Of a stretch of 64,000 bases of DNA, positions 1-64,000 are shown piece by piece. The DNA comes from Thermocatellispora tengchongensis (GTDB lineage: Bacteria > Actinomycetota > Actinomycetes > Streptosporangiales > Streptosporangiaceae), in NCBI RefSeq assembly GCF_014202315.1, contig NZ_JACHGN010000001.1:21757-85756 (forward strand), read 5' to 3'. Every line of letters starts with the position of its first letter. Positions within the stretch are counted from its first letter, which is position 1. The position numbers and the translations under genes are program-made. The notes below the pieces were generated by a model that was not told the DNA's origin, searched no databases, and was given only the letters and a program-made list of their open reading frames with translations.

Positions 1-192
1 GCCGCACCCCGGAGTGACCGGCGGATCTGACATTGATCGCGCCGGAACTCGGGCGCTCACCTGCGGGAACACCGCGATCTTCACAAGTGGGCGCTACGCG
101 CCGAGTTTGCGCAGTTTCGGATCGTTCATTTTCGGACATCCCTCGTGGACATTTCGGGGGATATCGGGGGTTTATTGCGTAGTGTGCGTTCT

Positions 193-810
193 ATGCACCC
201 CCCACAGCAACACCAGCCTCAGCAGTACGACCCGCGCCCTCAGCCGTACTACGACCCCCGGGCCCGGCAGCAGTACCAGCAGCGGCAATACCCCCAGCAG
301 CCGCGCTACCAGCCGCAGCAGCACCAGCAGCAGCCGCAGCAGCCCTATGTCGAGGTCACCGCACCCCGGGGCGGTGAGCCGGCCGCGCCGTCCGGCCCGC
401 CTCGGCGGCGGCGGGGCGGTTCCGGCAAGATGATCGCCATCGCCGCGGGGGCCGTGGTCGCCGTCGCGGCGGGCGTGGGCGCGTTCCTGGTCCTTTCGGG
501 CGGCGACGAGCCCCAGGCCGACAGAAAGCCCAGCGTCGTGGACAAGTCCTACGACCCCAACGACATCCCGTCGCCGACCGCGGAGGAGACCAGGCAGCTC
601 CTGGCCGGGCTGACCGAGATCGATCCCGCGCTGAACCATCACCGCTCGATCGGCAAGGCCCGCGACACCTGCTGGAACCTGCTGCTCCAGGAGGACCGGG
701 ACCGGGTTCTGGTCAAGATCCAGCAGCGTTTCGGACAGACCGCCGACATCAACAAGACCGAGGCCGGGCGGATCATGACCCTGATCGAGGGCACGTTCTG
801 CCGGAAGTGA
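193..810 (+). CDS. hypothetical Gln/Pro-rich single-pass membrane protein
   Basis: ATG at 193 lies in frame with ORF 145..810. The N-terminus is Q/P/Y-rich low complexity, followed by one hydrophobic helix (IAIAAGAVVAVAAGVGAFLVL) and a C-terminal globular region. GC3 is high. Confidence 0.6.
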   Translation: MHPPQQHQPQQYDPRPQPYYDPRARQQYQQRQYPQQPRYQPQQHQQQPQQPYVEVTAPRGGEPAAPSGPPRRRRGGSGKMIAIAAGAVVAVAAGVGAFLVLSGGDEPQADRKPSVVDKSYDPNDIPSPTAEETRQLLAGLTEIDPALNHHRSIGKARDTCWNLLLQEDRDRVLVKIQQRFGQTADINKTEAGRIMTLIEGTFCRK

Positions 811-826
811 GCCCCGCCGCGCGGGG

Positions 827-1894
827 TCATCGGCACGGGGGTGTCGCACGCCGGGGACGAGGACCGGACGACCGGGGGGCGGCGAGGGCCGTCCTCGCCT
901 CGGCGACGCGACCGAGCACGGCCCGGACCACCAGGTCCGGGTCGTCGTGGTGGATGTGGTGTCCGGCGTGCTCGGCGACGACGTGGGTGCTGTCGGCCGA
1001 GAGCGCGGCCAGGTCGCGCTGGAGGGGCAGCCACACCCGGTACATCTCGCGGCGGGCGGCGATCCGCCGGGGCGAGGTGACCCCGGGGGCGTCGCGGCTG
1101 GAGCTGAGCACGGTGAGCGGGATGCGGCCCAGCGAGGGCGCGTGCCTGCCCACCTGTGCGGCGCTGCGCGTGAACGCGGCCAGCTCACGCAGTCCGGCAC
1201 GCCGCTGCCGGTCGCCCAGGGCCAGCGCCGTGGCCGCGCCGGCCCACTCCGCCGGCACGTGCCGCCCGTACGGCGGGCGCCGCACGCCCAGCGCGAAGGC
1301 CAGGCGGCGCAGCCCGTAGGGGCGTAATCGGTCGCGGGCCCACCATTTCAGGATGGTCACCGGGTAATGCGGGAGCCGGCGGTGCTGCTCCTCGTGGCTG
1401 GAGTCCACCAGCACGACCGCCGCCACGTCCTCCGGATACAGCGCGGCGTAGAGGCGTACCAGGAATCCGGCCACGGAGTGGCCGACGAGCACACAGGGCG
1501 CCGCGATCCCGGCGCGGTCCAGGGCCTTGCGCAGGTCGAGCGCGGCGGCCAGCATCGTGCCCGCGGCCCGTCCGCCGGGCGCGGGATCGCTCCAGCCCAG
1601 CCCGGCCCGGTCGTAGACCACCACCGAGGTCTCCGCGGCGAGCCGCGGCAGCACTCCGGCCCAGGTCACCGAGGGCTCACCCAGCGCGGGGACGATGACG
1701 ACGGCGGGAGAGCCGGCGCCCGCGCACCACAGGTGCACCCGCCGCCCGCCGCCCACCTCGACCAGCCTGCCCGGCGCCGGGAAACGCCGCCGATCCCGGA
1801 AGGAGGCCCAGGTCTGGTAGGCGGCGCTGCCCAGGACCAGCAGTGCCGCCGCCCCCGCGATCCGACCGGCCGGCGAGACGGGAAATCCGGGCAT
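827..1894 (-). CDS. alpha/beta hydrolase fold protein
   Basis: 355-aa ORF with the GHSVAG nucleophile-elbow motif and an HGxP-like oxyanion region. GC3 is high. Confidence 0.85.
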   Translation of the reverse strand: MPGFPVSPAGRIAGAAALLVLGSAAYQTWASFRDRRRFPAPGRLVEVGGGRRVHLWCAGAGSPAVVIVPALGEPSVTWAGVLPRLAAETSVVVYDRAGLGWSDPAPGGRAAGTMLAAALDLRKALDRAGIAAPCVLVGHSVAGFLVRLYAALYPEDVAAVVLVDSSHEEQHRRLPHYPVTILKWWARDRLRPYGLRRLAFALGVRRPPYGRHVPAEWAGAATALALGDRQRRAGLRELAAFTRSAAQVGRHAPSLGRIPLTVLSSSRDAPGVTSPRRIAARREMYRVWLPLQRDLAALSADSTHVVAEHAGHHIHHDDPDLVVRAVLGRVAEARTALAAPRSSGPRPRRATPPCR

Positions 1895-1983
1895 GCTCTA
1901 CTCCGGTGAGATGTCGCGGCTTTCCGTCATCTTCAACCGGCCGCGCCCGTTTGTCGATGGCCGGATCGGCCGGCCGAGCACGC

Positions 1984-2304
1984 CTAGAACGCGCGGTTGA
2001 CCGGTGCGGAGACCAGGTTCACCAGGTCGCGGACCTGGCGCGGCATGGTGCTGTCATGGAAGACGTAGGTGCGGTCGATGCCGTCGCGGGCGACGGTCAG
2101 GTGGTAGACCACCTCGTCGGCCGCGGGGGGCGGGAAGGGCCACAGGTTGTGCCCGAGGCCGAGGCCGGGCAGGGTGTCGATGAGCCGGCGCAGGTCGTGG
2201 GCCTGGTGGGCGGGCATGCGGGCGGTGTCGGCGCGCCAGCGGGCCTCGCGGCCGGCGATGCCGCCGGTGCGCCGCAGCTCCACGCGGATCGGGCTGGTGT
2301 CCAT
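1984..2304 (-). CDS. small hypothetical protein, possibly emfourin-like protease inhibitor family
   Basis: 106 aa with very high GC3. The RTGGIAG...RWRADT pattern resembles the ~100-aa actinobacterial emfourin-type inhibitor family. This assignment is tentative. Confidence 0.55.
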   Translation of the reverse strand: MDTSPIRVELRRTGGIAGREARWRADTARMPAHQAHDLRRLIDTLPGLGLGHNLWPFPPPAADEVVYHLTVARDGIDRTYVFHDSTMPRQVRDLVNLVSAPVNRAF

Positions 2305-2359
2305 GGCGACTCCTCCTCCCCGACGCTACCTCCCGGGCGCGACGGGCGCGCGGGACCGC

Positions 2360-3508
2360 TCAGGCCGGCAGGAGGCGGCCCAGCGCGGCCGGGACGGAGA
2401 GGAGGCGCACGCCGCGGTCGCGCCACCGGATCGCGGCCGGGGTGGCGGGGATCAGGGTGCGCGCGCCGGTGCCGGCCTTGCGCTGGTTGCGGGTGACGAG
2501 CGGCCGGTGGGCGCGCTCGTAGCGGGCGAAGGCCACACGGTGGTCGCCCCCGGCGGCGGCCAGCTCGCGCGCCAGCACGTACGCCCCCGCCATCGCCAGC
2601 GTCGTGCCCTGCCCCGACAGCAGGGCCGGGCAGTGCGCGGCGTCACCGACGAGCACGGCCCTGCCGGCGGACCAGCCCGGCATCCTGATCTGGCTCACCG
2701 TGTCGAAGTAGAAGTCGGGCGCCGAGGTCACCCGGTCGAGCAGCTCGGCGATCCGCCAGCCGCCGCCCGCGAACGCCCGCCGCAGCGCCTCCTTCTGGCC
2801 GTCGGTGTCGCGGTGGTCCAGGCGCAGGGCGGGGGCGGTGAAGACGAACATCGCGGTGGCGCGGCCGAGGTAGGTGTAGACGGCGGTCATGCGGCCCGGC
2901 GAGTTGTGCATCACGACGTGGTCGCCGGGGACGCTCCGGTCGGCGGGCACGTCGGCCGCGGCCACGTAGTAGCCGAGGTGGTGCGCGTAGCGCTCCTCGG
3001 GGCCGAAGGCCAGTCCGCGCACGGCCGAGTGCAGCCCGTCGGCCCCCGCCACCAGGCCGAAGCGGCGCTCGGCGCCCGAGTCGAACGTGACCGCGACGCC
3101 GTCGCCGTCGTCGGTCATGGCGCTGATGGAGTCGCCGAAGACGTACTCCACGTCGTCCCTGATGCGCCGGTACAGGATCGAGACCAGGTCGCCGCGGGGC
3201 AGCTCGATGTCGCGGCCGGCGACGAGGCGGCGCAGCGCGCCCACGTCCACCCCCGCCGTACGCCGCCCGCGCCCGTCCACGAACTCCATGCGGCTCATCC
3301 GCACGGCGGCGGCCTTCAGCTCGGGCAGCACGCCCATGCGCTCGGCGATCCTGACGGCCGGGCCGCGCACGTCGATGGGGTAGCCGCCCTCGCGGGGCCG
3401 GTCGGCCCGTTCGACGACGACCGGCCGGAAGCCGTGGCGCACCAGCCAGTGGGCGAGCATCGGCCCCGCGATGCTCGCACCGGAGATGAGCACGTCCTTG
3501 TTCTTCAT
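2360..3508 (-). CDS. FAD-dependent monooxygenase
   Basis: Start at MKNKDVLISGASIAGPMLA (GxGxxG Rossmann motif) with a GGAGG RBS upstream. DG...GADG and GDAAH motifs are typical of aromatic-ring hydroxylase / TetX-like flavin monooxygenases. Confidence 0.85.
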   Translation of the reverse strand: MKNKDVLISGASIAGPMLAHWLVRHGFRPVVVERADRPREGGYPIDVRGPAVRIAERMGVLPELKAAAVRMSRMEFVDGRGRRTAGVDVGALRRLVAGRDIELPRGDLVSILYRRIRDDVEYVFGDSISAMTDDGDGVAVTFDSGAERRFGLVAGADGLHSAVRGLAFGPEERYAHHLGYYVAAADVPADRSVPGDHVVMHNSPGRMTAVYTYLGRATAMFVFTAPALRLDHRDTDGQKEALRRAFAGGGWRIAELLDRVTSAPDFYFDTVSQIRMPGWSAGRAVLVGDAAHCPALLSGQGTTLAMAGAYVLARELAAAGGDHRVAFARYERAHRPLVTRNQRKAGTGARTLIPATPAAIRWRDRGVRLLSVPAALGRLLPA

Positions 3509-3591
3509 GGTGCCCTCCATTCCCTGACCGTCGGTCAGTACCATCACCATAGGTCGATGACCGATGGTCAGGCAAGCGGTACCCTGGGGCC

Positions 3592-4329
3592 GTGGACGGG
3601 AGCACCAGGGAGCGCATCCTGCGGGCGGCGCAGGAGCTGTTCGCCCAGCACGGCTACCAGCAGACCTCGGTGCGCGCGATAGCCGAGCGGCTGGGCCTGA
3701 CCAAGACCGCGGTGCTGTACCACTTCGGCACCAAGGCCGAGATCCTGTCCGCGCTGGCCACGCCGATCCTCGACGACCTCGCCGCGGCCGTGACCCCCGA
3801 CCCCGACCCCGGCTCTGGCTCTGGCGACCCCGAGGTCGTGCGCTGGCGCACGATGGAGCGCGTCCTCGACACCTGGATCAGGCACCGCCACGCGCTGCGG
3901 ATCATGCTGCGCGACATCACGCTGTTCACCAAGGCCCCGGCGTACACCCGGTTCGTCATGCTGATGAGCCGGGCGAACGAGCTGGTGGCGGGCCCCGCCC
4001 CGAGCTTCGCCGACCGGGTGCGGGCGGCGCAGGCCGTGGCCATGCTCAGCGACCCGGTGATCGTCCTGGCCGACGCTCCGGAGGAGGACCTGCGGCGCGA
4101 GGTGCTGGCCGGCGCCCGCCGCCTGTTCGCGGCGGAGCCGCCCACCGCCACCGGCACACAGGGGGGCGCGGCGCGGCGGCGCGGCGGACGGCCCCCGGCC
4201 ATGACCGCGGAGCTGGTCGAGCGGGCCCGCCGGCTGCAGTCGGAGGGACGGCTCAGCATGGCCGAGATCGCCGCCGAGCTGGGCGTCTCCCGGGCCACGC
4301 TCTACCGGCACCTGCCGTCTCAAAACTAA
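3592..4329 (+). CDS. TetR/AcrR family transcriptional regulator with an extra C-terminal HTH
   Basis: N-terminal TetR HTH (RERILRAAQELFAQHGYQQTSVRAIAERLGLTKTAVLYHF). It lies divergent to the FAD monooxygenase. The C-terminal 40 aa carry a second HTH-like motif (LSMAEIAAELGVSRATLYRHL). Confidence 0.85.
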   Translation: MDGSTRERILRAAQELFAQHGYQQTSVRAIAERLGLTKTAVLYHFGTKAEILSALATPILDDLAAAVTPDPDPGSGSGDPEVVRWRTMERVLDTWIRHRHALRIMLRDITLFTKAPAYTRFVMLMSRANELVAGPAPSFADRVRAAQAVAMLSDPVIVLADAPEEDLRREVLAGARRLFAAEPPTATGTQGGAARRRGGRPPAMTAELVERARRLQSEGRLSMAEIAAELGVSRATLYRHLPSQN

Positions 4330-4422
4330 GCGCTATTTGAGACATGTTTTGCGACATGTTCTGAGGCATATTCCCTATCCTTCCCCATCCTTCCCTTATA
4401 GTCTGCAGGCAGGGAAGGATAG

Positions 4423-4851
4423 GTGCGTATGACGATGTACTCGGTGGAGCAGGTGGCAGAACACCTGGGGCTCCACGTGCGTACCGTGCGCGGCTACGTG
4501 CGCGACGGGAAGCTCAAGGCGGTCCGGATCGGCAAGCAGTACCGGATCTCCCGGGAGGACCTCGAAGCCTTCACGGGGCGCCCGGTGCCGGAGCGCGAGC
4601 CGGTCCGGCGGCACCGCCACGCCGAGGTGACCAGCATCGTGTCGATCGACGCGGTCGACCGCGAGGCTATGGACCGTGTCAACACCTACCTGACGGCCCT
4701 GGCCCGCAGCCGGGGTGACGACCAGCCGCTGCGGGTGGAGACCGCGTACGACGAGGAGAGAGCGACCATGAAGATCATCATCCTGGGCGGCCTGGAAACC
4801 AGCGCGACGCTGCTCGGCCAGATCGGCACGCTGATCGAGGCCGGGCCATGA
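4423..4851 (+). CDS. helix-turn-helix (excisionase/MerR-like) DNA-binding protein
   Basis: N-terminal YSVEQVAEHLGLHVRTVRGYVRDGKLKAVRIGKQYRISREDLEAF matches the excisionase-family HTH. The stop overlaps the start of the next gene (ATGA). Confidence 0.75.
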   Translation: MRMTMYSVEQVAEHLGLHVRTVRGYVRDGKLKAVRIGKQYRISREDLEAFTGRPVPEREPVRRHRHAEVTSIVSIDAVDREAMDRVNTYLTALARSRGDDQPLRVETAYDEERATMKIIILGGLETSATLLGQIGTLIEAGP

Positions 4852-5744
4852 CCGCCATCTACTTCTCCCCCGAGGGGGAGCGCGTGGTCCGCGAGCGCTA
4901 CCGCGAGGTGCTGACGCGCTGGCCGGTGCCCTCGCAGCAGCTGACCGTGCCGACGCGCGAGGGAGAGACCTTCGTCGTGGCCTGCGGCCCCGGCGACGCG
5001 CCGCCGCTGGTGCTCCTGCACGGGGCGGGCACGAACTCGGCGATGTGGATGGGCGACGTCGCCGACTGGTCCGGGCACTTCCGGGTGTACGCCGTGGACG
5101 TGATCGGCGAGCCGGGCCTGAGCGCGCCGTCCCGGCCCCCGCTCGGCTCGGAGGCGTACGCGCTCTGGCTCGACGACGTGCTCGCCGGCCTCGGGATCGG
5201 CGCGGACGACCGCGTGTCGCTGGCCGGCGCGTCACTGGGCGGCTGGATGGCCGTGGACTACGCCACCCGCAGGCCCGGACGGGTGGAGCGGCTGGCCCTG
5301 CTGTGCCCCGGCGGCATCGGCGCGCAGAAACGGGGCTTCCTGTTCAAGGCGCTGGCGCTGATGATGCTCGGCCGCTGGGGCAGGCGCAGAGCGCTGGAGC
5401 TGGCCATGGGCGCGACGCCCGGCGCCGAGGGGCCGGACGACGAGGCGTTCATGGCCTTCGCGATACTGACCTTCACCCACTTCCGGCCCCGCCGCAAGCC
5501 GCTGCCGGTCTTCGGCGACGACGCGCTGCGCGGGCTGACCATGCCCACCCTGGTGATCGTCGGCGGGCGCGACGTCATGCTCGACTCCGCCGATACCAGA
5601 CGGCGGGTCGAGGCGACGATGCCGCACGCCCGGGTCGTCTTCCTGCCCGAGACCGGTCACGGGCTGCGCGCGCAGACCGCGCGGATACTCAGCTTCCTGC
5701 TCGATCCGGCTCCGGCCGGGCCTCCCGGTACGCCTGCGGGCTGA
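4848..5744 (+). CDS. alpha/beta hydrolase
   Basis: HGAGTNSAMW oxyanion region and the GASLGG nucleophile motif. It is translationally coupled to the upstream HTH gene. Confidence 0.85.
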   Translation: MTAIYFSPEGERVVRERYREVLTRWPVPSQQLTVPTREGETFVVACGPGDAPPLVLLHGAGTNSAMWMGDVADWSGHFRVYAVDVIGEPGLSAPSRPPLGSEAYALWLDDVLAGLGIGADDRVSLAGASLGGWMAVDYATRRPGRVERLALLCPGGIGAQKRGFLFKALALMMLGRWGRRRALELAMGATPGAEGPDDEAFMAFAILTFTHFRPRRKPLPVFGDDALRGLTMPTLVIVGGRDVMLDSADTRRRVEATMPHARVVFLPETGHGLRAQTARILSFLLDPAPAGPPGTPAG

Positions 5745-6678
5745 GGCCGCGCACCCGCTTGAACGCGGTGCTGAGCGCGAAGGCGCTGCCGTAGCCGACC
5801 CGCGAGGCCACCGCCCCGACCGTGGCCCCCGGCTCGCGCAGCAGGTCGGCCGCCAGGGCGAGCCGCCAGCTCGTCAGGTACGCCATCGGCGGCTCGCCCA
5901 CCAGGGCGGTGAACGAGCGCGCCAGCGTGGCGCGCGACACGCCGGCCTCGGCGGCGAGGCCGGCGACCGTCCACGGCCGGGCGGGCTGGTCGTGGATGAG
6001 CCGCAGCACCCGGCCGACCACCGGGTCGCCCAGCGCGCGGTACCACCCCGGCGCCTCCGCCTCGGGCCGGGAGAACCAGGCGCGCAGCACCGCGATCAGC
6101 AGCAGGTCGAGCAGCCGGTCCAGCACCACCTCCTGGCCCGGCTCGTCGCGCACGATCTCGTGCGCCAGCAGCGGCACGACGGGGGTGTCGCAGGCGTCGC
6201 CCGGGAGCACCAGCAGCCGGGGCAGCGCGCGCAGCAGGCGGTCGCCGACCTCGGAGTCCATCTGGTAGGTGCCGATCAGCATCAGCGCCGCCCCGCCCTC
6301 GCCCTCGCGCCCGTGGCCCCAGGTGCGCACGCCCTGGCTCAGCGCCTCGGCCAGGTCGCGGCCGTCGGGTGTGGCGCAGCGCTCGCCGGGGTGGATCACG
6401 ACCTGCGGCGGCGTGGCCGGATCGTCGGCGAAGGTGTACGGATCGGGGCCGCGGGTGACCGCGATGTCGCCGGGCGCCAGGCGCACCGGCTCGTCGCCGT
6501 CGAAGAACGCCCACGCGTGCCCGCGCACCATCGCCACCAGCGACAGCGGGGCCTCGTCCTGCACCCTGACCGACCACGGGGGCTGCAGGATCGCGCGGAG
6601 CAGGAACGCGCCCCTGGCCCGCGGCCCGTCGAGCAGCCCTCTCAGCGCGTCCACGCCCCTTACCTTAACCCCGGACAC
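5689..6678 (-). CDS. AraC family transcriptional regulator (cupin + AraC HTH)
   Basis: C-terminal AraC-type HTH pair (VASRVGYGSAFALSTAFKRVRGLSPQAYR) with an N-terminal cupin-like sensor region. Its 3' end overlaps the convergent gene by 56 bp. Confidence 0.85.
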   Translation of the reverse strand: MSGVKVRGVDALRGLLDGPRARGAFLLRAILQPPWSVRVQDEAPLSLVAMVRGHAWAFFDGDEPVRLAPGDIAVTRGPDPYTFADDPATPPQVVIHPGERCATPDGRDLAEALSQGVRTWGHGREGEGGAALMLIGTYQMDSEVGDRLLRALPRLLVLPGDACDTPVVPLLAHEIVRDEPGQEVVLDRLLDLLLIAVLRAWFSRPEAEAPGWYRALGDPVVGRVLRLIHDQPARPWTVAGLAAEAGVSRATLARSFTALVGEPPMAYLTSWRLALAADLLREPGATVGAVASRVGYGSAFALSTAFKRVRGLSPQAYREARPEPDRAGS

Positions 6679-6751
6679 GCTGGACGCTCGCTTATGGATC
6701 TGAGCATCTCGGCCATGGCCCGTCTCAGGGGCGGGCCGTTTTCATGGACCC

Positions 6752-7588
6752 ATGGACACGAACGCGAACACGACGGTGGTCATCGGCGGCACGGGCAAGA
6801 CCGGGCGCCGGGTGGTGGAGCGGCTGCGGGAACGCGGGCTGCCCGTGCGCGCGGCGTCGCGGTCCTCGCAGCCGCCCTTCGACTGGCAGGAGCCGGCGAC
6901 CTGGGCGGGCGCGCTGCGCGGCGCGAGCGCGGCCTACATCACGTACTACCCCGACCTGAGCTTCCCCGGCGCGGCGGAGTCGATCCGCGCGCTGGCGGAG
7001 CTCGCGGTGCGGAACGGCGTACGGCGGCTGGTGCTGCTGTCCGGCCGCGGCGAGGAGGAGGCGGAGGTGAGCGAGCGCGGCGTGCGCGAGTCGGGAGCGG
7101 AGTGGACGATCCTGCGCGCCGCGTGGTTCATGCAGAACTTCGACGAGTACTACCTGCTCGGCCCGGTGCTGAGCGGCACGATCGCGCTCCCGGCCGGCGA
7201 CATCGGGGAGCCGTTCCTGGACGTGGAGGACATCGCGGACGTCGCGGTCGCGGCGCTCACCGAGGACGGGCACGGGGGCCGCGTCTACGAGCTGACCGGG
7301 CCCCGGCTGCTGACCTTCGCCGAGGCCGCGGCCGAGATCTCCGCGGCCTCGGGCCGGCAGGTGCGGTACGTGCGGATCGCCCCGGAGGAGTACACGGCGT
7401 GGCTGGTGGAGCAGGGGACTCCGGCCGAGGAGGCGCCGCTGCTCACCGGGCTGTTCACCCGGGTGCTCGACGGGCGCAACGCGCACGTGACCGACGGCGT
7501 GCACCAGGCGCTCGGCCGCCCGGCCCGCGACTTCGCCGACTACGCCAAGGCCGCCGCCGCGACCGGCGTCTGGTCGGCGCCCCACTGA
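6752..7588 (+). CDS. NmrA-like NAD(P)-binding oxidoreductase
   Basis: N-terminal VIGGTGKTGRRVV Rossmann motif and overall NmrA/HSCARG architecture. It lies divergent to the AraC regulator. Confidence 0.85.
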   Translation: MDTNANTTVVIGGTGKTGRRVVERLRERGLPVRAASRSSQPPFDWQEPATWAGALRGASAAYITYYPDLSFPGAAESIRALAELAVRNGVRRLVLLSGRGEEEAEVSERGVRESGAEWTILRAAWFMQNFDEYYLLGPVLSGTIALPAGDIGEPFLDVEDIADVAVAALTEDGHGGRVYELTGPRLLTFAEAAAEISAASGRQVRYVRIAPEEYTAWLVEQGTPAEEAPLLTGLFTRVLDGRNAHVTDGVHQALGRPARDFADYAKAAAATGVWSAPH

Positions 7589-7601
7589 GCCGGGGCAGGG
7601 C

Positions 7602-8207
7602 TCACAGCCAGCCGTTGTGCCTGGCCACGTGCACCGCCTCGGTGCGGTTGCGGGTGCCGGTCTTGCCGATGCAGGACGACAGGTGGTTGCGCACGGTGCT
7701 CTCGGACAGGTGCACCCGGCGGGAGATGTCGGCCACGGTCGCGCCGTCGGCGGCGGCGAGGAGCACGTCGCGCTCGCGTGGGGTGAGCGGGCTCGGCCCC
7801 GCGCTCAGCGCCGCCGCGGCCAGCGCCGGATCGACCACGGTCTCCCCCGCGAGCACCCGGCGGATCGCCCGCGCCAGCTCCTCGACCGGGCCGTCCTTGA
7901 CCAGGAAGCCCCTGGCCCCGGCCTCCAGCGCCCTGCGCAGATAACCGGGCCTGCCGAACGTCGTCACGATCAGCACCGCGCATCGCGGCAGCGCGGTGCG
8001 CAGGGCCGCCGCGGCGTCGATGCCGCTCATGCCGGGCAGCTCGATGTCCAGCAGCGCGACGTCGGGCCGCTCGCGCAGCGCCGCGGGCACGATGGCGTCG
8101 CCGTCGCCGACCTGGGCGACGACCTCCATGTCGTCCTCCAGGTCGAGCAGCACGGCCAGCGCACCGCGCATCATGCCCTGGTCCTCGGCGATGAGCACCC
8201 GGGTCAT
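7602..8207 (-). CDS. two-component response regulator, NarL/LuxR family
   Basis: Receiver domain (LIAEDQ...D...LLDIELPGMSG) plus a LuxR HTH (LTPRERDVL...TVRNHL). The start ATG overlaps the kinase stop (ATGA). Confidence 0.9.
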   Translation of the reverse strand: MTRVLIAEDQGMMRGALAVLLDLEDDMEVVAQVGDGDAIVPAALRERPDVALLDIELPGMSGIDAAAALRTALPRCAVLIVTTFGRPGYLRRALEAGARGFLVKDGPVEELARAIRRVLAGETVVDPALAAAALSAGPSPLTPRERDVLLAAADGATVADISRRVHLSESTVRNHLSSCIGKTGTRNRTEAVHVARHNGWL

Positions 8208-9394
8208 GCGGAGTACTCCGGCGCAGGGTGCGGGATCTCCGCGATGAGACGGAAGCCGCCGCCGAGCGGCGCGGCGTCGAGGCGTCCGCCCGAGGCGGCC
8301 AGCCGCTCCCGAAGCCCGCGCAGCCCGCTCCCGGCCCCGACGTCGCGGGACGTGCCGGCACCGGCAAGGGGCGCGCCGGGCGTGGCGCCGCGGCCGTCGT
8401 CGCTGATCTCCACCCGGATCGGGTCGGTCTCGCGGTGCAGCGCGATGTGGCAGCGGCTCGCCCTCGCGTGCCGTACGACGTTCGTGACGCCCTCGCGCAC
8501 CACCCAGCCGAGCAGTGCGTCGGCCTCGGGCGACAGCGCGGGCCCCGACTCGCTGACCACGCACTCGACCCCGGCCGCGGCGAGCACCGACCTGGCCCGC
8601 TCCAGCTCCAGCGCGAGCCCGGCGTCGCGGTAGCCGGTCACCGCCTCGCGCACCTCGCGCAGCGCCTCGCGGCCGATCGACTCGATGTCGGCGGCATGGG
8701 CGGCGGTGGCCCCGGGATCGCGCGGGGCCAGCCTGCGCGCGGCCTCGGCCTTCACCACGATCACGGACAGCGTGTGCCCGAGCAGGTCGTGCAGGTCACG
8801 GGAGAAGCGCAGCCGCTCCTGCGCCACCGCGGCGCGGGCCAGCTCCTCGCGGGTGCGGTCCAGCTCGGCGACGATCGCGCCGAGCCGCCGGAACCCGTAC
8901 ACCGTCAGCCCGGCCAGCAGCGGGGTCAGCCCGGCGCCGAACAGCGCTTCGGCCGGCTGGCTGCCCCGGGCCAGCATCAGCACCGTGGCGGCCAGCGCGA
9001 CGGCGGCCACCGCCCAGGGGGCCGCGCGCGGTCCGAGCACGGTCCCCACGGCGAGGGAGAGCATGGTGTAGAGCATGACCCAGCCCTCGCCCGGGAAGGC
9101 GGCGGTCGCGGCGAGCGTGATCAGCGCCAGCACGCCCGCCGCGTACTCGGGTCGTGCCAACCGGACCAGGCGCGGCAACCGGAACGGCAGCGGCTCGCTC
9201 CCGCCGAGCACGGCCGCGGCGTACGCGGCGAGCGCGGCGGCCAGCACCGGCCATCCGGGCCACGGCGTCTCCGCGGCGCTGACGGCCGGGGCCAGGGCGA
9301 GCAGCGGCGCCGACGCGATCGGCGCCCAGGTGACCATCCGCCCGTCCGCCCACGACGCGCAACCGCCCGCCCGTTCCACTGCCATGGCACTCAT
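8204..9394 (-). CDS. sensor histidine kinase (DesK/NarX-like, HisKA_3)
   Basis: N-terminal TM helices, then an H-box (RLRFSRDLHDLLGHTLSV) and an HATPase_c domain (GxGLxGLRER). It is co-oriented and coupled with the response regulator. Confidence 0.9.
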   Translation of the reverse strand: MSAMAVERAGGCASWADGRMVTWAPIASAPLLALAPAVSAAETPWPGWPVLAAALAAYAAAVLGGSEPLPFRLPRLVRLARPEYAAGVLALITLAATAAFPGEGWVMLYTMLSLAVGTVLGPRAAPWAVAAVALAATVLMLARGSQPAEALFGAGLTPLLAGLTVYGFRRLGAIVAELDRTREELARAAVAQERLRFSRDLHDLLGHTLSVIVVKAEAARRLAPRDPGATAAHAADIESIGREALREVREAVTGYRDAGLALELERARSVLAAAGVECVVSESGPALSPEADALLGWVVREGVTNVVRHARASRCHIALHRETDPIRVEISDDGRGATPGAPLAGAGTSRDVGAGSGLRGLRERLAASGGRLDAAPLGGGFRLIAEIPHPAPEYSA

Positions 9395-9861
9395 TCTGGG
9401 CGGGCCTCCGCACCGCTCACAACAGCGCTCCCCGCGGCCGGGCCCGCCGTGTCACGCACCACCGCGCCGCTCACGACGGCGCTGATCGCCACCGCGCCGA
9501 CGCTCAGGTGCATCGCGACCAGGGTCGCCACCGCCGCGGGCGTGACCGCGCCGAGCGTCGGGACCAGCGAGCCGATCACCGTGACCACCGCGACCACCAG
9601 CCAGATGGTCCGGGCCCGCTGGGGGAACAGCCGTCGCAGCACCGCAAGGACGCCGAACCCGGCCAAGCTGAGCACCAGGCTGCTCACCACGATGCCGGGC
9701 ACGCCCACGTTCAGCGCCTCCGGCCCGGTGCCGACCGTGAGGTCCACCCCGGCCCCCGGCACCGCGACCGCCCACACCACGAGGGGCGCGGCCACGGAGC
9801 CCGCGACCCCCGCCGCCACCCCTCGCCACCGGAGCCCTCCGCCCGCCGCCTTCTGGGTCAT
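9391..9861 (-). CDS. small integral membrane protein (4 predicted TM)
   Basis: 157 aa, strongly hydrophobic. Its stop overlaps the histidine kinase start, which makes it a likely third component of the two-component system module. Confidence 0.7.
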   Translation of the reverse strand: MTQKAAGGGLRWRGVAAGVAGSVAAPLVVWAVAVPGAGVDLTVGTGPEALNVGVPGIVVSSLVLSLAGFGVLAVLRRLFPQRARTIWLVVAVVTVIGSLVPTLGAVTPAAVATLVAMHLSVGAVAISAVVSGAVVRDTAGPAAGSAVVSGAEARPE

Positions 9862-10139
9862 CACCGTTCTCCCCCTTCCGTCTCGTCGTCCCGACGACCG
9901 TACGAACGGGGCGCGCGTGAGCGGCAGAGCCGGATGTCGTCTCTTGACCAGGACAAATCACCTGGGTCCCGGCCCTTCCGGGCAGCGGGTGGGGGCGCAT
10001 CGGAAACTTGGCGCCTTGACAGCACCGAAACTACAAGCAGGTGATTTGAGTGGCGGACTTCTACAGAGAAGCCGGGCCGAACAGAATGAGAATCTGGTAA
10101 TGTCCAAATGGCATCACGGCTTGCCTTCCCCGAGAGCAT

Positions 10140-10156
10140 GGTGAAAGAATTTCACC
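10140..10156. promoter_or_regulatory. perfect inverted repeat GGTGAAA-GAA-TTTCACC in an AT-rich intergenic region
   Basis: Read directly from the sequence. It lies in a ~450-bp region of lower GC between divergent transcription units, upstream of the 10.4–19.6 kb operon. Confidence 0.3.
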
Positions 10157-10408
10157 TTCCACGATGCCGCTCCGAGCCGACGCACACGTGCACAACACAT
10201 CGGTCCCGGCCCGCCGAAGCCGCCAATCCGTCCGCGGCGCCACATCGGCCCGCCGGCACCGCCGCACCATCTGAGGTGCTACCAGGCGTCACCGTTTCGG
10301 ATAGTCCTTATCGCACCGTAAGTGATAATCACATTTGACGCCGAAAAGCCCAATTATTCATGTTCATTACCTTCCCAGCAGATCACCGTAGGTCTAATAT
10401 CAGGGTTT

Positions 10409-11632
10409 GTGTCTCGGCATGCGGCGGATTTACCGGACAAGCAAGTATGGCCTCCGAGTGGCAGCGACGCCTCGCCCGGACATTCCCTTGACCATGCCTC
10501 CGATCATGACTTCGATCAGGTCCTGACGTACGACTGGGCCGGCGACGCGGAACCCGTACCCGCGATCGAATGGCGAAAGATCATTGTTTTCGGGTCGGCG
10601 CTGGCCGCGCTCGCGGCGGTGGGCGCGGCGGGGGCGGCCGTACTCCTCACCGCCGAACCGCCCGCGGCCCGCAGCCCCGTCGCGGGCGCCGCCCCCGCAC
10701 CCGGCCGGGCCGCCCCCGGCCCCGCGACCGCGGCCTCGGCCTCGCCCTCGGCCTCGCCCGGCGTACGGGCCCAGCTCACGCCGGCCCAGGCGGCGCGGGT
10801 CCACGACCGCTTCCAGCGCGGGCTGTCCGCCGCCCAGGCGGCGATGGACGCCGAGGCGATCGGCCGCTACGAGCACGGCCTGGCGCTGGAGATGACCCGG
10901 GCGGGCATCGAGACCGCGCGGATGCGGGGAGAGAAGGTGCCGGCCGGGATGTGGCCCAAGCCGCGCGTGTGGGTGCCGCGGCACGCCGAGGGCCGCCCCG
11001 ACTGGTTCGTCGCCGTCTCCCACGAGCCCGGCGTGGCGCGCATCAGCGACGTCATGGAACGTACGCGCGCCGGGTGGCGGCTGGTCGCCTCGGCCGCCGA
11101 CACCCGGGCCACCCCGGAGCCGCTGCCCGCCATCGCCACCGACGCCGCGGGATACGCCACCAGCCTGTCCCAGGACGCGACCGGGCTGCGCGGCACCCCG
11201 CGCCAGATCGTCCGGGCCCACCTGGCCGCCCTGCGCGGCATGCGCGAGGACCCGCGCTTCGCCGACGGCCCGTGGACCGGCGCGGCCGTGCGCTTCTGGC
11301 GCGCGGAACGCGACCGGCTCGAACGGGCCGGCTGGCGGCTGTCCCTGTCGTACATACAGGAAGGACGAATACGCGCGCTGAGGACCGCCGACGGGGGCGC
11401 CCTCGTGTGGTACTCCGCGCGCTCCACCGACACGCGTACGGCCGAGCGGCCGGGCGCCCTGGTGAAGCTGAAAGGAGCGGCCGCGGTACGAACCGCGGAC
11501 AAGTCGTTCGCCCGCTGGGCGAGCGCCACGTACGGACGGATGTACGTCGCGTACATACCACCCGCCGGTTCGGCCGAGCGTGTCCGCGTGATGGGGGAGT
11601 GGACCGATCTCTTGGAGAGCGACGGCGCCTGA
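10409..11632 (+). CDS. hypothetical membrane-anchored protein
   Basis: GC3 becomes strongly biased only from about 10560, and there is one TM helix (IIVFGSALAALAAVGAAGAAVLL). The only in-frame start codons are GTG at 10409 and GTG at 10322, so the start is uncertain. Confidence 0.6.
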   Translation: MSRHAADLPDKQVWPPSGSDASPGHSLDHASDHDFDQVLTYDWAGDAEPVPAIEWRKIIVFGSALAALAAVGAAGAAVLLTAEPPAARSPVAGAAPAPGRAAPGPATAASASPSASPGVRAQLTPAQAARVHDRFQRGLSAAQAAMDAEAIGRYEHGLALEMTRAGIETARMRGEKVPAGMWPKPRVWVPRHAEGRPDWFVAVSHEPGVARISDVMERTRAGWRLVASAADTRATPEPLPAIATDAAGYATSLSQDATGLRGTPRQIVRAHLAALRGMREDPRFADGPWTGAAVRFWRAERDRLERAGWRLSLSYIQEGRIRALRTADGGALVWYSARSTDTRTAERPGALVKLKGAAAVRTADKSFARWASATYGRMYVAYIPPAGSAERVRVMGEWTDLLESDGA

Positions 11633-11658
11633 CGCCGGCCTGGAGAGGAGACACACTC

Positions 11659-13224
11659 ATGGCGAGATCATCGAGACGACCCGCACGCGCCACAGTGATC
11701 ACGGCCGGTGCCGCGCTGGGAGTCTTCGCACTGGGCGCCGGGCTCGGCGTCGTCGTCTCCGGAGGCTCCGAAGGCACGATGCGGCTCGCCGCCGGCACAT
11801 ATCGGCTGGACGACGACGGCCGGCTCCTCACCACCGAGCCTCCCGCCTCGGAGCAGGAGGCCGCGCCCCTCTCCGACGCCGACATGGGCAGCACGATCAC
11901 GGACGCCGCGGATGACGAACGCGTCTGCCTGACCACGACCACCGACGGCCGGGCCGTCGGCTCCTCCGGACGCGACTGCACCCCGCTGCCGTTCGTGGGC
12001 GGTGCGGCGGGCGCGTTACGCCCCGGCAACCCCAAGCATCCCCCACGCCCGACGGCGACCCCCAGCGCGACGGGCAGCCCCACCGCCACCCCCAGCGCGA
12101 CGGGCAGCCCCACCCGCACCCGGACGGCCCCGCCGTCCCCCCGCCCGACGCCCACCATGACGGGCACGCCCCGCCCGAGCGCGCCGCCCACGCGCACGCG
12201 CACGCCGGCCCCGACCGCCAGCCCCAGGCCGTCCACCACGGCGACCGGGTGCGTGCTGCGCGCGCCCAACGGGGTCGCGCTCACCCCGGCCATGCCGCAG
12301 AGCGGCAACGGCGACCGGGGCCGGCCGCGGCCCACCGGATGCCCGGCGCCCACGACGTCCGTGAGCGCGAGCACCGGCGTGACCCCCACCGCCCCGGGCA
12401 CGCCGACCCGCGACGGCGGCAACCGCGAGATCCTGCCCCCGCGCACCCCCGACGCGCCCCCCACCCAAGCGCCCCGCCCCGGCGCGCCGACCGCCGACGC
12501 ACCCGGTCCCGGCGCACCCACCGCCGACGCACCCGGCCCCGGCGCACCCACCGCCGACGTCCCCGCCCCCGCGCCCAGCGCGGGTGACGGGAGCCGCGAC
12601 GTGGTCCCGCCGACCACGCCCAGCCAGGCGCCCACCGGCAGCCCCTCGCCGGGCACCGAGGGTGGCGGCGACGGGGCGGACAGCCTGCCGGTGTTCCGCG
12701 ACCCCGAGCTGCTGCGGCGGGCGTACGAGGCGCTGGGCATCGGCACGCGCGACTACATCGACGAGAACGGCGTGTGGGACCTCAACGTGGCGCCGCCCGG
12801 CACCCCGCCGTGCCGCGACTACACCGAGGAGGAGCTGGAGCGCCTGCGCGAGCAGGCGGGCGACCGGGGCCTGCCCACCGGCGTGATCCCGCGCGACTCG
12901 TGCCTGTGGCCGGCCTTCATCCGCTGGCTGCTCGCCGACCCGGCGCCGGGCGAGGTGAGCAACTGGACCAAGTTCACCGGCCTGCCGGACCGGAACCTGG
13001 ACATCGAGGTCGTCGATCCGGCGAGCCCGGCACCCGTCGCGACGCCGGCCGTCCCGGCGCAGGAGGTGCCACAGGCGCCGGATCGGCCCGGCGACGGCCG
13101 TGACGACGGCCGTGATGACGGCCCCGACGACGGCTACGGGCGGCCGGAAGGCTACGAGGAGGGGCAGGTGAACGGGTTCGGCCGGGACGAGGCCGGGCCG
13201 GATGGTCCGGGATTCACGGAATGA
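11659..13224 (+). CDS. secreted Pro/Thr-rich repeat protein
   Basis: ATG at 11659 with a GGAGAGGAG RBS, a signal-peptide-like N-terminus, PTATPSATGS x2 and APTADAPGPG x3 repeats, and an acidic C-terminal tail. Confidence 0.7.
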   Translation: MARSSRRPARATVITAGAALGVFALGAGLGVVVSGGSEGTMRLAAGTYRLDDDGRLLTTEPPASEQEAAPLSDADMGSTITDAADDERVCLTTTTDGRAVGSSGRDCTPLPFVGGAAGALRPGNPKHPPRPTATPSATGSPTATPSATGSPTRTRTAPPSPRPTPTMTGTPRPSAPPTRTRTPAPTASPRPSTTATGCVLRAPNGVALTPAMPQSGNGDRGRPRPTGCPAPTTSVSASTGVTPTAPGTPTRDGGNREILPPRTPDAPPTQAPRPGAPTADAPGPGAPTADAPGPGAPTADVPAPAPSAGDGSRDVVPPTTPSQAPTGSPSPGTEGGGDGADSLPVFRDPELLRRAYEALGIGTRDYIDENGVWDLNVAPPGTPPCRDYTEEELERLREQAGDRGLPTGVIPRDSCLWPAFIRWLLADPAPGEVSNWTKFTGLPDRNLDIEVVDPASPAPVATPAVPAQEVPQAPDRPGDGRDDGRDDGPDDGYGRPEGYEEGQVNGFGRDEAGPDGPGFTE

Positions 13225-15158
13225 ACACGCCCACCGGAGCCGGCAACGTCGTCCTGGGCGAAGGGGCGGCGTGGGTGAGCGAGCACGGCGCCCACCTGAT
13301 GGACTACGCCGGGCACCACCTCGGTCCCGAGCAGGCGCTCTCGGCGGTGGGCGGCACGCTGGCCGCGTGCCTGCGCCGCCCGATGCCCGGCGACGCCACG
13401 CCCCGGGCGCGGCTGCTCGCCGTGCTGCGCCGCGAGTGCCGCGTCCTCGGCACGGGACCGGAGCGGGAGTACGTGCCCGGCACCGGTCCCGGCATGCCCG
13501 ACGCCGAGGTGATCGAGCGCGGCTGGACGCTGGCCGAGCCCCTGGGCACCGAGGCACTGCGGCTGATGTACCGGCACGGGCTCGGCCCCAAGGACCTGGC
13601 CTACGTGCTCGCGCTGCCCGAGCGCGACGTCGGCAGGCTGGTGACCAGGACCCAGGACCTGGTCGAGACGCTGGTCAGCGGGCTGGATGCGATCCAGCAC
13701 GGGCGGCACGCGTGCGCGGCGCTCGAACCGCTGGTCAACATGCTGTTCTCCGAGGAGTACGGCCCGCGCCGCCCGGCCGAGTTCGACGCCGACCGCGCGG
13801 CCCTGCTCAGCCACCTGGCCGAGTGTTCGGTGTGCACTCGGCCGATCTCCATCCGCTACACGGTCCCGCAGATGATCTCCCATCCACCGGTCGCGCCACT
13901 GTCCGCCGAGGTGCGGGAGCGGCTGCTCGCCCGGCTGCCGGCCACGGTGCAGCGCCCGACCGTGGTCCCGCTCACCGACCCCCTGCCGCCGCCCGCGGCG
14001 TCCGGCACCCCCGGCCCCTCTGACGGCGAGGGCGGCCCGGAGGAGATCACGCTGCCCAACATCGAGGCCGGCCTGCCCCCGGCCCCCCTCCGGCCGGGAC
14101 AGGACACGCCGCTGTACGACGCGCTGCTGTCCCAGGTGTGGGCCCGCGAGGTGCTGGCCCGCACCGAGAATCCCCCCGCCAGACCGGGCACAACGCCAGG
14201 CGCCCAGCCCCCCGCCAGGCCGGCGCAGCCGCCCGCCTTCGGCCACGGACCCGTTTCCGGCTCGAACCCCGCTCCCGCGCCCACCCACCCCACCCCGCGG
14301 GAGCAGGAGTTCGAGATCCCCCTCCCCGCCCCGGTCCTCCTGCCTCCCGGCGAGCGCCGGCAGGACCGGGGCGGGGAGGCACGGAGCGCCTTCTGGGACG
14401 GAGACTGGGACGACGAGGACTGGGGCGGGAAGGACTGGGGCGACGACCCGACCGTGGAGTTCAGCGCGGTCCCACGCCGGCCGCACGACCCACCGCCCCC
14501 CGAGCCGCCCGCCGCCGCCCCCGAACCGCACCGAACGCGAACCGGCCTACGTACCGGCGAGCGAACCGGCGAGCGAACCGGCGAGCGAAGGGGCGAACGA
14601 ACCAAGGGACGCAGTGGGGACCGGGCCGCAGGCAGGACCCGCACCCGCTCGCGGCTCGTGGCGCGCCTCGGCACCACGACCGTGAAGATCACCGTCATCG
14701 CCGTCGCGGGCACGGCCGGCGTCTGGACCGGCATCAACCTGCTCGGCCCGGCGATCGAGACCGCGCCCCCACTGAACCCCCCGGGGTCGGCCGCCCCCTC
14801 GGGCCCCGGCACCCTCGCCGGAGCGGGGTCCGGGACCGGGCCGGGAACCGGCGCGCCGGTGGGCCCGGCACCGCTGTCGGTGCCACCGGAGGTGACGCTG
14901 AACGACTACGGCCAGGGCACCATGCGCCTGACGCTGGCGGACGAGGACGCCGGCCCCGCCGACTGGCGGATCGCGGCGCCCGGCCTGGTCGCCGAGCCGT
15001 CCAGCGGCACGCTGAAACCCGGCCGGACCCAGGTGGTCACGCTACGGGCGCTGCGCGTCCGCCACTGGTGCGGCGCCCCGGCCCCCGTCACCGCGCCGCT
15101 GACCCTGTACGGACCGAAGGGCTCGGCCACCACGTCGGTGCGCTGGAGCACCTGCTGA
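13221..15158 (+). CDS. membrane protein with sigma-70 region-4-like HTH and anti-sigma-type zinc finger (HxxxCxxC)
   Basis: ATGA overlap with the upstream gene. LGPKDLAYVLALPERDVGRLVTRTQDL resembles sigma region 4, and SHLAECSVCTRP is a zf-HC2 motif. A Pro-rich linker, one TM helix near residue 500, and an extracytoplasmic C-terminal domain follow. Confidence 0.7.
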   Translation: MNTPTGAGNVVLGEGAAWVSEHGAHLMDYAGHHLGPEQALSAVGGTLAACLRRPMPGDATPRARLLAVLRRECRVLGTGPEREYVPGTGPGMPDAEVIERGWTLAEPLGTEALRLMYRHGLGPKDLAYVLALPERDVGRLVTRTQDLVETLVSGLDAIQHGRHACAALEPLVNMLFSEEYGPRRPAEFDADRAALLSHLAECSVCTRPISIRYTVPQMISHPPVAPLSAEVRERLLARLPATVQRPTVVPLTDPLPPPAASGTPGPSDGEGGPEEITLPNIEAGLPPAPLRPGQDTPLYDALLSQVWAREVLARTENPPARPGTTPGAQPPARPAQPPAFGHGPVSGSNPAPAPTHPTPREQEFEIPLPAPVLLPPGERRQDRGGEARSAFWDGDWDDEDWGGKDWGDDPTVEFSAVPRRPHDPPPPEPPAAAPEPHRTRTGLRTGERTGERTGERRGERTKGRSGDRAAGRTRTRSRLVARLGTTTVKITVIAVAGTAGVWTGINLLGPAIETAPPLNPPGSAAPSGPGTLAGAGSGTGPGTGAPVGPAPLSVPPEVTLNDYGQGTMRLTLADEDAGPADWRIAAPGLVAEPSSGTLKPGRTQVVTLRALRVRHWCGAPAPVTAPLTLYGPKGSATTSVRWSTC

Positions 15159-15196
15159 CCGAACCGCCTCACCGCAGATCGGGAAAGGACCCGGCA

Positions 15197-16381
15197 ATGA
15201 CCGAGCTATCCCCCCGTACGCAGTCGAACCACTCCTCCCCCGCCCACGCGGCCCCGCCTCTCGGCGAACACCCCGTGGCCAAACAGCCCACCGACACACA
15301 GCTCACCAACACACCGTTCACCGACACCCCGCTGATTGACGCGCCGCTCACCGGAAAGGCGCCCGCGCACGCGGCGCCGTCCACGCCTACGCCCACGCCA
15401 CCGTCCACGCCCGCGTCCGGTCCGGGCCACGCGCCGGTGGACCAGTTCACCGACCCGGTGCCGCTGACCGCCGAGCACCTGCTCACCAACCGGCGCCCCG
15501 AGCCCGCGGGCGGGTGGCGGCGGATGGTCTGGCTGCTGTCCGGCAAGCGGATCATCCCCGGCGAGTCCGCCGCCGAGATCGAGCGCCGCATGCTCATCGC
15601 CCAGGCTCAGATCCCGGTCGCCAGCGGCCACCACCGGATCGCGGTGATGAGCCTGAAGGGCGGCGTCGGCAAGACCACGACCACCGCCGCGCTGGGCAAC
15701 ACGCTGGCGTCGCTGCGCGGCGACCGGGTGATCGCGGTGGACGCCAACCCCGACCGGGGCACGCTCGGCCTGAAGGTCAAGTCCGAGACCGCGGCCACGA
15801 TCCGCACCCTGCTCGCCGAGGCCCCGAACATCGCACGGTACGCCGACGCCCGCGCCTTCACCTCGCAGTCGCCGGCGCGGCTGGAGGTCCTGGCCTCCGA
15901 CACCGACCCCGCGGTGAGCGAGGCGTTCAACGCCGACGACTACCGGACGGTGGCCGGGCTGATCGAGCGCTACTACTCGATCTGCATCACCGACTGCGGC
16001 ACCGGCCTGCTGCACGGCGCGATGGGCGCGACCCTGGAGCTCGCCGACCAGATCGTGCTGGTCAGCCTGGTCGCCGTGGACGGGGCCAGCTCCGCCGCCG
16101 CGACCCTGGACTGGCTGACCGCGCACGGCTACGGCGAGCTGGTCAAGAACGCGATCGTGGTGCTCAACGCCGTGGAGCCGAAGTCCGACGTGGACCTCAA
16201 CCTGCTGGAGCGCCACTTCGACCAGCGCTGCCGCACGGTGATCCAGGTGCCGTTCGACCCGCACCTGAAGGAGGGCGCCGAGGTGGACCTGCTGCGGCTC
16301 AAGCCCGCCACGCGGGCGGCGTACCTGCGGCTGGCCGCCGCCGCGGGGCAGGCGTTCGGCCGGCCCAAGCGGAGCCACTAG
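15197..16381 (+). CDS. MinD/ParA-family P-loop ATPase with N-terminal extension (Ssd/CpaE-like)
   Basis: Deviant Walker A motif MSLKGGVGKTTTTAALG, an A' motif (VIAVDANPDRG) and a Walker B motif (ICITDCG). The ~130-aa N-terminal extension is Pro/Thr-rich. An RBS (GGGAAAGGA) precedes the ATG. Confidence 0.8.
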   Translation: MTELSPRTQSNHSSPAHAAPPLGEHPVAKQPTDTQLTNTPFTDTPLIDAPLTGKAPAHAAPSTPTPTPPSTPASGPGHAPVDQFTDPVPLTAEHLLTNRRPEPAGGWRRMVWLLSGKRIIPGESAAEIERRMLIAQAQIPVASGHHRIAVMSLKGGVGKTTTTAALGNTLASLRGDRVIAVDANPDRGTLGLKVKSETAATIRTLLAEAPNIARYADARAFTSQSPARLEVLASDTDPAVSEAFNADDYRTVAGLIERYYSICITDCGTGLLHGAMGATLELADQIVLVSLVAVDGASSAAATLDWLTAHGYGELVKNAIVVLNAVEPKSDVDLNLLERHFDQRCRTVIQVPFDPHLKEGAEVDLLRLKPATRAAYLRLAAAAGQAFGRPKRSH

Positions 16382-17130
16382 TGCCCCCGGTCATCGAGGA
16401 CCCCGTGCTGGACTGGGGCCTGCGGCCCCGCCGGCACATCCTCCGCTGGGCGCTGCTCGCGCTCGCGGGGGCGGTCGTCGTGGCCGGGGCCATCTGGCTG
16501 GTCGTCCGGCTGGCGGCGGGCACCTCCGATCCCGCGCCCTCCGAGCCGGCCCCGACCGCCACGGCGTTGACGCTGGCGCGGCCGAGCGCGTACCACGGGC
16601 CCGCCGGATATCCGATCGGGTTCCCCCGTACGGAGCTGGGCGCCGCGTCGGCCGCCGCCGCGGCCCTGGAGGCGGCCTGGACGCTCGACGGCACCGAGGC
16701 CGAGCAGGCCGCCATCCTGTACGCCCCGCCCGAGCAGCACCAGGCCGCCAGGGACGGCGCCCGCGCGGCGGCACGCGACTGGCGCCAGACCCTGGGCCTC
16801 CCCACGGACGGCGACCTGCCCGAGGGCGCCGCCATGCGCACCACCACGATCGGCGTCCAGTGGCGCAAGCGGGCCGACGATCTCGTGCTCGTCTCCGTCC
16901 TGGTGCAGGTCAACGCCACGAAGGGCGTCGAGGACACCGGCGCCACCTACTCCAGCCCGTACGCCCTGAACCTGCTCATGGCCTGGCGGGACGACCTGCG
17001 GGGCGAGGGCCGGGGCGACTGGGTGAACGTGCCCGACACGCAGGCCACCGTCGTACCCAAGGTCGCCCTCCCCGGCACCGACGAGTTCCGCTCCGCGGGC
17101 TGGTACCCCATCGCGGGGCCGGCCCAATAG
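16381..17130 (+). CDS. hypothetical single-pass membrane protein
   Basis: GTG start overlapping the upstream TAG by 1 nt, in frame with ORF 15514..17130. One TM helix (LALAGAVVVAGAIWLVV) is followed by a periplasmic domain. GC3 is high. Confidence 0.65.
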   Translation: MPPVIEDPVLDWGLRPRRHILRWALLALAGAVVVAGAIWLVVRLAAGTSDPAPSEPAPTATALTLARPSAYHGPAGYPIGFPRTELGAASAAAAALEAAWTLDGTEAEQAAILYAPPEQHQAARDGARAAARDWRQTLGLPTDGDLPEGAAMRTTTIGVQWRKRADDLVLVSVLVQVNATKGVEDTGATYSSPYALNLLMAWRDDLRGEGRGDWVNVPDTQATVVPKVALPGTDEFRSAGWYPIAGPAQ

Positions 17131-17155
17131 CCCGACCCGAGTTCGTGGAGGATTC

Positions 17156-18886
17156 ATGACCCCCCGCAGTTCCTCCCGGCGCCACAAGCTGGTCTCCGGC
17201 CTCCTCCTCGCCGGGGTCTCCGCTACGACCGGCGCGGTCATCGCATATCCGTGGGCCGCCGCGGCCGATCCGGCCTCACCCGAGGCGGCCTTACCCTCGG
17301 GCGTCGAGACGCCCGACCCCACGTCGGCCCCGGCTCCCCAGGAGATCCCCCCGGGGCCGTCCGAGAACGAGGAGCCGACGGACGCCGCGACGGACGAGAA
17401 CACCGCCCCTCCCCCCGAGGAGCAGACCCAGCCCCCCGCGGACGACCCGCCCTCCGCCGAGACACCCACCGAGGCGCCCACCGACACACCGCCGGAGACT
17501 CCCACCGAGGCGCCCACAGAGCCCCCGACCGAGACACCGACTGAGGCGCCGACCGATTCGGAGACGTCCCCGCCCACCGAGACGGCGCGGCCGTCCCTGC
17601 GCCCGACGTACACGCCGCCGTCCAGGCACCGCAACCGCGAGCGCCGCCCCGCCCGTCGCGCCGCCCCCACCCCGGCCCCCTCGACCAGCACGCCGACGGC
17701 CACGACCACCACGCCCCCGAGCCAGGAGCCGATCGAGACACCGACCAATACACCGACCAATACCCCCATCAAGACACCGACCAAGACACCGACCGAGGCG
17801 CCCACCCCCACACCCACCCCCACGCCCACGGGCACGGGTTCCACCGCACCGCCGACCACCTCACCCCCGGCCACGACCGCACCCCCCAAGTCCACCCCGA
17901 AACCGAAGAAGACCCCACCCGCGAAGAAGACCCCGAAACCCAAGACCACGCCGAAGCCCAAGGCCACCTCGAAGCCGAAGCCCACGCCCAAGACGACCCC
18001 CAAGACGACCCCGAAGGCGACGCCCAAGGCGACCCCGAAGGCGACGCCCAAGACCACACCCAAGACGACGCCCAAGACGACGCCCAAGCCCAAGACGGGC
18101 TCCACGGCGGCGCCCACCAAGACCCCGCCCAAGGCACCCCCGAAGACGAGCCCCGCCCCGAGCCCGACCCCGGCACAAACGCAGAGCCCGACACGAACAC
18201 CACCGCAGACGCAGACACCACCCACCCAGGCGCCGCCTCAAACCCAGGCGCCGACGCTGCAGGCGACCCCCACCCCCACGACTCCGCCCACCGTCTCGGC
18301 GTCGCAGCGGGCGACGGTCACCCCCACCCCCACCCCCACCCCCACGACCACGACCACGACCACGACCGCCGGCCCCGTGGGACCGCCGCCGGCGCAGCCG
18401 CAACCCGTGGCGCCCGTGCCGCCGGTGCAGCACCAGCAGGTGCCGCCGGCCGCGGCGAAGAAGGTGCTGCCGATGCCGCCGTTGAAGCGCGCGTCGTCCT
18501 GCCTGCCCTACGACCCGGCGGGCTGCTGGAGCCTGGCCCCGTGGCGGGGCCGCACGGTGTCCGGGATCGCGGCCACCCCGGCCGCGGCGGCCAAGCAGTT
18601 CGCCGAGCCGGCGGGCACCCCGAGGTGGGCCTTCGCGCCGCCGGTCGTGCCCCCGCCGCAGGCGGCCGTCACCCCGACCGCCACGCCCACGCCGACCCCC
18701 ACGACCACCGTGCCCACGACCACTGTGCCCACGACCACTGTGCCCACGACCGTGCCAACGACGACCGTGCCAACGACGACCGCGCCACCCGCCACCACGT
18801 CGGCCAAGCGCGCCGCGCCGCGCGCCGGCTGCTGGTCCTTCAGCCCGTCCGCGCTCTGCGCCAGGTCTGAGGAGCGCCGCCCATGA
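17156..18886 (+). CDS. secreted mucin-like Pro/Thr/Lys-rich repeat protein
   Basis: Signal peptide (LLLAGVSATTGAVIAYPWAAAA), then (TEAPTDTPPE)n and (TPKT/A)n repeat tracts, with Cys-containing C-terminal segments. Confidence 0.7.
   Translation: MTPRSSSRRHKLVSGLLLAGVSATTGAVIAYPWAAAADPASPEAALPSGVETPDPTSAPAPQEIPPGPSENEEPTDAATDENTAPPPEEQTQPPADDPPSAETPTEAPTDTPPETPTEAPTEPPTETPTEAPTDSETSPPTETARPSLRPTYTPPSRHRNRERRPARRAAPTPAPSTSTPTATTTTPPSQEPIETPTNTPTNTPIKTPTKTPTEAPTPTPTPTPTGTGSTAPPTTSPPATTAPPKSTPKPKKTPPAKKTPKPKTTPKPKATSKPKPTPKTTPKTTPKATPKATPKATPKTTPKTTPKTTPKPKTGSTAAPTKTPPKAPPKTSPAPSPTPAQTQSPTRTPPQTQTPPTQAPPQTQAPTLQATPTPTTPPTVSASQRATVTPTPTPTPTTTTTTTTAGPVGPPPAQPQPVAPVPPVQHQQVPPAAAKKVLPMPPLKRASSCLPYDPAGCWSLAPWRGRTVSGIAATPAAAAKQFAEPAGTPRWAFAPPVVPPPQAAVTPTATPTPTPTTTVPTTTVPTTTVPTTVPTTTVPTTTAPPATTSAKRAAPRAGCWSFSPSALCARSEERRP
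17455..18110 (+). repeat. in-frame low-complexity tandem repeats (PTEAPTE... and TPKTTPKATPK...)
   Basis: Visible nucleotide periodicity (gag/acc/ccc/aag/acg units) encoding PT(E/K) repeats inside the 17156..18886 CDS. Confidence 0.6.
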
Positions 18887-19635
18887 TCACCCGCATGTTC
18901 GTACGGACCGCCGCCCTCGCCGCCGTCCTCACGCTGGCCGTGAGCTCCGCCGCGTTCGCCCGTGAGAACGGGACGGCGGTGAGCCCGTGCCCGTCCGGGG
19001 TGGCCCTGGAGGGCTGGGGCGAGCCGGCCTTCTGCGAGGAGTTCGAGACCGTCCTCGATCCGGCGGAGTGGGTGCTGTACGACTCGCCGGGCCACGCGGG
19101 CAACGGCATCCGCTCGCCGGGGCAGGCGTTCATCGGCGGCGGCTCGCTGTTCCTGTACGGCACGGCCGACGGCACCACGGCCGGGATGGCGACCAGGTAC
19201 AGCCAGCCGTACGGCCGGTGGGAGGCGCGCATCCGGCTGTACCCGGGGGCCGGCTCCTACCATCCGGTGGCGCTGCTGTGGCCGGACGGCGGGGGCGGGA
19301 ACGTGCGCAGCGCGACCGGCGAGGAGATCGACTACCTGGAGGTCATCGACGATCCGGAGCGGCAGCGGGCCAACTTCTTCCTGCACGTGGGCGGACGCCA
19401 GGAGCAGGCGCACGCGAACGTGGACATGACCCAGTGGCACACGTACGCGGTGGAGAACACCCCCGACGGCGTGGTCGGCTACCTGGACGGGCGGGAGTGG
19501 TTCCGCTCCTCCCAGCACACCACGAGCCCGATGTCGGCCACGTTGCAGCTCGACTGGTTCCCCGGCGAGGGCACGCCGGGCGAGGCGTGGATGGAGGTGG
19601 ACTACCTGCGCATCTACCGCTCCCCGGCGGGCTAG
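18883..19635 (+). CDS. secreted glycoside hydrolase family 16 (beta-glucanase-like)
   Basis: Signal peptide and the GH16 catalytic motif EIDYLE. ATGA overlap with the upstream gene. Confidence 0.85.
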   Translation: MITRMFVRTAALAAVLTLAVSSAAFARENGTAVSPCPSGVALEGWGEPAFCEEFETVLDPAEWVLYDSPGHAGNGIRSPGQAFIGGGSLFLYGTADGTTAGMATRYSQPYGRWEARIRLYPGAGSYHPVALLWPDGGGGNVRSATGEEIDYLEVIDDPERQRANFFLHVGGRQEQAHANVDMTQWHTYAVENTPDGVVGYLDGREWFRSSQHTTSPMSATLQLDWFPGEGTPGEAWMEVDYLRIYRSPAG

Positions 19636-19651
19636 CTCGGGCCAGCTCGGG

Positions 19652-20002
19652 CTAGCTCGATTCCTGGCCGCGATCGTCGGCGAGATCGTCGGCGAGTTCG
19701 TCGGTGAGGAGCAGGTCGCGGCGTACCAGGCCCGAGCGGTACGCGCCCCGCCCGATCATGTGCGCCGCGACCGGGCCGGTGACGAGCTGGAACAGGCCGG
19801 TCAGGGCGAGGATGCCGATGTCGAGCGGGGCGTCGGTGCGCAGGCCGACCGCGACCAGGGTCAGCACCATCCCGATCACCTGCGGCTTGGCGCCCAGGTG
19901 CAGGCGGGACAGGAGGGTCGGGAAGCGGAGCAGGCCGATCCCGGCGGTGAGCGACAGCACCGCGCCGACCAGCAGCAGCGCCCCGGCGACGAGGTCACTC
20001 AT
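19652..20002 (-). CDS. mnhG: Na+/H+ antiporter subunit G (MnhG/MrpG)
   Basis: 116-aa membrane protein with the MnhG-type pattern. It is the last gene of a co-oriented seven-subunit mnh/mrp operon. Confidence 0.8.
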   Translation of the reverse strand: MSDLVAGALLLVGAVLSLTAGIGLLRFPTLLSRLHLGAKPQVIGMVLTLVAVGLRTDAPLDIGILALTGLFQLVTGPVAAHMIGRGAYRSGLVRRDLLLTDELADDLADDRGQESS

Positions 20003-20258
20003 CGGGCCTCCTGATCGCGAACCTGGCCACGGCGACGGAGCCGACGAAGCCGACCAGCGAGACCGCGAGCAGGATCGGCAGCGTGGTGGTGTGCTGGTTG
20101 TAGGCGGCTTCGAGCCCGATGCCGACCACGGTGATCGCGATCAGCACGTCCAGGGCGACCGCGCGGTCCAGCAGCGTCGGCCCGGCGATGAGCCGGACCA
20201 CGGTCAGCGCGGCGGCCACGGCGAGCAGCGCGCCGCAGACGATCACGACGGTGGTCAT
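19995..20258 (-). CDS. mnhF: Na+/H+ antiporter subunit F (MnhF/MrpF)
   Basis: 88-aa protein with 3 TM helices. ATG at 20258 overlaps the MnhE stop, and its own stop overlaps the mnhG start. Confidence 0.8.
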   Translation of the reverse strand: MTTVVIVCGALLAVAAALTVVRLIAGPTLLDRAVALDVLIAITVVGIGLEAAYNQHTTTLPILLAVSLVGFVGSVAVARFAIRRPDE

Positions 20259-20776
20259 GGGGCGGGTCCCTCCTCGGCGAGCAGGCGCCGGTCCTCGGCG
20301 TTGCCCAGCGCCCGGATCACGCGCCGCTCCAGAGCGAGCACGCCGCGCCGTACGCGCTCCAGCTCGCTCTCCGCGCGTACGCCGAGCACGTGGATGTACA
20401 GGGTGGCGGTGGAGCGCCTGACCTCGGTGATCAGGCTGCCGGGCACGGCGCACAGGGCCAGTGCGGTGATGGTCATGGTCAGGTCGGAGCGGGTGCGCAG
20501 GGTGACCGCGATGACGGCGTTGGGCGGCTGCGGCCCGGGGCGTACGGCCTGCCAGGCGACGTTCGCGGCGGAGGAGGCCATGTCGGCGACGAACCAGGCG
20601 AACAGCCGCAGGCAGTGCCAGGGGGAGACGCGGGCGCCCCCGCCGGTGGGCGGCAGGCGCGACAGGCGGGTGAGGCCTGCGGCGAGCACGAGCCCGGACA
20701 CGATGTTGGCCACGGAGACGTTGCCCCACAGCAGCACCCACAGGGCGGTCAGGGTGATGAGCGGCACCGGTCTCAC
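20255..20776 (-). CDS. mnhE: Na+/H+ antiporter subunit E (MnhE/MrpE)
   Basis: About 173 aa with a GTG start overlapping the MnhD stop (GTGA). The N-terminal TM hairpin (LITLTALWVLLWG) is typical of MrpE. Confidence 0.75.
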   Translation of the reverse strand: MRPVPLITLTALWVLLWGNVSVANIVSGLVLAAGLTRLSRLPPTGGGARVSPWHCLRLFAWFVADMASSAANVAWQAVRPGPQPPNAVIAVTLRTRSDLTMTITALALCAVPGSLITEVRRSTATLYIHVLGVRAESELERVRRGVLALERRVIRALGNAEDRRLLAEEGPAP

Positions 20777-22320
20777 GACGGCAGCACCGCCGCGATGTAG
20801 GGGGCGCGGGCGAGGAGTTCCGCGGCGGCGCGGCGGGTGTAGTCGACCATGGGCCCGGCGGCGACGGTGAAGGCGGTGGCGAAGGCGACCAGCGCCCAGG
20901 CCGGGCCGGTCATCGCCGGCGGCGGGACGGCGGCGGTGATCGCGGTGCCGCCGATGCCGCGCCGGCCCTCGATCACCTGGCCCGGCTCGGGCACCTGGCG
21001 GCGTTCGCCCCAGAAGGCCCGGTTCCACACCCAGCAGATCGCGTACAGGGTGAGCAGGCTGGTCAGCAGCGCGACCCCCACCATCGCGTACGCCCCCGCC
21101 GTGCCGGCCGCGATCCCGGCCTGGATCAGCCCGAGCTTGCCGAGGAAGCCCGACAGCGGCGGGATGCCGGCCAGGTTCATCGCGGGGACGAAGAACAGCA
21201 CCGCGAGGGCGGGCGCGACCCGGGCCAGGCCGCCGAGGCGGGTGAGGGAGGTGCTGCCGCCGCGCCGCTCGATCAGGCCGGTGACCAGGAACAGCGTGGT
21301 CTGCACGGTGATGTGGTGGGCCACGTAGAAGATCGCGCCGGCGAGCCCGGCCACGGTGGCGAGGCCGACGCCGAAGACCATGTAGCCGATGTGGCTGACC
21401 AGGGTGAAGGACAGCATCCGCTTGATGTCGGTCTGCGCGACCGCGCCGAGGACGCCGATCAGCATGGTCAGCGCCGCGGCCACGAGCAGCAGGGTGCCCA
21501 GCCGGTCGCCGGGGAACAGCAGCGTCTGGATCCGGATCATGGCGTAGACGCCGACCTTGGTGAGCAGGCCGGCGAACACGGCCGTGACGGGGGCCGGGGT
21601 GGTGGGGTAGCTGTCGGGCAGCCAGGCCGACAGCGGGAAGACCGCGGCCTTGATCCCGAAGGCCACGAGCAGGGTGAGCTGGAGGATCAGCCGTACGCCG
21701 TCGGGGAGCGCGTCCAGGCGCCCCGCGAGCTGGGCCATGGTCAGCGTGCCCGTGGCGGCGTAGCACAGCCCGACCGCGATCAGGAAGATCATCGAGGAGA
21801 CCAGGCTGACCACGATGTACGTCATGCCGGCCCGCACCCGGGCGCCCGTGCCGCCCAGTGTGATCAGCACGTAGCTGGCGGTCAGCAGGATCTCGAACCC
21901 GACGTACAGGTTGAACAGGTCGCCCGCCACGAACGCGTCCGAGACCCCCGCGACCAGCGCGAGGTAGGCGGGGTGGAAGACGGCCAGCGGGGTGGCCTCG
22001 TCCTTGTCGGCGGAGCCCTGGCCGATGGCGTACACGACCACGGCGAGCGTGATCACGCTGGAGATGAGCAGGATGAGCGCGGAGAGCCGGTCCACGACGA
22101 GCACGACCGCGATCGGCACCGGCCAGCCGCCGGGCCGCATGGTCTGCGGGCCGTGGGCGTCGGTCTGGTGCACCAGGACCGCGGCGATGACCACGATCAG
22201 CGCCAGCACGCCGACCGTGATGCCGCGCTGCGTGCGGGCCAGCCGGGGGCCGATGGCCAGCTTGATCCCGGCCGCGAACAGCGGCAGCACCACCGGGAGG
22301 GGCACCAGGGCGTTGCTCAC
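20773..22320 (-). CDS. mnhD: Na+/H+ antiporter subunit D (MnhD/MrpD, NuoN-like)
   Basis: 515 aa, polytopic, with the complex I antiporter-like proton-pumping fold (NADH dehydrogenase subunit N/M family). GTG start overlaps the mnhC stop. Confidence 0.85.
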   Translation of the reverse strand: MSNALVPLPVVLPLFAAGIKLAIGPRLARTQRGITVGVLALIVVIAAVLVHQTDAHGPQTMRPGGWPVPIAVVLVVDRLSALILLISSVITLAVVVYAIGQGSADKDEATPLAVFHPAYLALVAGVSDAFVAGDLFNLYVGFEILLTASYVLITLGGTGARVRAGMTYIVVSLVSSMIFLIAVGLCYAATGTLTMAQLAGRLDALPDGVRLILQLTLLVAFGIKAAVFPLSAWLPDSYPTTPAPVTAVFAGLLTKVGVYAMIRIQTLLFPGDRLGTLLLVAAALTMLIGVLGAVAQTDIKRMLSFTLVSHIGYMVFGVGLATVAGLAGAIFYVAHHITVQTTLFLVTGLIERRGGSTSLTRLGGLARVAPALAVLFFVPAMNLAGIPPLSGFLGKLGLIQAGIAAGTAGAYAMVGVALLTSLLTLYAICWVWNRAFWGERRQVPEPGQVIEGRRGIGGTAITAAVPPPAMTGPAWALVAFATAFTVAAGPMVDYTRRAAAELLARAPYIAAVLPS

Positions 22321-22904
22321 CGGGTGTCCTCCTCCATGGTGGTGTCGATGGCGCGGTCGGGGTCGTCGGCGGCCATCTGGCGCTCCCACTCCGCGCGCAG
22401 CCGGCGCCGGATCTCGCGCCGCTCCTCGCGGACAGCGGCGCGCAGCTCGCGCCGGGCGCGGCGGCCCGCCCGCCGGCCGCGCTCGGCCTCGATGCGCCGG
22501 ACCCGGGCGGTCTCCTCGGCGATCCGGCCCCAGGCCATCTCGCGCTCGGCGCGGGCGATGACCCGGCGGTCCTCCTCGTCGTCGCGCACCTCGTCGTCGC
22601 CGGTGAGCTGCCTGCCGCGGTGCACCAGCGAGAGCAGGAACGCGACCAGGGCGAGCGTGATCACGATGGCGGTGAGGACCATGACCTGCGGCAGCGGGTC
22701 GCCCATCTGGGGCACCGGGGTGACGCCGAGCAGCGGCGCCCCGCCCGGCGGCCCGCCCGCGGCCAGGATGAACAGGTTCACGCCGTTGCCGAGCAGGATG
22801 ACGCCCAGGATGATCCGGGTCAGGCTGCGCTCCAGGATCAGGAACACGCCGCACGACACGAGCGCGGCGATGGCCACGAGCAGCGCCACGGCGGTCCCGC
22901 TCAC
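22317..22904 (-). CDS. mnhC: Na+/H+ antiporter subunit C (MnhC/MrpC, NuoK-like) with an unusual ~90-aa charged C-terminal extension
   Basis: The N-terminal ~105 aa are the canonical 3-TM MnhC fold. The C-terminus is an Arg/Glu-rich predicted helix (RRELRAAVREERREIRRRLRAEWERQ). GTG start overlaps the mnhA stop. Confidence 0.8.
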   Translation of the reverse strand: MSGTAVALLVAIAALVSCGVFLILERSLTRIILGVILLGNGVNLFILAAGGPPGGAPLLGVTPVPQMGDPLPQVMVLTAIVITLALVAFLLSLVHRGRQLTGDDEVRDDEEDRRVIARAEREMAWGRIAEETARVRRIEAERGRRAGRRARRELRAAVREERREIRRRLRAEWERQMAADDPDRAIDTTMEEDTR

Positions 22905-25747
22905 GCGGTCGCCACCTCCTCGTGCTCGCGTTCCACCCGGCGGTCCAGTTCGGCGCCCATGGCGCGCAGGATGTCCAGCACGACCCCGACCACCACCAGG
23001 TAGACCCCGGCGTCGAAGATCGTCGAGGTGGTGAAGTGGACCTCGCCGAGCAGGGGCAGGCGCGCGTCGAGCACGGCCTGCCGCAGCACCTCGCCGGAGA
23101 TCGCCAGCCCGGCCAGCCCGATCCCGGCCACCACGGCCAGGCCGATCCCCTGGCACACGCCGGGGCCGAGCGGCAGCGCCTCGGCCAGCTCGTACCGGCC
23201 GCCCGCGAGATAGCGCATGGTCAGGGCCAGCCCGGTGACGAGCCCGGCCGCGAACCCGCCGCCGGGGCTGCCGTGCCCGCTGAACAGCAGGTAGGCCGAC
23301 AGCACCAGCATCGGGTGGAACAGCAGCCTGGCGGCCACCTCGAACAGGATCGAGCGCCGCTCGGGCGACAGCGTCTCGGCGCCGCGCAGCCAGGTGGCGG
23401 CGTCGCGTACGGCCTCGGGCTCCTCGATGCGCGGCGCGCCCGGGATCGCCCAGACGGGGCCCGTCGCGTCGCCCACGCGGGGCAGGGTCGGGCGGCGCCT
23501 GCCGTAGATCAGGCCGACCACGCCGACGGCGGCGACCAGCAGCACCGCGCTCTCCCCCATGGTGTCCCAGGCACGCAGATCGACCAGGGCGATGTTGACG
23601 ATGTTCGTCCCCCCGGCCCGCTCCGCGGCCTGCGGGTACAGCGCCGACTCCGGTACGGCCGTGCGCACGCTCACCGCCGCCAGCGCCACGCCCGCGACCA
23701 CCAGCCCGGCGGCCACGGCGAACAGCGCGTTCACCACCCGGATGCCCGCCACCTGCCGCTCGCCGAACCGGGCCGGGAGCCTGCGCAGCACCAGCACGAA
23801 CGCGACCAGCGTGACGGTCTCGGTGAGGAACTGGGTCAGCCCCAGGTCGGGCGCGCCGTACAGGACGTACAGGGTGGCCGTGCCGGTGCCGGCGACCCCG
23901 GCGCAGACGACGGCACCGAGCCTGCGGGGCTGCAGCACGGCGGCCAGGGCGGCGGCGCAGACCAGCGCGACGACGGCCGGCTCGGCGGGGACCTGCCACG
24001 GGCGGACGTCGTGGGGCCACGGCCCGCCGGAGACCAGCGCGCCGCCGGGCAGGAGCAGCAGCGCGAGCAGGATGGACCGCAGGTAGACCGGGAGCGAGCC
24101 GCGCTGGGTGAACCGGGTGGCCTGGTCGGCGGCGCGGTCCACGCCCCGCATGATCACCCGGTAGCCGTGCTCGGCGTCCAGCGGGAACCGGAAGGCCGGG
24201 ACGGACCTCCAGCGCCGGAACAGCAGCGCCCCGGCGGCGATGACCAGCGCCGACTCGGCGAGCGGCACGGTCAGCCCGTGCCACAGGGCCAGCGGCTCGT
24301 CATGGGGCCCGGGTGGGTAGCGGCCGACGTACGCGGCCGTGAACGCGTTCAGCGCCGGCGCCCCGGCCCCGAGGGCCAGTCCCGCCGCCGCGAGCAGCCC
24401 GGCGGGGGCGAGGAACGCGGCGCCGGGCGGGTGCGCGACCTCGGTCGGCGCGTGCCCCTCCTTCGCGCCGAACGCCCCCCACAGGAACCGCGCGGAGTAG
24501 GCGACGGTGAGCGCCGACCCGGCCAGCACGCCGCCGAGCGCGACCGGATCGCCGGTGAGGGCGAGGAACGCCGCCTCCTTGCCGACGAACCCGATCAGCG
24601 GCGGCAGCCCGGCCATCGAGGCCGCCGCGAGCGCGGCCACGGCGCAGGTCGCCGGCATGGCCCGGCGCAGCCCGCTGAGCCTGCGCAGGTCGCGGGTGCC
24701 GGTGGCGTGGTCGATCACGCCGACCACCATGAACAGCGCGGCCTTGAACGCGGCGTGCGCCATCGTCATCGCGAGCCCGGCGAGGGCGGCGGCGCGGGTG
24801 CCGTAGCCGAGCAGCACGCACAGGAAGCCGAGCTGGCTGACCGTGCCGAAGGCCAGCATCAGCTTCAGGTCGTTGCGGCGCAGCGCCCGCCACGCCCCCA
24901 CCACCATGGTCGCGATCCCGGCCGCGACCACGACCGGCCGCCACGGCGCCACGTCCGCGAACGCGGGCGAGAGCCGGGCGATCAGGTACACGCCCGCCTT
25001 CACCATCGCCGCCGCGTGCAGGTACGCACTGACCGGCGTCGGCGCCGCCATCGCCCCCGGCAGCCAGAAGTGGAACGGCACCAGGGCCGACTTCGACAGC
25101 GCGCCCACCAGGACCAGCGCGAGCGCCACCGGCACCGTGCCGCCGGCGGGCGGGGCGGCCAGGATCGCGGAGATCCGGTACGTCCCCGCCGCCGCGCCCA
25201 GCAGCACGAACCCGCCCAGCATGGCCAGCCCGCCGGACGTGGTGACGATGATCGCGGTGATCGCGGCCCGGCGGCTGTTGCGCTCCTCGGCGTGGAACCC
25301 GATCAGCAGGTAGGAGAAGACGGTCGTCAGCTCCCAGAAGACGTACAGCAGGATCAGGTCGTCGGCCAGCACCAGCCCGAGCATCGCCCCGGCGAACGCG
25401 ACGAACACCCCGGCGAACCCGCCCAGCCCCCGGTGCGGCGTCCCGGCGAAGTACCGCGCGCAGTAGCCCAGCACCAGCGCCCCGACCCCGGCGACCACGA
25501 ACACCATGAGCAGCCCGAGCACGTCCATGCGGAGCGCGAGCGACACGCCGTACTCGGGGATCCAGCCGGCCGCCCACACGACCGGGCGCCCCTCGATCAC
25601 CCCCGGCGCGGCCACCGCCGCCCACACCGTGACGGCCGCGGGCACCAGCGCGAGCCACCAGAACCCGCGCACCCCGCAGCGCCGTACCACCCACGGCCCG
25701 GCCACGGCCGCGACGGCATGAGCCAGCACCGCCAGCAGCACACCCAT
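22901..25747 (-). CDS. mnhA: Na+/H+ antiporter subunit A fused with subunit B (MnhA/MrpA, NuoL-like)
   Basis: About 948 aa and polytopic, in the NuoL/MrpA antiporter-like family with a C-terminal MrpB-like extension, as is typical for actinobacterial fused MrpA/B. ATG at 25747. Confidence 0.85.
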   Translation of the reverse strand: MGVLLAVLAHAVAAVAGPWVVRRCGVRGFWWLALVPAAVTVWAAVAAPGVIEGRPVVWAAGWIPEYGVSLALRMDVLGLLMVFVVAGVGALVLGYCARYFAGTPHRGLGGFAGVFVAFAGAMLGLVLADDLILLYVFWELTTVFSYLLIGFHAEERNSRRAAITAIIVTTSGGLAMLGGFVLLGAAAGTYRISAILAAPPAGGTVPVALALVLVGALSKSALVPFHFWLPGAMAAPTPVSAYLHAAAMVKAGVYLIARLSPAFADVAPWRPVVVAAGIATMVVGAWRALRRNDLKLMLAFGTVSQLGFLCVLLGYGTRAAALAGLAMTMAHAAFKAALFMVVGVIDHATGTRDLRRLSGLRRAMPATCAVAALAAASMAGLPPLIGFVGKEAAFLALTGDPVALGGVLAGSALTVAYSARFLWGAFGAKEGHAPTEVAHPPGAAFLAPAGLLAAAGLALGAGAPALNAFTAAYVGRYPPGPHDEPLALWHGLTVPLAESALVIAAGALLFRRWRSVPAFRFPLDAEHGYRVIMRGVDRAADQATRFTQRGSLPVYLRSILLALLLLPGGALVSGGPWPHDVRPWQVPAEPAVVALVCAAALAAVLQPRRLGAVVCAGVAGTGTATLYVLYGAPDLGLTQFLTETVTLVAFVLVLRRLPARFGERQVAGIRVVNALFAVAAGLVVAGVALAAVSVRTAVPESALYPQAAERAGGTNIVNIALVDLRAWDTMGESAVLLVAAVGVVGLIYGRRRPTLPRVGDATGPVWAIPGAPRIEEPEAVRDAATWLRGAETLSPERRSILFEVAARLLFHPMLVLSAYLLFSGHGSPGGGFAAGLVTGLALTMRYLAGGRYELAEALPLGPGVCQGIGLAVVAGIGLAGLAISGEVLRQAVLDARLPLLGEVHFTTSTIFDAGVYLVVVGVVLDILRAMGAELDRRVEREHEEVATA

Positions 25748-25972
25748 GTTCCCCCGCCGCCCCCCAGCGACCCCCGCGCTCCCCCTTCGTACCCTCCTTC
25801 TCAGCGCGTTCAGTACGGTTGAACCAGGAGCGGTCAAACGTAGTCAAACGATATAGGGCCTTCCGTCAAGTGACGGCTCGGTGAAGGATGACGGATCGTC
25901 GGCGACACCGCAGCCGCCGGCGACAGTGAAGGTCGCCGGTCAGCGCCGGGGACGGACGAGGGGAGAGATCCT

Positions 25973-26731
25973 GTGCCGAACGGGGTGCGGCATGTCGTAG
26001 GGGTGATCGTCGGGGTGATCGCCCTTCCCACCGTTTACTACGGCCTGACCATCGGGACCGACGAACTGGCGCGCGGCCTGCTGAACGACGCCGAGACGCC
26101 GCGCCTGATCTCCGTGCTGTTCCTGGTGGCCACCGGCGTGGCCCTGGCGCTGCTCACCTCGTGGCAGTGGCTGTCGGGCCTCGCGCCCCTGCTGGCCGGG
26201 CTCCCGCTCCTCGGGCTCGGCGCGCTGTGGGCCTTCCAGCCCAGGATCGCCCTGGATATCGGCACCATCCTGCAACTCCCGGGCCAGCCGCGCTTCGGCA
26301 GCACGGCGGGCGCGTCGGGCCTCTACCTCGTGGCCGGCGTCCTGCTGCTGTTCGCGGCGATCTTCCCGAGCCGGTGGCGCGCCCGCGAGCGGCACATCCC
26401 GGCGCACGCGCAGACGCCGGGGCAGCACGCCCGCGACCCGTTCGCCCCCGCCTCCTCCTTCGAGCCCGCACGGCCCTTCGAGCCCGCACGGCCGTTCGAG
26501 GCGCCCAGGCCGTTCGAGCCGCCCGCCCCGGCCTCCCCGGCGGCGTCCACGCCTACGTCCACGCCGTCGTCCGCACCTTCGTCCGCGCCGTCGTCCACGC
26601 CCTCTTCCGAACAGCCGGAGAAGCAGGAAGGCGCGGGCTCGCTGTTCCAGCCCAACCCGAACAACACCGGTTCCATGCCGACCATCCCCGCGCCACTGCC
26701 CAAGCGGCGCCCCCAGCCGCCGCCGTCCTAG
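25973..26731 (+). CDS. hypothetical polytopic membrane protein with Pro/Ser-rich C-terminal tail
   Basis: Four predicted TM helices in the N-terminal 130 aa, a repeated ARPFEP motif x3, and an S/P-rich tail. GC3 is high. Confidence 0.65.
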   Translation: MPNGVRHVVGVIVGVIALPTVYYGLTIGTDELARGLLNDAETPRLISVLFLVATGVALALLTSWQWLSGLAPLLAGLPLLGLGALWAFQPRIALDIGTILQLPGQPRFGSTAGASGLYLVAGVLLLFAAIFPSRWRARERHIPAHAQTPGQHARDPFAPASSFEPARPFEPARPFEAPRPFEPPAPASPAASTPTSTPSSAPSSAPSSTPSSEQPEKQEGAGSLFQPNPNNTGSMPTIPAPLPKRRPQPPPS

Positions 26732-26776
26732 CCGCCGCGCGGTTAGGATCGCCGCGTACAGGCGAAGGGAGGGCCC

Positions 26777-28258
26777 ATGGCGGACCACCACGACCTGGTG
26801 CTGACCGGCGGCCGGGTCCTCGACCCCGAGACCGGCCTCGACGCCGTCGCCGACGTCGGCGTCACCGGCGGTGTCATCACCGCGGTCTCGCGCACGCCCG
26901 GCGCGCTGCGCGGGCGCGACGTGCTCGACGTGACCGGGCTGGCGGTCGCGCCCGGCTGGATCGACCTGCACAGCCACGCCCAGACCGTCGCCGGGCACCG
27001 GCTCCAGGCCATGGACGGCGTGACCACCGCGCTCGAACTCGAAGCCGGCGCGACCCCGGTCGCCGAGGCGTACGCGCGGGCCGCCGCCGAGGGCCGTCCG
27101 ATCAACTACGGCTTCTCCGCCTCCTGGGCCCAGGCCCGCATGGCCGCCGTCGGCGGCATCCCGCCCGGCGGCGGCATCGCCGCGACGCTCGCCCACATCG
27201 GCGACCCGCGCTGGCAGGCCCCCGCCACCGGCCGCGCCCTGGACGACCTGCTCGGCCTGCTCCGCCGCGACCTCGCCGACGGGGCGCTCGGCATCGGCGT
27301 GCTCATGGGCTACGCGCCCGGGGTCGATCCGGCCGAGTACGTCGCGGTGGCCGCGCTGGCCGCCGAGGCGGGCGTCCCCACGTACACGCACGCCCGCGAC
27401 CTGGTCGAACGCGAACCCGCCACCCTGATCGACGGCGCCGAGGAGCTCACCCGCACCGCCGCCGCCACCGGCGCGCACATGCACTACTGCCACGTCAACA
27501 GCACCTCCACCCGCCACATCGACAAGGTCCTGGCGCTGGTGGACAAGGTCCGCGCCGAGGGCGCGAAGGTGAGCACCGAGGCGTACCCGTACGGAGCCGG
27601 CATGACCGGCATCGGGGCGAACTTCCTCGCCCCGGAGCGCCTGCCCGCCCTGGGCATCACCCCCGACGCGATCGTCTACGCCCTCACCGGCGAACGCGTG
27701 GCCGACGCCGCCCGCCTGGCCGAGATCCGGGCCACCGACCCCGGCGGCCTGGCCATCATCCACACCCTCGATGAGGACGACCCCGCCGACCTCGCCTACC
27801 TGGACCGCGCCCTGCTCGCGAACACCACCGTGATCGGCTCCGACGCCATGCCGCTCACCTGGACCGGCACCGCCCAGCCCGACCCGCTGGCCTGGCCCCT
27901 GCCGCCCGCCGCCATCACCCACCCGCGCGCCGCGGGCACGTTCTCCAAGGTGCTGCGCCGCTACGTCCGCGAGACGGGCGCCCTGACCCTGCTGGACGCC
28001 GTGGCCCGGTGCAGCCTCCTCCCGGCCCGGGTCCTGGAGCAGGCGGTCCCCGCCATGCGCCGCAAGGGCCGGGTCCAGGAGGGCTGCGACGCCGACCTCG
28101 CGGTCTTCGACCCGCAGACGGTCAGCGACCAGGCGACGTACGCCCACAGCACCCGCCCGTCCACCGGCTACCGCCACGTCCTGGTGGCCGGCCGGTTCGT
28201 CGTCAAGGACGCCGAACTCCAGCAGGGCGCGTACCCCGGCCGCCCGATCCGCCGCTGA
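26777..28258 (+). CDS. N-acyl-D-amino-acid deacylase (D-aminoacylase) family amidohydrolase
   Basis: HSH metal-binding motif near the N-terminus (IDLHSHAQ) and overall similarity to D-aminoacylase/amidohydrolase-3 proteins. Confidence 0.85.
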   Translation: MADHHDLVLTGGRVLDPETGLDAVADVGVTGGVITAVSRTPGALRGRDVLDVTGLAVAPGWIDLHSHAQTVAGHRLQAMDGVTTALELEAGATPVAEAYARAAAEGRPINYGFSASWAQARMAAVGGIPPGGGIAATLAHIGDPRWQAPATGRALDDLLGLLRRDLADGALGIGVLMGYAPGVDPAEYVAVAALAAEAGVPTYTHARDLVEREPATLIDGAEELTRTAAATGAHMHYCHVNSTSTRHIDKVLALVDKVRAEGAKVSTEAYPYGAGMTGIGANFLAPERLPALGITPDAIVYALTGERVADAARLAEIRATDPGGLAIIHTLDEDDPADLAYLDRALLANTTVIGSDAMPLTWTGTAQPDPLAWPLPPAAITHPRAAGTFSKVLRRYVRETGALTLLDAVARCSLLPARVLEQAVPAMRRKGRVQEGCDADLAVFDPQTVSDQATYAHSTRPSTGYRHVLVAGRFVVKDAELQQGAYPGRPIRR

Positions 28259-28294
28259 CGGATAATGGTGGGCAGCCTCACCTAAGGAGCCCGC

Positions 28295-28897
28295 ATGAGC
28301 CCGACCGCGCGCCGAGAGCCCGGCCCGGTCCCCTCCGCGGCGCCGCCGCGCGCCTGGCTGCTGCTGATCTACAAGGTCCCCTCGGAGCCGTCACGCATCC
28401 GCGTCGCCGTGTGGCGGGAGCTCAAGCGCCTGGGCGGCCTCTACCTCCAGCAGGCGGTGTGCGTCTTCCCCGAACTCGGCACCATCACCGGCGACCTGGC
28501 CCAGATCCGCCAGCGCATCCAGTCACTCGACGGCACGTCCTACTACTTCACCGTCCCCTCCGGCGACGCCGAACAGGACGCCACGCTGATCCAGAGCTTC
28601 CAGGACATGGCGGCCAAGGAGTACGCCGAGATCGTCGAGGAATGCCAGACGAAGTTCGTCAAGGAGATCGAGTTCGAGCGCTTCCGCGACAACTACACCT
28701 TCGAAGAGGCCGAGGAGATCCGCCAGGACCTGGAGAAGATCCGCCGCTGGTTCGACCGGGTGATCGCCCGCGACTGGTTCGGCGGCCCGGGCCGCGCCGA
28801 GTGCGAACAGTGGCTCGCCACCTGCGAAACCCTCCTCGAAGAATTCGAGAACGACGTCTACGACCGAACCGGCGGCACCGGCCGCGCCGAAAAGTAA
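28295..28897 (+). CDS. ChrB N-terminal-domain protein (chromate-resistance ChrB-like)
   Basis: LLLIYKVPSEPSRIRVAVWRELKRLGGLYLQQAVCVFP matches the conserved ChrB N-terminal signature. Confidence 0.6.
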   Translation: MSPTARREPGPVPSAAPPRAWLLLIYKVPSEPSRIRVAVWRELKRLGGLYLQQAVCVFPELGTITGDLAQIRQRIQSLDGTSYYFTVPSGDAEQDATLIQSFQDMAAKEYAEIVEECQTKFVKEIEFERFRDNYTFEEAEEIRQDLEKIRRWFDRVIARDWFGGPGRAECEQWLATCETLLEEFENDVYDRTGGTGRAEK

Positions 28898-28926
28898 CCC
28901 GCACGAACTCGTCACCGTCCCGCCCG

Positions 28927-29529
28927 TCAATCGCCGATCGACTCGGTGAGCGCCCGGAGGGCCAGATCCCACGGGTAGGTCCGGCCCCGCTCGGCCTCCT
29001 CGCCCGGTCCGGGAGGCTCGAAGCGGCCGGGGCCGAGCAGCACCGGCACGCCCTCGGCACGCAGGGCGGCCACGCTGCGCCGGAACGGCTCGCGGGAGGC
29101 CAGGGCGGCGCTGACGAACGGCAGGATCACCACGGGAATGCCCAGCCCGGGAGCCTCGGCCAGCAACCCCAGCGCGTACGTGTCGGCGATGCCCTGGGCC
29201 ATCTTGTTGATCGTGTTGTAGGTGGCCGGGGCCACGATGATGGCATCGGGCCGCGGCGGCTTGGGCTCGCTGGGCTTGCGGTACCGGCTGCGCACGGGAC
29301 GGCCGGTCTGCTTCTCCAGCGCCGCGACGTCGATGAAGTCCACGGCGTTGGGGGTGGCCACGATCTGCACCGTCCACCCCTCGTCCTGGGCCGGGCCGAC
29401 GAGACGACCGACATCCCCGGCGGGCCCGGCCGCGCACACGATGACGTACAGGACCTTGCCGGTGTGTCTGGTCACGCGGCCCAGGATGCCACGGCCGAGC
29501 CACGTCACCGCCGGGGGCCGGGCGCTCAT
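28927..29529 (-). CDS. flavoprotein (PPC decarboxylase/HFCD-like family)
   Basis: VLYVIVCAAGPAGD...ATPNA...VAPATYNTINKMAQGIAD is the flavin-binding signature of HFCD-family flavoproteins. Confidence 0.8.
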   Translation of the reverse strand: MSARPPAVTWLGRGILGRVTRHTGKVLYVIVCAAGPAGDVGRLVGPAQDEGWTVQIVATPNAVDFIDVAALEKQTGRPVRSRYRKPSEPKPPRPDAIIVAPATYNTINKMAQGIADTYALGLLAEAPGLGIPVVILPFVSAALASREPFRRSVAALRAEGVPVLLGPGRFEPPGPGEEAERGRTYPWDLALRALTESIGD

Positions 29530-29783
29530 TCGGCGGGCGGGTGGCAGGTCGTGCCGGGCGGGGGCAGGCGCAGGGTGGTGAGGTAGCCAGCGAAGCCCAT
29601 GCCGTCCAGGCAGCGCATCCAGGTGCTGGTCCGCACCGGCCGGGCCGCGAACTCAGGCCCGCGCCCTTTTCCCTATCGCCATTTCGGAGATTTGAATCGC
29701 CTTCCGCCCGAACCTCGCGACAGGCAATGCGATCCATCCCATTTACGCCGTCCCTTTCGCGTTGAGGACCTGAGGGACTTTCG

Positions 29784-30039
29784 TCAGCCGACCGTGCGGA
29801 GCGGGTCGAGCCGGACGGTGAGCCGCACGTGGAGGGCCTGGGCGACGCGTTCCGGCATCGGGATCGTCGGCAGGGCGCGCCGGATTCGAGCCGCGCCACC
29901 GCCGGTTGCCGGAGGCCCGAGCGTTCGGCCGACCGTGCCTGGGTCAGGCGAGCTCCTCGCGTCACCGGTGCACCGCCTCGGCCAGGTCGAACCGGAAATC
30001 GGCGGCGTCGTGGGCGGCACCCGCGCTGCGACGGCTCAT
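29784..30039 (-). pseudogene. degraded XRE-family HTH gene (two apparent frameshifts)
   Basis: Three consecutive reading frames give MSRRSAGAAHDAADFRFDLAEAVHR, then RGARLTQARSAERSGLRQPAVARLESGA, then LPTIPMPERVAQALHVRLTVRLDPLRTVG*. Joined, these reconstitute a canonical XRE HTH (GLTQeeLAer.GvsqstisrlErG...P.....L..la.aLgv.ldeL). Confidence 0.4.
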
Positions 30040-30355
30040 GATCTCGGCGCGCCTGCCCGGCCACACCCTGCGCTCACCCCCGGTCACGGTCAGGGATGGC
30101 ACGAACGGGATAGGGCGCACAGGTCGGCGGCCGACCGTGTGCGGCCACCGGGTCGCGTCCGGCCGGCCGGGGGAGCGGCTTCGGGCTGGGGGTGGCCGAT
30201 GGCTTTAACGGGGCGTATAGCGGAAAAGTTCCGTGAATGTCATCACTCTTGCGGGCGTTGTATATCCGTCTATAGGTGGATATATTCCTCGCACTACCAA
30301 AGGGCGTCTCGGGGGACAGAGCAGCCCGTAGGGTAGCGGGGAGGACATACTGTTC

Positions 30356-30955
30356 ATGGGGGACTTTCTCGGCGTCGCGCTGGGGTTTCCCACCGTGCTT
30401 TTCAGCTTTCTGCTGCTGGTCGTCGTCGGGTTCTGGGTGGCCGTGCTGCTCGGCGGGGCCGATCTCGACCTGCTGGACTCCGACGGGGGCGTGGGGCCGG
30501 CCGCGGGGCTCGGGCTGGGCGGGGTGCCCGCCACGGTGGCGGTCTCGTTGCTGGTCGCGTTCGGGTGGTTCATCAGCCTGGCGGGGGCGGCGCTGCTGGA
30601 GGGGACGGCGGCGCGGGCAGGGGTGCTCGTGGTGGCCCTCGGGGGCGCGTGGGGGCTGGCCCGGCTGGCCGTGCTGCCGCTGCGACGGGTGTTCGAAGAG
30701 GAGGCGGCGCCCTCGCGGGCGGACTTCGTCGGGCGCATGTGCGTGGTCAGGACGGGGTCGGTGACGGCGGACTTCGGGCAGGCCGAGGTGACCGCCGAAG
30801 ACGGGGCCACCGCGCTGGTCCAGGTGCGGCTGCTGGGCGAAGAGAGACTGACGGCCGGTGACACGGCCCTGATCTACGAGTACGACGCGGACGGCGAGTT
30901 CTTCTGGGTCATGCCGTACGACGCCGCGCTTGACCCAGACAAAGTCATCAAATAG
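30356..30955 (+). CDS. NfeD-like membrane protein (OB-fold C-terminal domain)
   Basis: N-terminal TM helices plus a C-terminal beta-barrel segment (GRMCVVRTGSVTADFGQAEVTAEDGATALVQVRLLGEE). NfeD proteins are the canonical operon partners of SPFH/flotillin proteins. Confidence 0.8.
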   Translation: MGDFLGVALGFPTVLFSFLLLVVVGFWVAVLLGGADLDLLDSDGGVGPAAGLGLGGVPATVAVSLLVAFGWFISLAGAALLEGTAARAGVLVVALGGAWGLARLAVLPLRRVFEEEAAPSRADFVGRMCVVRTGSVTADFGQAEVTAEDGATALVQVRLLGEERLTAGDTALIYEYDADGEFFWVMPYDAALDPDKVIK

Positions 30956-30968
30956 GGGACAGAAGCAT

Positions 30969-33032
30969 ATGGACGTGATCTCCACGGGGTTCGGGATTCT
31001 GCTCGCCGTCGTCCTTCTCGTCGTCATCGGGCTGCTCATCGTGGTCAGCCGGCTGTTCCGCAAGGTCGAGCAGGGCAAGGCGCTGATCGTCTCGAAGGTC
31101 AACAAGGTGGACGTCACCTTCACCGGCAAGATCGTGCTCCCGGTGATCCACAAGGCCGAGGTCATGGACATCTCGGTGAAGACCATCGAGATCGAGCGGA
31201 CCGGCCATGAAGGGCTGATCTGCCGCGACAACATCCGGGCCGACATCCGGATCACCTTCTTCGTCCGCGTCAACAAGACGGTCGAGGACGTGATCAAGGT
31301 GGCGCAGGCCATCGGCACGGCCCGGGCCAGTGACCAGGAGACCCTTCAGGAGCTGTTCAACGCCAAGTTCTCCGAGGCGCTGAAGACCGTCGGCAAGCAG
31401 CTCGACTTCGTCGATCTCTACACCAAGCGCGACGAGTTCCGCGACCAGATCATCCGGGTGATCGGCACCGACCTCAACGGCTACAGCCTGGAGGACGCGG
31501 CGATCGACTTCCTGGAGCAGACCCCGATGTCGCAGCTCGACCCGGCGAACATCCTCGACGCCCAGGGCATCCGGAAGATCACCGAGCTGACGGCGTCCGA
31601 GAACGTGCGCACCAACGAGTACCGGCGGCAGGAGGAGAAGGAGATCACGCGCCAGAACGTGGACGCGCGTGAGGCGATCCTGGAGCTGGAGCGGCGGCAG
31701 GCCGACGCGGAGATCAAGCAGAAGCGCGAGATCGAGACCATGAAGGCCCGCGAGGAGGCCGAGATCGCCCGGGTGCAGGCGGAGGAGCGGCTGAAGGCGC
31801 AGACGGCCGCGATCCGCACCGACGAGCAGATCGGCATCCAGCACGAGAACCGGGCCCGGGAGATCGCGGTCGCGGAGAAGAACCGCGAGCGGGTGATCGC
31901 GATCGAGACCGAGCGGATCGAGAAGGACCGCATGCTGGAGGTCATCGCCAGGGAGCGGGAGACCGAGCTGTCCAGGATCGCCAAGGACAAGGAGGTCGAG
32001 GGCGAGAAGCGGTCGATCGCCGAGGTGGTCCGGGAGCGGATCGCGGTGGAGAAGACCGTGGCCGAGCAGGAGGAGAACATCAAGCGGCTGCGCGTGGTCG
32101 AGGAGGCCGAGCGCACCCGCCAGGCCGTGGTCATCCAGGCCGAGGCCGAGGCGCAGGAGAACCTGGTCAAGGACATCAAGGCGGCCGAGGCCGCCGAGGC
32201 GGCGGCCAAGCACCGGGCGCGCGAGGAACTGGTGCTCGCCGAGGCGCGGCAGCAGGCCGCGGAGCTGGACGCCCGCGCCAAGATCAGGCTCGCGGAGGGC
32301 TTGCAGGCCGAGGCGGCGGCGGCGGGCCTGGCCGAGGTCCAGGTGCGCGAGCGGAACGCGGCGGCGATCGAGCGCGTGGGCCGCGCCGAGGCCGCCGTGG
32401 AGCGGGAGAAGGCGGTGGCGGCGGCCGACGCCGTGCGCGAGAAGCTGAAGGCCGAGGCCGAGGGCCTGGGCGAGAAGCTGAAGGCCGAGGCCGAGGGCCT
32501 GGCCGAGAAGGCGACCGCGATGGCCGCGCTGGACGAGGCCACGCGCCACCACGAGGAGTACCGCCTGCGCCTGGAGGCCGAGAAGGAGATCAGGCTGGCC
32601 GACATCAACGTGCGCCGCGAGGTCGCCGAGGCGCAGGCCACCGTGCTGGCCACGGGCCTGGAGAAGGCCAACATCGACATCGTGGGCGGCGACAACGTCT
32701 TCTTCGACCGGCTGGTCAACTCGATCACGGCCGGCAAGAGCGTGGACGGGTTCGTGCAGCACTCGGACGTCGCCGGCGCGCTGGCGGAGCCGTACCTGAA
32801 CGGGAGCGCGAGCCTGTCCGCGGACCTGGCGCGGGTGCTCGGCGCGGTGGACACGGCCGGCGTGCGCGACCTCACCCTGTCCGCGCTGCTGCTGAAGCTG
32901 ATCAAGGCGGGCGGCCCGGACGAGGACCGCATGCGGCAGCTCCTTGAGACCGCGCAGCACCTCGGCGTGGCCGAGACGCCGGTCGCCGCCCTGTCCGCCG
33001 CCGCCCCCGCCGTGCCCGCTTCGGTCAGGTGA
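30969..33032 (+). CDS. flotillin-family SPFH/band-7 protein (YqiK/FloT-like)
   Basis: ATG at 30969 lies 14 bp after the NfeD stop. An N-terminal TM helix is followed by an SPFH domain and ~400 aa of EA-rich coiled coil with AEAEG repeats. Confidence 0.9.
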   Translation: MDVISTGFGILLAVVLLVVIGLLIVVSRLFRKVEQGKALIVSKVNKVDVTFTGKIVLPVIHKAEVMDISVKTIEIERTGHEGLICRDNIRADIRITFFVRVNKTVEDVIKVAQAIGTARASDQETLQELFNAKFSEALKTVGKQLDFVDLYTKRDEFRDQIIRVIGTDLNGYSLEDAAIDFLEQTPMSQLDPANILDAQGIRKITELTASENVRTNEYRRQEEKEITRQNVDAREAILELERRQADAEIKQKREIETMKAREEAEIARVQAEERLKAQTAAIRTDEQIGIQHENRAREIAVAEKNRERVIAIETERIEKDRMLEVIARERETELSRIAKDKEVEGEKRSIAEVVRERIAVEKTVAEQEENIKRLRVVEEAERTRQAVVIQAEAEAQENLVKDIKAAEAAEAAAKHRAREELVLAEARQQAAELDARAKIRLAEGLQAEAAAAGLAEVQVRERNAAAIERVGRAEAAVEREKAVAAADAVREKLKAEAEGLGEKLKAEAEGLAEKATAMAALDEATRHHEEYRLRLEAEKEIRLADINVRREVAEAQATVLATGLEKANIDIVGGDNVFFDRLVNSITAGKSVDGFVQHSDVAGALAEPYLNGSASLSADLARVLGAVDTAGVRDLTLSALLLKLIKAGGPDEDRMRQLLETAQHLGVAETPVAALSAAAPAVPASVR

Positions 33033-36000
33033 CGGTGACGGAGCTGGACGCCGGAACGTACGAGGTCCTGCGGGCGCGGCTCGCCGAGCAGTCGGCCGAG
33101 CTGGCCCGCCGGGCCGAGGCGCTGAACGCGCGCAGGATCGAGACGTTCGGGGGCGCCGAGCTGCGGCTCGTCGGCACCGAGCGCATCCGCACCGGCAACA
33201 ACTGCGTCCCCCGCGACATCGTCTCGGTGGGCGGGCTGATGCTGTTCGGCTACAACGTGTTCATCGGGCTGCGGCCCGAGACGACGGTCGGCGACGTGTT
33301 CTCGCTGCACGCCTTCACCCGCGACGGCGAGGCGTTCCGGTTCGAGGACGTGGCCGAGGACGGGCTGCCGGGCCTGCTGGACGACCCGGGGTTCCGCAAG
33401 GACTTCGCCGAGCTGTACCGGTACTACCGCGACACCCGGCTGATGCAGTTGCGGCGGCTGGACAGCACCCTGCTCGCGGTGTTCCAGACCGCCCCGCCCG
33501 AGCAGGCGGGGCCGCAGGACATCCGGGTGCTGCGGTGGCGGGTCAACGCGGACGGCGCGGTGTCGTACCTGGACAACCGGGGCGAACGCGACCACGTGTT
33601 CCCGCCCGCGCACGACTTCGAGTGGACCGAGACCACCCGCGACGATCACGTCCTGGGACGGCACCCGCACATCTCGATCCAGGGCGAGGTGTTCGTCGAG
33701 ACGATCGGCGGCGACCTCACCATCAAGATCGAGGACAACACGGAGACCGGGCAGGGGATCTACCGCGAGCCGGTGGCGGAGCCGCTGCAAAGCCTCGCCG
33801 ACGCCGACGTGCACTACGCCCGGATCGGGCCGCTGATCCTGCTGCGGGTGCGCCCGTACAAGGAGACCGAGTGGCGGCACCTGGTGTTCAACACCAGGAC
33901 CACGACCGTCACCCGGCTCGACGGGATCGGCCGGGCGTGCCTGCGGCTGCCGGAGGACCAGGGGATCATCTTCCCGGGCGGCTACTACCTGGCCACCGGC
34001 GTCACCAAGACCTTCGACACCGACGTGGCCGGCCTGGAGTTCGAGCGGGTGATCCGCTCGGCCAACGGCGAGGACGTCATGTACGTCTTCCACGCCCGCG
34101 CCGAGGGACGCTCGCTGCTGCTGCCGTACAACGTGATCCGCAAGCAGGTCACCACGCCGATCCCGTGCCACGGGTACTCGCTGTTCGACGACGGCACGTT
34201 GGTGGTGTTCCGGGCGGAGTCGGACGAGCCGTCACGGGTGCACCCGATGCAGGTGTGGCAGACCCCGTTCCAGTCCGACCTGTACGCCGCCGCCCAGCCC
34301 GCCGGCACGGGCCCGCTGGAGCGGATCGGCAACGCCGAGCTGGTGCGGGGGATCTCCGACTGCCTGTCGATCGCCCGGATGACCGAGGAGATGGAGCCCT
34401 CGGCTCCGGTCTACGAGGGCCTGATCGCCGCCTGCGTACGGGCGTTCGACGCCTACCACTGGCTGGGCGAGCACGACCTGCGCGCCCCGCTCGCCGAGGT
34501 GCGGGCGACGGCCGAGCAGGTGCTGGAGGAGTTCGAGAAGGTCCAGGCCCTGACCGCGCAGGCGACCGCGGCCGTGGACGAGGCCGCCGCCGAGATCGGC
34601 GCGCTGATGCGGCACACGCGCGGCGACGCCCCGCGTACGGCGGACGCCTGGGTGGCCGCGCTGGCCGGGCTGCGCCGCGCCCAGGGGCGGCTGGTCACGC
34701 TGCGCGAGATGCGTTACGCCGACCTCGCCCGCATCGACGCGCTCGCCGCCGAACTGGAGTCGGAGGCGGCCGAGGCGGGCCGGCGCGCGGTGGAGTTCCT
34801 GCGCGGCCCCGACGCGTTCACCGGCTACCACGCCGAGGTGGACGGCCTGCTCGCCGAGGCGGAGCGCATCGGCGCCGCCGCCGAGGCCGAGCCCGTACGA
34901 CAGCGGCTGGCCGCGCAGGTCGAGGGCCTGGAGGTGGTGACCGAGGTCGTCGGCACGCTGGAGATCGCCGACGCCACCGTACGGACGGGCATCCTGGAGC
35001 GGGTCGGCGAGGTGCTGGCCGGGCTGAACCGGGCCAGGGCCACGCTGGAGGCCCGCCGCGCCGAGCTGCTGGCGGCCGAGGGCCGGGCCGGGTTCGCGGC
35101 GGAGTTCGCGCTGGTCGGGCAGGCCGTCAGCGGCGCGCTGGCCATGGCCGACACCCCGGAGCGGTGCGACGAGCAGCTCGGCAGGCTGCTGCTGCAGATC
35201 GAGGGCCTGGAGTCCCGCTACGGCGAGTTCGAGGAGTTCCTGACCGAGCTGACCGCCAAGCGCGAGGACGTCTACGAGGCGTTCTCCTCGCGCAAGCAGG
35301 CGCTGCTCGACGAGCGCGCCCGCCGCGCGGGCCGCCTGGCGGAGTCGGCGGAGCGCATCCTCGGCGCGGTCGAGCGGCGCGTGGCGACGTTCGCCTCCCT
35401 GGAGGAGATCAACACCTACTTCGCCGCCGACCCGATGGTGGCCAAACTGCGCTCGGTGGCCGCCGACCTGCGCGAGCTGGGCGACCAGGTGCGGGCCGAG
35501 GAGCTGGAGGGCCGGGTCAAGGCGGCCAGGCAGGAGGCCGGGCGGGCGCTGCGCGACCGGCTCGACCTGTACGCCGAGGGCGGCGAGACGATCCGGCTCG
35601 GCCGGCACCGGTTCGCGGTCAACACCCAGCCGATCGATCTGACGCTGGTCCCGCACGGCGACGGCATGGCGTACGCGGTGACCGGCACCGACTTCCGGGC
35701 CCCGGTCACCGACCCGGACTTCGCCGCGACCCGCCCGTTCTGGAACCAGCTCGTGGTGTCGGAGTCGGAGGAGGTCTACCGCGGCGAGCACCTGGCCGCC
35801 GCGATCCTGGCCGAGGGCCCGCCGGAGGCGCTGCACGAGGCGGCCGTGACCGACGGCGGGCTGCTCGCCCTGGTGCGCGAGCGCGCCGCGGCCCGCTACG
35901 ACGAGGGTTACGAGCGCGGCGTGCACGACCACGACGCCGCCGCGATCCTGGACGCGCTGCTGCGCCTGCACGCGGGCGCGGGCCTGCTGCGATACCCGCC

Positions 36001-37903
36001 CGCCGACCGGGCCGCCGCCCAGCTCTTCTGGGCCTTCGGCGCCGGCCCCGGCGCGCGTGCGTCGTGGGCCACCCGGGCGGCCTCGCTCGCCCGCGCCAGG
36101 GCCGCCTTCGGCCCCTCCCCCGCGATCGAGGACCTGCACCGGGAGCTGGCCCAGGCGATCGGCGCGTTCACCGCGCCGCTGGAGCTGGACGCCCCGCTGG
36201 CGGGCGAGTACCTGTTCGAGGAGCTGGCCGCGGCCCCGGAGGGCTTCGTCACCGGGGCCGGGGCGCGCTCGCTGGTGGAACGGTTCCGGGCGGCGCTGGG
36301 CGCGGCGCGTACCGAGGAGTTCGACAAGGACCTGCGCGCGCTCGGCGACGACCTCGCCACCCGGCACCAGCTCGCCCGCGCCTGGCTCGGCTCGTTCGAG
36401 CCCGGGTCGGCGGAGCTGGAGGAGGCCGCGGCGATCCTGCTGTGCGGCCCCGAGCCGCCCCGGTACGACTCCTCGGCCGCGCTGACGGCCACGGTCGAGG
36501 GCCTGCTCGGCGCGCACCCGCAGATCGCGGAGCGGCGGCTGGAGATCCGGCTGGACGAGTTCCTGGCCAGGACGCGCCGGTTCCGCACGGAGCGGGCGCC
36601 GGCGTACCGGGAGTACCACCGGCGGCGTACGGCGCTGGTCGCGGCGGAGCGGGAGCGGCTGCGGCTGGAGGAGTACCGGCCGAAGGTGATGAGCGCCTTC
36701 GTGCGCAACCGCCTGCTCGACGAGGTGTACCTGCCGCTGATCGGCGACAACCTGGCCAAGCAGCTCGGCGCGGCCGGCGACGCCAAGCGCACCGACCAGA
36801 TGGGCCTGCTGCTGCTCATCTCGCCGCCCGGCTACGGCAAGACGACCCTGATGGAGTACGTCGCGAGCCGGCTCGGCCTGGTGTTCGTCAAGGTCAACGG
36901 CCCCGCGCTGGGCCACGGGGTGACGTCGGTGGACCCAGCCGAGGCGCCGAACGCGACCGCGCGCCAGGAGGTCGAGAAGATCGACTTCGCCCTGGAGATG
37001 GGCAACAACGTCCTGCTCTACCTGGACGACATCCAGCACACCTCGCCCGAGCTGCTGCAGAAGTTCATCTCGCTGTGCGACGCCCAGCGCCGTATGGAGG
37101 GCGTGTGGCGGGGCCGCACCCGCACCTACGACCTGCGCGGCAAGCGGTTCGCGGTGTGCATGGCCGGCAACCCGTACACCGAGGCCGGGCAGCGGTTCCG
37201 GGTGCCCGACATGCTGGCCAACCGCGCCGACGTGTGGAACCTGGGCGACGTGCTGTCGGGCCGGGACGAGCTGTTCGCGCTCAGCTACATCGAGAACGCG
37301 CTCACCTCCAACCCGGTGCTCGCCCCGCTCTCCACCCGCGACCGCGCCGACGTGGAGCTCCTGGTACGCCTGGCGCGCGGCGACGCCGGCGTACGACCGG
37401 ACCGGCTGTCCCACCCGTACTCCTCGGTGGAACTGGACCAGATCCTCTCGGTGCTGCGCAAGCTGCTGAAGGTGCAGCAGGTGGTGCTGGCCAACAACCA
37501 GGCGTACATCGCCAGCGCCGCCCAGTCGGACGCCACCCGCCCCGAGCCCCGCTTCCAGCTCCAGGGCTCCTATCGCAACATGAACAAGCTCGCCGAGCGC
37601 ATCGTCCCGGTGATGAACGACGCCGAGCTGGAGGCGCTGATCGACGATCACTACCTGGGCGAGGCCCAGACCCTCACCACCGGCGCCGAGGCCAACCTGC
37701 TCAAACTCGCCGAGCTGCGCGGCCGGCTCACCCCCGAGCAGGCGGATCGCTGGGCCGAGATCAAGGCCGCCCACCTGCGCACCCAGTCGCTCGGCGGCCC
37801 CGAGGACGACCCCACCACCCGCACCGTCGCCGCCCTGGCGGTCCTGGCCGACCGTGCCGCCGCCATCGAATCCGCCATCACCCGGGCCACCTCCGCCTCC
37901 TAG
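33029..37903 (+). CDS. giant (1624 aa) flotillin-associated protein with C-terminal dynein-type AAA+ (AAA_5/MoxR-like) ATPase domain
   Basis: GTG start overlaps the flotillin stop (GTGA). Walker A motif LLLISPPGYGKTTL, Walker B motif VLLYLDDIQH, and an AAA_5-like FAVCMAGNPYTEAGQRFRVPDMLANR segment. The ~1200-aa N-terminal region (globular plus long Ala/Arg/Glu-rich helical part) has no recognised family. Confidence 0.85.
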   Translation: MTVTELDAGTYEVLRARLAEQSAELARRAEALNARRIETFGGAELRLVGTERIRTGNNCVPRDIVSVGGLMLFGYNVFIGLRPETTVGDVFSLHAFTRDGEAFRFEDVAEDGLPGLLDDPGFRKDFAELYRYYRDTRLMQLRRLDSTLLAVFQTAPPEQAGPQDIRVLRWRVNADGAVSYLDNRGERDHVFPPAHDFEWTETTRDDHVLGRHPHISIQGEVFVETIGGDLTIKIEDNTETGQGIYREPVAEPLQSLADADVHYARIGPLILLRVRPYKETEWRHLVFNTRTTTVTRLDGIGRACLRLPEDQGIIFPGGYYLATGVTKTFDTDVAGLEFERVIRSANGEDVMYVFHARAEGRSLLLPYNVIRKQVTTPIPCHGYSLFDDGTLVVFRAESDEPSRVHPMQVWQTPFQSDLYAAAQPAGTGPLERIGNAELVRGISDCLSIARMTEEMEPSAPVYEGLIAACVRAFDAYHWLGEHDLRAPLAEVRATAEQVLEEFEKVQALTAQATAAVDEAAAEIGALMRHTRGDAPRTADAWVAALAGLRRAQGRLVTLREMRYADLARIDALAAELESEAAEAGRRAVEFLRGPDAFTGYHAEVDGLLAEAERIGAAAEAEPVRQRLAAQVEGLEVVTEVVGTLEIADATVRTGILERVGEVLAGLNRARATLEARRAELLAAEGRAGFAAEFALVGQAVSGALAMADTPERCDEQLGRLLLQIEGLESRYGEFEEFLTELTAKREDVYEAFSSRKQALLDERARRAGRLAESAERILGAVERRVATFASLEEINTYFAADPMVAKLRSVAADLRELGDQVRAEELEGRVKAARQEAGRALRDRLDLYAEGGETIRLGRHRFAVNTQPIDLTLVPHGDGMAYAVTGTDFRAPVTDPDFAATRPFWNQLVVSESEEVYRGEHLAAAILAEGPPEALHEAAVTDGGLLALVRERAAARYDEGYERGVHDHDAAAILDALLRLHAGAGLLRYPPADRAAAQLFWAFGAGPGARASWATRAASLARARAAFGPSPAIEDLHRELAQAIGAFTAPLELDAPLAGEYLFEELAAAPEGFVTGAGARSLVERFRAALGAARTEEFDKDLRALGDDLATRHQLARAWLGSFEPGSAELEEAAAILLCGPEPPRYDSSAALTATVEGLLGAHPQIAERRLEIRLDEFLARTRRFRTERAPAYREYHRRRTALVAAERERLRLEEYRPKVMSAFVRNRLLDEVYLPLIGDNLAKQLGAAGDAKRTDQMGLLLLISPPGYGKTTLMEYVASRLGLVFVKVNGPALGHGVTSVDPAEAPNATARQEVEKIDFALEMGNNVLLYLDDIQHTSPELLQKFISLCDAQRRMEGVWRGRTRTYDLRGKRFAVCMAGNPYTEAGQRFRVPDMLANRADVWNLGDVLSGRDELFALSYIENALTSNPVLAPLSTRDRADVELLVRLARGDAGVRPDRLSHPYSSVELDQILSVLRKLLKVQQVVLANNQAYIASAAQSDATRPEPRFQLQGSYRNMNKLAERIVPVMNDAELEALIDDHYLGEAQTLTTGAEANLLKLAELRGRLTPEQADRWAEIKAAHLRTQSLGGPEDDPTTRTVAALAVLADRAAAIESAITRATSAS

Positions 37904-38053
37904 CGGCCCGTTCTGGCCAGGGCGGTGAGCCGCACGCCGCCGTCCTGGCGAAAGGGATGGAAGGGCCGCCTTCGGATTCCGTCCCGCACAGGCAGCGCCA
38001 CGCGGACCCGCACGACCACCGCTTGACCCTGGCACATCACGCTAACTACGTTA

Positions 38054-38069
38054 TTCCGTAATTTCGGAA
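38054..38069. promoter_or_regulatory. inverted repeat TTCCG-N6-CGGAA immediately upstream of the RBS of the ArsR-like gene
   Basis: Read directly from the sequence (ttccgtaatttcggaa). It sits in a short AT-rich leader just before the GGAGG RBS and the ATG at 38083. Confidence 0.35.
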
Positions 38070-38082
38070 CTACGGAGGCTTG

Positions 38083-38631
38083 ATGAACGAGGAACGATTA
38101 GCGGAACTTGAGCGCCGGGTGGCCCGCCTGGAGGCCGCGCTGACGGGCGCCGGGCAGGACCGGCGGCCTCCCGAGGCGTCGCCGTCATCACTGGACCTGC
38201 TCCGGCGCTTCGAGGCGGCGGCCGAGGAGGAGACGGGCGAGAGCGCCGGCACCATCGCGTACGTCGGGGCCGCGCTGCTCGACGGCGACCGGCACCTGTG
38301 GGCGAGTGAGCACCGCGTGGCCGACCTGATGGCGGCCGACTGGGGGCCCGCCGCCGCGCTGCTGGAGGCCATGGGCAGCCCGGCGCGGCTGGCCCTGCTC
38401 GCGGCGCTGGTGCGGGGGCCGCGGACCCGGGCGTACCTGCAGGAGGCCCTGGGCGGGGAGACCACGAGCGGCCACCTCTACCACCACCTGCGGGAGTTGC
38501 AGCGTACGGGGCTGATCGCGCAGCGGCGGCGCGGGGAGTACCAGGTCGTCTCCCGCGCGGTGGTCCCGATCCTGGCCGCCCTGGCCGCCGCCCTCGACCT
38601 CGGCGTCGCCCCCACGGCCCAGGAGGAGTAG
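38083..38631 (+). CDS. ArsR-family winged-helix transcriptional regulator with N-terminal coiled-coil
   Basis: C-terminal ARLALLAALVRGPRTRAYLQEALG...SGHLYHHLRELQRTGLI is an ArsR/SmtB-type wHTH. Confidence 0.75.
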   Translation: MNEERLAELERRVARLEAALTGAGQDRRPPEASPSSLDLLRRFEAAAEEETGESAGTIAYVGAALLDGDRHLWASEHRVADLMAADWGPAAALLEAMGSPARLALLAALVRGPRTRAYLQEALGGETTSGHLYHHLRELQRTGLIAQRRRGEYQVVSRAVVPILAALAAALDLGVAPTAQEE

Positions 38632-38636
38632 ATCCC

Positions 38637-39752
38637 ATGCGCACGCACCCCGCGTGGGCCGCGTGGGCCCGCGGCGACATCGACGAGGCCGCCCGCCTGG
38701 CGGCCGAGCACGGCCACGACCGGGTGCTCGTGCTCACCGACCTCGTACGCGGCCGGTACGAGCCCGCCCTGGCCCGCTACGCCGCCAAGCCCCGGCGCGA
38801 CCTGGCCGAGCCGATCGCGCACGCCCTGCTGCACCTCCGCCGCACCGATGAGGCGCACGACCTGGCCCGCCGCCTGCTCGGCGACCGCCGCACACCGCCC
38901 GATCTGGCGCTCCGCCGCGCCCGCCCCCTGACCGTGGCGGCGTCCGGCACGGTCACACTGCCCTTCTGCGACCACCCACTGGCCCCCTACCTCCCCGCCG
39001 TCGCCGGACAGATCGAGGGCCGGCGCACGCCGATCCACCTGGACACCGGCGGCACGTTCCTGGTCATGGGCCTGGAGCGGGCGGAATCGCTGGGCATCGC
39101 CTCGGTCCCCAACGGCCGGCACGCCCACGGCGTCACGCGTACGCCCGCCCGCTTCGGCATCGCCCGCGAACTCGTGCTCGGCGACGTCAGGCTGACGAAC
39201 GTGCCGGTGGACATCCTGCCCACCTTCACCGGTGTCCAGGACCTGGTGATCATGGGCACCAACCTGCTGCAATGCTTCCTGGCCACGATCGACCACCCGG
39301 CGAGCCGCCTGATCCTCGCCCCGCGCGGCACCCCGCCCCCGCCCGGCCTCCGCATCCCGTTCTACCTATGGGGCGATCACTACATGTTCGCCCGCGGCGG
39401 CTACGGCGAACGCCGCGACCTCACCTTCTTCATCGACTCCGGGCTGGTCATGGTGCACCAGGCCGACGACGGGCCACCGCGGCAGGCGTGCGCGTACGCG
39501 ACCCGGCGCCAGTACCGGGTGGCGTGGGGCATCCCGCGCCACCGCGCCGCGACCGCGTTCCACGAGGCCGAACACCCCGTCAGGCTCGGCCCCCTGGAAC
39601 AGCCCGGCCACCTCCTGGCCACCACCCCCACCCGCCGGACCCCCTGGTCCTCCTTCGGCGGCGTGCGCATCCACGGCCTGCTCTCCCACGCCTTCCTGAG
39701 CCGTTACGCCTGGACGCTGGATTTCGACCGGCACGAGTACACCTTCGGCTGA
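38637..39752 (+). CDS. retropepsin-like (clan AA) aspartic protease domain protein
   Basis: The PIHLDTGGTFLVMG motif (D-T/S-G) is the catalytic signature of retroviral-type aspartyl proteases. The C-terminal ~200 aa have no recognised family. Confidence 0.7.
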   Translation: MRTHPAWAAWARGDIDEAARLAAEHGHDRVLVLTDLVRGRYEPALARYAAKPRRDLAEPIAHALLHLRRTDEAHDLARRLLGDRRTPPDLALRRARPLTVAASGTVTLPFCDHPLAPYLPAVAGQIEGRRTPIHLDTGGTFLVMGLERAESLGIASVPNGRHAHGVTRTPARFGIARELVLGDVRLTNVPVDILPTFTGVQDLVIMGTNLLQCFLATIDHPASRLILAPRGTPPPPGLRIPFYLWGDHYMFARGGYGERRDLTFFIDSGLVMVHQADDGPPRQACAYATRRQYRVAWGIPRHRAATAFHEAEHPVRLGPLEQPGHLLATTPTRRTPWSSFGGVRIHGLLSHAFLSRYAWTLDFDRHEYTFG

Positions 39753-39845
39753 CATGATCGGCCATTTGAACATGAGGCGATGGCAACGGTGGCGGTCGCC
39801 GCCCTGGCGGTCCTGGCCGACCGCGCCGCCGCCATCGAGACCCGC
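39753..39845 (+). repeat. chimeric duplicated fragment: copy of 42222-42286 (lipoprotein gene start) fused to a copy of 37826-37869 (3' end of the giant ATPase gene)
   Basis: catgatcggccat...gaacatgaggcgatggcaacggtggcggtcgcc matches 42222-42286. The next stretch, gtcgccgccctggcggtcctggccgaccgcgccgccgccatcga, matches 37826-37869 with 2 mismatches. Confidence 0.6.
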
Positions 39846-39905
39846 CACCTCCCAGTGACTCCCCGCCTTGACATACCGTGAAGTGACGCCAAGGGGGGAG
39901 GCCGG

Positions 39906-41186
39906 ATGGCGGGAGCCCAGGCCGAGCGGAACCGGATCGATTTCCTGGTGGAGATCGGCTTCCGGCTGTCGGCCGCGCTCAACGTACGGCGGTGCGCGTA
40001 CGCGGCGGCGCGGCTGGCGACCACGTATCTGGCCGAGGTCGCGGCCGTGGCCCTGGGGCCGGACGAGCGGCACCGGGTGCGGTGGGTGCGCACCGTGGCG
40101 GGGCGCGACGACGCCGAGGAGGGCGAGGTCGCCGGCCGCGCCGCGGTCGCGGTGCCGGGGCTCGGCGAGTCGCCGGGCGACCTGCCGGGGTCGGCGCGCC
40201 GGCTGAAGCCGGACGAGGTGCCGGAGTGGCTGCTCCCGCCCGCGCTCGCCGCCGGCCGGCAGGTGCTGGTGGTCACGCTGTCCGGCCCCGCCGCCCCCTG
40301 CGGGGCGCTCTTCCTCGTCCGGCACGGCCCGGACGATGACCCCGACGCGGAACCGCTGGCCCGCGCCCTGGCCGAACGCGCCGGTGCCGCCATCTGCGCC
40401 GCCAGGCTGTACGAGGAGCAGTGCGCGATCAACGACGCCCTGGCCGCCGACCTGCTCCCGTCGCCCCTGCCCGAGTTTGAGGGGGTGGACCTGGCCGGCT
40501 CGCTGCGCGCCTCCCAGCAGGCGGGCCGGCTCGGCGGCGACTTCTACGACGTCCACCTCCCCCCGGCCGGCGGCGCGCCGGAGCCGACGCTGGCGGTGCT
40601 CGGCGACGTGTGCGGCAAGGGCGTGCAGGCGGCCGCGCTCGCCGGACGTGTACGCCACAGCCTGCGCGCGCTGCTGCTCCTGGAGCGGCGCCCCGAGCGG
40701 CTGGCCGACCTGCTCAACCGGACCCTGCTCGACTCGCCCACCCCCTATTCGCACGTCACGCTGGTCCTGGCCGCGCTGAGCCGGGCCCCCGACGGGCACG
40801 TGCGGCTCGGCCTCGCGGTGGCCGGGCACCCGCCGCCGCTCATCCTGCGCCGCGACCGCTCGGTGGAGGAGGTCTCCTCCACCGGCTGCATGCTCGGCGT
40901 CCTGCCCGACATCGGCGTACGCACCGTGCCCGCCGACCTCGCGCCCGGCGAGGTGTGCCTGCTCTACAGCGACGGCGTGACCGAGGCGTTCGGCGGCCCG
41001 GCCGGTCACGAGATGTACGGCGACGACCGGCTCAAGACCGCCCTCGCCTCCTGCGCCGGAATGCCGGCCGCCGCGGTGGTGGCGCGGCTGGAGCAGCTCG
41101 GCAGCGAATGGCTGGCCGGCGGCGAGCACGACGACCGGGCGCTGCTGGCCATCCGGTGTCCCCTCCCCTCCGCGCCATGGACCTGA
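39906..41186 (+). CDS. PP2C-family serine phosphatase (SpoIIE/RsbU-like) with N-terminal GAF-like sensor region
   Basis: C-terminal PP2C motifs GGDFYD, LGDVCGKG and YSDG, and the regulatory arrangement typical of RsbU-type phosphatases. The sequence TTGACA at 39868-39873 is a possible -35 promoter element. Confidence 0.85.
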   Translation: MAGAQAERNRIDFLVEIGFRLSAALNVRRCAYAAARLATTYLAEVAAVALGPDERHRVRWVRTVAGRDDAEEGEVAGRAAVAVPGLGESPGDLPGSARRLKPDEVPEWLLPPALAAGRQVLVVTLSGPAAPCGALFLVRHGPDDDPDAEPLARALAERAGAAICAARLYEEQCAINDALAADLLPSPLPEFEGVDLAGSLRASQQAGRLGGDFYDVHLPPAGGAPEPTLAVLGDVCGKGVQAAALAGRVRHSLRALLLLERRPERLADLLNRTLLDSPTPYSHVTLVLAALSRAPDGHVRLGLAVAGHPPPLILRRDRSVEEVSSTGCMLGVLPDIGVRTVPADLAPGEVCLLYSDGVTEAFGGPAGHEMYGDDRLKTALASCAGMPAAAVVARLEQLGSEWLAGGEHDDRALLAIRCPLPSAPWT

Positions 41187-41208
41187 AGGCGCCATGGACC
41201 TGAAGGCC
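41173..41208 (+). repeat. 17-bp perfect tandem duplication (cgccatggacctgaagg x2) spanning the PP2C stop and the next gene's start
   Basis: Read directly from the sequence. Copy 1 supplies the PP2C C-terminus (PWT-stop), and copy 2 supplies the MDLKA start of the B12-binding gene. Confidence 0.7.
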
Positions 41209-42216
41209 GCCCAGGACCGCTATCTGGAGCGCGCCGCCGAGGCCGACGCCCGGGGCGCGGTGGACCTCGTGCTCGGGCTGCTGGACGACGGCGTACCGGC
41301 CGAGGACGTGCTGCTGCGGGTGATCGCGCCGGTGCAGCGGCGGGTGGGCGAGCTGTGGGCCGCCAACACGTGGTCGGTGGCGCGCGAGCACGCGGCCACC
41401 TCCGTGAGCGAGACGGCCGTGGCCGCGGTCGCCGTACACGCGCGGCCCCGGCCGGCGCGCGGCCGGATCACGGTGGCCTGCACCGACGGCGAGTACCACG
41501 CGCTGCCCGCCCGCCTGCTCGCCGAGGTGCTGCGCCTGCGCGGCCATCGGGTGGACTTCCTCGGCGCCAGCGTCCCCGGCGGGCACCTGCTGTCCTACCT
41601 GCACCAGACCGGCCCCGACGCGGTGGCCGTGAGCTGCACTCTGCCCACCCGGCTGCTGCGCGCCCACGGCCTGATCACCGCCTGCCGCGCGGCGGGCGTA
41701 CCGGTGCTCGCGGGCGGCGCCGGCTTCGGCCCCGACGGCCGCTACGCCCGGACGCTGGGCGCGGACGCCTGGGCGCCCACCGCCGACGCCGCCGCGGACA
41801 TCCTGGACTCCGGCGGCCTGCCCGCCTTCCCGCCCGTGCCCGACGGCGCGCTCCGGGTCGCGGACAAGGAGACCGCCGAACTCCTCCGCCGCCGCACCGC
41901 CCTGCTCGCCGCGGTGCTGGACGACCTCGGCCGCGCCTACCCGCCCATGTCCGCCTACGACCCGGAGCAACTGGAGCGCACCGCCGAGGACCTGGGCCAC
42001 ATCGCCGACTTCCTGTCCACCGCCCTGTTCGTGGACGACCCGGCCCTGTTCACCGGCTTCGTCACCTGGACCCGCGACATCCTGCTGGCCCGCGGAGTGC
42101 CACCGGAACCGCTCGTGACCGGCCTGCGGGTCATGCGCGACCGCCTCCCCGGCCTCCCCCGAGCCCGGGAGCTCCTGACCGAGGGCATCCGCGCCGCCAT
42201 GGCCGGACTGGCATAA
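41194..42216 (+). CDS. cobalamin (B12)-binding domain protein lacking a DNA-binding domain
   Basis: An N-terminal helical B12-binding_2 region and a Rossmann-like B12-binding core (ITVACTDGEYHALPARLLAEVLRLRGHRVDFLGASVP). There is no MerR HTH. Confidence 0.7.
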   Translation: MDLKAAQDRYLERAAEADARGAVDLVLGLLDDGVPAEDVLLRVIAPVQRRVGELWAANTWSVAREHAATSVSETAVAAVAVHARPRPARGRITVACTDGEYHALPARLLAEVLRLRGHRVDFLGASVPGGHLLSYLHQTGPDAVAVSCTLPTRLLRAHGLITACRAAGVPVLAGGAGFGPDGRYARTLGADAWAPTADAAADILDSGGLPAFPPVPDGALRVADKETAELLRRRTALLAAVLDDLGRAYPPMSAYDPEQLERTAEDLGHIADFLSTALFVDDPALFTGFVTWTRDILLARGVPPEPLVTGLRVMRDRLPGLPRARELLTEGIRAAMAGLA

Positions 42217-42254
42217 TCGGCCATCCCACCAGCCCCCCTCACCCCAGGACGAAC

Positions 42255-43097
42255 ATGAGGCGATGGACAACGGTGGCGGTCGCCGCACTGATCGCGTCCG
42301 CCCCGGCCGTACTCGCGACCCCGGCCTCCGCCACGGCGGCCCCTGACCCGGTGCAGGCGCTCAAACGCCAGTTCCGCCCCGAGAAGGGCGTCCACATCAC
42401 CGAGGTCGCCCGCATGACCTACAAGGGCGAGGCGAGCAGGACCCGGGTCTCCGGCAGGATCCAGTTCGCCGCGACCGGCCCCGTCGCCTTCGACGGCACG
42501 AGCTACGTGGTCCCCGAGCGGGAGGACGTCATCGCGCCCGTCAACGAGCCGACCGACATGACGCTCGTCGGCCGGCGACTGTACCTGTCGTGGGACGGCC
42601 TCCCGGACGGCAAGAAGTGGGTGACCCTGGACCTGGGCGATTTCTTCACCGCGCACGACCTGAGCGCGCAGAGGATCACGGTCCTGAACCCGTCGGTACT
42701 CAACGCGATGCTGCGAGGGCGCACCGGCGAGCCGGTCTCCGGCGGCTACTTCTACCAGGGCAAGGTGACCTACGCCGACCTGTACCGGGCCGACCCGAAG
42801 CACTACGGTTCGGTGCTGAAGGCCCTGCGGATCAGCGCGCCCTCCAAGCAGACGATCGCCTTCAAGCTCTGGACGAGCCGCGACGGCCTGCCCACCCGCC
42901 TGATGACCTCCGAGACCGAGCGGAACAAGCGGACGAGCCGCAGCATAGACACCCGCTACACCGACTGGGGCGCAGAGGTCATCGTCCTCGCCCCGCCCGC
43001 CGACGAGACCATTCCCTTCGACGATGTGCCCCTCGACGACCCGGAGCCCAAAGAGATCCTGAACGTCCTCCCGGGCCGCGCCCGCGACGCCGCCTGA
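42255..43097 (+). CDS. secreted hypothetical protein (signal peptide)
   Basis: ATG at 42255 in frame with ORF 41355..43097, with a signal peptide MRRWTTVAVAALIASAPAVLATPASA. GC3 is high. Confidence 0.7.
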   Translation: MRRWTTVAVAALIASAPAVLATPASATAAPDPVQALKRQFRPEKGVHITEVARMTYKGEASRTRVSGRIQFAATGPVAFDGTSYVVPEREDVIAPVNEPTDMTLVGRRLYLSWDGLPDGKKWVTLDLGDFFTAHDLSAQRITVLNPSVLNAMLRGRTGEPVSGGYFYQGKVTYADLYRADPKHYGSVLKALRISAPSKQTIAFKLWTSRDGLPTRLMTSETERNKRTSRSIDTRYTDWGAEVIVLAPPADETIPFDDVPLDDPEPKEILNVLPGRARDAA

Positions 43098-43193
43098 GCC
43101 CTCACGCGGGCGCGCTCCCGCCTTCGTACAGGGCCGCCTGAGCCCCCACGTGGGCGCGCTCCCGCCACGCGGCCGGGAGCGCGCCCACGGCGC

Positions 43194-43559
43194 TCAGAGC
43201 TTGTTACCCGGCGCCTCGTGCGGCACCGGCCACACCTCCACGGCGTTCTGAGCCGCGAACGGGATCTCGGCGGCGATCTCCAGGGCGCGCTGCTCGCTCG
43301 GCACGTCGATCAGGTACCAGCTCGCCAGGTACTCCTTGGCCTCCAGGTACGGCCCGTCGGTCACGACCGGCACCCCCTCGCGCACCCGCACGACCTTGGC
43401 CTCGGCCGCGTCGGCGGTCCCGTACGCGCCGAGCAGTTCCCCCGTCTCGGCGTACTTCCGGTTGAACGCGTCCTGCGCCGCGATGGCCTTCTCCGTCTCC
43501 TCCGGCGGGAACGACTCCCACAGCTCGGCGTTGCCGTAAATGATGATCATGTACTTCAC
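43194..43559 (-). CDS. YciI-family protein
   Basis: 121 aa with the MKYMIIIYGN start, typical of the YciI-like / Dabb stress-protein family. Confidence 0.85.
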   Translation of the reverse strand: MKYMIIIYGNAELWESFPPEETEKAIAAQDAFNRKYAETGELLGAYGTADAAEAKVVRVREGVPVVTDGPYLEAKEYLASWYLIDVPSEQRALEIAAEIPFAAQNAVEVWPVPHEAPGNKL

Positions 43560-43720
43560 GACCGATCTCCTCCCGTACCGGCACCCCGTCTGGGCGCCCT
43601 TTCACCCACCGGTCGGAACCGGCACGCCTTCCTCGACATCCCACCCCCAAGATTGCGCAAAGAATGCCCGGAAAGTGCTGATCTTCCAGCAGGGCAGGGG
43701 GCAGACCTGCGGAAACGTCA

Positions 43721-43760
43721 CATGCTAACGAGCATGCTAACTAACATGCGAGTTAGCATG
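43721..43760. promoter_or_regulatory. composite operator-like element: CATGCTAAC x2 direct repeats plus inverted copy GTTAGCATG
   Basis: Read directly from the sequence in the divergent promoter region between the YciI gene and the AlbA_2-domain regulator gene. Confidence 0.4.
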
Positions 43761-43763
43761 TAG

Positions 43764-43800
43764 TTGGGTGGCCGAGGGGACGTTGGGTGGCCGAGGGGAC
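43764..43800 (+). repeat. 18-bp tandem duplication (ttgggtggccgaggggac x2) abutting the ATG at 43801
   Basis: Read directly from the sequence. It contains a purine-rich RBS-like GAGGGGAC in each copy. Confidence 0.7.
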
Positions 43801-45549
43801 ATGGTGCTCGACCCAGAGCTCGCGGAAATCGTCGACAACCTCCGTACCATCGGCGCGGACATCGCCGACGTCGAGGTGAAGAAGGCCCAGGGAGGCCTGC
43901 CCAGGTCGCTGCGCGAAACGCTCTCGGCGTTCGCCAACACCCGAGGTGGCGTGATCATCCTAGGGCTGGACGAAACCCAGGGCTTCGCGGCGACGGGCCT
44001 GACCGATCCGGCGGACGTGGCCGCGGGTCTGGGCGCCATGTGCGCGGAGGACATGGAACCACCGCTGAGACCTCTTATCAAGATCCATCGGTTCGAGGGC
44101 ACTCACATACTGGTCGCGGAGGTCCCCGAACTCGATGCTGCTCAAAAGCCCTGCTTCTCGCGGTCCGCGGGCATCACCAAGGGCAGCTACGTCAGGGTCG
44201 GCGACGGCGATCGCCGGCTGTCGGCCTACGAGGTGCAGGTCATGCTGTCCTCCCGAGGCCAGCCTCGGGAGGACGAACAGGCCGTACGAGGGGTGGGGTT
44301 GGAGCACCTCGACCCCGCAGGCGTGGACGCGTTGATCGGCCGGCTACGCATCAGCAGGCCGTATGCGTTCAAGGATCTCACCCCGATGGCGGTGCTGCGG
44401 CGCGCCAAGGTGCTTGTGCCGGACGGCCACGGTGGTGAGGCGGTCTCGCTGGCCGGGCTTCTGGCACTTGGGCGCTACCCACAGGAGCACTTTCCTCAAC
44501 TGATGGTCACCTTCGTCCACTATCCCACCCCCAGCGGATCGCGACCTGATGCGCGGTTTCTGGACAACGTAACGCTGGAAGGCCCGATCCCGATCATGGT
44601 CCGCGACACCCTCGCAGCGATACGTCGCAACATGTCGCGCAGAGCGGTCATCGAAGATGCGGGCCGCGAGGATGTCTGGGAGTATCCGGAGACGGCGCTG
44701 CGGGAAGCGGTGGTGAACGCCTTGGTTCACCGTGACCTGTCCACCGGCGCGCGCGGCACTCAGGTCCAGGTCGAGATGTATCCCGACAGATTGCTTATTC
44801 GCAATCCCGGTGGACTGTTCGGTCCTGTCAGCATCGACAGCCTGGGCGAAGAGGGCATCTCCTCCGCCCGTAACGCCATTCTCATCAAACTCCTGGAAGA
44901 TGTCCCCCTGCCCGGTGAGAGCCGTACCGTCTGCGAGAATCGCGGGTCGGGTATCCGGGCCATGCTCAACTCATTGCTGGCCGCGGGCATGAGCCCGCCG
45001 CAGTTCGATGACAAAATCTCCTCTTTCGTGGTCCTCTTCCCCAACCACACGCTCCTGAGTGAGGAGATTGTCGGCTGGATCCGCAGTCTGGGAGAGAAGG
45101 GTCTGACCGACAGTCAGTGCGTCGCCCTGGCCCTGCTACGCGAAGAGGGAAGCCTCGACAACCGCGCATACCGCAACGCGACCGGTGTGGACTCACGCGT
45201 CGCCACCGCCGAACTCCGGGACCTCGTCGCCCGTGAGCTCATAACCCAGTCAGGGACTCGCCGCTGGGCCAGGTATCTGCTGTCCCAGCGCCACACCGAG
45301 ACGACGGATCAGTCCGCGCGCGCCGACCGCAGGCCGCAACTGCTGGCGGCTCTTGGAGAGCAGACTCTGTCCCGGGCCGAGTTGGTGTCGCGGACCGGAC
45401 TCGGCGATCAGACGGTCCGGAGGTGGTTGAAGATCCTCCGGGACGAGGGCCTGATCGAGACCGTGGGAAGCCCCAAGAGCGTTCACGTCCGATATCGCCG
45501 CACGCGTCAAGAACCACTCTTCCCGCACGGGAACTCGGGGCGCGACTGA
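43801..45549 (+). CDS. AlbA_2 (Schlafen-like divergent AAA) + HATPase_c_4 + C-terminal wHTH putative transcriptional regulator
   Basis: The domain order matches the widespread 'ATP-dependent DNA helicase RecG-related / putative DNA-binding' family. GC content is visibly lower (~64%) than the flanking genes, with frequent A/T-ending codons. Confidence 0.8.
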   Translation: MVLDPELAEIVDNLRTIGADIADVEVKKAQGGLPRSLRETLSAFANTRGGVIILGLDETQGFAATGLTDPADVAAGLGAMCAEDMEPPLRPLIKIHRFEGTHILVAEVPELDAAQKPCFSRSAGITKGSYVRVGDGDRRLSAYEVQVMLSSRGQPREDEQAVRGVGLEHLDPAGVDALIGRLRISRPYAFKDLTPMAVLRRAKVLVPDGHGGEAVSLAGLLALGRYPQEHFPQLMVTFVHYPTPSGSRPDARFLDNVTLEGPIPIMVRDTLAAIRRNMSRRAVIEDAGREDVWEYPETALREAVVNALVHRDLSTGARGTQVQVEMYPDRLLIRNPGGLFGPVSIDSLGEEGISSARNAILIKLLEDVPLPGESRTVCENRGSGIRAMLNSLLAAGMSPPQFDDKISSFVVLFPNHTLLSEEIVGWIRSLGEKGLTDSQCVALALLREEGSLDNRAYRNATGVDSRVATAELRDLVARELITQSGTRRWARYLLSQRHTETTDQSARADRRPQLLAALGEQTLSRAELVSRTGLGDQTVRRWLKILRDEGLIETVGSPKSVHVRYRRTRQEPLFPHGNSGRD

Positions 45550-45629
45550 GGCAGGACCGTCCGAGCGCAGGTGAGGACGGACGGGCGCGGCCACGGCGGG
45601 GCTGAGGGGGCCGCCCGGTAGGGCCGGGG

Positions 45630-45658
45630 GGTGGCGGGTGGGTTTGCCGCCCGCCACC
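45630..45658. terminator. GC-rich hairpin (GGTGGCGGG-N11-CCCGCCACC) between convergent genes
   Basis: Read directly from the sequence. There is no clear T-tract, so this could be a factor-dependent or bidirectional terminator. Confidence 0.3.
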
Positions 45659-45688
45659 TGTGCGCGGCCGCGCGAGGACACGCGGGGT

Positions 45689-46306
45689 TCAGCTTCGGCC
45701 CTCTTTGGGGGGGAGGTTGGTGTCTAGCCAGTCGAGTTCGGCCAATAGGCGGTCGGGTGGGCCGGCGAGGGAGGGGTCGCCCAGGGCGAAGTCGAGGGCG
45801 TCGCGGGTGGCCTGGTAGCGGGTGGCGGCCAGGAGGCGGGTGCGGGTGACCGGGTCGCGGGCTGCGCCTGCCTCTATGACCGTGGTTCTGGCGGCTGCGG
45901 CGAGTTTGGCGGCGAGGATGTGGGTGCGGCGGAACTGGCGGCGGCGGCCGGTGGCGAAGACCCAGGACATCGCGCGTACGAGGCGCATCGGGTCGCGGCC
46001 CGCGGCGAGCTGGCGCAGGGCGGCCAGGGCGGCGCGGGGGAAGGTGGCGGCGGTGGCGCGGCGGCGGCACTCGACCTCCAGGGCGGCCAGCCGGTCGACG
46101 CGGGCGCGGAGCCGGACGAGCAGGAGCCGGGAGTACATCTCCACGATCTCCTGGCGGCGGCTGACGAGCCGCGGTTCCCACGAGGTTCCGCGTTCGAGCA
46201 CCGCCTCGTCGCGGCCGGTGCCGAACACCATCTCGTGGGCATGGACACTGCAGGCGTATGTCAGGGCGAGGGTGACGTCCCTGCCCCGTTTGGTGTTCTC
46301 TGTCAT
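45689..46306 (-). CDS. hypothetical protein
   Basis: 205 aa with consistently high GC3 across the ORF. The overlapping plus-strand ORFs are Arg-rich shadow ORFs. No recognisable family. Confidence 0.55.
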   Translation of the reverse strand: MTENTKRGRDVTLALTYACSVHAHEMVFGTGRDEAVLERGTSWEPRLVSRRQEIVEMYSRLLLVRLRARVDRLAALEVECRRRATAATFPRAALAALRQLAAGRDPMRLVRAMSWVFATGRRRQFRRTHILAAKLAAAARTTVIEAGAARDPVTRTRLLAATRYQATRDALDFALGDPSLAGPPDRLLAELDWLDTNLPPKEGRS

Positions 46307-46521
46307 TGTCGTGCCGGCCGGTTGACGCGGGGTTCTTCGGCGTGGTTCATGGCCCTCCTGAGGGACGCTGCTGCGTGGATGGCCGTCAGCGGCTGGGGAG
46401 CCGACTACCTGCAGTATCTCAGGTGTTGGTCGCCTGTGCAGGCGTCACCCACGCAAAAGGGACAAAGCTCGGCGGGGCGCGACCGACGTCTAACCGTTCG
46501 TGACCGGGGTATCGCCACCTC

Positions 46522-47577
46522 ATGCGTGCGCTCACCGTGCGGCCGGGCGAGAAGGACTCGCTGGCGGTCGTGGACATGCCCGATCCGGTGCCCGGCGACG
46601 GCGAGGTGCTGGCCGAGGGGCTGGCGCTGGGGATCTGCGGGACCGACCGGGAGATCGCGGCGGCGGAGTACGGCTGGGCGCCGCCGGGGGCGGAGCGGCT
46701 GGTGCTCGGGCACGAGTCCCTGGGCCGCGTACGCTCGGCGCCCGAGGGGTCCGGGTTCGCCCGCGGTGATCTGATCGTCGGGGTGGTGCGGCGGCCCGAT
46801 CCGGTGCCCTGCCCGGCGTGCGCGCACGGCGAGTTCGACATGTGCCGCAACGGCCGCTACACCGAGCGGGGGATCAAGGAGATCCACGGGTACGGCAGCG
46901 AGCTGTGGACGGTGGAGGCCGGCTACGCGGTCAAGCTGGACCCGGCGCTGGAGCGGGTGGGCGTGCTGATGGAGCCGGCCACCGTGCTGGCCAAGGCGTG
47001 GGACCAGATCGAGCGGATCGGGGCGCGGGCCTGGTTCGGGCCGGAGCGGGCGCTGGTGACGGGGGCCGGGCCGATCGGGCTGCTGGCGGCGATGATGGGC
47101 GTGCAGCGCGGCCTGGACGTGCACGTGCTCGACCGGGTGACCGAGGGGGCCAAGCCCCGGCTCGTACGCGAGCTGGGCGCGGAGTACCGTACCGGCGCGC
47201 TCCGGGACGCCTGCGACGGGATCAAGCCCGACATCATCATCGAGGCGACCGGCGTCGGGCCCCTGGTGTTCGAGGCCATGGCGAACACCGCCGCGGCGGG
47301 GGTCCTGTGCCTGACGGGTGTGTCGCCGGCCGGGCGTCACCTGTCGGTGGACGCCGGGCTGATCAACCGGGACATCGTGCTGGAGAACGACGTGGTGTTC
47401 GGGTCGGTGAACGCGAACCTGCGGCACTACCGGTTGGCCGCCGAGGCGCTCGCCCGCGCCGATCAGGGCTGGCTGGAGGCGCTGATCACCCGGCGGGTGC
47501 CGCTCGACCGGGCGGAGGAGGCGCTTCGTCCCGCCCCGGACGATGTGAAGGTGGTCCTGGAACTGCGAAGCGGGTGA
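46522..47577 (+). CDS. glucose 1-dehydrogenase-like zinc-dependent dehydrogenase (MDR superfamily)
   Basis: Catalytic-zinc motif GHESLG, structural-zinc Cys cluster (CPACAHGEFDMC) and a Rossmann GxGxxG motif (VTGAGPIG), as in archaeal-type glucose dehydrogenase. Confidence 0.8.
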   Translation: MRALTVRPGEKDSLAVVDMPDPVPGDGEVLAEGLALGICGTDREIAAAEYGWAPPGAERLVLGHESLGRVRSAPEGSGFARGDLIVGVVRRPDPVPCPACAHGEFDMCRNGRYTERGIKEIHGYGSELWTVEAGYAVKLDPALERVGVLMEPATVLAKAWDQIERIGARAWFGPERALVTGAGPIGLLAAMMGVQRGLDVHVLDRVTEGAKPRLVRELGAEYRTGALRDACDGIKPDIIIEATGVGPLVFEAMANTAAAGVLCLTGVSPAGRHLSVDAGLINRDIVLENDVVFGSVNANLRHYRLAAEALARADQGWLEALITRRVPLDRAEEALRPAPDDVKVVLELRSG

Positions 47578-47681
47578 GCCGGACCTCGGCGAGCCACCGT
47601 ATCTCCGGAGAGTGGAGACTATCCACTGGGCGGGCCGATGTCCGCCCGCAGGACTCGCGGAGAGACGGCAAGGAGCCGATC

Positions 47682-49106
47682 ATGGCGGAAAAGGCAGTCA
47701 TCGGGGTCACCGGCCTGGCGGTCATGGGCCGCAACCTGGCCAGGAACTTCGCCAGGCGCGGCCACACCGTGGCCGTGCACAACAGGACCTTCGCCAAGAC
47801 CAAGGCGCTGGTGGAGGAGTTCGGGGACGAAGGCACGTTCCTGCCCGCGGAGTCCGCCGAGCAGTTCGTCGCGTCGCTGGAGCGGCCCCGCCGCCTGGTG
47901 ATCATGGTCAAGGCGGGGGCGCCGACCGACGCGGTCATCGACGAGTTCGCGCCGCTGCTGGAGCCGGGCGACATGATCGTGGACGGGGGGAACGCGCACT
48001 TCGCCGACACCCGGCGGCGGGAGGCGGCGCTGCGGGAGCGGGGCCTGCACTTCGTCGGCACCGGCATCTCGGGCGGCGAGGAGGGCGCGCTGAACGGGCC
48101 GAGCATCATGCCGGGCGGCTCGAAGGAGTCGTACGCCGCGCTGGGCCCGCTGCTGGAGAGCATCGCGGCCGTGGTGGACGGCACCCCGTGCGCCGCGCAC
48201 ATCGGGCCCGACGGCGCGGGCCACTTCGTGAAGATGGTGCACAACGGCATCGAGTACGCCGACATGCAGCTCATCGCCGAGGCGTACGACCTGCTGCGCA
48301 ACGCGGCCGGGCTGGAGCCGGCCGAGATCGCCGAGGTGTTCCGGTCCTGGAACACCGGGCGGCTGGACTCGTACCTGATCGAGATCACCGCCGACCTGCT
48401 GGCCCACACCGACGCGAAGACCGGCAGGCCGTTCGTGGACGTGATCCTGGACCAGGCGGAGCAGAAGGGCACCGGGCGGTGGACGGTGCAGACCGCGCTG
48501 GACCTGGGCACTCCGGTGAGCGGCATCGCCGAGGCGGTGTTCGCCCGGTCGGTGTCGGGGCACGCCGACCTGCGCGCCGCGGGGCGCACCCTGCCCGGTC
48601 CCGGCCGCTCGGCGAAGGCCGATCTGTCGCCCGACGACGTGGAGAAGGCGCTCTACGCGTCGAAGATCATCGCGTACGCGCAGGGGTTCAACCAGATCCA
48701 GGCCGGCAGCCAGGAGTACGGCTGGGGCATCGACCTGGGCACGACCGCGACGATCTGGCGGGGCGGGTGCATCATCCGGGCCAAGTTCCTGGACCGCATC
48801 CGGGCCGCGTACGAGGCCGACCCGGGCACGCCGACGCTGCTGACCGACGACCACTTCGCCGAGGCCATCGGCGAGGCGCAGGACGCCTGGCGGAACATCG
48901 TGGCGACTTCGGCGAGGCTGGGCGTGCCGACGCCGGGCTTCTCCTCGGCGCTGGCCTACTACGACGCGCTGCGGGCCGAGCGGCTGCCGGCCGCGCTGAC
49001 CCAGGCGCAGCGCGACTTCTTCGGCGCCCACACCTACCGCCGGGTGGACCGCGACGGCGTGTTCCACACCCGCTGGGAGGCCGGTCGGGTGGAGGTGGAG
49101 TCCTGA
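47682..49106 (+). CDS. gnd: 6-phosphogluconate dehydrogenase (decarboxylating)
   Basis: N-terminal GLAVMGRNLARN Rossmann motif and full-length Gnd signature regions (GTGISGGEEGALNGPSIMPGG, HNGIEYADMQLIAE). AAGGAG RBS. Confidence 0.9.
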   Translation: MAEKAVIGVTGLAVMGRNLARNFARRGHTVAVHNRTFAKTKALVEEFGDEGTFLPAESAEQFVASLERPRRLVIMVKAGAPTDAVIDEFAPLLEPGDMIVDGGNAHFADTRRREAALRERGLHFVGTGISGGEEGALNGPSIMPGGSKESYAALGPLLESIAAVVDGTPCAAHIGPDGAGHFVKMVHNGIEYADMQLIAEAYDLLRNAAGLEPAEIAEVFRSWNTGRLDSYLIEITADLLAHTDAKTGRPFVDVILDQAEQKGTGRWTVQTALDLGTPVSGIAEAVFARSVSGHADLRAAGRTLPGPGRSAKADLSPDDVEKALYASKIIAYAQGFNQIQAGSQEYGWGIDLGTTATIWRGGCIIRAKFLDRIRAAYEADPGTPTLLTDDHFAEAIGEAQDAWRNIVATSARLGVPTPGFSSALAYYDALRAERLPAALTQAQRDFFGAHTYRRVDRDGVFHTRWEAGRVEVES

Positions 49107-49201
49107 CCTTCTGAGCCGGAAACCCCTGGTCGTCCGGCCTGAGCGCAGGCGTCAAGCCGTTTGCAACCCGCTTTCGATAGGTTTGCGCGCATTCAGGTCG
49201 G

Positions 49202-50179
49202 ATGACGGAGGGGTTGCGGTTGAAGGCCCGTATTTCAGGGGTCGCCACCTATCTGCCGGAGCGCACGCTCACCAGCGGTGAGGTCGAACAGCGGATCGAG
49301 GGCTACGTCCCCCATCCCGGCATCGTGGAACGGCTGACCGGCATCCGGCAGCGGCACGTGGCGCGCGACGACCAGCAGGCGTCCGACCTGGCCGCGGAGG
49401 CGGCGCGCGAGCTCGACCTGGACGGCGTGGACCTGCTGATCTTCGCCTCGGCGTCGCAGGACATGATCGAGCCCGCGACCGCGCACATCGTCTCGGCGAA
49501 GCTGGGCCTGTCCTGCCCGGTCTTCGACGTCAAGAACGCCTGCAACAGCATCCTGAACGGCATCCAGGTCGCCGAGGCGCTGATCCGCACCGGCGCGTAC
49601 GCCAAGGTGCTGGTGTGCGGCGGCGAGGTGCCCTCGCGCGCGATCCGGTGGCGGATCAGGGACCGGGCGCAGTTCGTGGACGCGTTCGCGGGCTACACGC
49701 TGTCCGACGCGGGCGCGGCGGTGCTGGTGACGGCCGACCCGCACCGCGGCATCTTCTACCGCGACTTCTCGGCCGACAGTACGGCGTGGGCCGTCGGCAC
49801 GCTGCCCGGCGGCGGCACCGCCCACCCCCGCGACCCCGAGTTCTCCTACTTCCGCGGCGACGGCCGCCGCCTGCGCGAGGCGTTCGAGCTGGTCGGCCCG
49901 GACCTGTTCCTCAACGCGCTCAAGCGCACCGGCCTGAGCTGGGACGACTTCGCCGTGGTCGCGGTCCACCAGGTGGCCATGCCCTACCTGCACTTCCTGG
50001 CCGGGGCCCTGGGCATCCCGGACGACCGCCTGGTCGTCACGCTGCCCGAGCACGGCAACTGCGCCTCCGCCACCCTGCCGCTCCAGCTCGCCCAGGGCGG
50101 CTGGTCGCCCGGCGACCGGGTGGCCCTGCTCGGGCTGGCCGGCGGGATCAGCCTGGGCGTGATGCTGGCGGAGATGTGA
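49202..50179 (+). CDS. 3-oxoacyl-ACP synthase III (KAS III/FabH-like) family protein
   Basis: Thiolase fold of ~325 aa with an active-site Cys context (NACNSILNG) and a C-terminal His/Asn region. It is the first gene of a five-gene coupled operon. Confidence 0.8.
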   Translation: MTEGLRLKARISGVATYLPERTLTSGEVEQRIEGYVPHPGIVERLTGIRQRHVARDDQQASDLAAEAARELDLDGVDLLIFASASQDMIEPATAHIVSAKLGLSCPVFDVKNACNSILNGIQVAEALIRTGAYAKVLVCGGEVPSRAIRWRIRDRAQFVDAFAGYTLSDAGAAVLVTADPHRGIFYRDFSADSTAWAVGTLPGGGTAHPRDPEFSYFRGDGRRLREAFELVGPDLFLNALKRTGLSWDDFAVVAVHQVAMPYLHFLAGALGIPDDRLVVTLPEHGNCASATLPLQLAQGGWSPGDRVALLGLAGGISLGVMLAEM

Positions 50180-50919
50180 TGGCCGAGATGAACCTGTGGG
50201 TGATCGTCCCGGCCTACAACGAGGCGGCCGGGATCGAGGGCACCCTGAAGGCCCTGGCCGCGCAGGACGACACCGGCTTCACCCTGCTCGTCGTGGACAA
50301 CGCCAGCACCGACGGCACCGCCGAGGTCGTGGCGCGGCACGGCGTCCAGGTGATCCGCGAGGAGCACAAGGGCACCGGGGCCGCCTCCGACACCGGCATG
50401 CGGTACGCGATCGCGCACGGGGCCACCCACCTGGCCCGCACCGACGCCGACTGCCTGCCCCGCCCCGACTGGGTGCGCAACATCAAGCGCGCCTTCGGCG
50501 ACGGGCTGGAGCTGGTCGGCGGGCAGCTCCGGCCGCGTACCGACGAGTTCCGGCTCAAGCTGTGGGAGCGCCGGCTGATCCCCGCCGTGGTGGCGGTGGC
50601 GGCGCTGTTCGGCCGGTTCCGGCCCGGCAACCGCGACCCCGCCTACCTCGGCCCGTACGTCATGATGCCCGGCGCCACCATGGCGATCACCGCCGGCCTG
50701 TACGAGCGGTCGGGCGGCTTCCCGCGTACCGCGATCGAGGAGATGCACGAGGACCGCGCGCTGGTCAACCGGGTGCGCAAGCTGACCAGGGCGTACGCCT
50801 CACGCCGCGACGTGGTGGTGTTCGGGTCGGTGCGCAGGCTGCGGGCGTACGGGCTGGTGGGCACGCTCGGCTGGTACGCCGACCACCGCTACCGCCCCGA
50901 GGTGATCGACGTCCGGTGA
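50179..50919 (+). CDS. glycosyltransferase family 2
   Basis: WVIVPAYNEAAGI...LLVVDNASTDGT is the GT2 (GT-A, DxD) signature. ATG overlaps the upstream TGA by 1 nt. Confidence 0.8.
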   Translation: MAEMNLWVIVPAYNEAAGIEGTLKALAAQDDTGFTLLVVDNASTDGTAEVVARHGVQVIREEHKGTGAASDTGMRYAIAHGATHLARTDADCLPRPDWVRNIKRAFGDGLELVGGQLRPRTDEFRLKLWERRLIPAVVAVAALFGRFRPGNRDPAYLGPYVMMPGATMAITAGLYERSGGFPRTAIEEMHEDRALVNRVRKLTRAYASRRDVVVFGSVRRLRAYGLVGTLGWYADHRYRPEVIDVR

Positions 50920-52040
50920 TCGACCACGAGCGCAGGCTGTACCTCGCGGCGCACCCGGTCGCGTACCCGCTGCTGCGGCTGCTGGCCAGGCTGGGCCCGG
51001 TCGTGCGGGTGCCCGGCCTCGGCGTCGTGGTGAACGACGCCGCGACCGCCCGCGCGGTGCTGATGGACGAGCGTTTCCGCAAGGACGGCCCCGGTTCCCC
51101 GGGCGACCTGTGGACGCCGGTGCTGGGCCCGTCGGTGCTGCTGAACATGGAGGGCCCGGCGCACCTGGCGCTGCGCCGCAAGCTGGCGCCGCTGTTCGCG
51201 CCCGCGTACGTGGCGGGCCTGGTCGAGGACGTGCTGCGCGCCCCGCTCAAGGAGCTGGACGAACGGCTGGCCCGCGGCGACCGGGTGGACCTGGTGGACG
51301 CGATGCGGCTGATGGCCGGGGCGGTGATCTGCCGGGTGATCGGCCTGGGCGAGGTGCCGGAGGCCAGGGCGCGGGAGCTGTTCGCGGACGGCGAGCGGGT
51401 GGTGGCGATGGTGTCGCTGCGCTCGCGCGGCCTGTCGCCGCGCCAGATCGCCGTGGCGCGCGAGGTGCTGGACCGGATCGGCGACATCGCCGCCGCCGCG
51501 TACGCCGAGGGCGACGAGACGACCGTGATGGGCCGGATGCGGGCGCTCGGCCTGTCGGAGGCGGAGGCGCGCGGCGCGGCCGGGGCGTTCTTCCTGACCG
51601 GCACCGAGACCGTGGCCACGTTCGTGCCGCGCCTGGTCGCGCTGATCCACGACCACGGGACCCGGGTCACCGACCTGGACGCGGCCATCGAGGACGCCAT
51701 GCGGGTGACCACCCCGACCCCGGTCATGCTGCGCTCGGTGGCCGAGCCCGCCCGCATCGGGCGCGCCCGGGTGCGGCCGGGCGACCGCGTGATCATCGCC
51801 ACGCACAACTGCGCCCGCGCGTACGGGCCGTTCGACCCGGACGCCGCCCGGCCGCCGGAGGTGCGCCGGCTGTGGTTCGGCGCGGGCCCGCACTTCTGCA
51901 TCGGCTACCCCCTGGCGCTGGCCGAGATCCGCGCGGTGGCCTCCGTGGTGCTGGCGCACCGGCCCCGCGTCGTGGCCCGCCGCGCGGCCCGCGGCGTGCT
52001 CATCCCCACCTACCGGAACCTGTGGATAACCGCTTCATGA
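50916..52040 (+). CDS. cytochrome P450
   Basis: Heme-binding loop FGAGPHFCIGYPLA and an ExxR motif. GTG start overlaps the GT2 stop. Confidence 0.9.
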   Translation: MIDHERRLYLAAHPVAYPLLRLLARLGPVVRVPGLGVVVNDAATARAVLMDERFRKDGPGSPGDLWTPVLGPSVLLNMEGPAHLALRRKLAPLFAPAYVAGLVEDVLRAPLKELDERLARGDRVDLVDAMRLMAGAVICRVIGLGEVPEARARELFADGERVVAMVSLRSRGLSPRQIAVAREVLDRIGDIAAAAYAEGDETTVMGRMRALGLSEAEARGAAGAFFLTGTETVATFVPRLVALIHDHGTRVTDLDAAIEDAMRVTTPTPVMLRSVAEPARIGRARVRPGDRVIIATHNCARAYGPFDPDAARPPEVRRLWFGAGPHFCIGYPLALAEIRAVASVVLAHRPRVVARRAARGVLIPTYRNLWITAS

Positions 52041-53512
52041 TCATGGACATTGTGGCCGGCGTGCTGGACACCGCACGCCGCTCCCCCGGCGCGGTCGCCG
52101 TGATCGACGGCCGCGGGCGGCCGGTCACGTACGGCGAGCTGCGCGAGCGCGTGCTCGCGGTGCGCGCCGCCGTGACCGTCTCGCGCCCCGGCGAGGGTGT
52201 GCTGTTCGCCGTACGCCCCGGCCCGGAGGCGGTCGCGCTCGCGCTGGGCGCGGTCGCCGCGGGCGGCATGCTCGTCCTGGTGGACCCGGGCGTGGCCCCG
52301 GACGTGTTCGCGGCCCGGATGGCCGCCGCCCGGCCCGGCTGGGTGGTCACCGAGTCGCTGCTCTATCTGCTCAGCGGCCCGCTGGCGGGCCTCGCCCGGC
52401 GCCGAGGGCTCCAGCTCCCGCGGCTGGCCGACCCGGTGCCGGGGACGCCGCTGCGGCACGTCTACACCGGGCCGTGGCTGCCGGGCGTGCCGCGCGGGGC
52501 GTACCGGCTGAGGCGCGGCCCCGCCCCGGAACCCGAGGACGGCGCCGGCGAACAGGACGCCGTGGTCGTGTTCACCTCCGGCACCACCGGGCAGCCCAAG
52601 GGCGTGGTGCATTCGCGCGCCTCGCTGGCCCGCGGCGTGGACATGTTCCGGGCCGCGTTCCCGCTGGGGCCCGGCGACGTGGTGCACACCGACCAGCTCA
52701 TGCTGGGCCTGCCCGCGCTGATGGCCGGGGCGACCTGGTCCCTGCCCGGCTCGGCCGGCCGTTTCGCGGCGGAGCTGGCCGAGCGCCGCGCCACGCACGC
52801 CTTCGCGGTCCCGGTGCGCCTGGACGCCGCGCTGCGCGCCGCTGGAACGCTCCCGGGCACGCTGCGCCACCTGCTGCTCGGCGCCGCGCCCGCGCCGCCG
52901 GCCGTGCTGCGCCGGGCCGTCGCCGCCGCGCCGAACGCCGAGGTGCTGTCGGTGTACGCGATGACCGAGGCGCTGCCGATCGCCGTCGCCACGGCGGAGG
53001 AGAAGCTGGCCTGCCAGGAGGGCGACCTGCTCGGCGCGCCCCTGCCCGGGGTCGGCGTCCGGATCGCCGAGGACGGCGAGCTGCACGTCTCGGGCCCGCA
53101 CCTGGCCCGCCGCTACCTGGGCGGCCCGCCGCTGGCCGAGGTGCCGACCGGCGACCTGGTACGCCTCGACGCCGAAGGCCGGCTGGTCCTGCTCGGCCGC
53201 AAGAAGGACATGATCCTGCGCGACGGCGTGAACATCTACCCCGGCCTGTACGAGCCCGCCGTCGCCGCCTTCCCCGGCGTCGCCGAGGCGGCGATCGTGG
53301 GCCTGGCCGACCCGGAGACGGGGGACGAGGAGGTCGTGCTGGCCGTGGTGCCCGCCGACGGCTACGACGAGGGCAGGCTGCGGGCCGCGCTGCCCGGGTT
53401 CGTGGACGCCGGGGCCCTGCCCGATCGCATCGTCGCCCTGCCCGCCCTGCCCCGCTCCGGCCGCGCCGCCAAGCTGGACCGCGCCGCCCTGCGCGAGGCG
53501 GTCCGGGCATGA
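52037..53512 (+). CDS. AMP-dependent synthetase/ligase (acyl-CoA / fatty-acyl-AMP ligase family)
   Basis: AMP-binding motif VFTSGTTGQPKGV and downstream adenylate-forming core motifs. ATGA overlap with the P450 stop. Confidence 0.85.
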   Translation: MIMDIVAGVLDTARRSPGAVAVIDGRGRPVTYGELRERVLAVRAAVTVSRPGEGVLFAVRPGPEAVALALGAVAAGGMLVLVDPGVAPDVFAARMAAARPGWVVTESLLYLLSGPLAGLARRRGLQLPRLADPVPGTPLRHVYTGPWLPGVPRGAYRLRRGPAPEPEDGAGEQDAVVVFTSGTTGQPKGVVHSRASLARGVDMFRAAFPLGPGDVVHTDQLMLGLPALMAGATWSLPGSAGRFAAELAERRATHAFAVPVRLDAALRAAGTLPGTLRHLLLGAAPAPPAVLRRAVAAAPNAEVLSVYAMTEALPIAVATAEEKLACQEGDLLGAPLPGVGVRIAEDGELHVSGPHLARRYLGGPPLAEVPTGDLVRLDAEGRLVLLGRKKDMILRDGVNIYPGLYEPAVAAFPGVAEAAIVGLADPETGDEEVVLAVVPADGYDEGRLRAALPGFVDAGALPDRIVALPALPRSGRAAKLDRAALREAVRA

Positions 53513-53546
53513 GACCCGGGCATGAGGACCCAGGCATGAGGACCAT
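53506..53546 (+). repeat. three tandem ~13-bp units (gcatgagRaccc/gcatgaggacc) over the ligase stop and epimerase start
   Basis: Read directly from the sequence: gcatgagacccgg / gcatgaggaccca / ggcatgaggaccatgg. Each unit carries an ATGA start/stop overlap motif. Confidence 0.6.
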
Positions 53547-54462
53547 GGTCGTGACCGGGGCGTCCGGGTTCGTGGGCGGGGCGGTGTGCCGGGCGGCGAT
53601 GGCCGAGGGCTGGGACGTGCGCGCGTTCGGGCGGCGGCCCGAGGTGCCGCCGGAGCACGTCGGCGGGGCGCCGTACACGGCGTGGGACCTGACCGCCTAC
53701 CGGGTGCCGCGCGTGCCCCGGGCCGACGTGGTGATCCACTGCGCGGGCAGCGTGACCGACTGGGGGCCGCCCCGGGAGATCTGGGCCGCCAACGCGGGCG
53801 GCACCCGCGCGGTCGCCAAGGCGTTCCCGTGGGCCAGGTTCGTGCACGTCAGCACGGCCAGCGTGTACGACCCCCGCCGCCCCACCGTGCGCGCCAGGGA
53901 GGACGAGGCCCCGGTGCGCCGCTACGTCAACGCCTACGGCGCCTCCAAGGCGACCGCGGAGAACCTGGTCCGCGACCGGGCGATCGTGCTGCGCCCGCAC
54001 GCCGTCTACGGGCCCGGCGACACCACGCTGCTCCCCCGGGTGCTGGCCGCGGTGCGCGGGCGCCGCCTGGTCGCGGTGGGCGACGGGCGGCAAGCGATCA
54101 GCCTGACCTCGATCGGCAACCTGGTACGCGCCTGCCTGCTGGCCGCCGCCGGGCCGGTGGAGCGGGGCGTGTTCAACGTGACGGACGCCGAGCCGGTCAC
54201 GCTGGACTGGGCACTGCGGGAGATCCTGCGCGAGCGCGGCATCGCGGCTGAGCCGCACTACCTGCCCCTGCGGCCGGCGCTCGCGGCCGTGGCGGTGGGC
54301 GAGACGGTGTACCGGCTGCTGGGGGTGCGCCGCCCGCCGCGGCTCACCGCGTACGCGGTCGGCCACCTGGCCGTGGAGCGGACCCTGGACATCTCGGCGG
54401 CCCGCCGCGCCCTGGGCTACGACCCGGCCCCGACCTCCTTCGCCGGAGCCGCCGCCTGGTGA
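53536..54462 (+). CDS. NAD-dependent epimerase/dehydratase (SDR) family protein
   Basis: N-terminal VVTGASGFVGGAV Rossmann motif and a YxxxK catalytic motif (YGASKATAE). The start could alternatively be the ATG at 53545. Confidence 0.85.
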   Translation: MRTMVVTGASGFVGGAVCRAAMAEGWDVRAFGRRPEVPPEHVGGAPYTAWDLTAYRVPRVPRADVVIHCAGSVTDWGPPREIWAANAGGTRAVAKAFPWARFVHVSTASVYDPRRPTVRAREDEAPVRRYVNAYGASKATAENLVRDRAIVLRPHAVYGPGDTTLLPRVLAAVRGRRLVAVGDGRQAISLTSIGNLVRACLLAAAGPVERGVFNVTDAEPVTLDWALREILRERGIAAEPHYLPLRPALAAVAVGETVYRLLGVRRPPRLTAYAVGHLAVERTLDISAARRALGYDPAPTSFAGAAAW

Positions 54463-54570
54463 CGGCGCTCCCCTGACGGGGCGACACGCCGACCGGACCT
54501 CCGACCCCGGCGAACGCACCCCGCGTCACTACTCTGTCACGAAAGGTGACGGACGGGGAGAAGCGCGAGG

Positions 54571-55947
54571 ATGGCGGGCAGCGGCCGGCGGTTCGGCCTG
54601 GCGGCGGGCATGGCGCTCACGCTGGGCTCGGCACTGGTCTGGGGCCTGGCCCACCTCGCCACGCGCCGTCGTGCGGCCGGGCTCACGCTGCTCGCGGCGG
54701 AGGCGCTCCTCGGCCTGCTCGCGCTGCTGGTCACGGCCGGCGACCGGGGCTGGCTGCTGGTGCTGGCCGTGCAGTCGGGCTGGCTGACCGGGCTGACCAC
54801 CGCGCTGCTCGCGCTCGGCCTGGGCTGGGCCGGGCTGATCGTGCGCTCCTGGTACCTCGTCCGCCCCGCCGACCTGTCCAGGTTCGGGCGGGCGTTCGGG
54901 ACCGTGGTGGTGACCGCGCTGGCCCTGCTGGTCGTCGCGCCGATGGCGTACGGGGCGCGGCTGGCGTACGTCTCGCGGGGCGTGATCGCGAGCGTGTTCG
55001 ACCAGAGCCCGCCGGACGGGGCGGCCGACGACCCGTGGGAGGGCACGAAGCGGGTGAACATCCTGCTGCTCGGCGCGGACGCGGCGCCCGGCCGGCCCGG
55101 GGTGCGCACCGACAGCATGACGGTGGCCACGATCCACGTGCGCACCGGGCGTACCGTGCTGTTCGGGCTGCCGCGCAACCTGATGCGGGTGCCGATGCCG
55201 GCCGGCCCGGCGCGCGACCGGTTCCCGTACGGCTTCACCGGCGACGGCCCGCAGACGCCCGGCATCCTCAACGAGGTCTTCCAGTACGCCGAGGACCATC
55301 CCGAGATCGTGCCGCACACCCCGGCGGGCCTGCGCGGCCCCTCGCTGCTGAAGCGTACGGTCAGCGGCATACTCGGCCTGCCCGTCCACTACTACGCGAT
55401 GGTGGACATGAAGGGCTTCGCCGAGCTGATCGACGCGATGGGCGGGGTGCGGATCACGGTCAAGGAGCCCATCGTGTACGGCCGCGACAGCGAGGGCTAC
55501 ATCCCGGCCGGCACCCGGCGGCTGTCGGGGGAGGCGGCGCTGTGGTTCGGCCGCTCGCGTACCGACAGCGACGACTACGCCCGGATGGCCCGGCAGAAGT
55601 GCCTGCTCAACGCGGTGGCCCGGCAGGCCGATCCGGCGACGCTGATCCGCGGCTTCGACCGGCTCGCGAGGGCGGCCAGGCGGGCGGTGGCCACCGACAT
55701 CCCGCAGCGGCTGCTGCCCGCGCTGATCGAGCTGGCGGGCAGGGTGCGCGAGTCGAACATCACCAGCCTGCAGTTCGTGCCGCCGCTGATCGACACCGCG
55801 TACCCCGACTACGACCTGATCAAGCGGACAGTGCGCCAAACCCTGGCGACGGAGCGCCGCGCGGGCGCCGCGGGCGCGCACCCCGGCTCGGGCGGCCCTT
55901 CGCCGTCGCCCACGGGCGGGGTGTCACTCGACGCCGTCTGCGAGTGA
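54571..55947 (+). CDS. LCP (LytR-CpsA-Psr) family cell-envelope phosphotransferase
   Basis: N-terminal TM region plus the LCP core (VNILLLGAD...RTDSMTV...). Confidence 0.85.
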   Translation: MAGSGRRFGLAAGMALTLGSALVWGLAHLATRRRAAGLTLLAAEALLGLLALLVTAGDRGWLLVLAVQSGWLTGLTTALLALGLGWAGLIVRSWYLVRPADLSRFGRAFGTVVVTALALLVVAPMAYGARLAYVSRGVIASVFDQSPPDGAADDPWEGTKRVNILLLGADAAPGRPGVRTDSMTVATIHVRTGRTVLFGLPRNLMRVPMPAGPARDRFPYGFTGDGPQTPGILNEVFQYAEDHPEIVPHTPAGLRGPSLLKRTVSGILGLPVHYYAMVDMKGFAELIDAMGGVRITVKEPIVYGRDSEGYIPAGTRRLSGEAALWFGRSRTDSDDYARMARQKCLLNAVARQADPATLIRGFDRLARAARRAVATDIPQRLLPALIELAGRVRESNITSLQFVPPLIDTAYPDYDLIKRTVRQTLATERRAGAAGAHPGSGGPSPSPTGGVSLDAVCE

Positions 55948-55992
55948 CCCCGGACCAGAAGCCCGAACCAGAAACCCGGCCAGGAACCCGGA

Positions 55993-57189
55993 TCAGGAGG
56001 GCTCCAGATCCCGCCAGGGCAGCAGCAGCACGGTCCCGACCAGCAGCGCCCCGGCCACCCCGATCGCGGTCCTCGGCCCGGCCAGGGCGGCGATGAGCCC
56101 CCACAGGGCGGTGCCCGCGGCGATGGCCGTACGCGTGGTGATGGTCCAGGCGGTGAGCACCCGCGCGACCGCGCCGTCCTCCACCCGCTCCAGCCGGTAC
56201 GCCGCGAAGACGGGGGTGAACACCCCCATACAGGTGATCATGGCCAGCTCCACCCCCATCACCAGGGGCAGCCCGCCCCACCCGGCCCCGACGCCGGCCA
56301 GCCCGGCGAGCCACGGCACCCGCGCGACCCCGAACCCGAGCAGGATCCTCCGCCGCCCGAACCGCCGCTCCAGCGGCCGGGCGAGCCGCGCCCCCACCAC
56401 CCCGCCCAGGCACGGGACGCCGAACGCGAGCCCGTACTCCAGGGCCGTGAAGCCGAGGTCGTGCAGCAGCAGGTAGGTCAGCGGCGGCGCGGATGCCATG
56501 ATCAGCGCCGAGACCAGCACCGTGTTGCCGAACAGCAGCCGCAGCACGCGGTCCGCGAGGATCATCCGCCATCCCTCCGCGACCGCTCGGAACCTCGGGC
56601 CTCCTGGCTTCGGGGCCGAGGGCACCACCTCGGGCGCCGAGATCGCCCGGACCCCGGCGGCGGACAGCAGGTGGCCCACCGCGTTGAGCACCACCGTGAC
56701 GACGGGCCCCACCGCCCCGACCAGCGCCCCGCCCACCGGAGGCCCCACCGCCGTCGAGATCCACATGACGGTCTCGAACCGCCCGTTGGCCCGGACCAGG
56801 TGCCGCGCCGGCACCAGGGCCTTCAGGTGCGCCCCACTGGCCCCGACGAAGACGATGTCGGCCACGGCCACGACCATCGCCACGGCGAGCATCTGCGCGT
56901 AGCTGAGCGCGCCGAGGGCGTACGCGGCGGGCACGGTGAACAGCGCCAGGCACCGCACCACGTCGGCCCGGATCATCAACGGCCGCTTCGCCCGGAACTC
57001 GATCCACGGCCCGAGCGGCACCGCGAGCAGCGCCCCCACCGCCCCGCTCGCCGCCGCGAGCAGCGACACCTGCGCCGGACCGGCGTCCAGTACCATGATC
57101 GCGATCAGCGGAAAGGCGTCCAGCGCCAGCCGCGTCCCTAGCGTGCCGGCCGCGAAGGCCGCCCACAACCACCCGAAGTCCCGCCCCAT
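55993..57189 (-). CDS. MFS transporter
   Basis: About 398 aa with 12 predicted TM helices and MFS-type loop motifs. An alternative start lies ~20 codons upstream. Confidence 0.8.
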   Translation of the reverse strand: MGRDFGWLWAAFAAGTLGTRLALDAFPLIAIMVLDAGPAQVSLLAAASGAVGALLAVPLGPWIEFRAKRPLMIRADVVRCLALFTVPAAYALGALSYAQMLAVAMVVAVADIVFVGASGAHLKALVPARHLVRANGRFETVMWISTAVGPPVGGALVGAVGPVVTVVLNAVGHLLSAAGVRAISAPEVVPSAPKPGGPRFRAVAEGWRMILADRVLRLLFGNTVLVSALIMASAPPLTYLLLHDLGFTALEYGLAFGVPCLGGVVGARLARPLERRFGRRRILLGFGVARVPWLAGLAGVGAGWGGLPLVMGVELAMITCMGVFTPVFAAYRLERVEDGAVARVLTAWTITTRTAIAAGTALWGLIAALAGPRTAIGVAGALLVGTVLLLPWRDLEPS

Positions 57190-57507
57190 CGCATCCCACC
57201 CCGCCCGCCCCGCCCGCTCGCCCACCGACCAGCGATCCAACACCCGCATCCCCCGGCCGGACAAACAACGACCGGTCCCCCACGACAACCAGCGGTTGTA
57301 CACCGCGGCCGGGAGCGTCCTGTCGCGACATGGGCGAACGCTCCGGGGGCGAAAACGGGCGGGTGGCCGGAAACCGGAGGCGCCGCGGCCCTCGGCGGGC
57401 GAGATGGGCGCGCTGGAGGCGCGGGATTGCGTACGCGGAGCGGGCCGGCGTGGCATCATGTGATCGTCGGTGTAGGAATGGTTTTCATAATCGGATTGGA
57501 GCGGGGC

Positions 57508-58569
57508 GTGAGAGTGGCCTTCGTTGGCAAGGGCGGCAGCGGCAAGACGACTCTGTCGGCGCTGTTCTCGCGGTACGTCGCGGCGCGGGGCGGGCCCGTG
57601 ATCGCGGTGGACGCGGACATCAACCAGCACCTCGGCATGATCCTCGGGGTCGATGAGGACGACCTGCCGGCGGCCATGGGGGCGCACCTCCGCGAGATCA
57701 AGGAGTATCTGCGGGGGAGCAACCCCCGCATCGCCTCCGCCGAGGCGATGGTGAAGACCACTCCGCCCGGACGCGGGTCGCGGCTGCTGCGGCTGGGCGA
57801 GGCCACCGACGAGATCCACCGGCGGTTCGCGGTCACCACGCCCGAGGGTCCTGGGCTGATGGTCACCGGGCCGTTCGACGAGGACGACCTCGGGGTCGCC
57901 TGCTACCACTCCAAGGTGGGGGCGGTGGAGCTGTACCTGAACCACCTGGTGGACGGGCCCGGTGAGTACGTCGTCGTGGACATGACGGCGGGGGCCGACT
58001 CCTTCGCGTCCGGGCTGTTCACGCGGTTCGACCTGACCTACCTCGTGGCCGAGCCCACGCGTCAGGGCGTGAGCGTCTACCGCCAGTACCGCGACTACGC
58101 CGCCGAGTTCGGGGTGCGGATCGCGGTCGTCGGCAACAAGGTGCAGGGGCCGGAGGACGTCGAGTTCCTGCGCTCGCACGTCGGCGCCGACCTGCTGACC
58201 TGGTTCGAGCACAGCAGGTCCGTACGCGCCCTGGAGCAGGGCCGGGCGTTCCGGCTCGACGACCTGGAGCCGGCCAACCTCGACGCCCTCGCGCTGCTGC
58301 TCAAGCACCTCGACGCCCAGGAGAAGGACTGGGAGCGGTTCGGGCGGCAGGCGGTGGAGTTCCACCTGCGCAACGCCGCGGCCTGGGCCAACCGGGCCAC
58401 CGGGCAGGATCTGGCGGCCCAGGTGGACCCGGAGTTCGTGTTCGGGCCCGCCGCGCTGGGCTCGCACCCGGACGCCGGTTCGCACGCGGACGCCGGTTCG
58501 CACCCGGATGCCGGTTCGCACGCGGATGTCGCTTCGGCGCCTATGGAGCCCGCCGCAAGCCTTGCCTAA
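57508..58569 (+). CDS. ArsA/CooC/MinD-superfamily P-loop ATPase with C-terminal (GSHxDA)4 repeat
   Basis: Deviant Walker A motif VAFVGKGGSGKTT and a Walker B motif (VVVDMTAG). The C-terminus has four tandem 18-bp repeats encoding GSHPDA/GSHADA. GTG start at 57508 is preferred, but an ATG at 57478 is possible. Confidence 0.75.
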   Translation: MRVAFVGKGGSGKTTLSALFSRYVAARGGPVIAVDADINQHLGMILGVDEDDLPAAMGAHLREIKEYLRGSNPRIASAEAMVKTTPPGRGSRLLRLGEATDEIHRRFAVTTPEGPGLMVTGPFDEDDLGVACYHSKVGAVELYLNHLVDGPGEYVVVDMTAGADSFASGLFTRFDLTYLVAEPTRQGVSVYRQYRDYAAEFGVRIAVVGNKVQGPEDVEFLRSHVGADLLTWFEHSRSVRALEQGRAFRLDDLEPANLDALALLLKHLDAQEKDWERFGRQAVEFHLRNAAAWANRATGQDLAAQVDPEFVFGPAALGSHPDAGSHADAGSHPDAGSHADVASAPMEPAASLA

Positions 58570-58602
58570 CGTCTGATTGATCCCCCTTTGAGAGGAGAAA
58601 GC

Positions 58603-58989
58603 ATGTCGCTGACCGTTTCGAACGATCTTCTCGACCAGGCTCTGGCGGGTGAGGTGGACGACGAGGCGTTCGTCGCCTGCGTACGCGACTCACTGCCCTA
58701 CGCGTGGTCGGTGATCAGCGAGCTGGTCGAGGAGCGCGACAGAACCGGCGCCGCATTCGCCGACAACCAGACCCCGCCCCCGGACGAGGCCGCGCGGGGC
58801 CAGCTCCTGCGCTGCCTCGCCAGCGACGCCATGCGGGGCGCGCTGGAGCGGCACTTCGGGATGCGGCTCGCCTTCCAGAACTGCCACCGGGTGGCCGTGT
58901 TCGACCCGACCGCCACCGAGGCCCTGCGCGAGTTCGTCACGCCCAGGGCGCAGATCCTCAACCAGAAGCCGGAGCTCGTCGACTGCTGA
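58603..58989 (+). CDS. small acidic hypothetical protein
   Basis: ATG at 58603 with an AGAGGAGAAAGC RBS, 128 aa, high GC3. Its 3' end overlaps the convergent LLM gene by ~32 bp. Confidence 0.6.
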   Translation: MSLTVSNDLLDQALAGEVDDEAFVACVRDSLPYAWSVISELVEERDRTGAAFADNQTPPPDEAARGQLLRCLASDAMRGALERHFGMRLAFQNCHRVAVFDPTATEALREFVTPRAQILNQKPELVDC

Positions 58990-59974
58990 GCTCCCGCACG
59001 GCCGGCAACACCTCGGCTCCCAGCCGGGCGATGTTCTCCAGGGTGCGGGCCTGCTCGCCCGCACCCTCCACCATCAGGATCAGGTGCCGCAGGCCGGTGC
59101 GCTCGGCGGTCTCGGCGATCCTGGCCACGCAGTGCTCCGGCGAGCCCACCGGGTGCATGGCGCACAGCTCGCGGGTGTAGGCGTGCGGGTCGCGCATCGG
59201 GCGGGGCCGGTCGTCGAGCGGGCGGTGGCTCGCGAGTCCGGGGCCGAGCCAGGTGGGCATCGCCGCCGTCAGCTCCCGCACCGCGGCCTGCGTGGTGTCG
59301 GCCACGTGTCCCACCGCGGCGGCGACGTGTGGCAGCCCGGCGGGCCCCCGGCGCTCGTACGCGGCGATCATGGCCGCCTTCTCGGCGTCGGGGGCGTGCA
59401 TGCCGAGCAGCATGGGCAGCCCGCGCTCGGCGGCCAGCGCGAGCGTCGCCTCCGACGTGCAGGCCACCACGGGCGCGTACGCGCCACCGATCCCCGGCAC
59501 CATCGCCACCTCGCGGAAGCGGAAGAAGTCGCCGCCGGCGCCGACGCTGGGCCGCCGCAGCGCGGCCAGCAGGAGGTCCAGCGACTCGGGGAAGCCGCGC
59601 TCGTACCGCTCGGCGCCGGTGCCGAAAACCTCAAGGTCCACCCAGGGGCCGCCGCGCCCCACGCCCAGCCGGAACCGCCCGCCCGACGCGTGGTGCAGCA
59701 CGGCCGCCTGCTCGGCCAGGGCCACCGGGTGGTGGGTGGACAACACGCTCACCGCGGTGCCCACCTCGATCCGGCTGGTACGCCCCAGCGCCACCCCCGC
59801 CAGCGTCGCCGCCGACGGGCACACGCCGTAGGACATGAAGTGGTGCTCGGCGATCCAGGCGTCGTCGAACCCGGCCGCCTCGGCGGCCACGATCGCCTCG
59901 ACGGTGTCGGCCAGCACCTGGCCGGGGGCGCGGCCCGGAAACCCGGCCGCCACCAGGAAGACCCCGATCCGCAT
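58958..59974 (-). CDS. LLM-class (luciferase-like) flavin-dependent oxidoreductase
   Basis: TIM-barrel LLM signature regions (MRIGVFL..., FDDAWIAEHHF...). The start could extend to a GTG at 60037, which would add a (TGTAM)x4 N-terminal repeat and overlap the rnhB stop. Confidence 0.8.
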   Translation of the reverse strand: MRIGVFLVAAGFPGRAPGQVLADTVEAIVAAEAAGFDDAWIAEHHFMSYGVCPSAATLAGVALGRTSRIEVGTAVSVLSTHHPVALAEQAAVLHHASGGRFRLGVGRGGPWVDLEVFGTGAERYERGFPESLDLLLAALRRPSVGAGGDFFRFREVAMVPGIGGAYAPVVACTSEATLALAAERGLPMLLGMHAPDAEKAAMIAAYERRGPAGLPHVAAAVGHVADTTQAAVRELTAAMPTWLGPGLASHRPLDDRPRPMRDPHAYTRELCAMHPVGSPEHCVARIAETAERTGLRHLILMVEGAGEQARTLENIARLGAEVLPAVRELSSRRAPASG

Positions 59975-59982
59975 GCCGGCCG

Positions 59983-60043
59983 TGCCCGTCATAGCAGTGC
60001 CCGTCATCGCAGTGCCCGTCATAGCAGTGCCCGTCACAGCAGC
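59983..60043 (-). repeat. four tandem 15-bp units (gtgcccgtcatagca-type) at the rnhB / LLM junction
   Basis: Read directly from the sequence. On the minus strand each unit reads ATGACGGGCACTGCT (M-T-G-T-A), in frame with the LLM start codon. Confidence 0.7.
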
Positions 60044-60699
60044 GTCATCTGGCCTTCGCTCGGGTGGCGGTGGCGCTTCAGGTGCCGCCACCGCGGCAGG
60101 TCGTCCAGATAGGACCAGGTCATCCGGTGGTGCGGGGTCGGGCCGAGGTCGGCCAGGGCCTGCTGGTGGACCGGCGAGGGGTAGCCCGCGTTCTCGCCGA
60201 ACCCGTACGCCTCCAGCCCCAGCCCCGCCATGTACGCATCGCGCCGCACCTTGGCCAGCACCGACGCCGCTGCCACCGAGATGGACGCCTGGTCGCCCTT
60301 GACCTCGCACCGCACCGGCCAGGGCGCGCCGATGTAGTCGTGCTTGCCGTCCAGGATCACCGCCCCCGGGCGCTCGGGCAGCGCCTCCAGCGCCCGCCTG
60401 GCGGCCCGGCGCAGGGCCTCGGTCATGCCCAGCTCGTCGATCTCGGCCGCGGACGCCTCGCCGTAGCCGATCCCGGCGGCCCACGCCTCGATCTCGGGCA
60501 CCAGCGCCTCGCGCCGCGCCGCGGAGAGCTGCTTGGAGTCGGTCAGCCGCTCGGGCGGCGGGGACAGGTCGGTGACCACGGCGCACACCGTGACGGGACC
60601 GGCCCAGGCGCCCCGGCCCACCTCGTCCACCCCGGCGACCAGGCGGGGGCGGCGGGAGGAGGTGGCGAGGAGGCGTTCGATGTCATAGCTGGGGGCCAT
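60034..60699 (-). CDS. rnhB: ribonuclease HII
   Basis: [17 protein letters not shown] catalytic motif, DSKQLS, and the overall RNase HII fold. ATG at 60699. Confidence 0.9.
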
Positions 60700-60725
60700 G
60701 GGGCCGACGGTACCGGTTCCGGGGC

Positions 60726-61667
60726 TCAGCGGGCCGCCAATCGCAGCGGCTCCAGGTCGGCGGCCAGCACGCGGGCGGCCACGTGCATGGCGCGGATCGT
60801 CACCGAGACCGACGGCCGGTGCACCCCGGACGCGCGGGCCACCGCGTGCACCTCGCGGCCCAGCGACACGCCGGGGAACTCGCGGACCACGATCCCGCGC
60901 ACCCCGGCCGCCAGCGCCAGGGCGGGCACGGCGGCGATGCCGATGCCCTTGGCGACCAGGCTCAGGATCGTGCCCAGGCCCTCGAACTCCCACGGCACGG
61001 GGCGGGCGCCGCCGACCTCGGCGAGGAGCCGGTCCACGGCGAGGCGGGAGGGCTCGCCGTCGGGGGTGGCCATCCACGGCTCATCGCGCAGCTCGGCCAG
61101 ATCGACCGGGACGTCGGGGTCGGCCATGCGGTGCCGGCGGGGCACGACCAGCACCAGCGGGTCGTGCAGGAGGGGGAAGACGCGCAGGGTGGCGGACTCG
61201 CGTTCGCGCACCCGGCCGTACCAGTCGTCCACAAGGGCGATGTCCACCTCGCCGGACTCCAGCTCGCGCATGCCGCGCCCGGAACGGCCCTGACGCATGC
61301 GCAGGCTGAGCGCGGAGTGGCGGCGCAGCGATCGTGCGAGCGCCGGGGCGAATGCGACCGCCGCGGTGGGGAAGGCGGTCACGGTGACCCGGCCCGAGGG
61401 CGTGGCCGCGTGGGCCGACAGATCGGTCTCGGCGGCCTCGACCATGGACAGGATGCGCTCGGCGTGCTCCACGAGCCGGCGGCCGGCGTCGGTCAGCTCG
61501 GCGCTGCGCGCGGTGCGGTCGAGCAGGGCGGTGCCGGCCTCGCGTTCGAGCGCGGCGAGCTGCTGCGAAACGGCCGAAGGACTATACCCGAGAGAGGAGG
61601 CGGTAGCGGCGATACTACCCCTCCTGGCGAACTCGCAGATCAAGGCAAGACGCCGCAGATCGAGCAT
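60726..61667 (-). CDS. LysR family transcriptional regulator
   Basis: N-terminal LysR HTH ([38 protein letters not shown]) and a C-terminal substrate-binding domain. It lies divergent to the aminotransferase gene. Confidence 0.9.
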
Positions 61668-61765
61668 CGGACTTCCTAACGCCTACCCACGAAAAGCCTC
61701 GCTTGTGGTGATGCCTGTGGGCCCTCAGTCTGGGAACGTTCCCGAGCATAAGCAGGAGGCACCCC

Positions 61766-63064
61766 ATGAACGTAACCCTTTCCGCCACGTTGGCGGCGAA
61801 CGAGGACATCGAACGAAGACGGCGCGCCGGGGAGCGGGTGCTCAACCTCGCCTTCGGCGAGGCCGGCCTGCCCGTCCACCCGGCGCTGCGGCGGCGTCTC
61901 GTCGCCGCGTCAGGGAGCAACGGGTACGGCCCGGTGGCGGGCTCGCCCGACCTGCGCGCGGCGGCGGCCGGATACTGGTCGCGGCGAGGGCTGCCCACCG
62001 ATCCCGATCTCGTCGTGTCCGGCCCGGGGAGCAAGTCGCTGCTCTACGGCCTGCTGCTCGCCCTCGGCGGCGACATCGTGCTGCCGATGCCGAGCTGGGT
62101 GAGCTACGCGGCGCAGGCCGACCTCGTCGGCGCCAACCCGATCATGGTGCCCGCGCCCCCCGGCGAGGGAGGGGCGCCGGACCCCGCCCGAGTCCGCTCG
62201 GCGGTGCTGCACGCGCGGGCGCGGGGGCGTACGGTCGGCTCGCTGCTGCTGACGCTGCCCGACAACCCGACCGGCACGCTGGCGGCCCCCGAGACCGTGC
62301 GCGCTCTGGCCGAGCTGGCCCGCGAGCTCGATCTCGCCATCATCTCCGACGAGATCTACCGCGATCTGGTCCACGACCCGGGCACCCCGTTCCTGAGCCC
62401 GGCCGAGGTGGCGCCCGAGCGTACGGTGATCACCACCGGGCTGAGCAAGAGCCTGGCGCTCGGCGGGTGGCGGATCGGGGTCGCCCGGCTGCCCGACGGC
62501 GCCCATGACCTGCGCACCCGCCTGCTCGCCGTGGCCAGTGAGATCTGGTCCAGCCCGGCCGCCCCGGTGCAGGAGGCAGCGGCGTACGCGTTCACCGAGC
62601 CGGCCGAGCTGGCCGAGCGGGTGACGCGCAGCCGCCGGCTGCACGGCACGGTGGCGCGGGCGGTGCACGCGCGGTTCCGGGCGGCCGGGGCCTCGGTGGC
62701 CATGCCGCGCGGCGGGTTCTACCTCTACCCCGACCTGGGACACCTGCGCGAGCGGCTGGGGGTCGGGTCCTCCGCCGAGTTCGCGGCGCTGCTGCTCGAC
62801 CGGCACGGCGTGGGCGTGCTGCCCGGACACGCCTTCGGCGACGACCCGGCGGCGCTGCGGGTGCGGGTGGCCACGAGCCTGCTCTACGGGACGACGACCG
62901 AGCAGCGGCTGACCGCGTTGCACGCCGCCGACCCGGTCGCGCTGCCGTGGATCGCCGAGGCGCTGGACCATCTGGACGAGGCTCTGGACGGCCTGGCGAC
63001 CGAGCGTCACGCGGTTCCCGCGCGGCGCGTGCCCGCCCTGGTGCCGACAGCGGCGGCGAGCTGA
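61766..63064 (+). CDS. PLP-dependent aminotransferase class I/II
   Basis: Fold-type I aminotransferase with a PLP-lysine motif (TTGLSKSLALGGWRIG) and the NPTG motif. Confidence 0.85.
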   Translation: MNVTLSATLAANEDIERRRRAGERVLNLAFGEAGLPVHPALRRRLVAASGSNGYGPVAGSPDLRAAAAGYWSRRGLPTDPDLVVSGPGSKSLLYGLLLALGGDIVLPMPSWVSYAAQADLVGANPIMVPAPPGEGGAPDPARVRSAVLHARARGRTVGSLLLTLPDNPTGTLAAPETVRALAELARELDLAIISDEIYRDLVHDPGTPFLSPAEVAPERTVITTGLSKSLALGGWRIGVARLPDGAHDLRTRLLAVASEIWSSPAAPVQEAAAYAFTEPAELAERVTRSRRLHGTVARAVHARFRAAGASVAMPRGGFYLYPDLGHLRERLGVGSSAEFAALLLDRHGVGVLPGHAFGDDPAALRVRVATSLLYGTTTEQRLTALHAADPVALPWIAEALDHLDEALDGLATERHAVPARRVPALVPTAAAS

Positions 63065-63178
63065 CCGACCAGGGGTTTCGCGCGTTTCACTCCGCCCGGC
63101 GGCGGCTTTTCCTGATGCTCACCGTAATGTCTCGCGCATTTGGTCCCGGCGCCGGGCCGGAGCCCCCATCATGTGCTC

Positions 63179-63823
63179 ATGCCCGCTCTTGTCACCTTGT
63201 CCGGGCGCTCCGTGCGCCTGGAACCTCTCAGCCTCGCGGCGATCGACGAGCTGGTCGCCGCGGCGAGTGAAGACCGCTCCACCTATCGCTTCACTCGCGT
63301 TCCCGCGACGCGGGAGGAGATGGTCTCCTACGTGGAGGCCGCTCAGGCTGAACAGGCGGAGGGCCGTTGCCTGCCCTTCGCCATCAGGTGGCTGAGCACC
63401 GACACCATCGTCGGTGCCACCCGTCTGATGCACCTGGAGTACTGGCAGGGCCCGATGCCCTGGCCTCCGGGTACGCGGGGAGCGGTGGGCGAGGTCCCGT
63501 CCGTGGCCGACATCGGTTACACCTGGCTGGCCGCGTCGGCCCAGCGCACGGGGGTCAACCTGGAGAGCAAGCTGCTGCTGCTCTCCCACGCCTTCGAGAC
63601 CTGGCAGGTCCACCGCATCTCCCTGAAAGCCGACGTACGCAACACCCGATCCCGGGCCGCCATCGAGGCCCTCGGCGCACACTTCGACGGTGTGCGGCGG
63701 GCGGACAGCCGAGGCGCCGACGACACGGTCCGAGATACGGCGTACTACTCGATCCTGAACGTCGAATGGCCGGCGGTACGGGATCGGATGCTCGGCAGGC
63801 TCGGCTGGACCGAGGCCGCCTGA
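63179..63823 (+). CDS. GNAT family N-acetyltransferase
   Basis: RimJ/RimL-like acetyltransferase pattern (RLEPLSLAAIDEL...; LSHAFETWQVHRISLKADVRNTRSRAAIEALG). Confidence 0.75.
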   Translation: MPALVTLSGRSVRLEPLSLAAIDELVAAASEDRSTYRFTRVPATREEMVSYVEAAQAEQAEGRCLPFAIRWLSTDTIVGATRLMHLEYWQGPMPWPPGTRGAVGEVPSVADIGYTWLAASAQRTGVNLESKLLLLSHAFETWQVHRISLKADVRNTRSRAAIEALGAHFDGVRRADSRGADDTVRDTAYYSILNVEWPAVRDRMLGRLGWTEAA

Positions 63824-63864
63824 GCGGTGACGCGCACAACCGAATAGGGCCCTGACACACGCGC

Positions 63865-63900
63865 GGCCCGCCCGGGATTCCGGGCGGGCCTTTCGTGTTC
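63865..63900. terminator. rho-independent terminator hairpin (GGCCCGCCCGG-gatt-CCGGGCGGGCC) followed by a T-rich tract
   Basis: Read directly from the sequence. It lies between the GNAT gene's 3' end and a convergent downstream gene. Confidence 0.5.
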
Positions 63901-63945
63901 TTCCAATATGTTCAGCGGCCCGCGCCGGGCCGGCGGTTTTTCCGA

Positions 63946-64000
63946 TCAGTAGTCCGCGTGCTCGTCGGCCTCGTAGATGTACTCCCACTTGCCGCAGTAC
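63946..64000 (-). CDS. 3' end of a minus-strand gene continuing beyond the window (C-terminus ...YCGKWEYIYEADEHADY)
   Basis: High-GC3 reading frame ending in a stop at about 63946. The gene is truncated by the window edge. Confidence 0.35.
   Translation of the reverse strand, partial: YCGKWEYIYEADEHADY

Follow-up and report, generated by a model that had tools for sequence, protein, structure and literature searches.

In Thermocatellispora tengchongensis, the junction between a SpoIIE/PP2C-type protein phosphatase gene and the photocobilin-type B12 photoreceptor gene that follows it carries a perfect 17-bp tandem duplication. We consider it likely that this is a lineage-specific short tandem duplication of the stop-start overlap in a conserved gene pair, and that it left both proteins unchanged. 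The analysis covered one 64,000-nt stretch of a genome contig (hereafter, the window), together with related loci from other genomes and from metagenomes. The features at the junction are collected in Table 1.

Table 1. Features at the phosphatase-photoreceptor junction (positions in the window)
Feature	Coordinates	Strand	Basis
SpoIIE/PP2C-type protein phosphatase gene, 426 aa, ending in ...AIRCPLPSAPWT and a stop	39906..41186	+	ORF list, translation, Pfam
GTG in the photocobilin frame if the junction is single-copy (VSPPLRAMDLK...); possible ancestral start; now reads MSPPLRAMDLKAPWT and a stop	41156..41158	+	
17-bp unit, copy 1: last phosphatase codons, stop TGA 41184-41186 and orphaned ATG 41177	41173..41189	+	
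Mini-ORF MDLKAPWT and a stop, 8 codons, made by the duplication; putatively translated	41177..41203	+	Translation, geometry
GAAGG, weak candidate Shine-Dalgarno-like sequence, 4 nt 5' of ATG 41194 after the duplication	41185..41189	+	Duplex energy
17-bp unit, copy 2: ATG 41194 of the B12/photocobilin gene and second TGA 41201-41203 in the +1 frame	41190..41206	+	
Photocobilin-type B12 photoreceptor gene, 340 aa, starting with MDLK	41194..42216	+	Pfam, structure match, motifs

The phosphatase contains a Pfam SpoIIE domain (PF07228, E=2.1e-38, residues 228-418), and its ORF is identical to the NCBI protein HNP84_000057 of T. tengchongensis (P0121). The ORF of the second gene is likewise identical to an NCBI protein of this species (P0001). 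Its product contains the Pfam B12-binding_2 and B12-binding domains, in a layout of a four-helix bundle, a B12 Rossmann domain, and a C-terminal globin-like bilin domain. The photocobilins, represented by SasPcob and AbDPcob, are photoreceptors that combine adenosylcobalamin with biliverdin; their B12 module has the CarH-like motifs W-x9-EH and E/DxH (lower axial His), and an Asp and a Trp of SasPcob bind biliverdin (PMC10979010). The window protein matches the SasPcob structures 8J2X and 8J2W over its full length (E about 2e-96), with the 8J2X alignment spanning residues 4-338. Both motifs are present (W55-x9-E65-H66 and E100-x-H102) and invariant in an alignment of 32 sequences, and D266 and W292 are the equivalents of SasPcob Asp270 and Trp296, by the offset derived from the 8J2X alignment. 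Judged by its sequence, the 340-aa protein is a photocobilin-type photoreceptor, predicted to bind AdoCbl and biliverdin and to respond to light. SasPcob itself is genomically associated with SpoIIE/PP2C and STAS proteins (PMC10979010), and Streptomyces relatives have the chain PP2C -4 photocobilin -4 STAS, whereas in the window no STAS gene follows the photocobilin gene. The 280-aa ORF downstream has no Pfam match and is not conserved among the related loci. Since neither this ORF nor the upstream aspartyl protease gene is found in any of them, the conserved unit is the PP2C-photocobilin pair only.

The unit CGCCATGGACCTGAAGG occurs twice head to tail with 100% identity. Direct reading of the window gives cgccatggacctgaagg at both positions, a repeat span of 34 bp with nothing between the copies, that is, a short tandem duplication in the usual sense of at least two identical adjacent copies; the text across it is ...ccgCGCCATGGACCTGAAGGCGCCATGGACCTGAAGGccgccc... 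The initial annotation had reported this perfect duplication, which is real, although its end was set at 41208, 2 nt beyond the true end at 41206. Tandem Repeats Finder returns 41172-41207 with period 17, 2.1 copies, 100% matches, and 0 indels. In our own scan for perfect tandem repeats, the self-match run at offset 17 comprises 19 positions, the 17 bp of the unit and 2 nt of GC microhomology, and this microhomology accounts for the one base by which the Tandem Repeats Finder span exceeds the repeat at either end. Besides these 2 nt of exact identity (GC), the boundary has a nearby imperfect direct repeat of 12-13 nt (the second row of the Tandem Repeats Finder output); the imperfect direct repeat GCGCCATGGACC / GCCGCCCAGGACC is spaced 17-18 nt apart in the template. 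No third copy of the 17-mer is present in the 64-kb window, even with up to 3 mismatches permitted. When the window was simulated 100 times with a second-order Markov model, a perfect tandem duplication with a period of at least 13 never appeared, the longest simulated period being 12 (0.07 per window). The duplication is therefore far beyond chance for this composition.

A comparison with related loci places the event in its evolutionary context. A genome scan (80 loci), a metagenome scan (49 loci), and the window locus (L001) yielded 116 junctions with PP2C directly upstream of photocobilin, from Streptosporangiaceae, Micromonosporaceae, and other taxa. All 116 consist of two separate co-directional genes, and none is fused. 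The genes overlap by 1-13 nt at 103 of the junctions and are divided by a spacer at 13. The overlap is 4 nt (ATGA or GTGA) in 77 cases, 1 nt (TGATG) in 24, 8 nt in one (L006), and 13 nt in one (L130), so that 101 of 116 junctions have a 4- or 1-nt stop/start overlap, whereas the window now has a spacer of +7 nt and its inferred ancestor an overlap of -10. Co-directional pairs overlapping as ATGA or TGATG are coupled by termination-reinitiation (Huber et al., 2019, PMC6728339; Huber et al., 2023, PMC10666635). The orthologous junctions, being mostly -4 or -1, resemble the published overlap enrichment in complex subunits; in contrast, the window combines a 7-nt spacer with a bridging 8-codon mini-ORF, and even the 10-nt overlap of its putative ancestor would be atypical.

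The nearest relatives, L003 from Sphaerisporangium (TGATG) and L006 from Microtetraspora (ATGAGTGA), are single-copy and repeat-free at the junction, 101 further loci likewise lack a spacer or repeat there, and the duplication therefore arose on the Thermocatellispora branch, with the proviso that these and the other relatives are distant (at most 72% protein identity). The scan of genome contigs returned no second Thermocatellispora locus; the next-best matches have 72% identity for the B12 protein and 67% for PP2C. The initial annotation had also suggested that the event may be very recent. This is plausible but loosely bounded, as the closest available genome stands at 72% protein identity and, by our own estimate, identical 17-bp copies would stay likely up to about 5-10% neutral divergence. 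In many Streptosporangium loci, in-frame repeats of 9 or 12 bp were seen in the N-terminal leader.

The content of the repeat unit explains why a duplication of frameshift length was harmless. The unit holds ATGGACCTGA, in which the photoreceptor ATG is followed, 7 nt on and in the +1 frame, by the phosphatase stop TGA. When either copy was removed in silico and the sequence re-translated, both proteins were identical to the present ones and the genes remained separate, with an overlap of 10 nt (ATGGACCTGA). The single-copy ancestor, reconstructed in this way, would thus have been two genes overlapping by 10 nt and not a fusion, and the change would be one from a 10-nt overlap to the present 7-nt spacer. 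The stop and the start were copied, not created, by the duplication. The initial annotation had correctly located the phosphatase stop in copy 1 and the start of the B12 gene in copy 2, as the ORF positions confirm, but held that the duplication creates them; the unit already carried both, and both ORFs survive deletion of one copy. It further ascribed the separation of the ORFs to a length that is not a multiple of three. This explanation fails, because the TGA is in the phosphatase frame, inside the unit, and comes before any frame change. The expectation that reversal would fuse the genes was also mistaken, as the one-copy sequence still gives two separate unchanged proteins.

Two accounts would remove the event altogether or change its nature. 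An assembly or sequencing artefact, a stutter on a genome that is truly single-copy, is very improbable. In its favour, the species is represented by a single available genome, and the perfect short duplications at 41172 and 43763 are no more than 2.6 kb apart. However, the Logan assembly of the SRA run SRR12365043, built independently, agrees with the window at 100% identity across 7,023 bp and includes both duplications, so the 17-bp repeat is not a quirk of one assembler; the reads of this run are possibly the same as those behind the deposited genome, in which case artefacts at the level of culture or library would be shared. The 34-bp structure is also shorter than a typical short read, and single reads should span it, while junction k-mers such as GAAGGCGCCATGG should be impossible to obtain from a single-copy template. 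Still less credible is the proposal that an ancestral fusion of the phosphatase and the B12 sensor was split by a frameshifting duplication, or that the two would fuse if it were reversed. It draws on the indivisibility of 17 by 3 and on the existence in public data of one fused PP2C-photocobilin protein (P0122), by which fusion at this site is mutationally accessible. Against it, deletion of one copy alters neither ORF, given that the TGA of copy 1 is in the phosphatase frame. The comparison with orthologous loci proposed in the initial annotation gave single-copy junctions in L003 and L006 and fusion in 0 of 116. Photocobilin relatives are stand-alone proteins of 329-385 aa in two sets of the best 120 matches each, and P0122 owes its fusion to another event, expansion of the 7-bp unit CCCGCAC to three copies.

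The two remaining alternatives concern what the duplication did to the photoreceptor gene. It is unlikely, but somewhat less so than the foregoing, that the ancestral start was the upstream GTG (MSPPLRAMDLK...), with the leader frameshifted by the duplication and the start now 8 codons later, in copy 2. If true, this would mean the loss of 8 N-terminal codons, and the duplication would not be strictly protein-neutral. This GTG is in frame when the junction is single-copy and would give an N-terminus as long as that of the sister L006 (19 residues to the YLE motif), and N-terminal leaders of 0-38 residues vary freely among the family. On the other hand, it requires an overlap of 31 nt, compared with a maximum of 13 nt among the 116 junctions, and has no Shine-Dalgarno sequence upstream (-2.8 kcal/mol). 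The leaders of the Microbispora orthologues and L003 are only 2-3 residues longer than MDLK, and the Pfam and SasPcob alignments start at residues 4-7, so a leader is dispensable for the fold. Adaptive rewiring, in which the duplication was selected because it provided a separate ribosome-binding context for the photoreceptor gene and loosened its strict coupling to the phosphatase, is also unlikely, and it is compatible with the main reading. The 20 nt upstream of the start form a duplex with the 3' end of 16S rRNA at -5.2 kcal/mol, compared with -0.5 in the single-copy context, whose C-rich upstream region is weaker than at any of 103 orthologue junctions (the weakest being -1.7). The start codon is also less paired in the MFE fold after the duplication, although the MFE differences rest on arbitrary 75-nt windows. 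However, -5.2 kcal/mol equals the typical value of random 20-mers from the window (median -5.1, compared with -7.1 for orthologues), the 4-nt spacing between GAAGG and the ATG is short, and neutral fixation fits the data equally well. The calculated gain reaches only the background level of the window and would be weak evidence for selection.

Several other candidates were rejected. A phase-variable simple sequence repeat is contradicted by the identity of the proteins encoded with one and two copies and by the presence of two copies only. Against a dispersed repeat or the end of a mobile element, no other copy of the 17-mer was found in the window with 3 or fewer mismatches. The footprint of transposon excision (a tandem target-site duplication), suggested by the 17- and 19-bp duplications 2.6 kb apart, has no supporting feature; target duplications of bacterial IS elements are much shorter than 17-19 bp. 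No new promoter from the duplication was found by a consensus scan of 39600-43900, a scan ill-suited to actinobacterial promoters, and the only terminator-like site in the same region is unrelated to the duplication.

Short tandem duplications formed by slipped-strand mispairing or microhomology-mediated repair are a general class of bacterial mutation, and a lineage-specific duplication of the stop-start overlap shares with this class identical head-to-tail copies without a gap; the exact microhomology at its boundary is limited to 2 nt (GC). It differs in that the duplicated segment spans a stop-start overlap and leaves both genes intact despite a length not divisible by three. Most likely, replication slippage or microhomology-mediated repair across the 2-nt GC repeat duplicated 17 bp at the point where stop and start overlap in a conserved SpoIIE/PP2C-photocobilin pair, whose translation is probably coupled. 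With the stop of the upstream gene and the start of the downstream one both inside the unit, copy 1 would have kept the phosphatase C-terminus together with its stop, and copy 2 the photoreceptor N-terminus together with its start, so that neither protein changed. Only the architecture of the junction would have been altered, by replacement of the 10-nt overlap with the 7-nt spacer, gain of the weak GAAGG, and the appearance of the 8-codon mini-ORF. In the mini-ORF, MDLKAPWT, the four codons that begin the photoreceptor are joined through a single junction codon to the three that end the phosphatase. It opens with an ATG overlapping the stop of the phosphatase gene (ATGGACCTGA) and closes with a TGA overlapping the start of the photocobilin gene (ATGGACCTGA). 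Having terminated on the phosphatase, ribosomes could restart straight at the ATG, 8 nt further on, or arrive there via the mini-ORF, and with either route available the translational coupling would probably be kept. On this reading, the duplication is an ordinary slippage event, and we infer that its effect on fitness is near-neutral.

A similar arrangement is observed at all other junctions with spacers. The 13 spacer loci, including the window, occupy at least 5-6 places on the neighbour-joining tree of photocobilin proteins. The spacer is 7 nt in the window; 34 nt in Planobispora L002 and L004; 16 nt in L088; 40 nt in L077; 16 nt in Actinoplanes L068 and L070, 31 nt in L073, and 61 nt in L074; and 40 nt in L096, L098, L101, and L118. 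Every one of these lengths (7, 16, 31, 34, 40, and 61 nt) is 1 mod 3, and each of the 13 loci contains a mini-ORF of 6-22 codons that opens on the phosphatase stop and closes with TGA on the photoreceptor start. For duplication of an ATGA-type junction, such a bridging mini-ORF requires a period of 2 mod 3; 0 mod 3 yields an in-frame N-terminal extension, and at 1 mod 3 ribosomes would pass over the true start in the wrong frame. By our own reckoning, which counts 5-6 origins plus length changes within clades, all of them multiples of 3, the chance of an all-relay pattern is about 0.002-0.02. This regularity suggests selection to keep the translational hand-off. In reporters, termination-reinitiation falls by 80-100% with a 38-nt spacer and is variable at 2-14 nt (PMC10666635), and this steep decay of coupling with spacer length provides a rationale for such selection.

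The origin of some older spacers can be traced in the same way. The spacer of L074 is plainly an old duplication of the PP2C-photocobilin junction, as judged from the alignment: a diverged 65-bp duplication covers the junction and the first ~20 codons, with none of 2000 shuffles reaching the alignment score, and the mini-ORF MTASTASRRLRDLHPVEEC resembles the sensor N-terminus VSSSTAYRSLHDPDLIEEY. The putative old duplications in L004, L073, and L077 have scores matched by about 2-5% of shuffles, and those in L002, L068, and L070 are individually not significant by the shuffle test. L032 and L088 have near-tandem repeats of the GTGA/GTGAC junction motif. We tentatively propose, as a scenario with a substantial but less than even chance, that duplication of stop-start overlaps is a recurrent source of spacers, and that among these duplications and subsequent indels selection keeps only the lengths that leave a relay mini-ORF handing the coupling through. 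Among such relay-type spacer gains, the 17-bp duplication described here would be the most recent. Of the 15 papers listed in a literature search on this theme, none mentions tandem duplication, and a 2026 preprint on short gene overlaps mentions neither duplication nor indels.

The fused protein P0122 demonstrates how a different repeat change at the same junction region may have the opposite outcome. It was the only fusion among 499 matches to a chimeric PP2C+B12 query, has 908 aa, and comes from locus L082 on a 1.47-Mb metagenome contig (ERZ25039463 contig_48131). Its closest relatives, from Streptantibioticus and Streptomyces (81% identity), have separate genes in the order PP2C -4 photocobilin -4 STAS, and at the P0122 junction itself ATGA is retained and its TGA falls in the +1 frame. 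The L082 contig has three copies of CCCGCAC in the phosphatase tail. Reduction to two copies in silico restores a 22-codon tail ending on ATGA (...TRNRFPS and a stop), of the same length as in the relatives L132 and L133 (...TRGRFTA and a stop). Thus, short-repeat slippage can apparently fuse the PP2C-photocobilin pair by a route different from that in the window, on the reading of a single contig that may contain an assembly error. The two cases share the gene pair, the junction region, and a tandem repeat change not divisible by three (7 bp, from two to three copies in L082). In L082, however, the added copy precedes the stop and moves the phosphatase into the photocobilin frame, yielding the 908-aa fusion, whereas in the window the stop is within the repeat unit, and hence neither fusion nor fission results.

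By itself, the duplication is of little weight, as no protein is altered. It does provide a clean natural case of a frameshift-length duplication that is tolerated when the unit includes the stop or the start of a gene, or both, and it corrects the tempting idea that such a repeat marks the splitting of a fusion by slippage. The phosphatase and photocobilin genes adjoin stop to start in more than 100 actinobacterial loci, with STAS likewise next in Streptomyces. This arrangement argues for stoichiometric co-production of what may be a light-responsive partner-switching module. If selection explains the bridging mini-ORF at every spacer, these junctions would be a natural record of how strongly coupling by termination-reinitiation is preserved.

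Other boundary duplications are found in the window. A perfect 19-bp duplication at 43763-43800 ends exactly at ATG 43801 of a Schlafen AlbA_2/HATPase_c_4/HTH gene and is the sole other perfect one whose period is not divisible by 3. Genes for an AMP-binding enzyme and an NAD-epimerase meet at an ATGA junction that is repeated about three times at 53506-53544, with a period of 13-14 and 92% identity; here a short out-of-frame ORF (MRTQA and a stop) closes on the next ATGA, similarly to the relay motif at 41177-41203. The pattern fits the principle that duplications not divisible by three survive only at the edges of genes, with the start or stop left intact in one of the copies. At 19628-19659, a 10-bp repeat includes the TAG that ends the ORF 18883-19635.

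Among the perfect tandem duplications in the whole window, only two have a period that is not a multiple of 3: the 17-bp unit at the junction of the PP2C phosphatase gene and the gene for the B12 photoreceptor photocobilin, and a 19-bp unit upstream of a Schlafen-like gene (AlbA_2/HATPase_c_4/winged-helix). The 3' edge of the 19-bp duplication directly abuts the ATG codon of the latter gene at position 43801, and thus the leader of the Schlafen-like gene, including its Shine-Dalgarno (SD) sequence, is doubled. The same duplication is present in the Logan assembly of the SRA run SRR12365043. In the adjacent palindrome array, the 20-nt arms show 85% complementarity, and CATGCTAAC occurs in three direct copies spaced by 12 nt. 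This operator-like array is a candidate autoregulatory site of the HTH-containing Schlafen-like protein. The coordinates of these and other repeated elements are given in the table.

Repeated elements and the possible gene fusion (window coordinates unless another locus is named)
Feature	Coordinates	Details
Low-complexity repeat arrays	12040-12571 and 17400-18790	dense in-frame tandem repeats, periods 12-36; CCCACC/AAGACC-type units abundant
10-bp tandem repeat	19628-19659	CGGGCTAGCT x3.2, 90%
Operator-like palindrome array	43720-43761	ACATGCTAAC...GTTAGCATGT; directly 5' of the 19-bp duplication
19-bp perfect tandem duplication	43763-43800	GTTGGGTGGCCGAGGGGAC x2
Third duplicated gene junction	53506-53544	GGCATGAG(G)ACCC, about 3 copies, period 13-14, 92%
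PP2C-photocobilin fusion P0122	L082 4570-4600	908 aa; ENA ERZ25039463 contig_48131

Two other ORF boundaries in the window also carry repeats. In the third duplicated junction, the repeated element is the ATGA overlap that joins the gene of an AMP-binding enzyme (51110-53512) to that of an NAD-dependent epimerase, which starts with MVVTGASG at 53545. The ATG codons at 53509 and 53536 share the epimerase frame, and the one at 53522 opens a short frame, MRTQA*, that terminates on the next ATGA. The 10-bp repeat spans a stop codon, as the TAG ending the predicted ORF 18883-19635 lies inside it. The low-complexity arrays are in frame and would encode Pro/Thr/Lys-rich protein segments.

Repeats are likewise observed in related PP2C-photocobilin loci. 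In seven Streptosporangium loci (L014, L018, L023, L024, L025, L036, and L065; about 2890-2990), the photocobilin gene contains in-frame tandem repeats of 9 or 12 bp, some of them perfect, e.g., GACATCGAA x5.4. These repeats are situated in an N-terminal extension of 20-38 residues. This leader looks like a hotspot of slippage that is tolerated. The phosphatases vary in length as well. The window protein (39906-41186; 426 aa) and its closest relatives from Sphaerisporangium (L003; 431 aa) and Microtetraspora (L006; 434 aa) are approximately 100-150 residues shorter than most orthologs (500-630 aa), and many of the longer proteins have N-terminal matches to PAS or GAF domains.

A different organization is provided by the Streptomyces-type module, in which the PP2C and photocobilin genes are followed by a STAS gene and then by MarR; the window locus differs from it by having no STAS gene. 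This order is seen in three loci from Streptantibioticus and Streptomyces (L132-L134), with 4-nt overlaps at both the PP2C/photocobilin and photocobilin/STAS junctions, and in L082, with a PP2C-photocobilin fusion and, again, 4 nt of overlap between photocobilin and STAS. The gene order and the overlaps suggest a light-sensing partner-switching operon whose genes are translationally chained. The fusion protein of L082, P0122, was the single one among 499 hits to a chimeric PP2C+B12 query, and its gene has the 7-bp unit CCCGCAC three times in the part encoding the phosphatase tail. With two copies instead of three, the normal ATGA junction would be restored, and the tail would have the same length as in the Streptomyces relatives. 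P0122 may be either a genuine fusion or an assembly error.

What the first reader, a model, noticed from the sequence alone, without database searches (positions are those of the whole stretch)
49202..54462. Compact five-gene coupled biosynthetic operon: KAS III-like, GT2, cytochrome P450, fatty acyl-AMP/CoA ligase, NAD-dependent epimerase
All four junctions overlap (ATGTGATGG, GTGA, ATGA, repeat junction), which implies stoichiometric co-expression. Chain initiation/condensation (FabH-like), acyl activation, oxidation (P450), sugar modification (epimerase) and glycosyl transfer (GT2) together could make a hydroxylated glycolipid or an acylated sugar. The adjacent LCP ligase and upstream glucose DH/gnd hint at a cell-envelope destination. 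It is small enough to be missed by standard BGC predictors.
Basis: partly seen in the sequence, partly recalled or inferred. Interest (0 to 1): 0.6.

Follow-up and report, generated by a model that had tools for sequence, protein, structure and literature searches.

The report
Ole-like lipid cassette with P450 and glycosyltransferase
The five tightly packed genes are real and form a cassette conserved across many actinobacteria, but three of them look like the OleA/OleC/OleD enzymes that join two fatty acids head-to-head, so the likely product is an oxidised, sugar-bearing branched lipid or beta-lactone that has been predicted once in the literature and never isolated.

Summary
Five + strand genes fill 49202-54462 of a Thermocatellispora tengchongensis chromosome (KAS III-like, GT2, P450, AMP-ligase, extended SDR), with start/stop overlaps at the junctions. 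The KAS III carries the OleA-specific catalytic Glu (E90 = OleA Glu117) and an OleA-type His motif. The "epimerase" is closest to OleD (2-alkyl-3-oxoalkanoate reductase), not to sugar epimerases. The ligase is OleC/FACL-like. The best reading is therefore an oleA-oleD-oleC-type head-to-head condensation pathway without oleB, tailored by a P450 and a GT2. The same five genes in the same order occur in 63 of 80 related genomes sampled. They also occur in Arthrobacter, Kibdelosporangium, Streptomyces, Cellulosimicrobium and metagenomes at only 33-50% P450 identity, each time with different flanks. It is a self-contained cassette, and the LCP/gnd neighbours are lineage-specific. Smith et al. (mBio 2020) described the same gene content in Actinoplanes atraurantiacus and predicted a glycosylated hydroxy-beta-lactone. 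The product remains unknown. Verdict: new member of a bioinformatically known but uncharacterised kind, of moderate interest.

The parts
49162..49183 (+). Conserved upstream motif TGCAAC-N10-TAGGTT. It is a probable promoter -10 region or operator of the cassette, lying 19 nt upstream of the ATG at 49202.
   Evidence: The pattern TGCAA[C/G]-N10-TA[C/G][A/G]TT occurs at the same relative place upstream of the KAS gene in 13 of 79 loci (window, Thermopolyspora, Microtetraspora, Sinosporangium, Nonomuraea). The simple sigma-70 scan finds nothing. Function is inferred only.
49202..50179 (+). g1: OleA-like KAS III-fold thiolase, 325 aa (319 aa if it starts at TTG 49220). Cys114/His256/Asn286 triad plus Glu90.
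50179..50919 (+). g2: small soluble or peripheral GT2 (GT-A) glycosyltransferase, 246 aa. DxD is D89-A-D91.
   Evidence: Pfam Glycos_transf_2 2.8e-22. The nearest NCBIfam models are the MftF-like TIGR04283 (2e-19) and MftF, both below cutoff. 60-70% identity between orders, with many invariant motifs: KGTGAA.DTG, ARTDADCLP, GGFPRT.IE..HEDRAL, WYADHR.
50916..52040 (+). g3: cytochrome P450 of a distinct, short (374 aa) actinobacterial family, with a GTG start overlapping the g2 stop.
   Evidence: Heme loop FGAGPHFCIG with invariant Cys328, I-helix TGTET, and (E/D)xxR. No close PDB relative: best E 3e-20, Foldseek TM 0.73-0.80. AF2 pLDDT 90. 516 species genomes encode a relative.
52037..53512 (+). 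g4: ANL-superfamily adenylate-forming enzyme, 491 aa, either an OleC-like beta-lactone synthetase or an acyl-CoA ligase.
   Evidence: Pfam AMP-binding 6e-46 and AMP-binding_C. Motifs FTSGTTGxP(K/R)G, YAMTE, TGD, GRKKDM and the A10 Lys479 are conserved. In NCBIfam, PRK09274 is top or second in five of six proteins and the OleC model ranks 3rd-19th where it appears (absent for L085 and L076); all are below cutoff.
53509..54462 (+). g5: OleD-like extended SDR (3-beta-HSD family) reductase, 317 aa from ATG 53509 or 308 aa from ATG 53536.
   Evidence: The two best NCBIfam hits are the two OleD models (1.6e-35 and 1.2e-33), against HpnA 6e-17 and GalE 4e-06. The same ranking holds in five distant orthologues. 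TGASGFVG and YxxxK (Y143, K147) are invariant.
53506..53544 (+). Tandem triplication (14-nt unit, 2.9 copies) of the ancestral overlapping g4-stop/g5-start junction. It is in frame (27 nt) and leaves three in-frame ATGs at 53509, 53536 and 53545.
   Evidence: TRF. Comparison with orthologous junctions. An independent duplication of the same junction is seen in Actinomadura sp. GC306 (L066).

Best explanation
The five genes are one transcription and translation unit. They encode an Ole-type head-to-head lipid pathway that lacks the decarboxylase OleB and carries two tailoring enzymes.

Proposed order of events (inferred):
1. g1 (OleA-like) loads one fatty acyl-CoA on Cys114. It uses Glu90 from the partner subunit to deprotonate the alpha-carbon of a second acyl-CoA, giving a 2-alkyl-3-oxo acid by non-decarboxylative Claisen condensation.
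2. g5 (OleD-like SDR) reduces the 3-oxo group with NAD(P)H to the 2-alkyl-3-hydroxy acid.
3. g3 (P450) hydroxylates one alkyl chain.
4. g2 (GT2) transfers a sugar from an NDP-sugar to that hydroxyl.
5. g4 adenylates the carboxylate. If it acts like OleC, the 3-OH attacks the adenylate to close a beta-lactone.

The product would be a glycosylated, hydroxylated dialkyl beta-lactone, or its open 2-alkyl-3-hydroxy acid.

Shown here: gene structure, domain identities, catalytic residues, nearest families, and conservation of the gene set.

Inferred: substrates, order of steps, the site of oxidation, the sugar, and whether the lactone is formed.
For: g1:
- The OleA Glu117 equivalent (E90) and the 'NAC' and 'HQV' motifs are shared with OleA. 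FabHs have Phe and HQAN at these positions.
- These residues are invariant from Thermocatellispora to Arthrobacter, Streptomyces and Cellulosimicrobium.
- JGI names some orthologues acyl-CoA:acyl-CoA alkyltransferase.

g5:
- The OleD models are the best hits by about 20 orders of magnitude, in the window and in five distant orthologues.

g4:
- It is an ANL enzyme. PRK09274 ranks first or second in five of six proteins scanned. The OleC model is also listed for four of them, ranking 3rd to 19th.

Gene set:
- All five genes are present in the same order in 63 of 80 loci. 4-nt overlaps occur at 26-52 of 64-71 junctions.
- The same order is found in Arthrobacter FB24, Kibdelosporangium, Streptomyces, Cellulosimicrobium and a metagenome contig, with unrelated flanks.
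- All five genes stay together even where the order is rearranged (L090).
- No alpha/beta-hydrolase (OleB), ACP, fabD or PKS gene is called next to the cassette in any context table.

Literature:
- PMC7064751 describes the same domain set in Actinoplanes atraurantiacus: OleA, glycosyltransferase, OleC, P450, OleD, with no oleB in the genome. It proposes the same chemistry. Its OleA was active on p-nitrophenyl hexanoate in vivo.
Against: - No protein reaches the curated NCBIfam cutoff of any Ole model: OleD 123 against 580, OleC 79 against 900, PRK09258 135 against 285.
- The ligase is about equally similar to ordinary long-chain acyl-CoA ligases (PRK06187 is its top hit in the window).
- The purified Actinoplanes 'OleA' gave no Claisen product with C8-C16 acyl-CoAs. 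I could not show by sequence that the Actinoplanes cluster is orthologous.
- Ten Nonomuraea loci lack the ligase, and nine of them (KAS-P450-SDR only) also lack GT2. Lactone closure and glycosylation are therefore dispensable for whatever the core makes.
- No product is known.
Confidence: 0.6

Rival explanations
1. A FabH/DpsC-type KAS III primes or extends a chain with malonyl-ACP from a fatty acid activated by the ligase (FACL or FAAL). The P450 hydroxylates it. The epimerase remodels an NDP-sugar and the GT2 attaches it, giving a linear hydroxy-fatty-acid glycolipid or acyl sugar destined for the envelope through the adjacent LCP protein.
For: g1's best overall sequence matches are FabHs. 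g4's best match in the window is a long-chain acyl-CoA ligase model. g5 belongs to the Pfam Epimerase family. An LCP gene lies 109 nt downstream on the same strand with no predicted terminator, and it is conserved downstream within Streptosporangiaceae.
Against: g1 has Glu at the OleA Glu117 position where FabHs have Phe, and HQV instead of HQAN. No ACP, fabD or malonyl-transfer gene is found in any of the contexts. g5 matches OleD at 1e-35 but GalE at only 4e-06 and RmlD at 4e-10. LCP and gnd adjacency disappears outside one family.
Confidence: 0.12
2. Same head-to-head core, but no beta-lactone. g4 is a genuine acyl-CoA or acyl-AMP ligase. It either supplies one (possibly P450-hydroxylated) fatty acid to g1, or activates the final acid for ester transfer. 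The end product is then an open-chain, mycolic-acid-like 2-alkyl-3-hydroxy acid glycolipid, a structural envelope or surface lipid rather than a reactive natural product.
For: g4 is as close to FACLs as to OleC and keeps a full C-terminal domain. The ligase and GT2 are lost together in nine Nonomuraea loci while KAS-P450-SDR stay at about 80% identity and remain coupled. Sequence conservation is unusually high for a secondary-metabolite cluster: GT2 is 60-70% identical and KAS 53-58% identical between orders. The cassette is present in most of the sampled Streptosporangiaceae and Thermomonosporaceae genera.
Against: The N-terminal (substrate) half of g4 and its orthologues matches PRK09274 and the OleC model best. 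The oleA+oleD+ANL triad without oleB is the signature of the known beta-lactone clusters lst and nlt (10.1101/856955; PMC7064751). No 2-alkyl-3-hydroxy glycolipid is known to me from these genera; that rests on my own knowledge and was not searched exhaustively.
Confidence: 0.22
3. g1 is a pyrone- or resorcinol-forming head-to-head ketosynthase of the MxnB/CorB/PpyS/StlD type. The cassette would then make a glycosylated alkyl-pyrone or dialkylresorcinol signal molecule.
Against: Those pathways need beta-ketoacyl thioester or ACP partners and an aromatase or cyclase, and none is present. An OleD-like 3-oxo-acid reductase and an ANL enzyme have no role in them. The NCBIfam StlD/DarB model hits g1 only at 5e-07.
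Confidence: 0.05

Closest known systems
Actinoplanes atraurantiacus 'oleA-GT-oleC-P450-oleD' cluster (Smith, Robinson, Molomjamts & Wackett, mBio 2020, PMC7064751)
   Same: The five-domain content is the same and oleB is absent. Its OleA is about 29% identical to X. campestris OleA; g1 is 34% identical over the N-terminal 187 residues. The chemistry proposed there matches the one proposed here: Claisen condensation, reduction, hydroxylation, glycosylation, lactone closure.
   Different: The paper lists the genes as OleA, GT, OleC, P450, OleD. Here and in every locus I examined the order is OleA, GT2, P450, ligase, SDR. I could not fetch the Actinoplanes sequence (WP_097326105), so orthology is inferred from the description only. 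That cluster is itself uncharacterised: the purified OleA was inactive with C8-C16 acyl-CoAs.
Nocardiolactone (nltABCD) and lipstatin (lstABCD+EF) beta-lactone clusters
   Same: They combine OleA-type thiolase(s), an OleD-type reductase and an OleC-type ATP-dependent beta-lactone synthetase, without OleB. They have been reconstituted in vitro (10.1101/856955).
   Different: Those clusters use two OleA paralogues as a heterodimer, with the Glu on one subunit. Here there is a single OleA-like gene. They have no P450 and no GT2; lipstatin adds an NRPS and a formyltransferase instead. None of the window's proteins reaches the curated Ole cutoffs.
oleABCD long-chain olefin pathway (Xanthomonas, Shewanella, Micrococcus/Arthrobacter)
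   Same: The OleA catalytic set Cys/His/Asn plus trans-Glu, an OleD-like SDR and an OleC-like ANL enzyme, all tightly clustered.
   Different: There is no OleB beta-lactone decarboxylase in or near the cassette in any locus, so an olefin is not expected. A P450 and a GT2 are added. Sequence identity to the canonical enzymes is only about 27-34%.
FabH (KAS III) of type II fatty-acid synthesis
   Same: The same fold and Cys-His-Asn triad, and overall the highest sequence scores (4ryb, E 7e-47 with the family profile).
   Different: Glu replaces Phe87', HQV replaces HQAN, there is no fabD/acpP/fabF context, and the gene is always embedded in the five-gene cassette.

Membership tests
OleA (acyl-CoA:acyl-CoA alkyltransferase, EC 2.3.3.20) | Thiolase/KAS III fold with a Cys-His-Asn triad | tested here: met
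OleA (acyl-CoA:acyl-CoA alkyltransferase, EC 2.3.3.20) | Catalytic Glu (Glu117 in X. campestris), 26 residues upstream of the Cys, absent from FabH | tested here: met
   E90 in SQDMIEP aligns with the E of SRDYLEP. FabHs 4ryb and 4dfe have Phe and PqsD has Asp. The residue is invariant in all 17+7 orthologues.
OleA (acyl-CoA:acyl-CoA alkyltransferase, EC 2.3.3.20) | Score above a curated family threshold | tested here: not met
   NCBIfam PRK09258 gives 135 bits against a cutoff of 285, and the FabH model PRK09352 scores higher at 156 bits. The OleA-specific pHMM of PMC7064751 is not available here.
OleA (acyl-CoA:acyl-CoA alkyltransferase, EC 2.3.3.20) | Non-decarboxylative Claisen condensation of two long-chain acyl-CoAs; two alkyl channels | not testable with these tools
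   This needs an enzyme assay or cavity analysis of coordinates. The only related experiment, on the Actinoplanes protein, was negative or inconclusive.
OleD (2-alkyl-3-oxoalkanoate reductase) | Extended SDR with TGxxGxxG and S...YxxxK | tested here: met
   TGASGFVG; Y143 and K147 are invariant.
OleD (2-alkyl-3-oxoalkanoate reductase) | OleD models as best hit, and score above the curated cutoff | tested here: inconclusive
   The best hit is OleD in six of six proteins (1e-30 to 1e-43, with the next family at about 1e-16), but the scores of 105-147 bits are far below the cutoff of 580.
OleC (beta-lactone synthetase) | ANL adenylate-forming fold with the core motifs and the A10 Lys | tested here: met
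   The A3, A5, A7, A8 and A10 motifs are conserved. Pfam AMP-binding and AMP-binding_C.
OleC (beta-lactone synthetase) | Specific relationship to OleC rather than to acyl-CoA ligases | tested here: inconclusive
   The OleC model gives 79-108 bits against a cutoff of 900 in the four proteins where it is listed at all, ranking 3rd-19th. PRK09274 is first or second in five of six proteins (fourth in L085), and PRK06187 (long-chain FACL) scores equally well. AdenylPred is not available.
oleABCD olefin pathway | OleB alpha/beta-hydrolase (beta-lactone decarboxylase) in the cluster | tested here: not met
   No alpha/beta-hydrolase gene is adjacent in the window or in any context table. The rest of the genome was not searchable.
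Housekeeping FabH | fabD-fabH-acpP-fabF context; Phe87'; HQAN motif | tested here: not met
   The neighbours are gnd and GT2. The sequence has Glu90 and HQVA.
   GalE 3.7e-06, RmlD 3.6e-10 and dTDP-glucose dehydratase 6.6e-07, against OleD 1.6e-35. The top PDB hit is the sterol 3-beta-HSD NSDHL.
Cytochrome P450 | Heme-thiolate loop FxxGxxxCxG, I-helix (A/G)GxxT, ExxR | tested here: met
   FGAGPHFCIG with C328 invariant in 27 sequences. TGTET. DAMR in the window and EAMR in most orthologues. High-confidence P450 fold.
GT2 glycosyltransferase | GT-A N-terminal NDP-sugar domain with DxD; Pfam score above the gathering threshold | tested here: met
   PF00535 gives 79.8 bits against a threshold of 23.3. 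D89-A-D91 is invariant. Donor and acceptor were not determinable.

The most novel reading that the evidence does not exclude
The cassette may not be an antibiotic-type cluster. It could be the biosynthetic unit for a conserved structural lipid of non-mycolate actinomycetes: a 'mini-mycolate', meaning a 2-alkyl-3-hydroxy fatty acid made by an OleA/OleD pair instead of Pks13/FadD32/CmrA. The lipid would be oxidised by a dedicated P450 family and glycosylated (ligase plus GT2) for display in the envelope or on spores and hyphae. This would account for three things: the unusually high sequence conservation between orders, the presence of the cassette in most of the sampled Streptosporangiaceae and Thermomonosporaceae genera, and its insertion into the spc ribosomal-protein operon in Arthrobacter sp. 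FB24.
Probability: 0.2. Interest if true: 0.75.

Novelty: new member of a known kind. Interest (0 to 1): 0.45.

Why it matters
If the model is right, hundreds of actinobacterial species carry a compact and easily transplantable five-gene route to a lipid class that has never been isolated: a glycosylated, hydroxylated dialkyl beta-lactone or beta-hydroxy acid. At least 516 species genomes encode the signature P450. Long-chain beta-lactones such as lipstatin/orlistat and nocardiolactone are covalent serine-hydrolase inhibitors, so a glycosylated series would be of pharmacological interest. If the product is instead an open-chain mycolate-like glycolipid, it would add a new envelope component to major genera. 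The cassette also offers a single-subunit OleA, a new P450 family and a very conserved small GT2 for enzymology. Only one paper has noted the gene content, and its key enzyme could not be assayed, so the question is open and can be tested directly.

Tried and rejected
- Housekeeping FabH: rejected on context and on the Glu/HQV motifs.
- Sugar epimerase role for g5: rejected on the NCBIfam ranking.
- Functional link to LCP, gnd or glucose DH: rejected, because the flanks differ outside Streptosporangiaceae.
- Plasmid-borne mobility: tblastn of the P450 against 72,556 plasmids found nothing at E<=1e-30.
- Riboswitch or other known RNA, sigma-70 promoter, intrinsic terminator: nothing found.
- Proving orthology with the published Actinoplanes cluster: I queried with the Catellatospora (Micromonosporaceae) KAS. 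Its best hits were Actinomadura, with no Actinoplanes in the top 120.
- P450 substrate from structure: Foldseek gives only generic class-I P450 neighbours. CYP107L2 with lauric acid and P450BioI with acyl-ACP are among the best at TM 0.77-0.80, which is suggestive of acyl substrates but not discriminating.
- Literature on Arthrobacter FB24 olefins (Frias 2009, Sukovich 2010): these papers are not held.
- Searches for later work on the cluster found none.

Full report
**Source and gene structure**

The window is a 73-75% G+C actinobacterial chromosome. Exact-match look-up of the first protein places it in Thermocatellispora tengchongensis, family Streptosporangiaceae. Many spurious ORFs exist at this G+C content, so I used third-position GC. 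From 49300 to 54400 there are five successive + strand frames with GC3 of 0.96-1.00 and the codon-position pattern of + strand genes.

- g1, 49202-50179: KAS III
- g2, 50179-50919: GT2
- g3, 50916-52040: P450
- g4, 52037-53512: AMP-binding enzyme
- g5, 53509-54462: NAD-dependent epimerase/3-beta-HSD family

Two refinements apply.
- The g4/g5 junction lies in a 14-nt x 2.9 tandem repeat at 53506-53544. Orthologues show that the ancestral junction was a plain (A/G)TGA overlap followed by RIAVTGASG. Here the triplication adds 27 in-frame nt, so either ATG 53509 (overlapping) or ATG 53536 (NCBI's choice) can serve as the start.
- Orthologues of g1 start at MK(A)RI. That corresponds to TTG 49220, which is preceded by GGAGGGG, rather than to ATG 49202.

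**What the proteins are**

*g1.* It has the Cys114/His256/Asn286 triad. A profile of 17 orthologues searched against the PDB aligns the family to X. campestris OleA. g1's SQDMIEPATAHIV...FDVKNAC lies opposite OleA's SRDYLEPSTASIV...FDVANAC.
- The Glu sits 26 residues before the Cys in OleA (24 in g1, because of a 2-residue deletion). It is OleA Glu117, the base for the non-decarboxylative Claisen condensation.
- FabHs in the same output have Phe at this position and PqsD has Asp.
- The His motif is HQV, as in OleA, and not the HQAN of FabH.
- E90, C114, H256 and N286 are invariant in all orthologues, including those of Arthrobacter, Kibdelosporangium, Streptomyces and Cellulosimicrobium.
- The overall sequence score is nevertheless a little higher to FabH than to OleA, and no curated cutoff is reached. 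The claim is therefore 'works like OleA', not 'is an OleA equivalog'.

*g5.* Its two best NCBIfam hits are the two OleD (2-alkyl-3-oxoalkanoate reductase) models, at 1.6e-35 and 1.2e-33. The next family, HpnA, is at 6e-17, and the sugar-nucleotide enzymes are at 1e-6 to 1e-10. Five distant orthologues give the same ranking. The sugar-epimerase reading is not supported.

*g4.* It is a complete ANL enzyme with conserved core motifs and the A10 lysine. Across orthologues its best models are PRK09274 and a long-chain FACL model. The OleC model is listed for four of the six proteins scanned, at ranks 3 to 19, and every score is below cutoff. Its second half-reaction (lactone closure versus CoA thioester) cannot be decided from sequence here.

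*g3.* It is a genuine P450: heme loop FGAGPHFCIG, I-helix TGTET, model pLDDT 90. It belongs to a distinct family with no close solved relative.

*g2.* It is a small GT-A GT2 with an invariant DAD motif. Its nearest models are MftF-like small-molecule glycosyltransferases.

**Conservation**

- A genome-collection scan found relatives of the P450 in 516 species genomes.
- In the 80 best loci (Streptosporangiaceae, Thermomonosporaceae, Catellatospora), 63 contain all five genes in the same order. 4-nt start/stop overlaps predominate.
- The P450 family extends to Pseudonocardiales, Micrococcales, Streptomyces and Catenulisporales.
- I looked up seven distant contexts, at 33-50% P450 identity. Arthrobacter sp. 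FB24, Kibdelosporangium phytohabitans, a Streptomyces, Cellulosimicrobium composti and a metagenome contig have the identical order. One contig has the same order with ligase and SDR fused. One MAG has a rearranged set with an MFS transporter inserted, but all five genes are still present.
- The flanks are unrelated in every lineage. In Arthrobacter the cassette sits between adk and map of the spc ribosomal operon.
The supposed link to LCP, gnd and glucose DH is only vertical synteny within one family.
- Variants exist. Nine Nonomuraea loci have a precisely coupled three-gene form, KAS-P450-SDR, that lacks both GT2 and the ligase. One locus (L046) has a truncated KAS and no ligase. Streptomyces and Cellulosimicrobium carry a second, paralogous P450 beside the cassette.
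- No copy is on a known plasmid.

**Mechanism**

An OleA-like condensing enzyme, an OleD-like reductase and an ANL enzyme, always together and without OleB, form the signature of the Ole-derived beta-lactone pathways (lipstatin, nocardiolactone; 10.1101/856955).

The most economical model has five steps:
1. Head-to-head condensation of two acyl-CoAs (g1).
2. 3-oxo reduction (g5).
3. Chain hydroxylation (g3).
4. Glycosylation (g2).
5. Carboxyl adenylation with lactone closure (g4).

This is essentially what Smith et al. proposed for a cluster of the same domain content in Actinoplanes atraurantiacus. Its OleA was active on a p-nitrophenyl ester in vivo, but it precipitated on purification and gave no Claisen product (PMC7064751).

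I give the Ole-type reading a confidence of 0.6. Within it, the choice between a beta-lactone and an open 2-alkyl-3-hydroxy acid glycolipid is open. The joint loss of ligase and GT2 in Nonomuraea, and the very high conservation between orders, lean slightly toward a structural lipid. The cluster signature and the OleC-like N-terminal half of g4 lean toward a lactone.

**Novelty and score**

The gene content has been noticed once, and no product or enzymology exists. Literature searches found nothing later.

What this analysis adds:
- Residue-level support for OleA and OleD chemistry.
- The reassignment of the 'epimerase'.
- The demonstration that this is a strictly syntenic, translationally coupled cassette spread across at least six actinobacterial orders.
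- Its natural deletion and expansion variants.

The window's operon is a new member of that known but uncharacterised kind. Interest is moderate at 0.45. It is a good target for heterologous expression, but its logic would not surprise a specialist.

Noticed in passing
L084 (Arthrobacter sp. FB24, CP000454.1 3311291-3328493), cassette at 6167-11828: The whole five-gene cassette is inserted between adk and map, at the end of the spc ribosomal-protein/secY operon and on the same strand. That is an odd, highly expressed location for a lipid or natural-product cluster.
   Followed up: no
L012, L026, L032, L036, L054, L057, L058, L059, L061 (Nonomuraea spp.); L046: These loci carry a three-gene form, KAS-P450-SDR, in which GT2 and the ligase are cleanly absent, the remaining junctions still overlap, and identity to the window is about 80%. 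L046 has a truncated KAS (152 aa) plus GT2, P450 and SDR without the ligase. I do not know whether the missing genes lie elsewhere in those genomes.
   Followed up: partly
L086 5066-6238 (+) and L087 4668-5990 (-): A second P450 lies directly beside the cassette in a Streptomyces and in Cellulosimicrobium composti. It is paralogous to g3 (35% identity to g3, 51% between the two copies) and has RHxCLG in the heme loop. This is a six-gene variant.
   Followed up: partly
L089 8654-10723: In one metagenome contig the ligase and the SDR are called as a single 689-aa fusion (AMP-binding + Epimerase). The KAS on the same contig is split into two ORFs, so this may be an assembly or frameshift artefact rather than a real OleC-OleD fusion.
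   Followed up: no
window 53506-53544; L066 around the g4/g5 junction: The overlapping stop/start junction GGGCATGAG has been tandemly triplicated here (14-nt unit, in frame overall). The same junction has been independently duplicated in Actinomadura sp. GC306. This suggests recurrent slippage at this coupled junction.
   Followed up: yes
window 49162-49183: The motif TGCAAC-N10-TAGGTT upstream of g1 recurs with fixed spacing in 13 of 79 orthologous loci. Streptosporangium and Planobispora loci instead share GGACAA-N16-TACATTGCGCG. The 10-nt spacing is too short for a standard -35/-10 pair, so this may be a -10 element plus an operator.
   Followed up: partly
window 43768-45549 (+), and 44001-46000 generally: This is a Schlafen/AlbA_2 + HATPase_c_4 + HTH protein (593 aa) in a stretch of lower G+C (0.67 against about 0.74) and weaker GC3. 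It may be a horizontally acquired segment just upstream of the glucose DH and gnd genes.
   Followed up: no
one search hit list; L076 (Catellatospora sp. KI3): The Catellatospora (Micromonosporaceae) KAS is closest to the Actinomadura and Spirillospora orthologues (72-75% identity) and not to other Micromonosporaceae. This points to lateral transfer of the cassette from Thermomonosporaceae.
   Followed up: no
A3 alignment, columns 60-120, 210-245 and 270-320: The ligase carries lineage-specific low-complexity insertions rich in Ala, Gly, Pro, Ser and Asp in its N-terminal domain. Lengths run from 483 to 580 aa across orthologues, while the core motifs stay invariant.
   Followed up: no

Follow-up and report, generated by a model that had tools for sequence, protein, structure and literature searches.

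A 15-nt tandem array across the rnhB–LLM oxidoreductase junction of Thermocatellispora tengchongensis, probably a young and neutral minisatellite

Background

Contingency loci, such as the one formed by the CAAT repeats of Haemophilus influenzae lic1, are built of 1–7-nt units in long perfect tracts, and changes in tract length shift the reading frame. MIRUs are about 40–100 bp long, occupy dozens of loci, look mobile and contain a small ORF of their own. As intercistronic minisatellites of actinobacteria they preserve the NTGA overlap of stop and start codon at −4 and leave the neighbouring genes undisturbed (PMC12548453). NTGA at −4 is the commonest arrangement and spacing of translational coupling in prokaryotes (PMC12548453, PMC10666635), and reinitiation is nearly abolished at a spacing of about 20 nt (PMC10666635).

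The array described here lies on the minus strand of a 64-kb stretch of T. tengchongensis DNA (the window), between rnhB and the gene of an LLM-class flavin-dependent oxidoreductase (the LLM gene). The original prediction had placed a tandem repeat at 59983–60043, and Tandem Repeats Finder (TRF) located it within 1 nt of that position, at 59982–60042, with 4.1 copies of a 15-nt unit, 93% matches, no indels and a score of 108. Like MIRU-VNTR loci, it is a minisatellite between co-oriented genes in which the stop/start overlap is retained, with GTGA at the rnhB stop and ATGA in every further unit. Unlike them, it has a unit of only 15 bp, was found at one locus only within the 64-kb window, and is evidently a local duplication of the host junction that forms one continuous extension of the downstream ORF. 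The MIRU is the functionally nearest analogue, but the array lacks the defining features of that family. As in NTGA (−4) overlapping gene pairs translated by termination–reinitiation, the first unit supplies a textbook GTGA that links rnhB to an ORF continuing without a stop into the LLM gene; the array differs in that the overlap codon is not the start of the LLM family but lies 63 nt upstream of that start, in that three more copies of the signal follow, and in that the orthologous genes are not overlapped. What the array has in common with contingency loci is the position of its tandem repeat, close to the 5' end of an ORF that offers several possible ATG starts. In contrast to them, its unit is 15 nt long, its four copies are imperfect rather than a long homogeneous tract (4.1 copies, 93% matches), and all its length variants stay in frame with both ORFs, with no promoter-like site whose spacing could be altered. 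Finally, in period, copy number and purity it resembles ordinary coding minisatellites of actinomycetes, for example an 18-bp array of 3.6 copies that encodes GSHPDA/GSHADA in the tail of an ATPase, except that it straddles a gene boundary and multiplies start and stop signals rather than internal residues. The most fitting label for it is that of an ordinary in-frame minisatellite that crosses a gene boundary.

Results

Composition of the array

The array unit reads CTGCT(G/A)TGACGGGCA and comprises the final two codons of rnhB, the TGA stop and 6 nt. The best phase is that given by TRF, in which unit 1 coincides with the actual rnhB 3' end, CTG CTG TGA CGG GCA. On the minus strand, unit 1 (60042–60028) is CTGCTGTGACGGGCA, unit 2 (60027–60013) and unit 4 (59997–59983) are both CTGCTATGACGGGCA, and unit 3 (60012–59998) is CTGCGATGACGGGCA. 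A pattern scan of the 64-kb window for the unit ATGACGGGCACTGCT with at most two mismatches returned four occurrences, all within the array, compared with a shuffle expectation of 0.10, and none of 100 shuffles attained four copies.

Each NTGA serves both frames, providing the LLM gene with an in-frame start codon and rnhB with an in-frame TGA. The copies differ from one another at two positions only, the G/A that precedes TGA and a T/G. The former is synonymous in rnhB and keeps a start codon in the LLM frame either way; the latter, which is the only substitution inside the downstream copies, changes GCT to GCG in the LLM frame and is likewise synonymous. Since only two positions differ among the four copies, the array appears to be young. 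When the three added copies were deleted in silico, TGA, 14 nt (CGGGCACGGCCGGC) and ATG were left. In this single-copy junction the LLM start already shares its frame with the (A/G)TG over the stop, and the encoded sequence is M-TGTAG-MRIGVF.

The upstream gene, rnhB (ribonuclease HII; 60034–60699, minus strand, 221 aa), passes the NCBIfam ribonuclease HII equivalog NF000595 with 215 bits against a cut-off of 167, and its product matches Pfam PF01351; the exact 221-aa product is on record. The coding strand ends in CAG ATG ACG CTG CTG TGA, so that the stop (60034–60036) falls inside the first unit, in agreement with the predicted overlap. Three further TGAs follow in the rnhB frame, 15 nt apart (60019–60021, 60004–60006 and 59989–59991, minus strand), and translation of this frame across the array ends in MTLL-stop-RALL-stop-RALR-stop-RALL-stop. 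An rnhB–LLM fusion by frameshift or readthrough was rejected, because no slippery heptamer was seen by eye before the TGA and four TGAs stand in frame. The start of rnhB has itself been called in two ways: in the gene table of GCA_039543005.1 (L002 2279) the gene is 231 aa long and starts 4 nt inside the upstream LysR gene, at a position that corresponds by coordinate mapping to a CTG at 60727–60729 (minus strand), and the Logan call of 221 aa starts at the ATG at 60699.

LLM gene and its candidate start codons

The conserved core of the LLM gene (58958–59974, minus strand) matches the Pfam family Bac_luciferase, PF00296, with 215.5 bits against a cut-off of 27.9 (E=1.5e-63); among the LLM subfamilies of NCBIfam, none reached its own cut-off with the window protein. 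In the LLM frame of the coding strand, the array reads GTG ACG GGC ACT GCT / ATG ACG GGC ACT GCG, continues as ATG ACG GGC ACT GCT / ATG ACG GGC ACG GCC GGC, and passes with no stop into the core, which opens with ATG CGG ATC GGG GTC TTC; the array is thus in frame with the LLM gene, as had been claimed. Five in-frame starts are available, one GTG and four ATGs (60022, 60007, 59992 and 59974), spaced −4, +11, +26, +41 and +59 nt from the end of the rnhB stop. The GTG (60035–60037, minus strand) would give a product of 359 aa; it forms GTGA with the rnhB TGA, GTG 60037–60035 overlapping TGA 60036–60034, and its frame is open into the LLM core, as in a −4 gene pair. The ATGs at 60022–60020 (+11), 60007–60005 (+26) and 59992–59990 (+41) would give products of 354, 349 and 344 aa, respectively, and the proximal ATG (59972–59974, +59), which begins MRIGVF and is conserved in the family, one of 338 aa (all minus strand). 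The prediction of multiple LLM starts was therefore borne out as to a GTGA-coupled GTG followed by several in-frame ATGs, but the ATGs number four rather than five.

Position 1 of the Bac_luciferase model falls on the proximal Met (residue 22 in the numbering of the 359-aa form). In an AlphaFold2 model of that form, built with 36 orthologues (mean pLDDT 84, pTM 0.86), residues 1–20 lacked secondary structure and had pLDDT values of 39–48; the first beta strand comprised residues 23–29, RIGVFLV. As modelled, the enzyme fold begins at the proximal ATG, and the products of the upstream starts are predicted to differ from the normal enzyme only by a disordered tail, 6 to 21 residues long and made of Thr, Gly, Ala and Met.

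At its other end the LLM gene is overlapped by 32 nt (58958–58989) by a convergent ORF of 133 aa (58588–58989, plus strand), which matches Pfam PF20704, 'NucS shadow ORF', with E=1e-63 and is conserved beside the CbiA-like ATPase in relatives. The name of the Pfam family suggests a spurious ORF; the conserved synteny looks like that of a real gene.

Deposited N-termini and repeated sequencing of the junction

A protein of Thermocatellispora tengchongensis (Streptosporangiaceae) matches the LLM product with 100% identity. The 90% cluster of this product comprises four members, of 338, 344, 349 and 354 aa (WP_185047818.1; GAA5081812.1; MBB5130386.1/WP_425586081.1; and a Logan gene call), the 338-aa form being the earlier RefSeq model, WP_185047818.1. 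These members differ solely in the ATG chosen, the DNA being identical, so that the N-terminal variants foreseen by the original prediction do exist as database entries, with four of the five possible N-termini deposited. That the length variants might be copy-number variants was rejected, since they are differing start calls on identical DNA and the type strain alone is represented.

The junction is base-for-base equal in the window, in the Logan assembly of SRR12365043 and in GCA_039543005.1, and an assembly artefact was rejected because the two further assemblies agree there. The Logan contig matches the window at 100% identity over 6.7 kb, and GCA_039543005.1 does so over 7.05 kb; given this identity over about 7 kb, the three assemblies, which share the same copy number, all come from one strain, and one strain sequenced repeatedly says little about variation in the population. 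Two metagenome scans, one with the downstream flank and one with two adjacent units, found no other carrier.

Orthologous rnhB–LLM junctions

For comparison, 80 orthologous LLM loci were taken from Streptosporangiaceae genomes. The LLM orthologues are 65–79% identical across the family, and rnhB lies directly upstream of the LLM gene in 54 of the 80 loci, which indicates that the gene pair is old. The spacer between the two genes is 1 to 883 nt long, its sequences do not align, and frame offsets of 0, 1 and 2 between rnhB and the LLM gene all occur. All orthologous LLM proteins start at M/V-R-I-G-(V/I)-F; most spacers of up to about 80 nt hold no alternative in-frame start, and many spacers have an in-frame stop just 5' of M/V-R-I-G. 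In the closest relative with a readable junction (L083, LLM protein 78% identical), the junction is TGA-CATCATCGGAGGG-GTG and has no repeat, which places the origin of the array within the Thermocatellispora lineage. The spacer of this relative is 13 nt long and carries GGAGG, a motif absent from the window junction.

Tandem arrays of other kinds were found in the same spacer in other species: 14 bp in 5.0 copies in Nonomuraea turkmeniaca (L007 1423-1501), beginning exactly at the rnhB TGA; 22 bp in 3.2 copies in N. glycinis (L047 1361-1501); 57 bp in 2.1 copies in Streptosporangium subroseum (L021 1174-1501); 13 bp in 3.2 copies in S. fragile (L020 1258-1501); and 7 bp in 2.1 copies in S. amethystogenes (L014-L016 1474-1501). 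Their units are unrelated and contain no start codons, and their periods are mostly not divisible by 3. The occurrence of unrelated arrays in one and the same spacer shows that the rnhB–LLM spacer is repeat-prone and points to a weakly constrained stretch liable to slippage, of which the T. tengchongensis array is a further case.

Two further features of the orthologous loci were noted. A conserved motif, (G)GCCATCATCGG(G/A)(G/T)GG, is found immediately 5' of the LLM start, at a distance of some 15 nt, in many loci of Nonomuraea and Streptosporangium and also in the closest relative, at any spacer length (for example L025, L041, L042, L047, L065, L081 and L083); it is in part a repetition of CATCGGG from the first LLM codons and is absent from the window. 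Several LLM orthologues (P0015, P0042, P0046, P0048 and P0050) have a hypervariable insertion at about residue 205–215 of the 338-aa core, often made of tandem peptide repeats such as RVRDEHARDGRVRDEHGRDGRVRDGDARDG, VRHVAEPVRHVEEPVRREAEVVRREA and ATDQAGPDQAGP; the window protein is without this insert.

Minisatellites are frequent in the T. tengchongensis genome, the window alone holding eight arrays with a TRF score of at least 90. One of these, 1.5 kb from the 15-nt array, is the 18-bp array of 3.6 copies (58462–58526, plus strand; 91% matches, score 109), which sits in the C-terminal tail of a CbiA/ParA-like ATPase gene (57427–58569, plus strand) and encodes GSHPDAGSHADAGSHPDAGSHADVAS. Dense clusters of arrays with long periods (12 to 36 bp), in which CCC, ACC and AAG units abound, were observed at 12047–12571 and 17454–18786; their TRF scores reach 162, and they presumably encode low-complexity regions rich in Pro, Thr and Lys.

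Translation signals at the junction

Duplex energies of the Shine-Dalgarno interaction were weak and much alike for the five starts, at −3.5 to −5.1 kcal/mol, yet no weaker than at the conserved starts in the orthologues, with a median of −4.0 (55 orthologous starts); the proximal ATG was marginally the strongest, at −5.1 against −3.5 to −4.2 for the others. Only positions −20 to −3 were scored, and motifs that touch the start codon are accordingly under-scored. Shine-Dalgarno pairing singles out none of the five starts. Given the near loss of reinitiation at about 20 nt, the ATG at +59 would hardly be reachable by coupling. Many orthologues, however, have spacers of 26–140 nt with a single possible start, which argues that independent initiation at MRIGVF works in the LLM family. 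Start usage is expected to be mixed, with a long form arising by coupling and the 338-aa form by independent initiation, and with the core enzyme the same in both. In a crude survey based on GC3, six same-strand junctions of the window, this one included, had an in-frame NTG at −4, so that a GTGA is by itself unremarkable.

Folding of the junction gave z=−1.5, which is not significant against shuffles; an Rfam scan of the junction had no match at E<=1, and pattern scans of it for promoters and terminators found none. On these grounds a riboswitch, an attenuator and an internal promoter were rejected. A leaderless transcript starting at a repeat ATG was also rejected, as no suitably placed −10-like TANNNT was seen by eye within the unit and the consensus scan was empty. 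In the minimum-free-energy fold of 59950–60070 (minus strand), the 3' end of rnhB (CGCCACCGCCACC) pairs with the 5' end of the LLM gene (CUGGUGGCGGC) around the array.

Discussion

The explanation considered probable is that the array is a young minisatellite, specific to T. tengchongensis, which arose by local duplication, and that its extra starts are a by-product and form no phase-variation switch. Judged from the comparison with the orthologous loci, the array lies in a repeat-prone spacer and is probably neutral. Tandem duplication of a 15-nt stretch holding the rnhB stop would have added three copies, most likely through replication slippage or unequal exchange, and, with NTGA in a unit of 15 nt, each copy would automatically have brought one more start for the LLM frame and one more TGA for that of rnhB. 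Such an expansion would harm neither gene, and the extra start codons may be regarded as a by-product rather than a selected device. Ribosomes that finish rnhB would reinitiate efficiently only at the GTG at −4, and perhaps at the ATG at +11, yielding the 359- or the 354-aa form; independent initiation at the proximal ATG, as in the orthologues, would yield the 338-aa form. Nor would the in-frame layout need selection: an offset of 2 occurs in about one third or more of the orthologous junctions, and one period in three is divisible by 3. A period that is a multiple of 3, the synonymous GCT to GCG change and the kept start fit weak selection on a translated tail equally well.

Whether the upstream starts are used at all bears on a different account, in which the array is a non-coding gap of 59 nt, the proximal ATG alone is used and a single protein of 338 aa is made. 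All orthologues start at MRIGVF, often with an in-frame stop just 5' of it, and the arrays of periods 14, 22 and 13 in the spacers of other species are clearly non-coding; Shine-Dalgarno pairing is also marginally in favour of the proximal ATG (−5.1, the other starts giving −3.5 to −4.2), and the earlier RefSeq entry WP_185047818.1 is the 338-aa form. The array moreover uses the codons ACT and GCT, which are rare in high-GC actinomycetes. Against this stand the four in-frame starts that precede the proximal ATG with no stop between them, one of which has the −4 NTGA layout, the most favourable to reinitiation (PMC12548453, PMC10666635); no feature of the sequence bars ribosomes from the upstream starts, and the Shine-Dalgarno differences are trivial. 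An untranslated spacer is rated as rather unlikely. A selected role in translation, in which multiplied starts would raise or set the translation of the LLM gene relative to that of RNase HII and copy number would tune output or isoforms, is suggested by the fact that all four NTG codons of the array are intact and in frame, the first of them GTGA-coupled, that the period is divisible by 3 and that the internal substitution is synonymous in the LLM frame. GGAGG precedes the start in the closest relative and is absent from the window, and the extra starts could compensate for this lost ribosome-binding site. However, the array occurs in this species only and shows no conservation, and two substitutions give no statistical power for detecting selection. 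An in-frame NTGA is expected by chance at about one junction in 5 or 6, an estimate from the orthologue offsets in which a frame offset of about 1/3 to 0.4 is multiplied by the probability that TGA follows an A or a G; the window contains five other same-strand junctions with an in-frame NTG at −4, and orthologues with spacers of 20–140 nt do without extra starts. The translation-tuning element of the original prediction is not sustained by this comparison, in which orthologues start at the proximal MRIGVF, the closest relative is repeat-free, and the other arrays lack starts and are mostly out of frame; selection of this kind is held to be improbable. Little credence is likewise given to an adaptive 'coupling relay', a quite improbable variant in which the GGAGG spacer was lost and the duplication of NTGA kept because extra starts restored the hand-over of ribosomes to the LLM gene. 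If true, copy number would set the ratio of LLM protein to RNase HII or the length of a flexible N-terminal tail, and the array would be a home-grown miniature counterpart of MIRU-type coupling cassettes.

The phase-variable element that had also been proposed, a contingency locus whose repeat number switches LLM expression on and off, draws its sole support from the presence of a tandem repeat at a gene start. A period divisible by 3 makes phase variation by frameshift impossible, and the 15-nt unit cannot alter the reading frame; there are only four, imperfect copies (93% matches), no promoter-like site is present at the operon junction that contains the array, and this junction, copy number included, is identical in three assemblies, albeit of one strain. 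This part of the prediction was abandoned as extremely improbable. The same very low probability attaches to a structured RNA or a protein-binding DNA element, such as iteron-like sites, a leader or an attenuator. The minimum-free-energy fold does pair the 3' end of rnhB with the 5' end of the LLM gene around the array, but its z of −1.5 is not significant, Rfam is empty at E<=1, no terminator or promoter pattern was found, the unit is not palindromic and its sequence is conserved in no relative.

Conclusions

The array adds spare in-frame starts to the LLM gene and confuses gene callers: identical DNA has yielded four deposited N-termini, and a fifth (359 aa) is possible. The safest gene model for the LLM gene is homology-based trimming to MRIGVF. 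No new biological question is raised by the array. It is a natural example of how a tandem duplication over an NTGA stop/start overlap keeps both reading frames, and it could provide a ready-made spacing series (−4, +11, +26, +41 and +59 nt) for the distance dependence of termination–reinitiation in an actinomycete.
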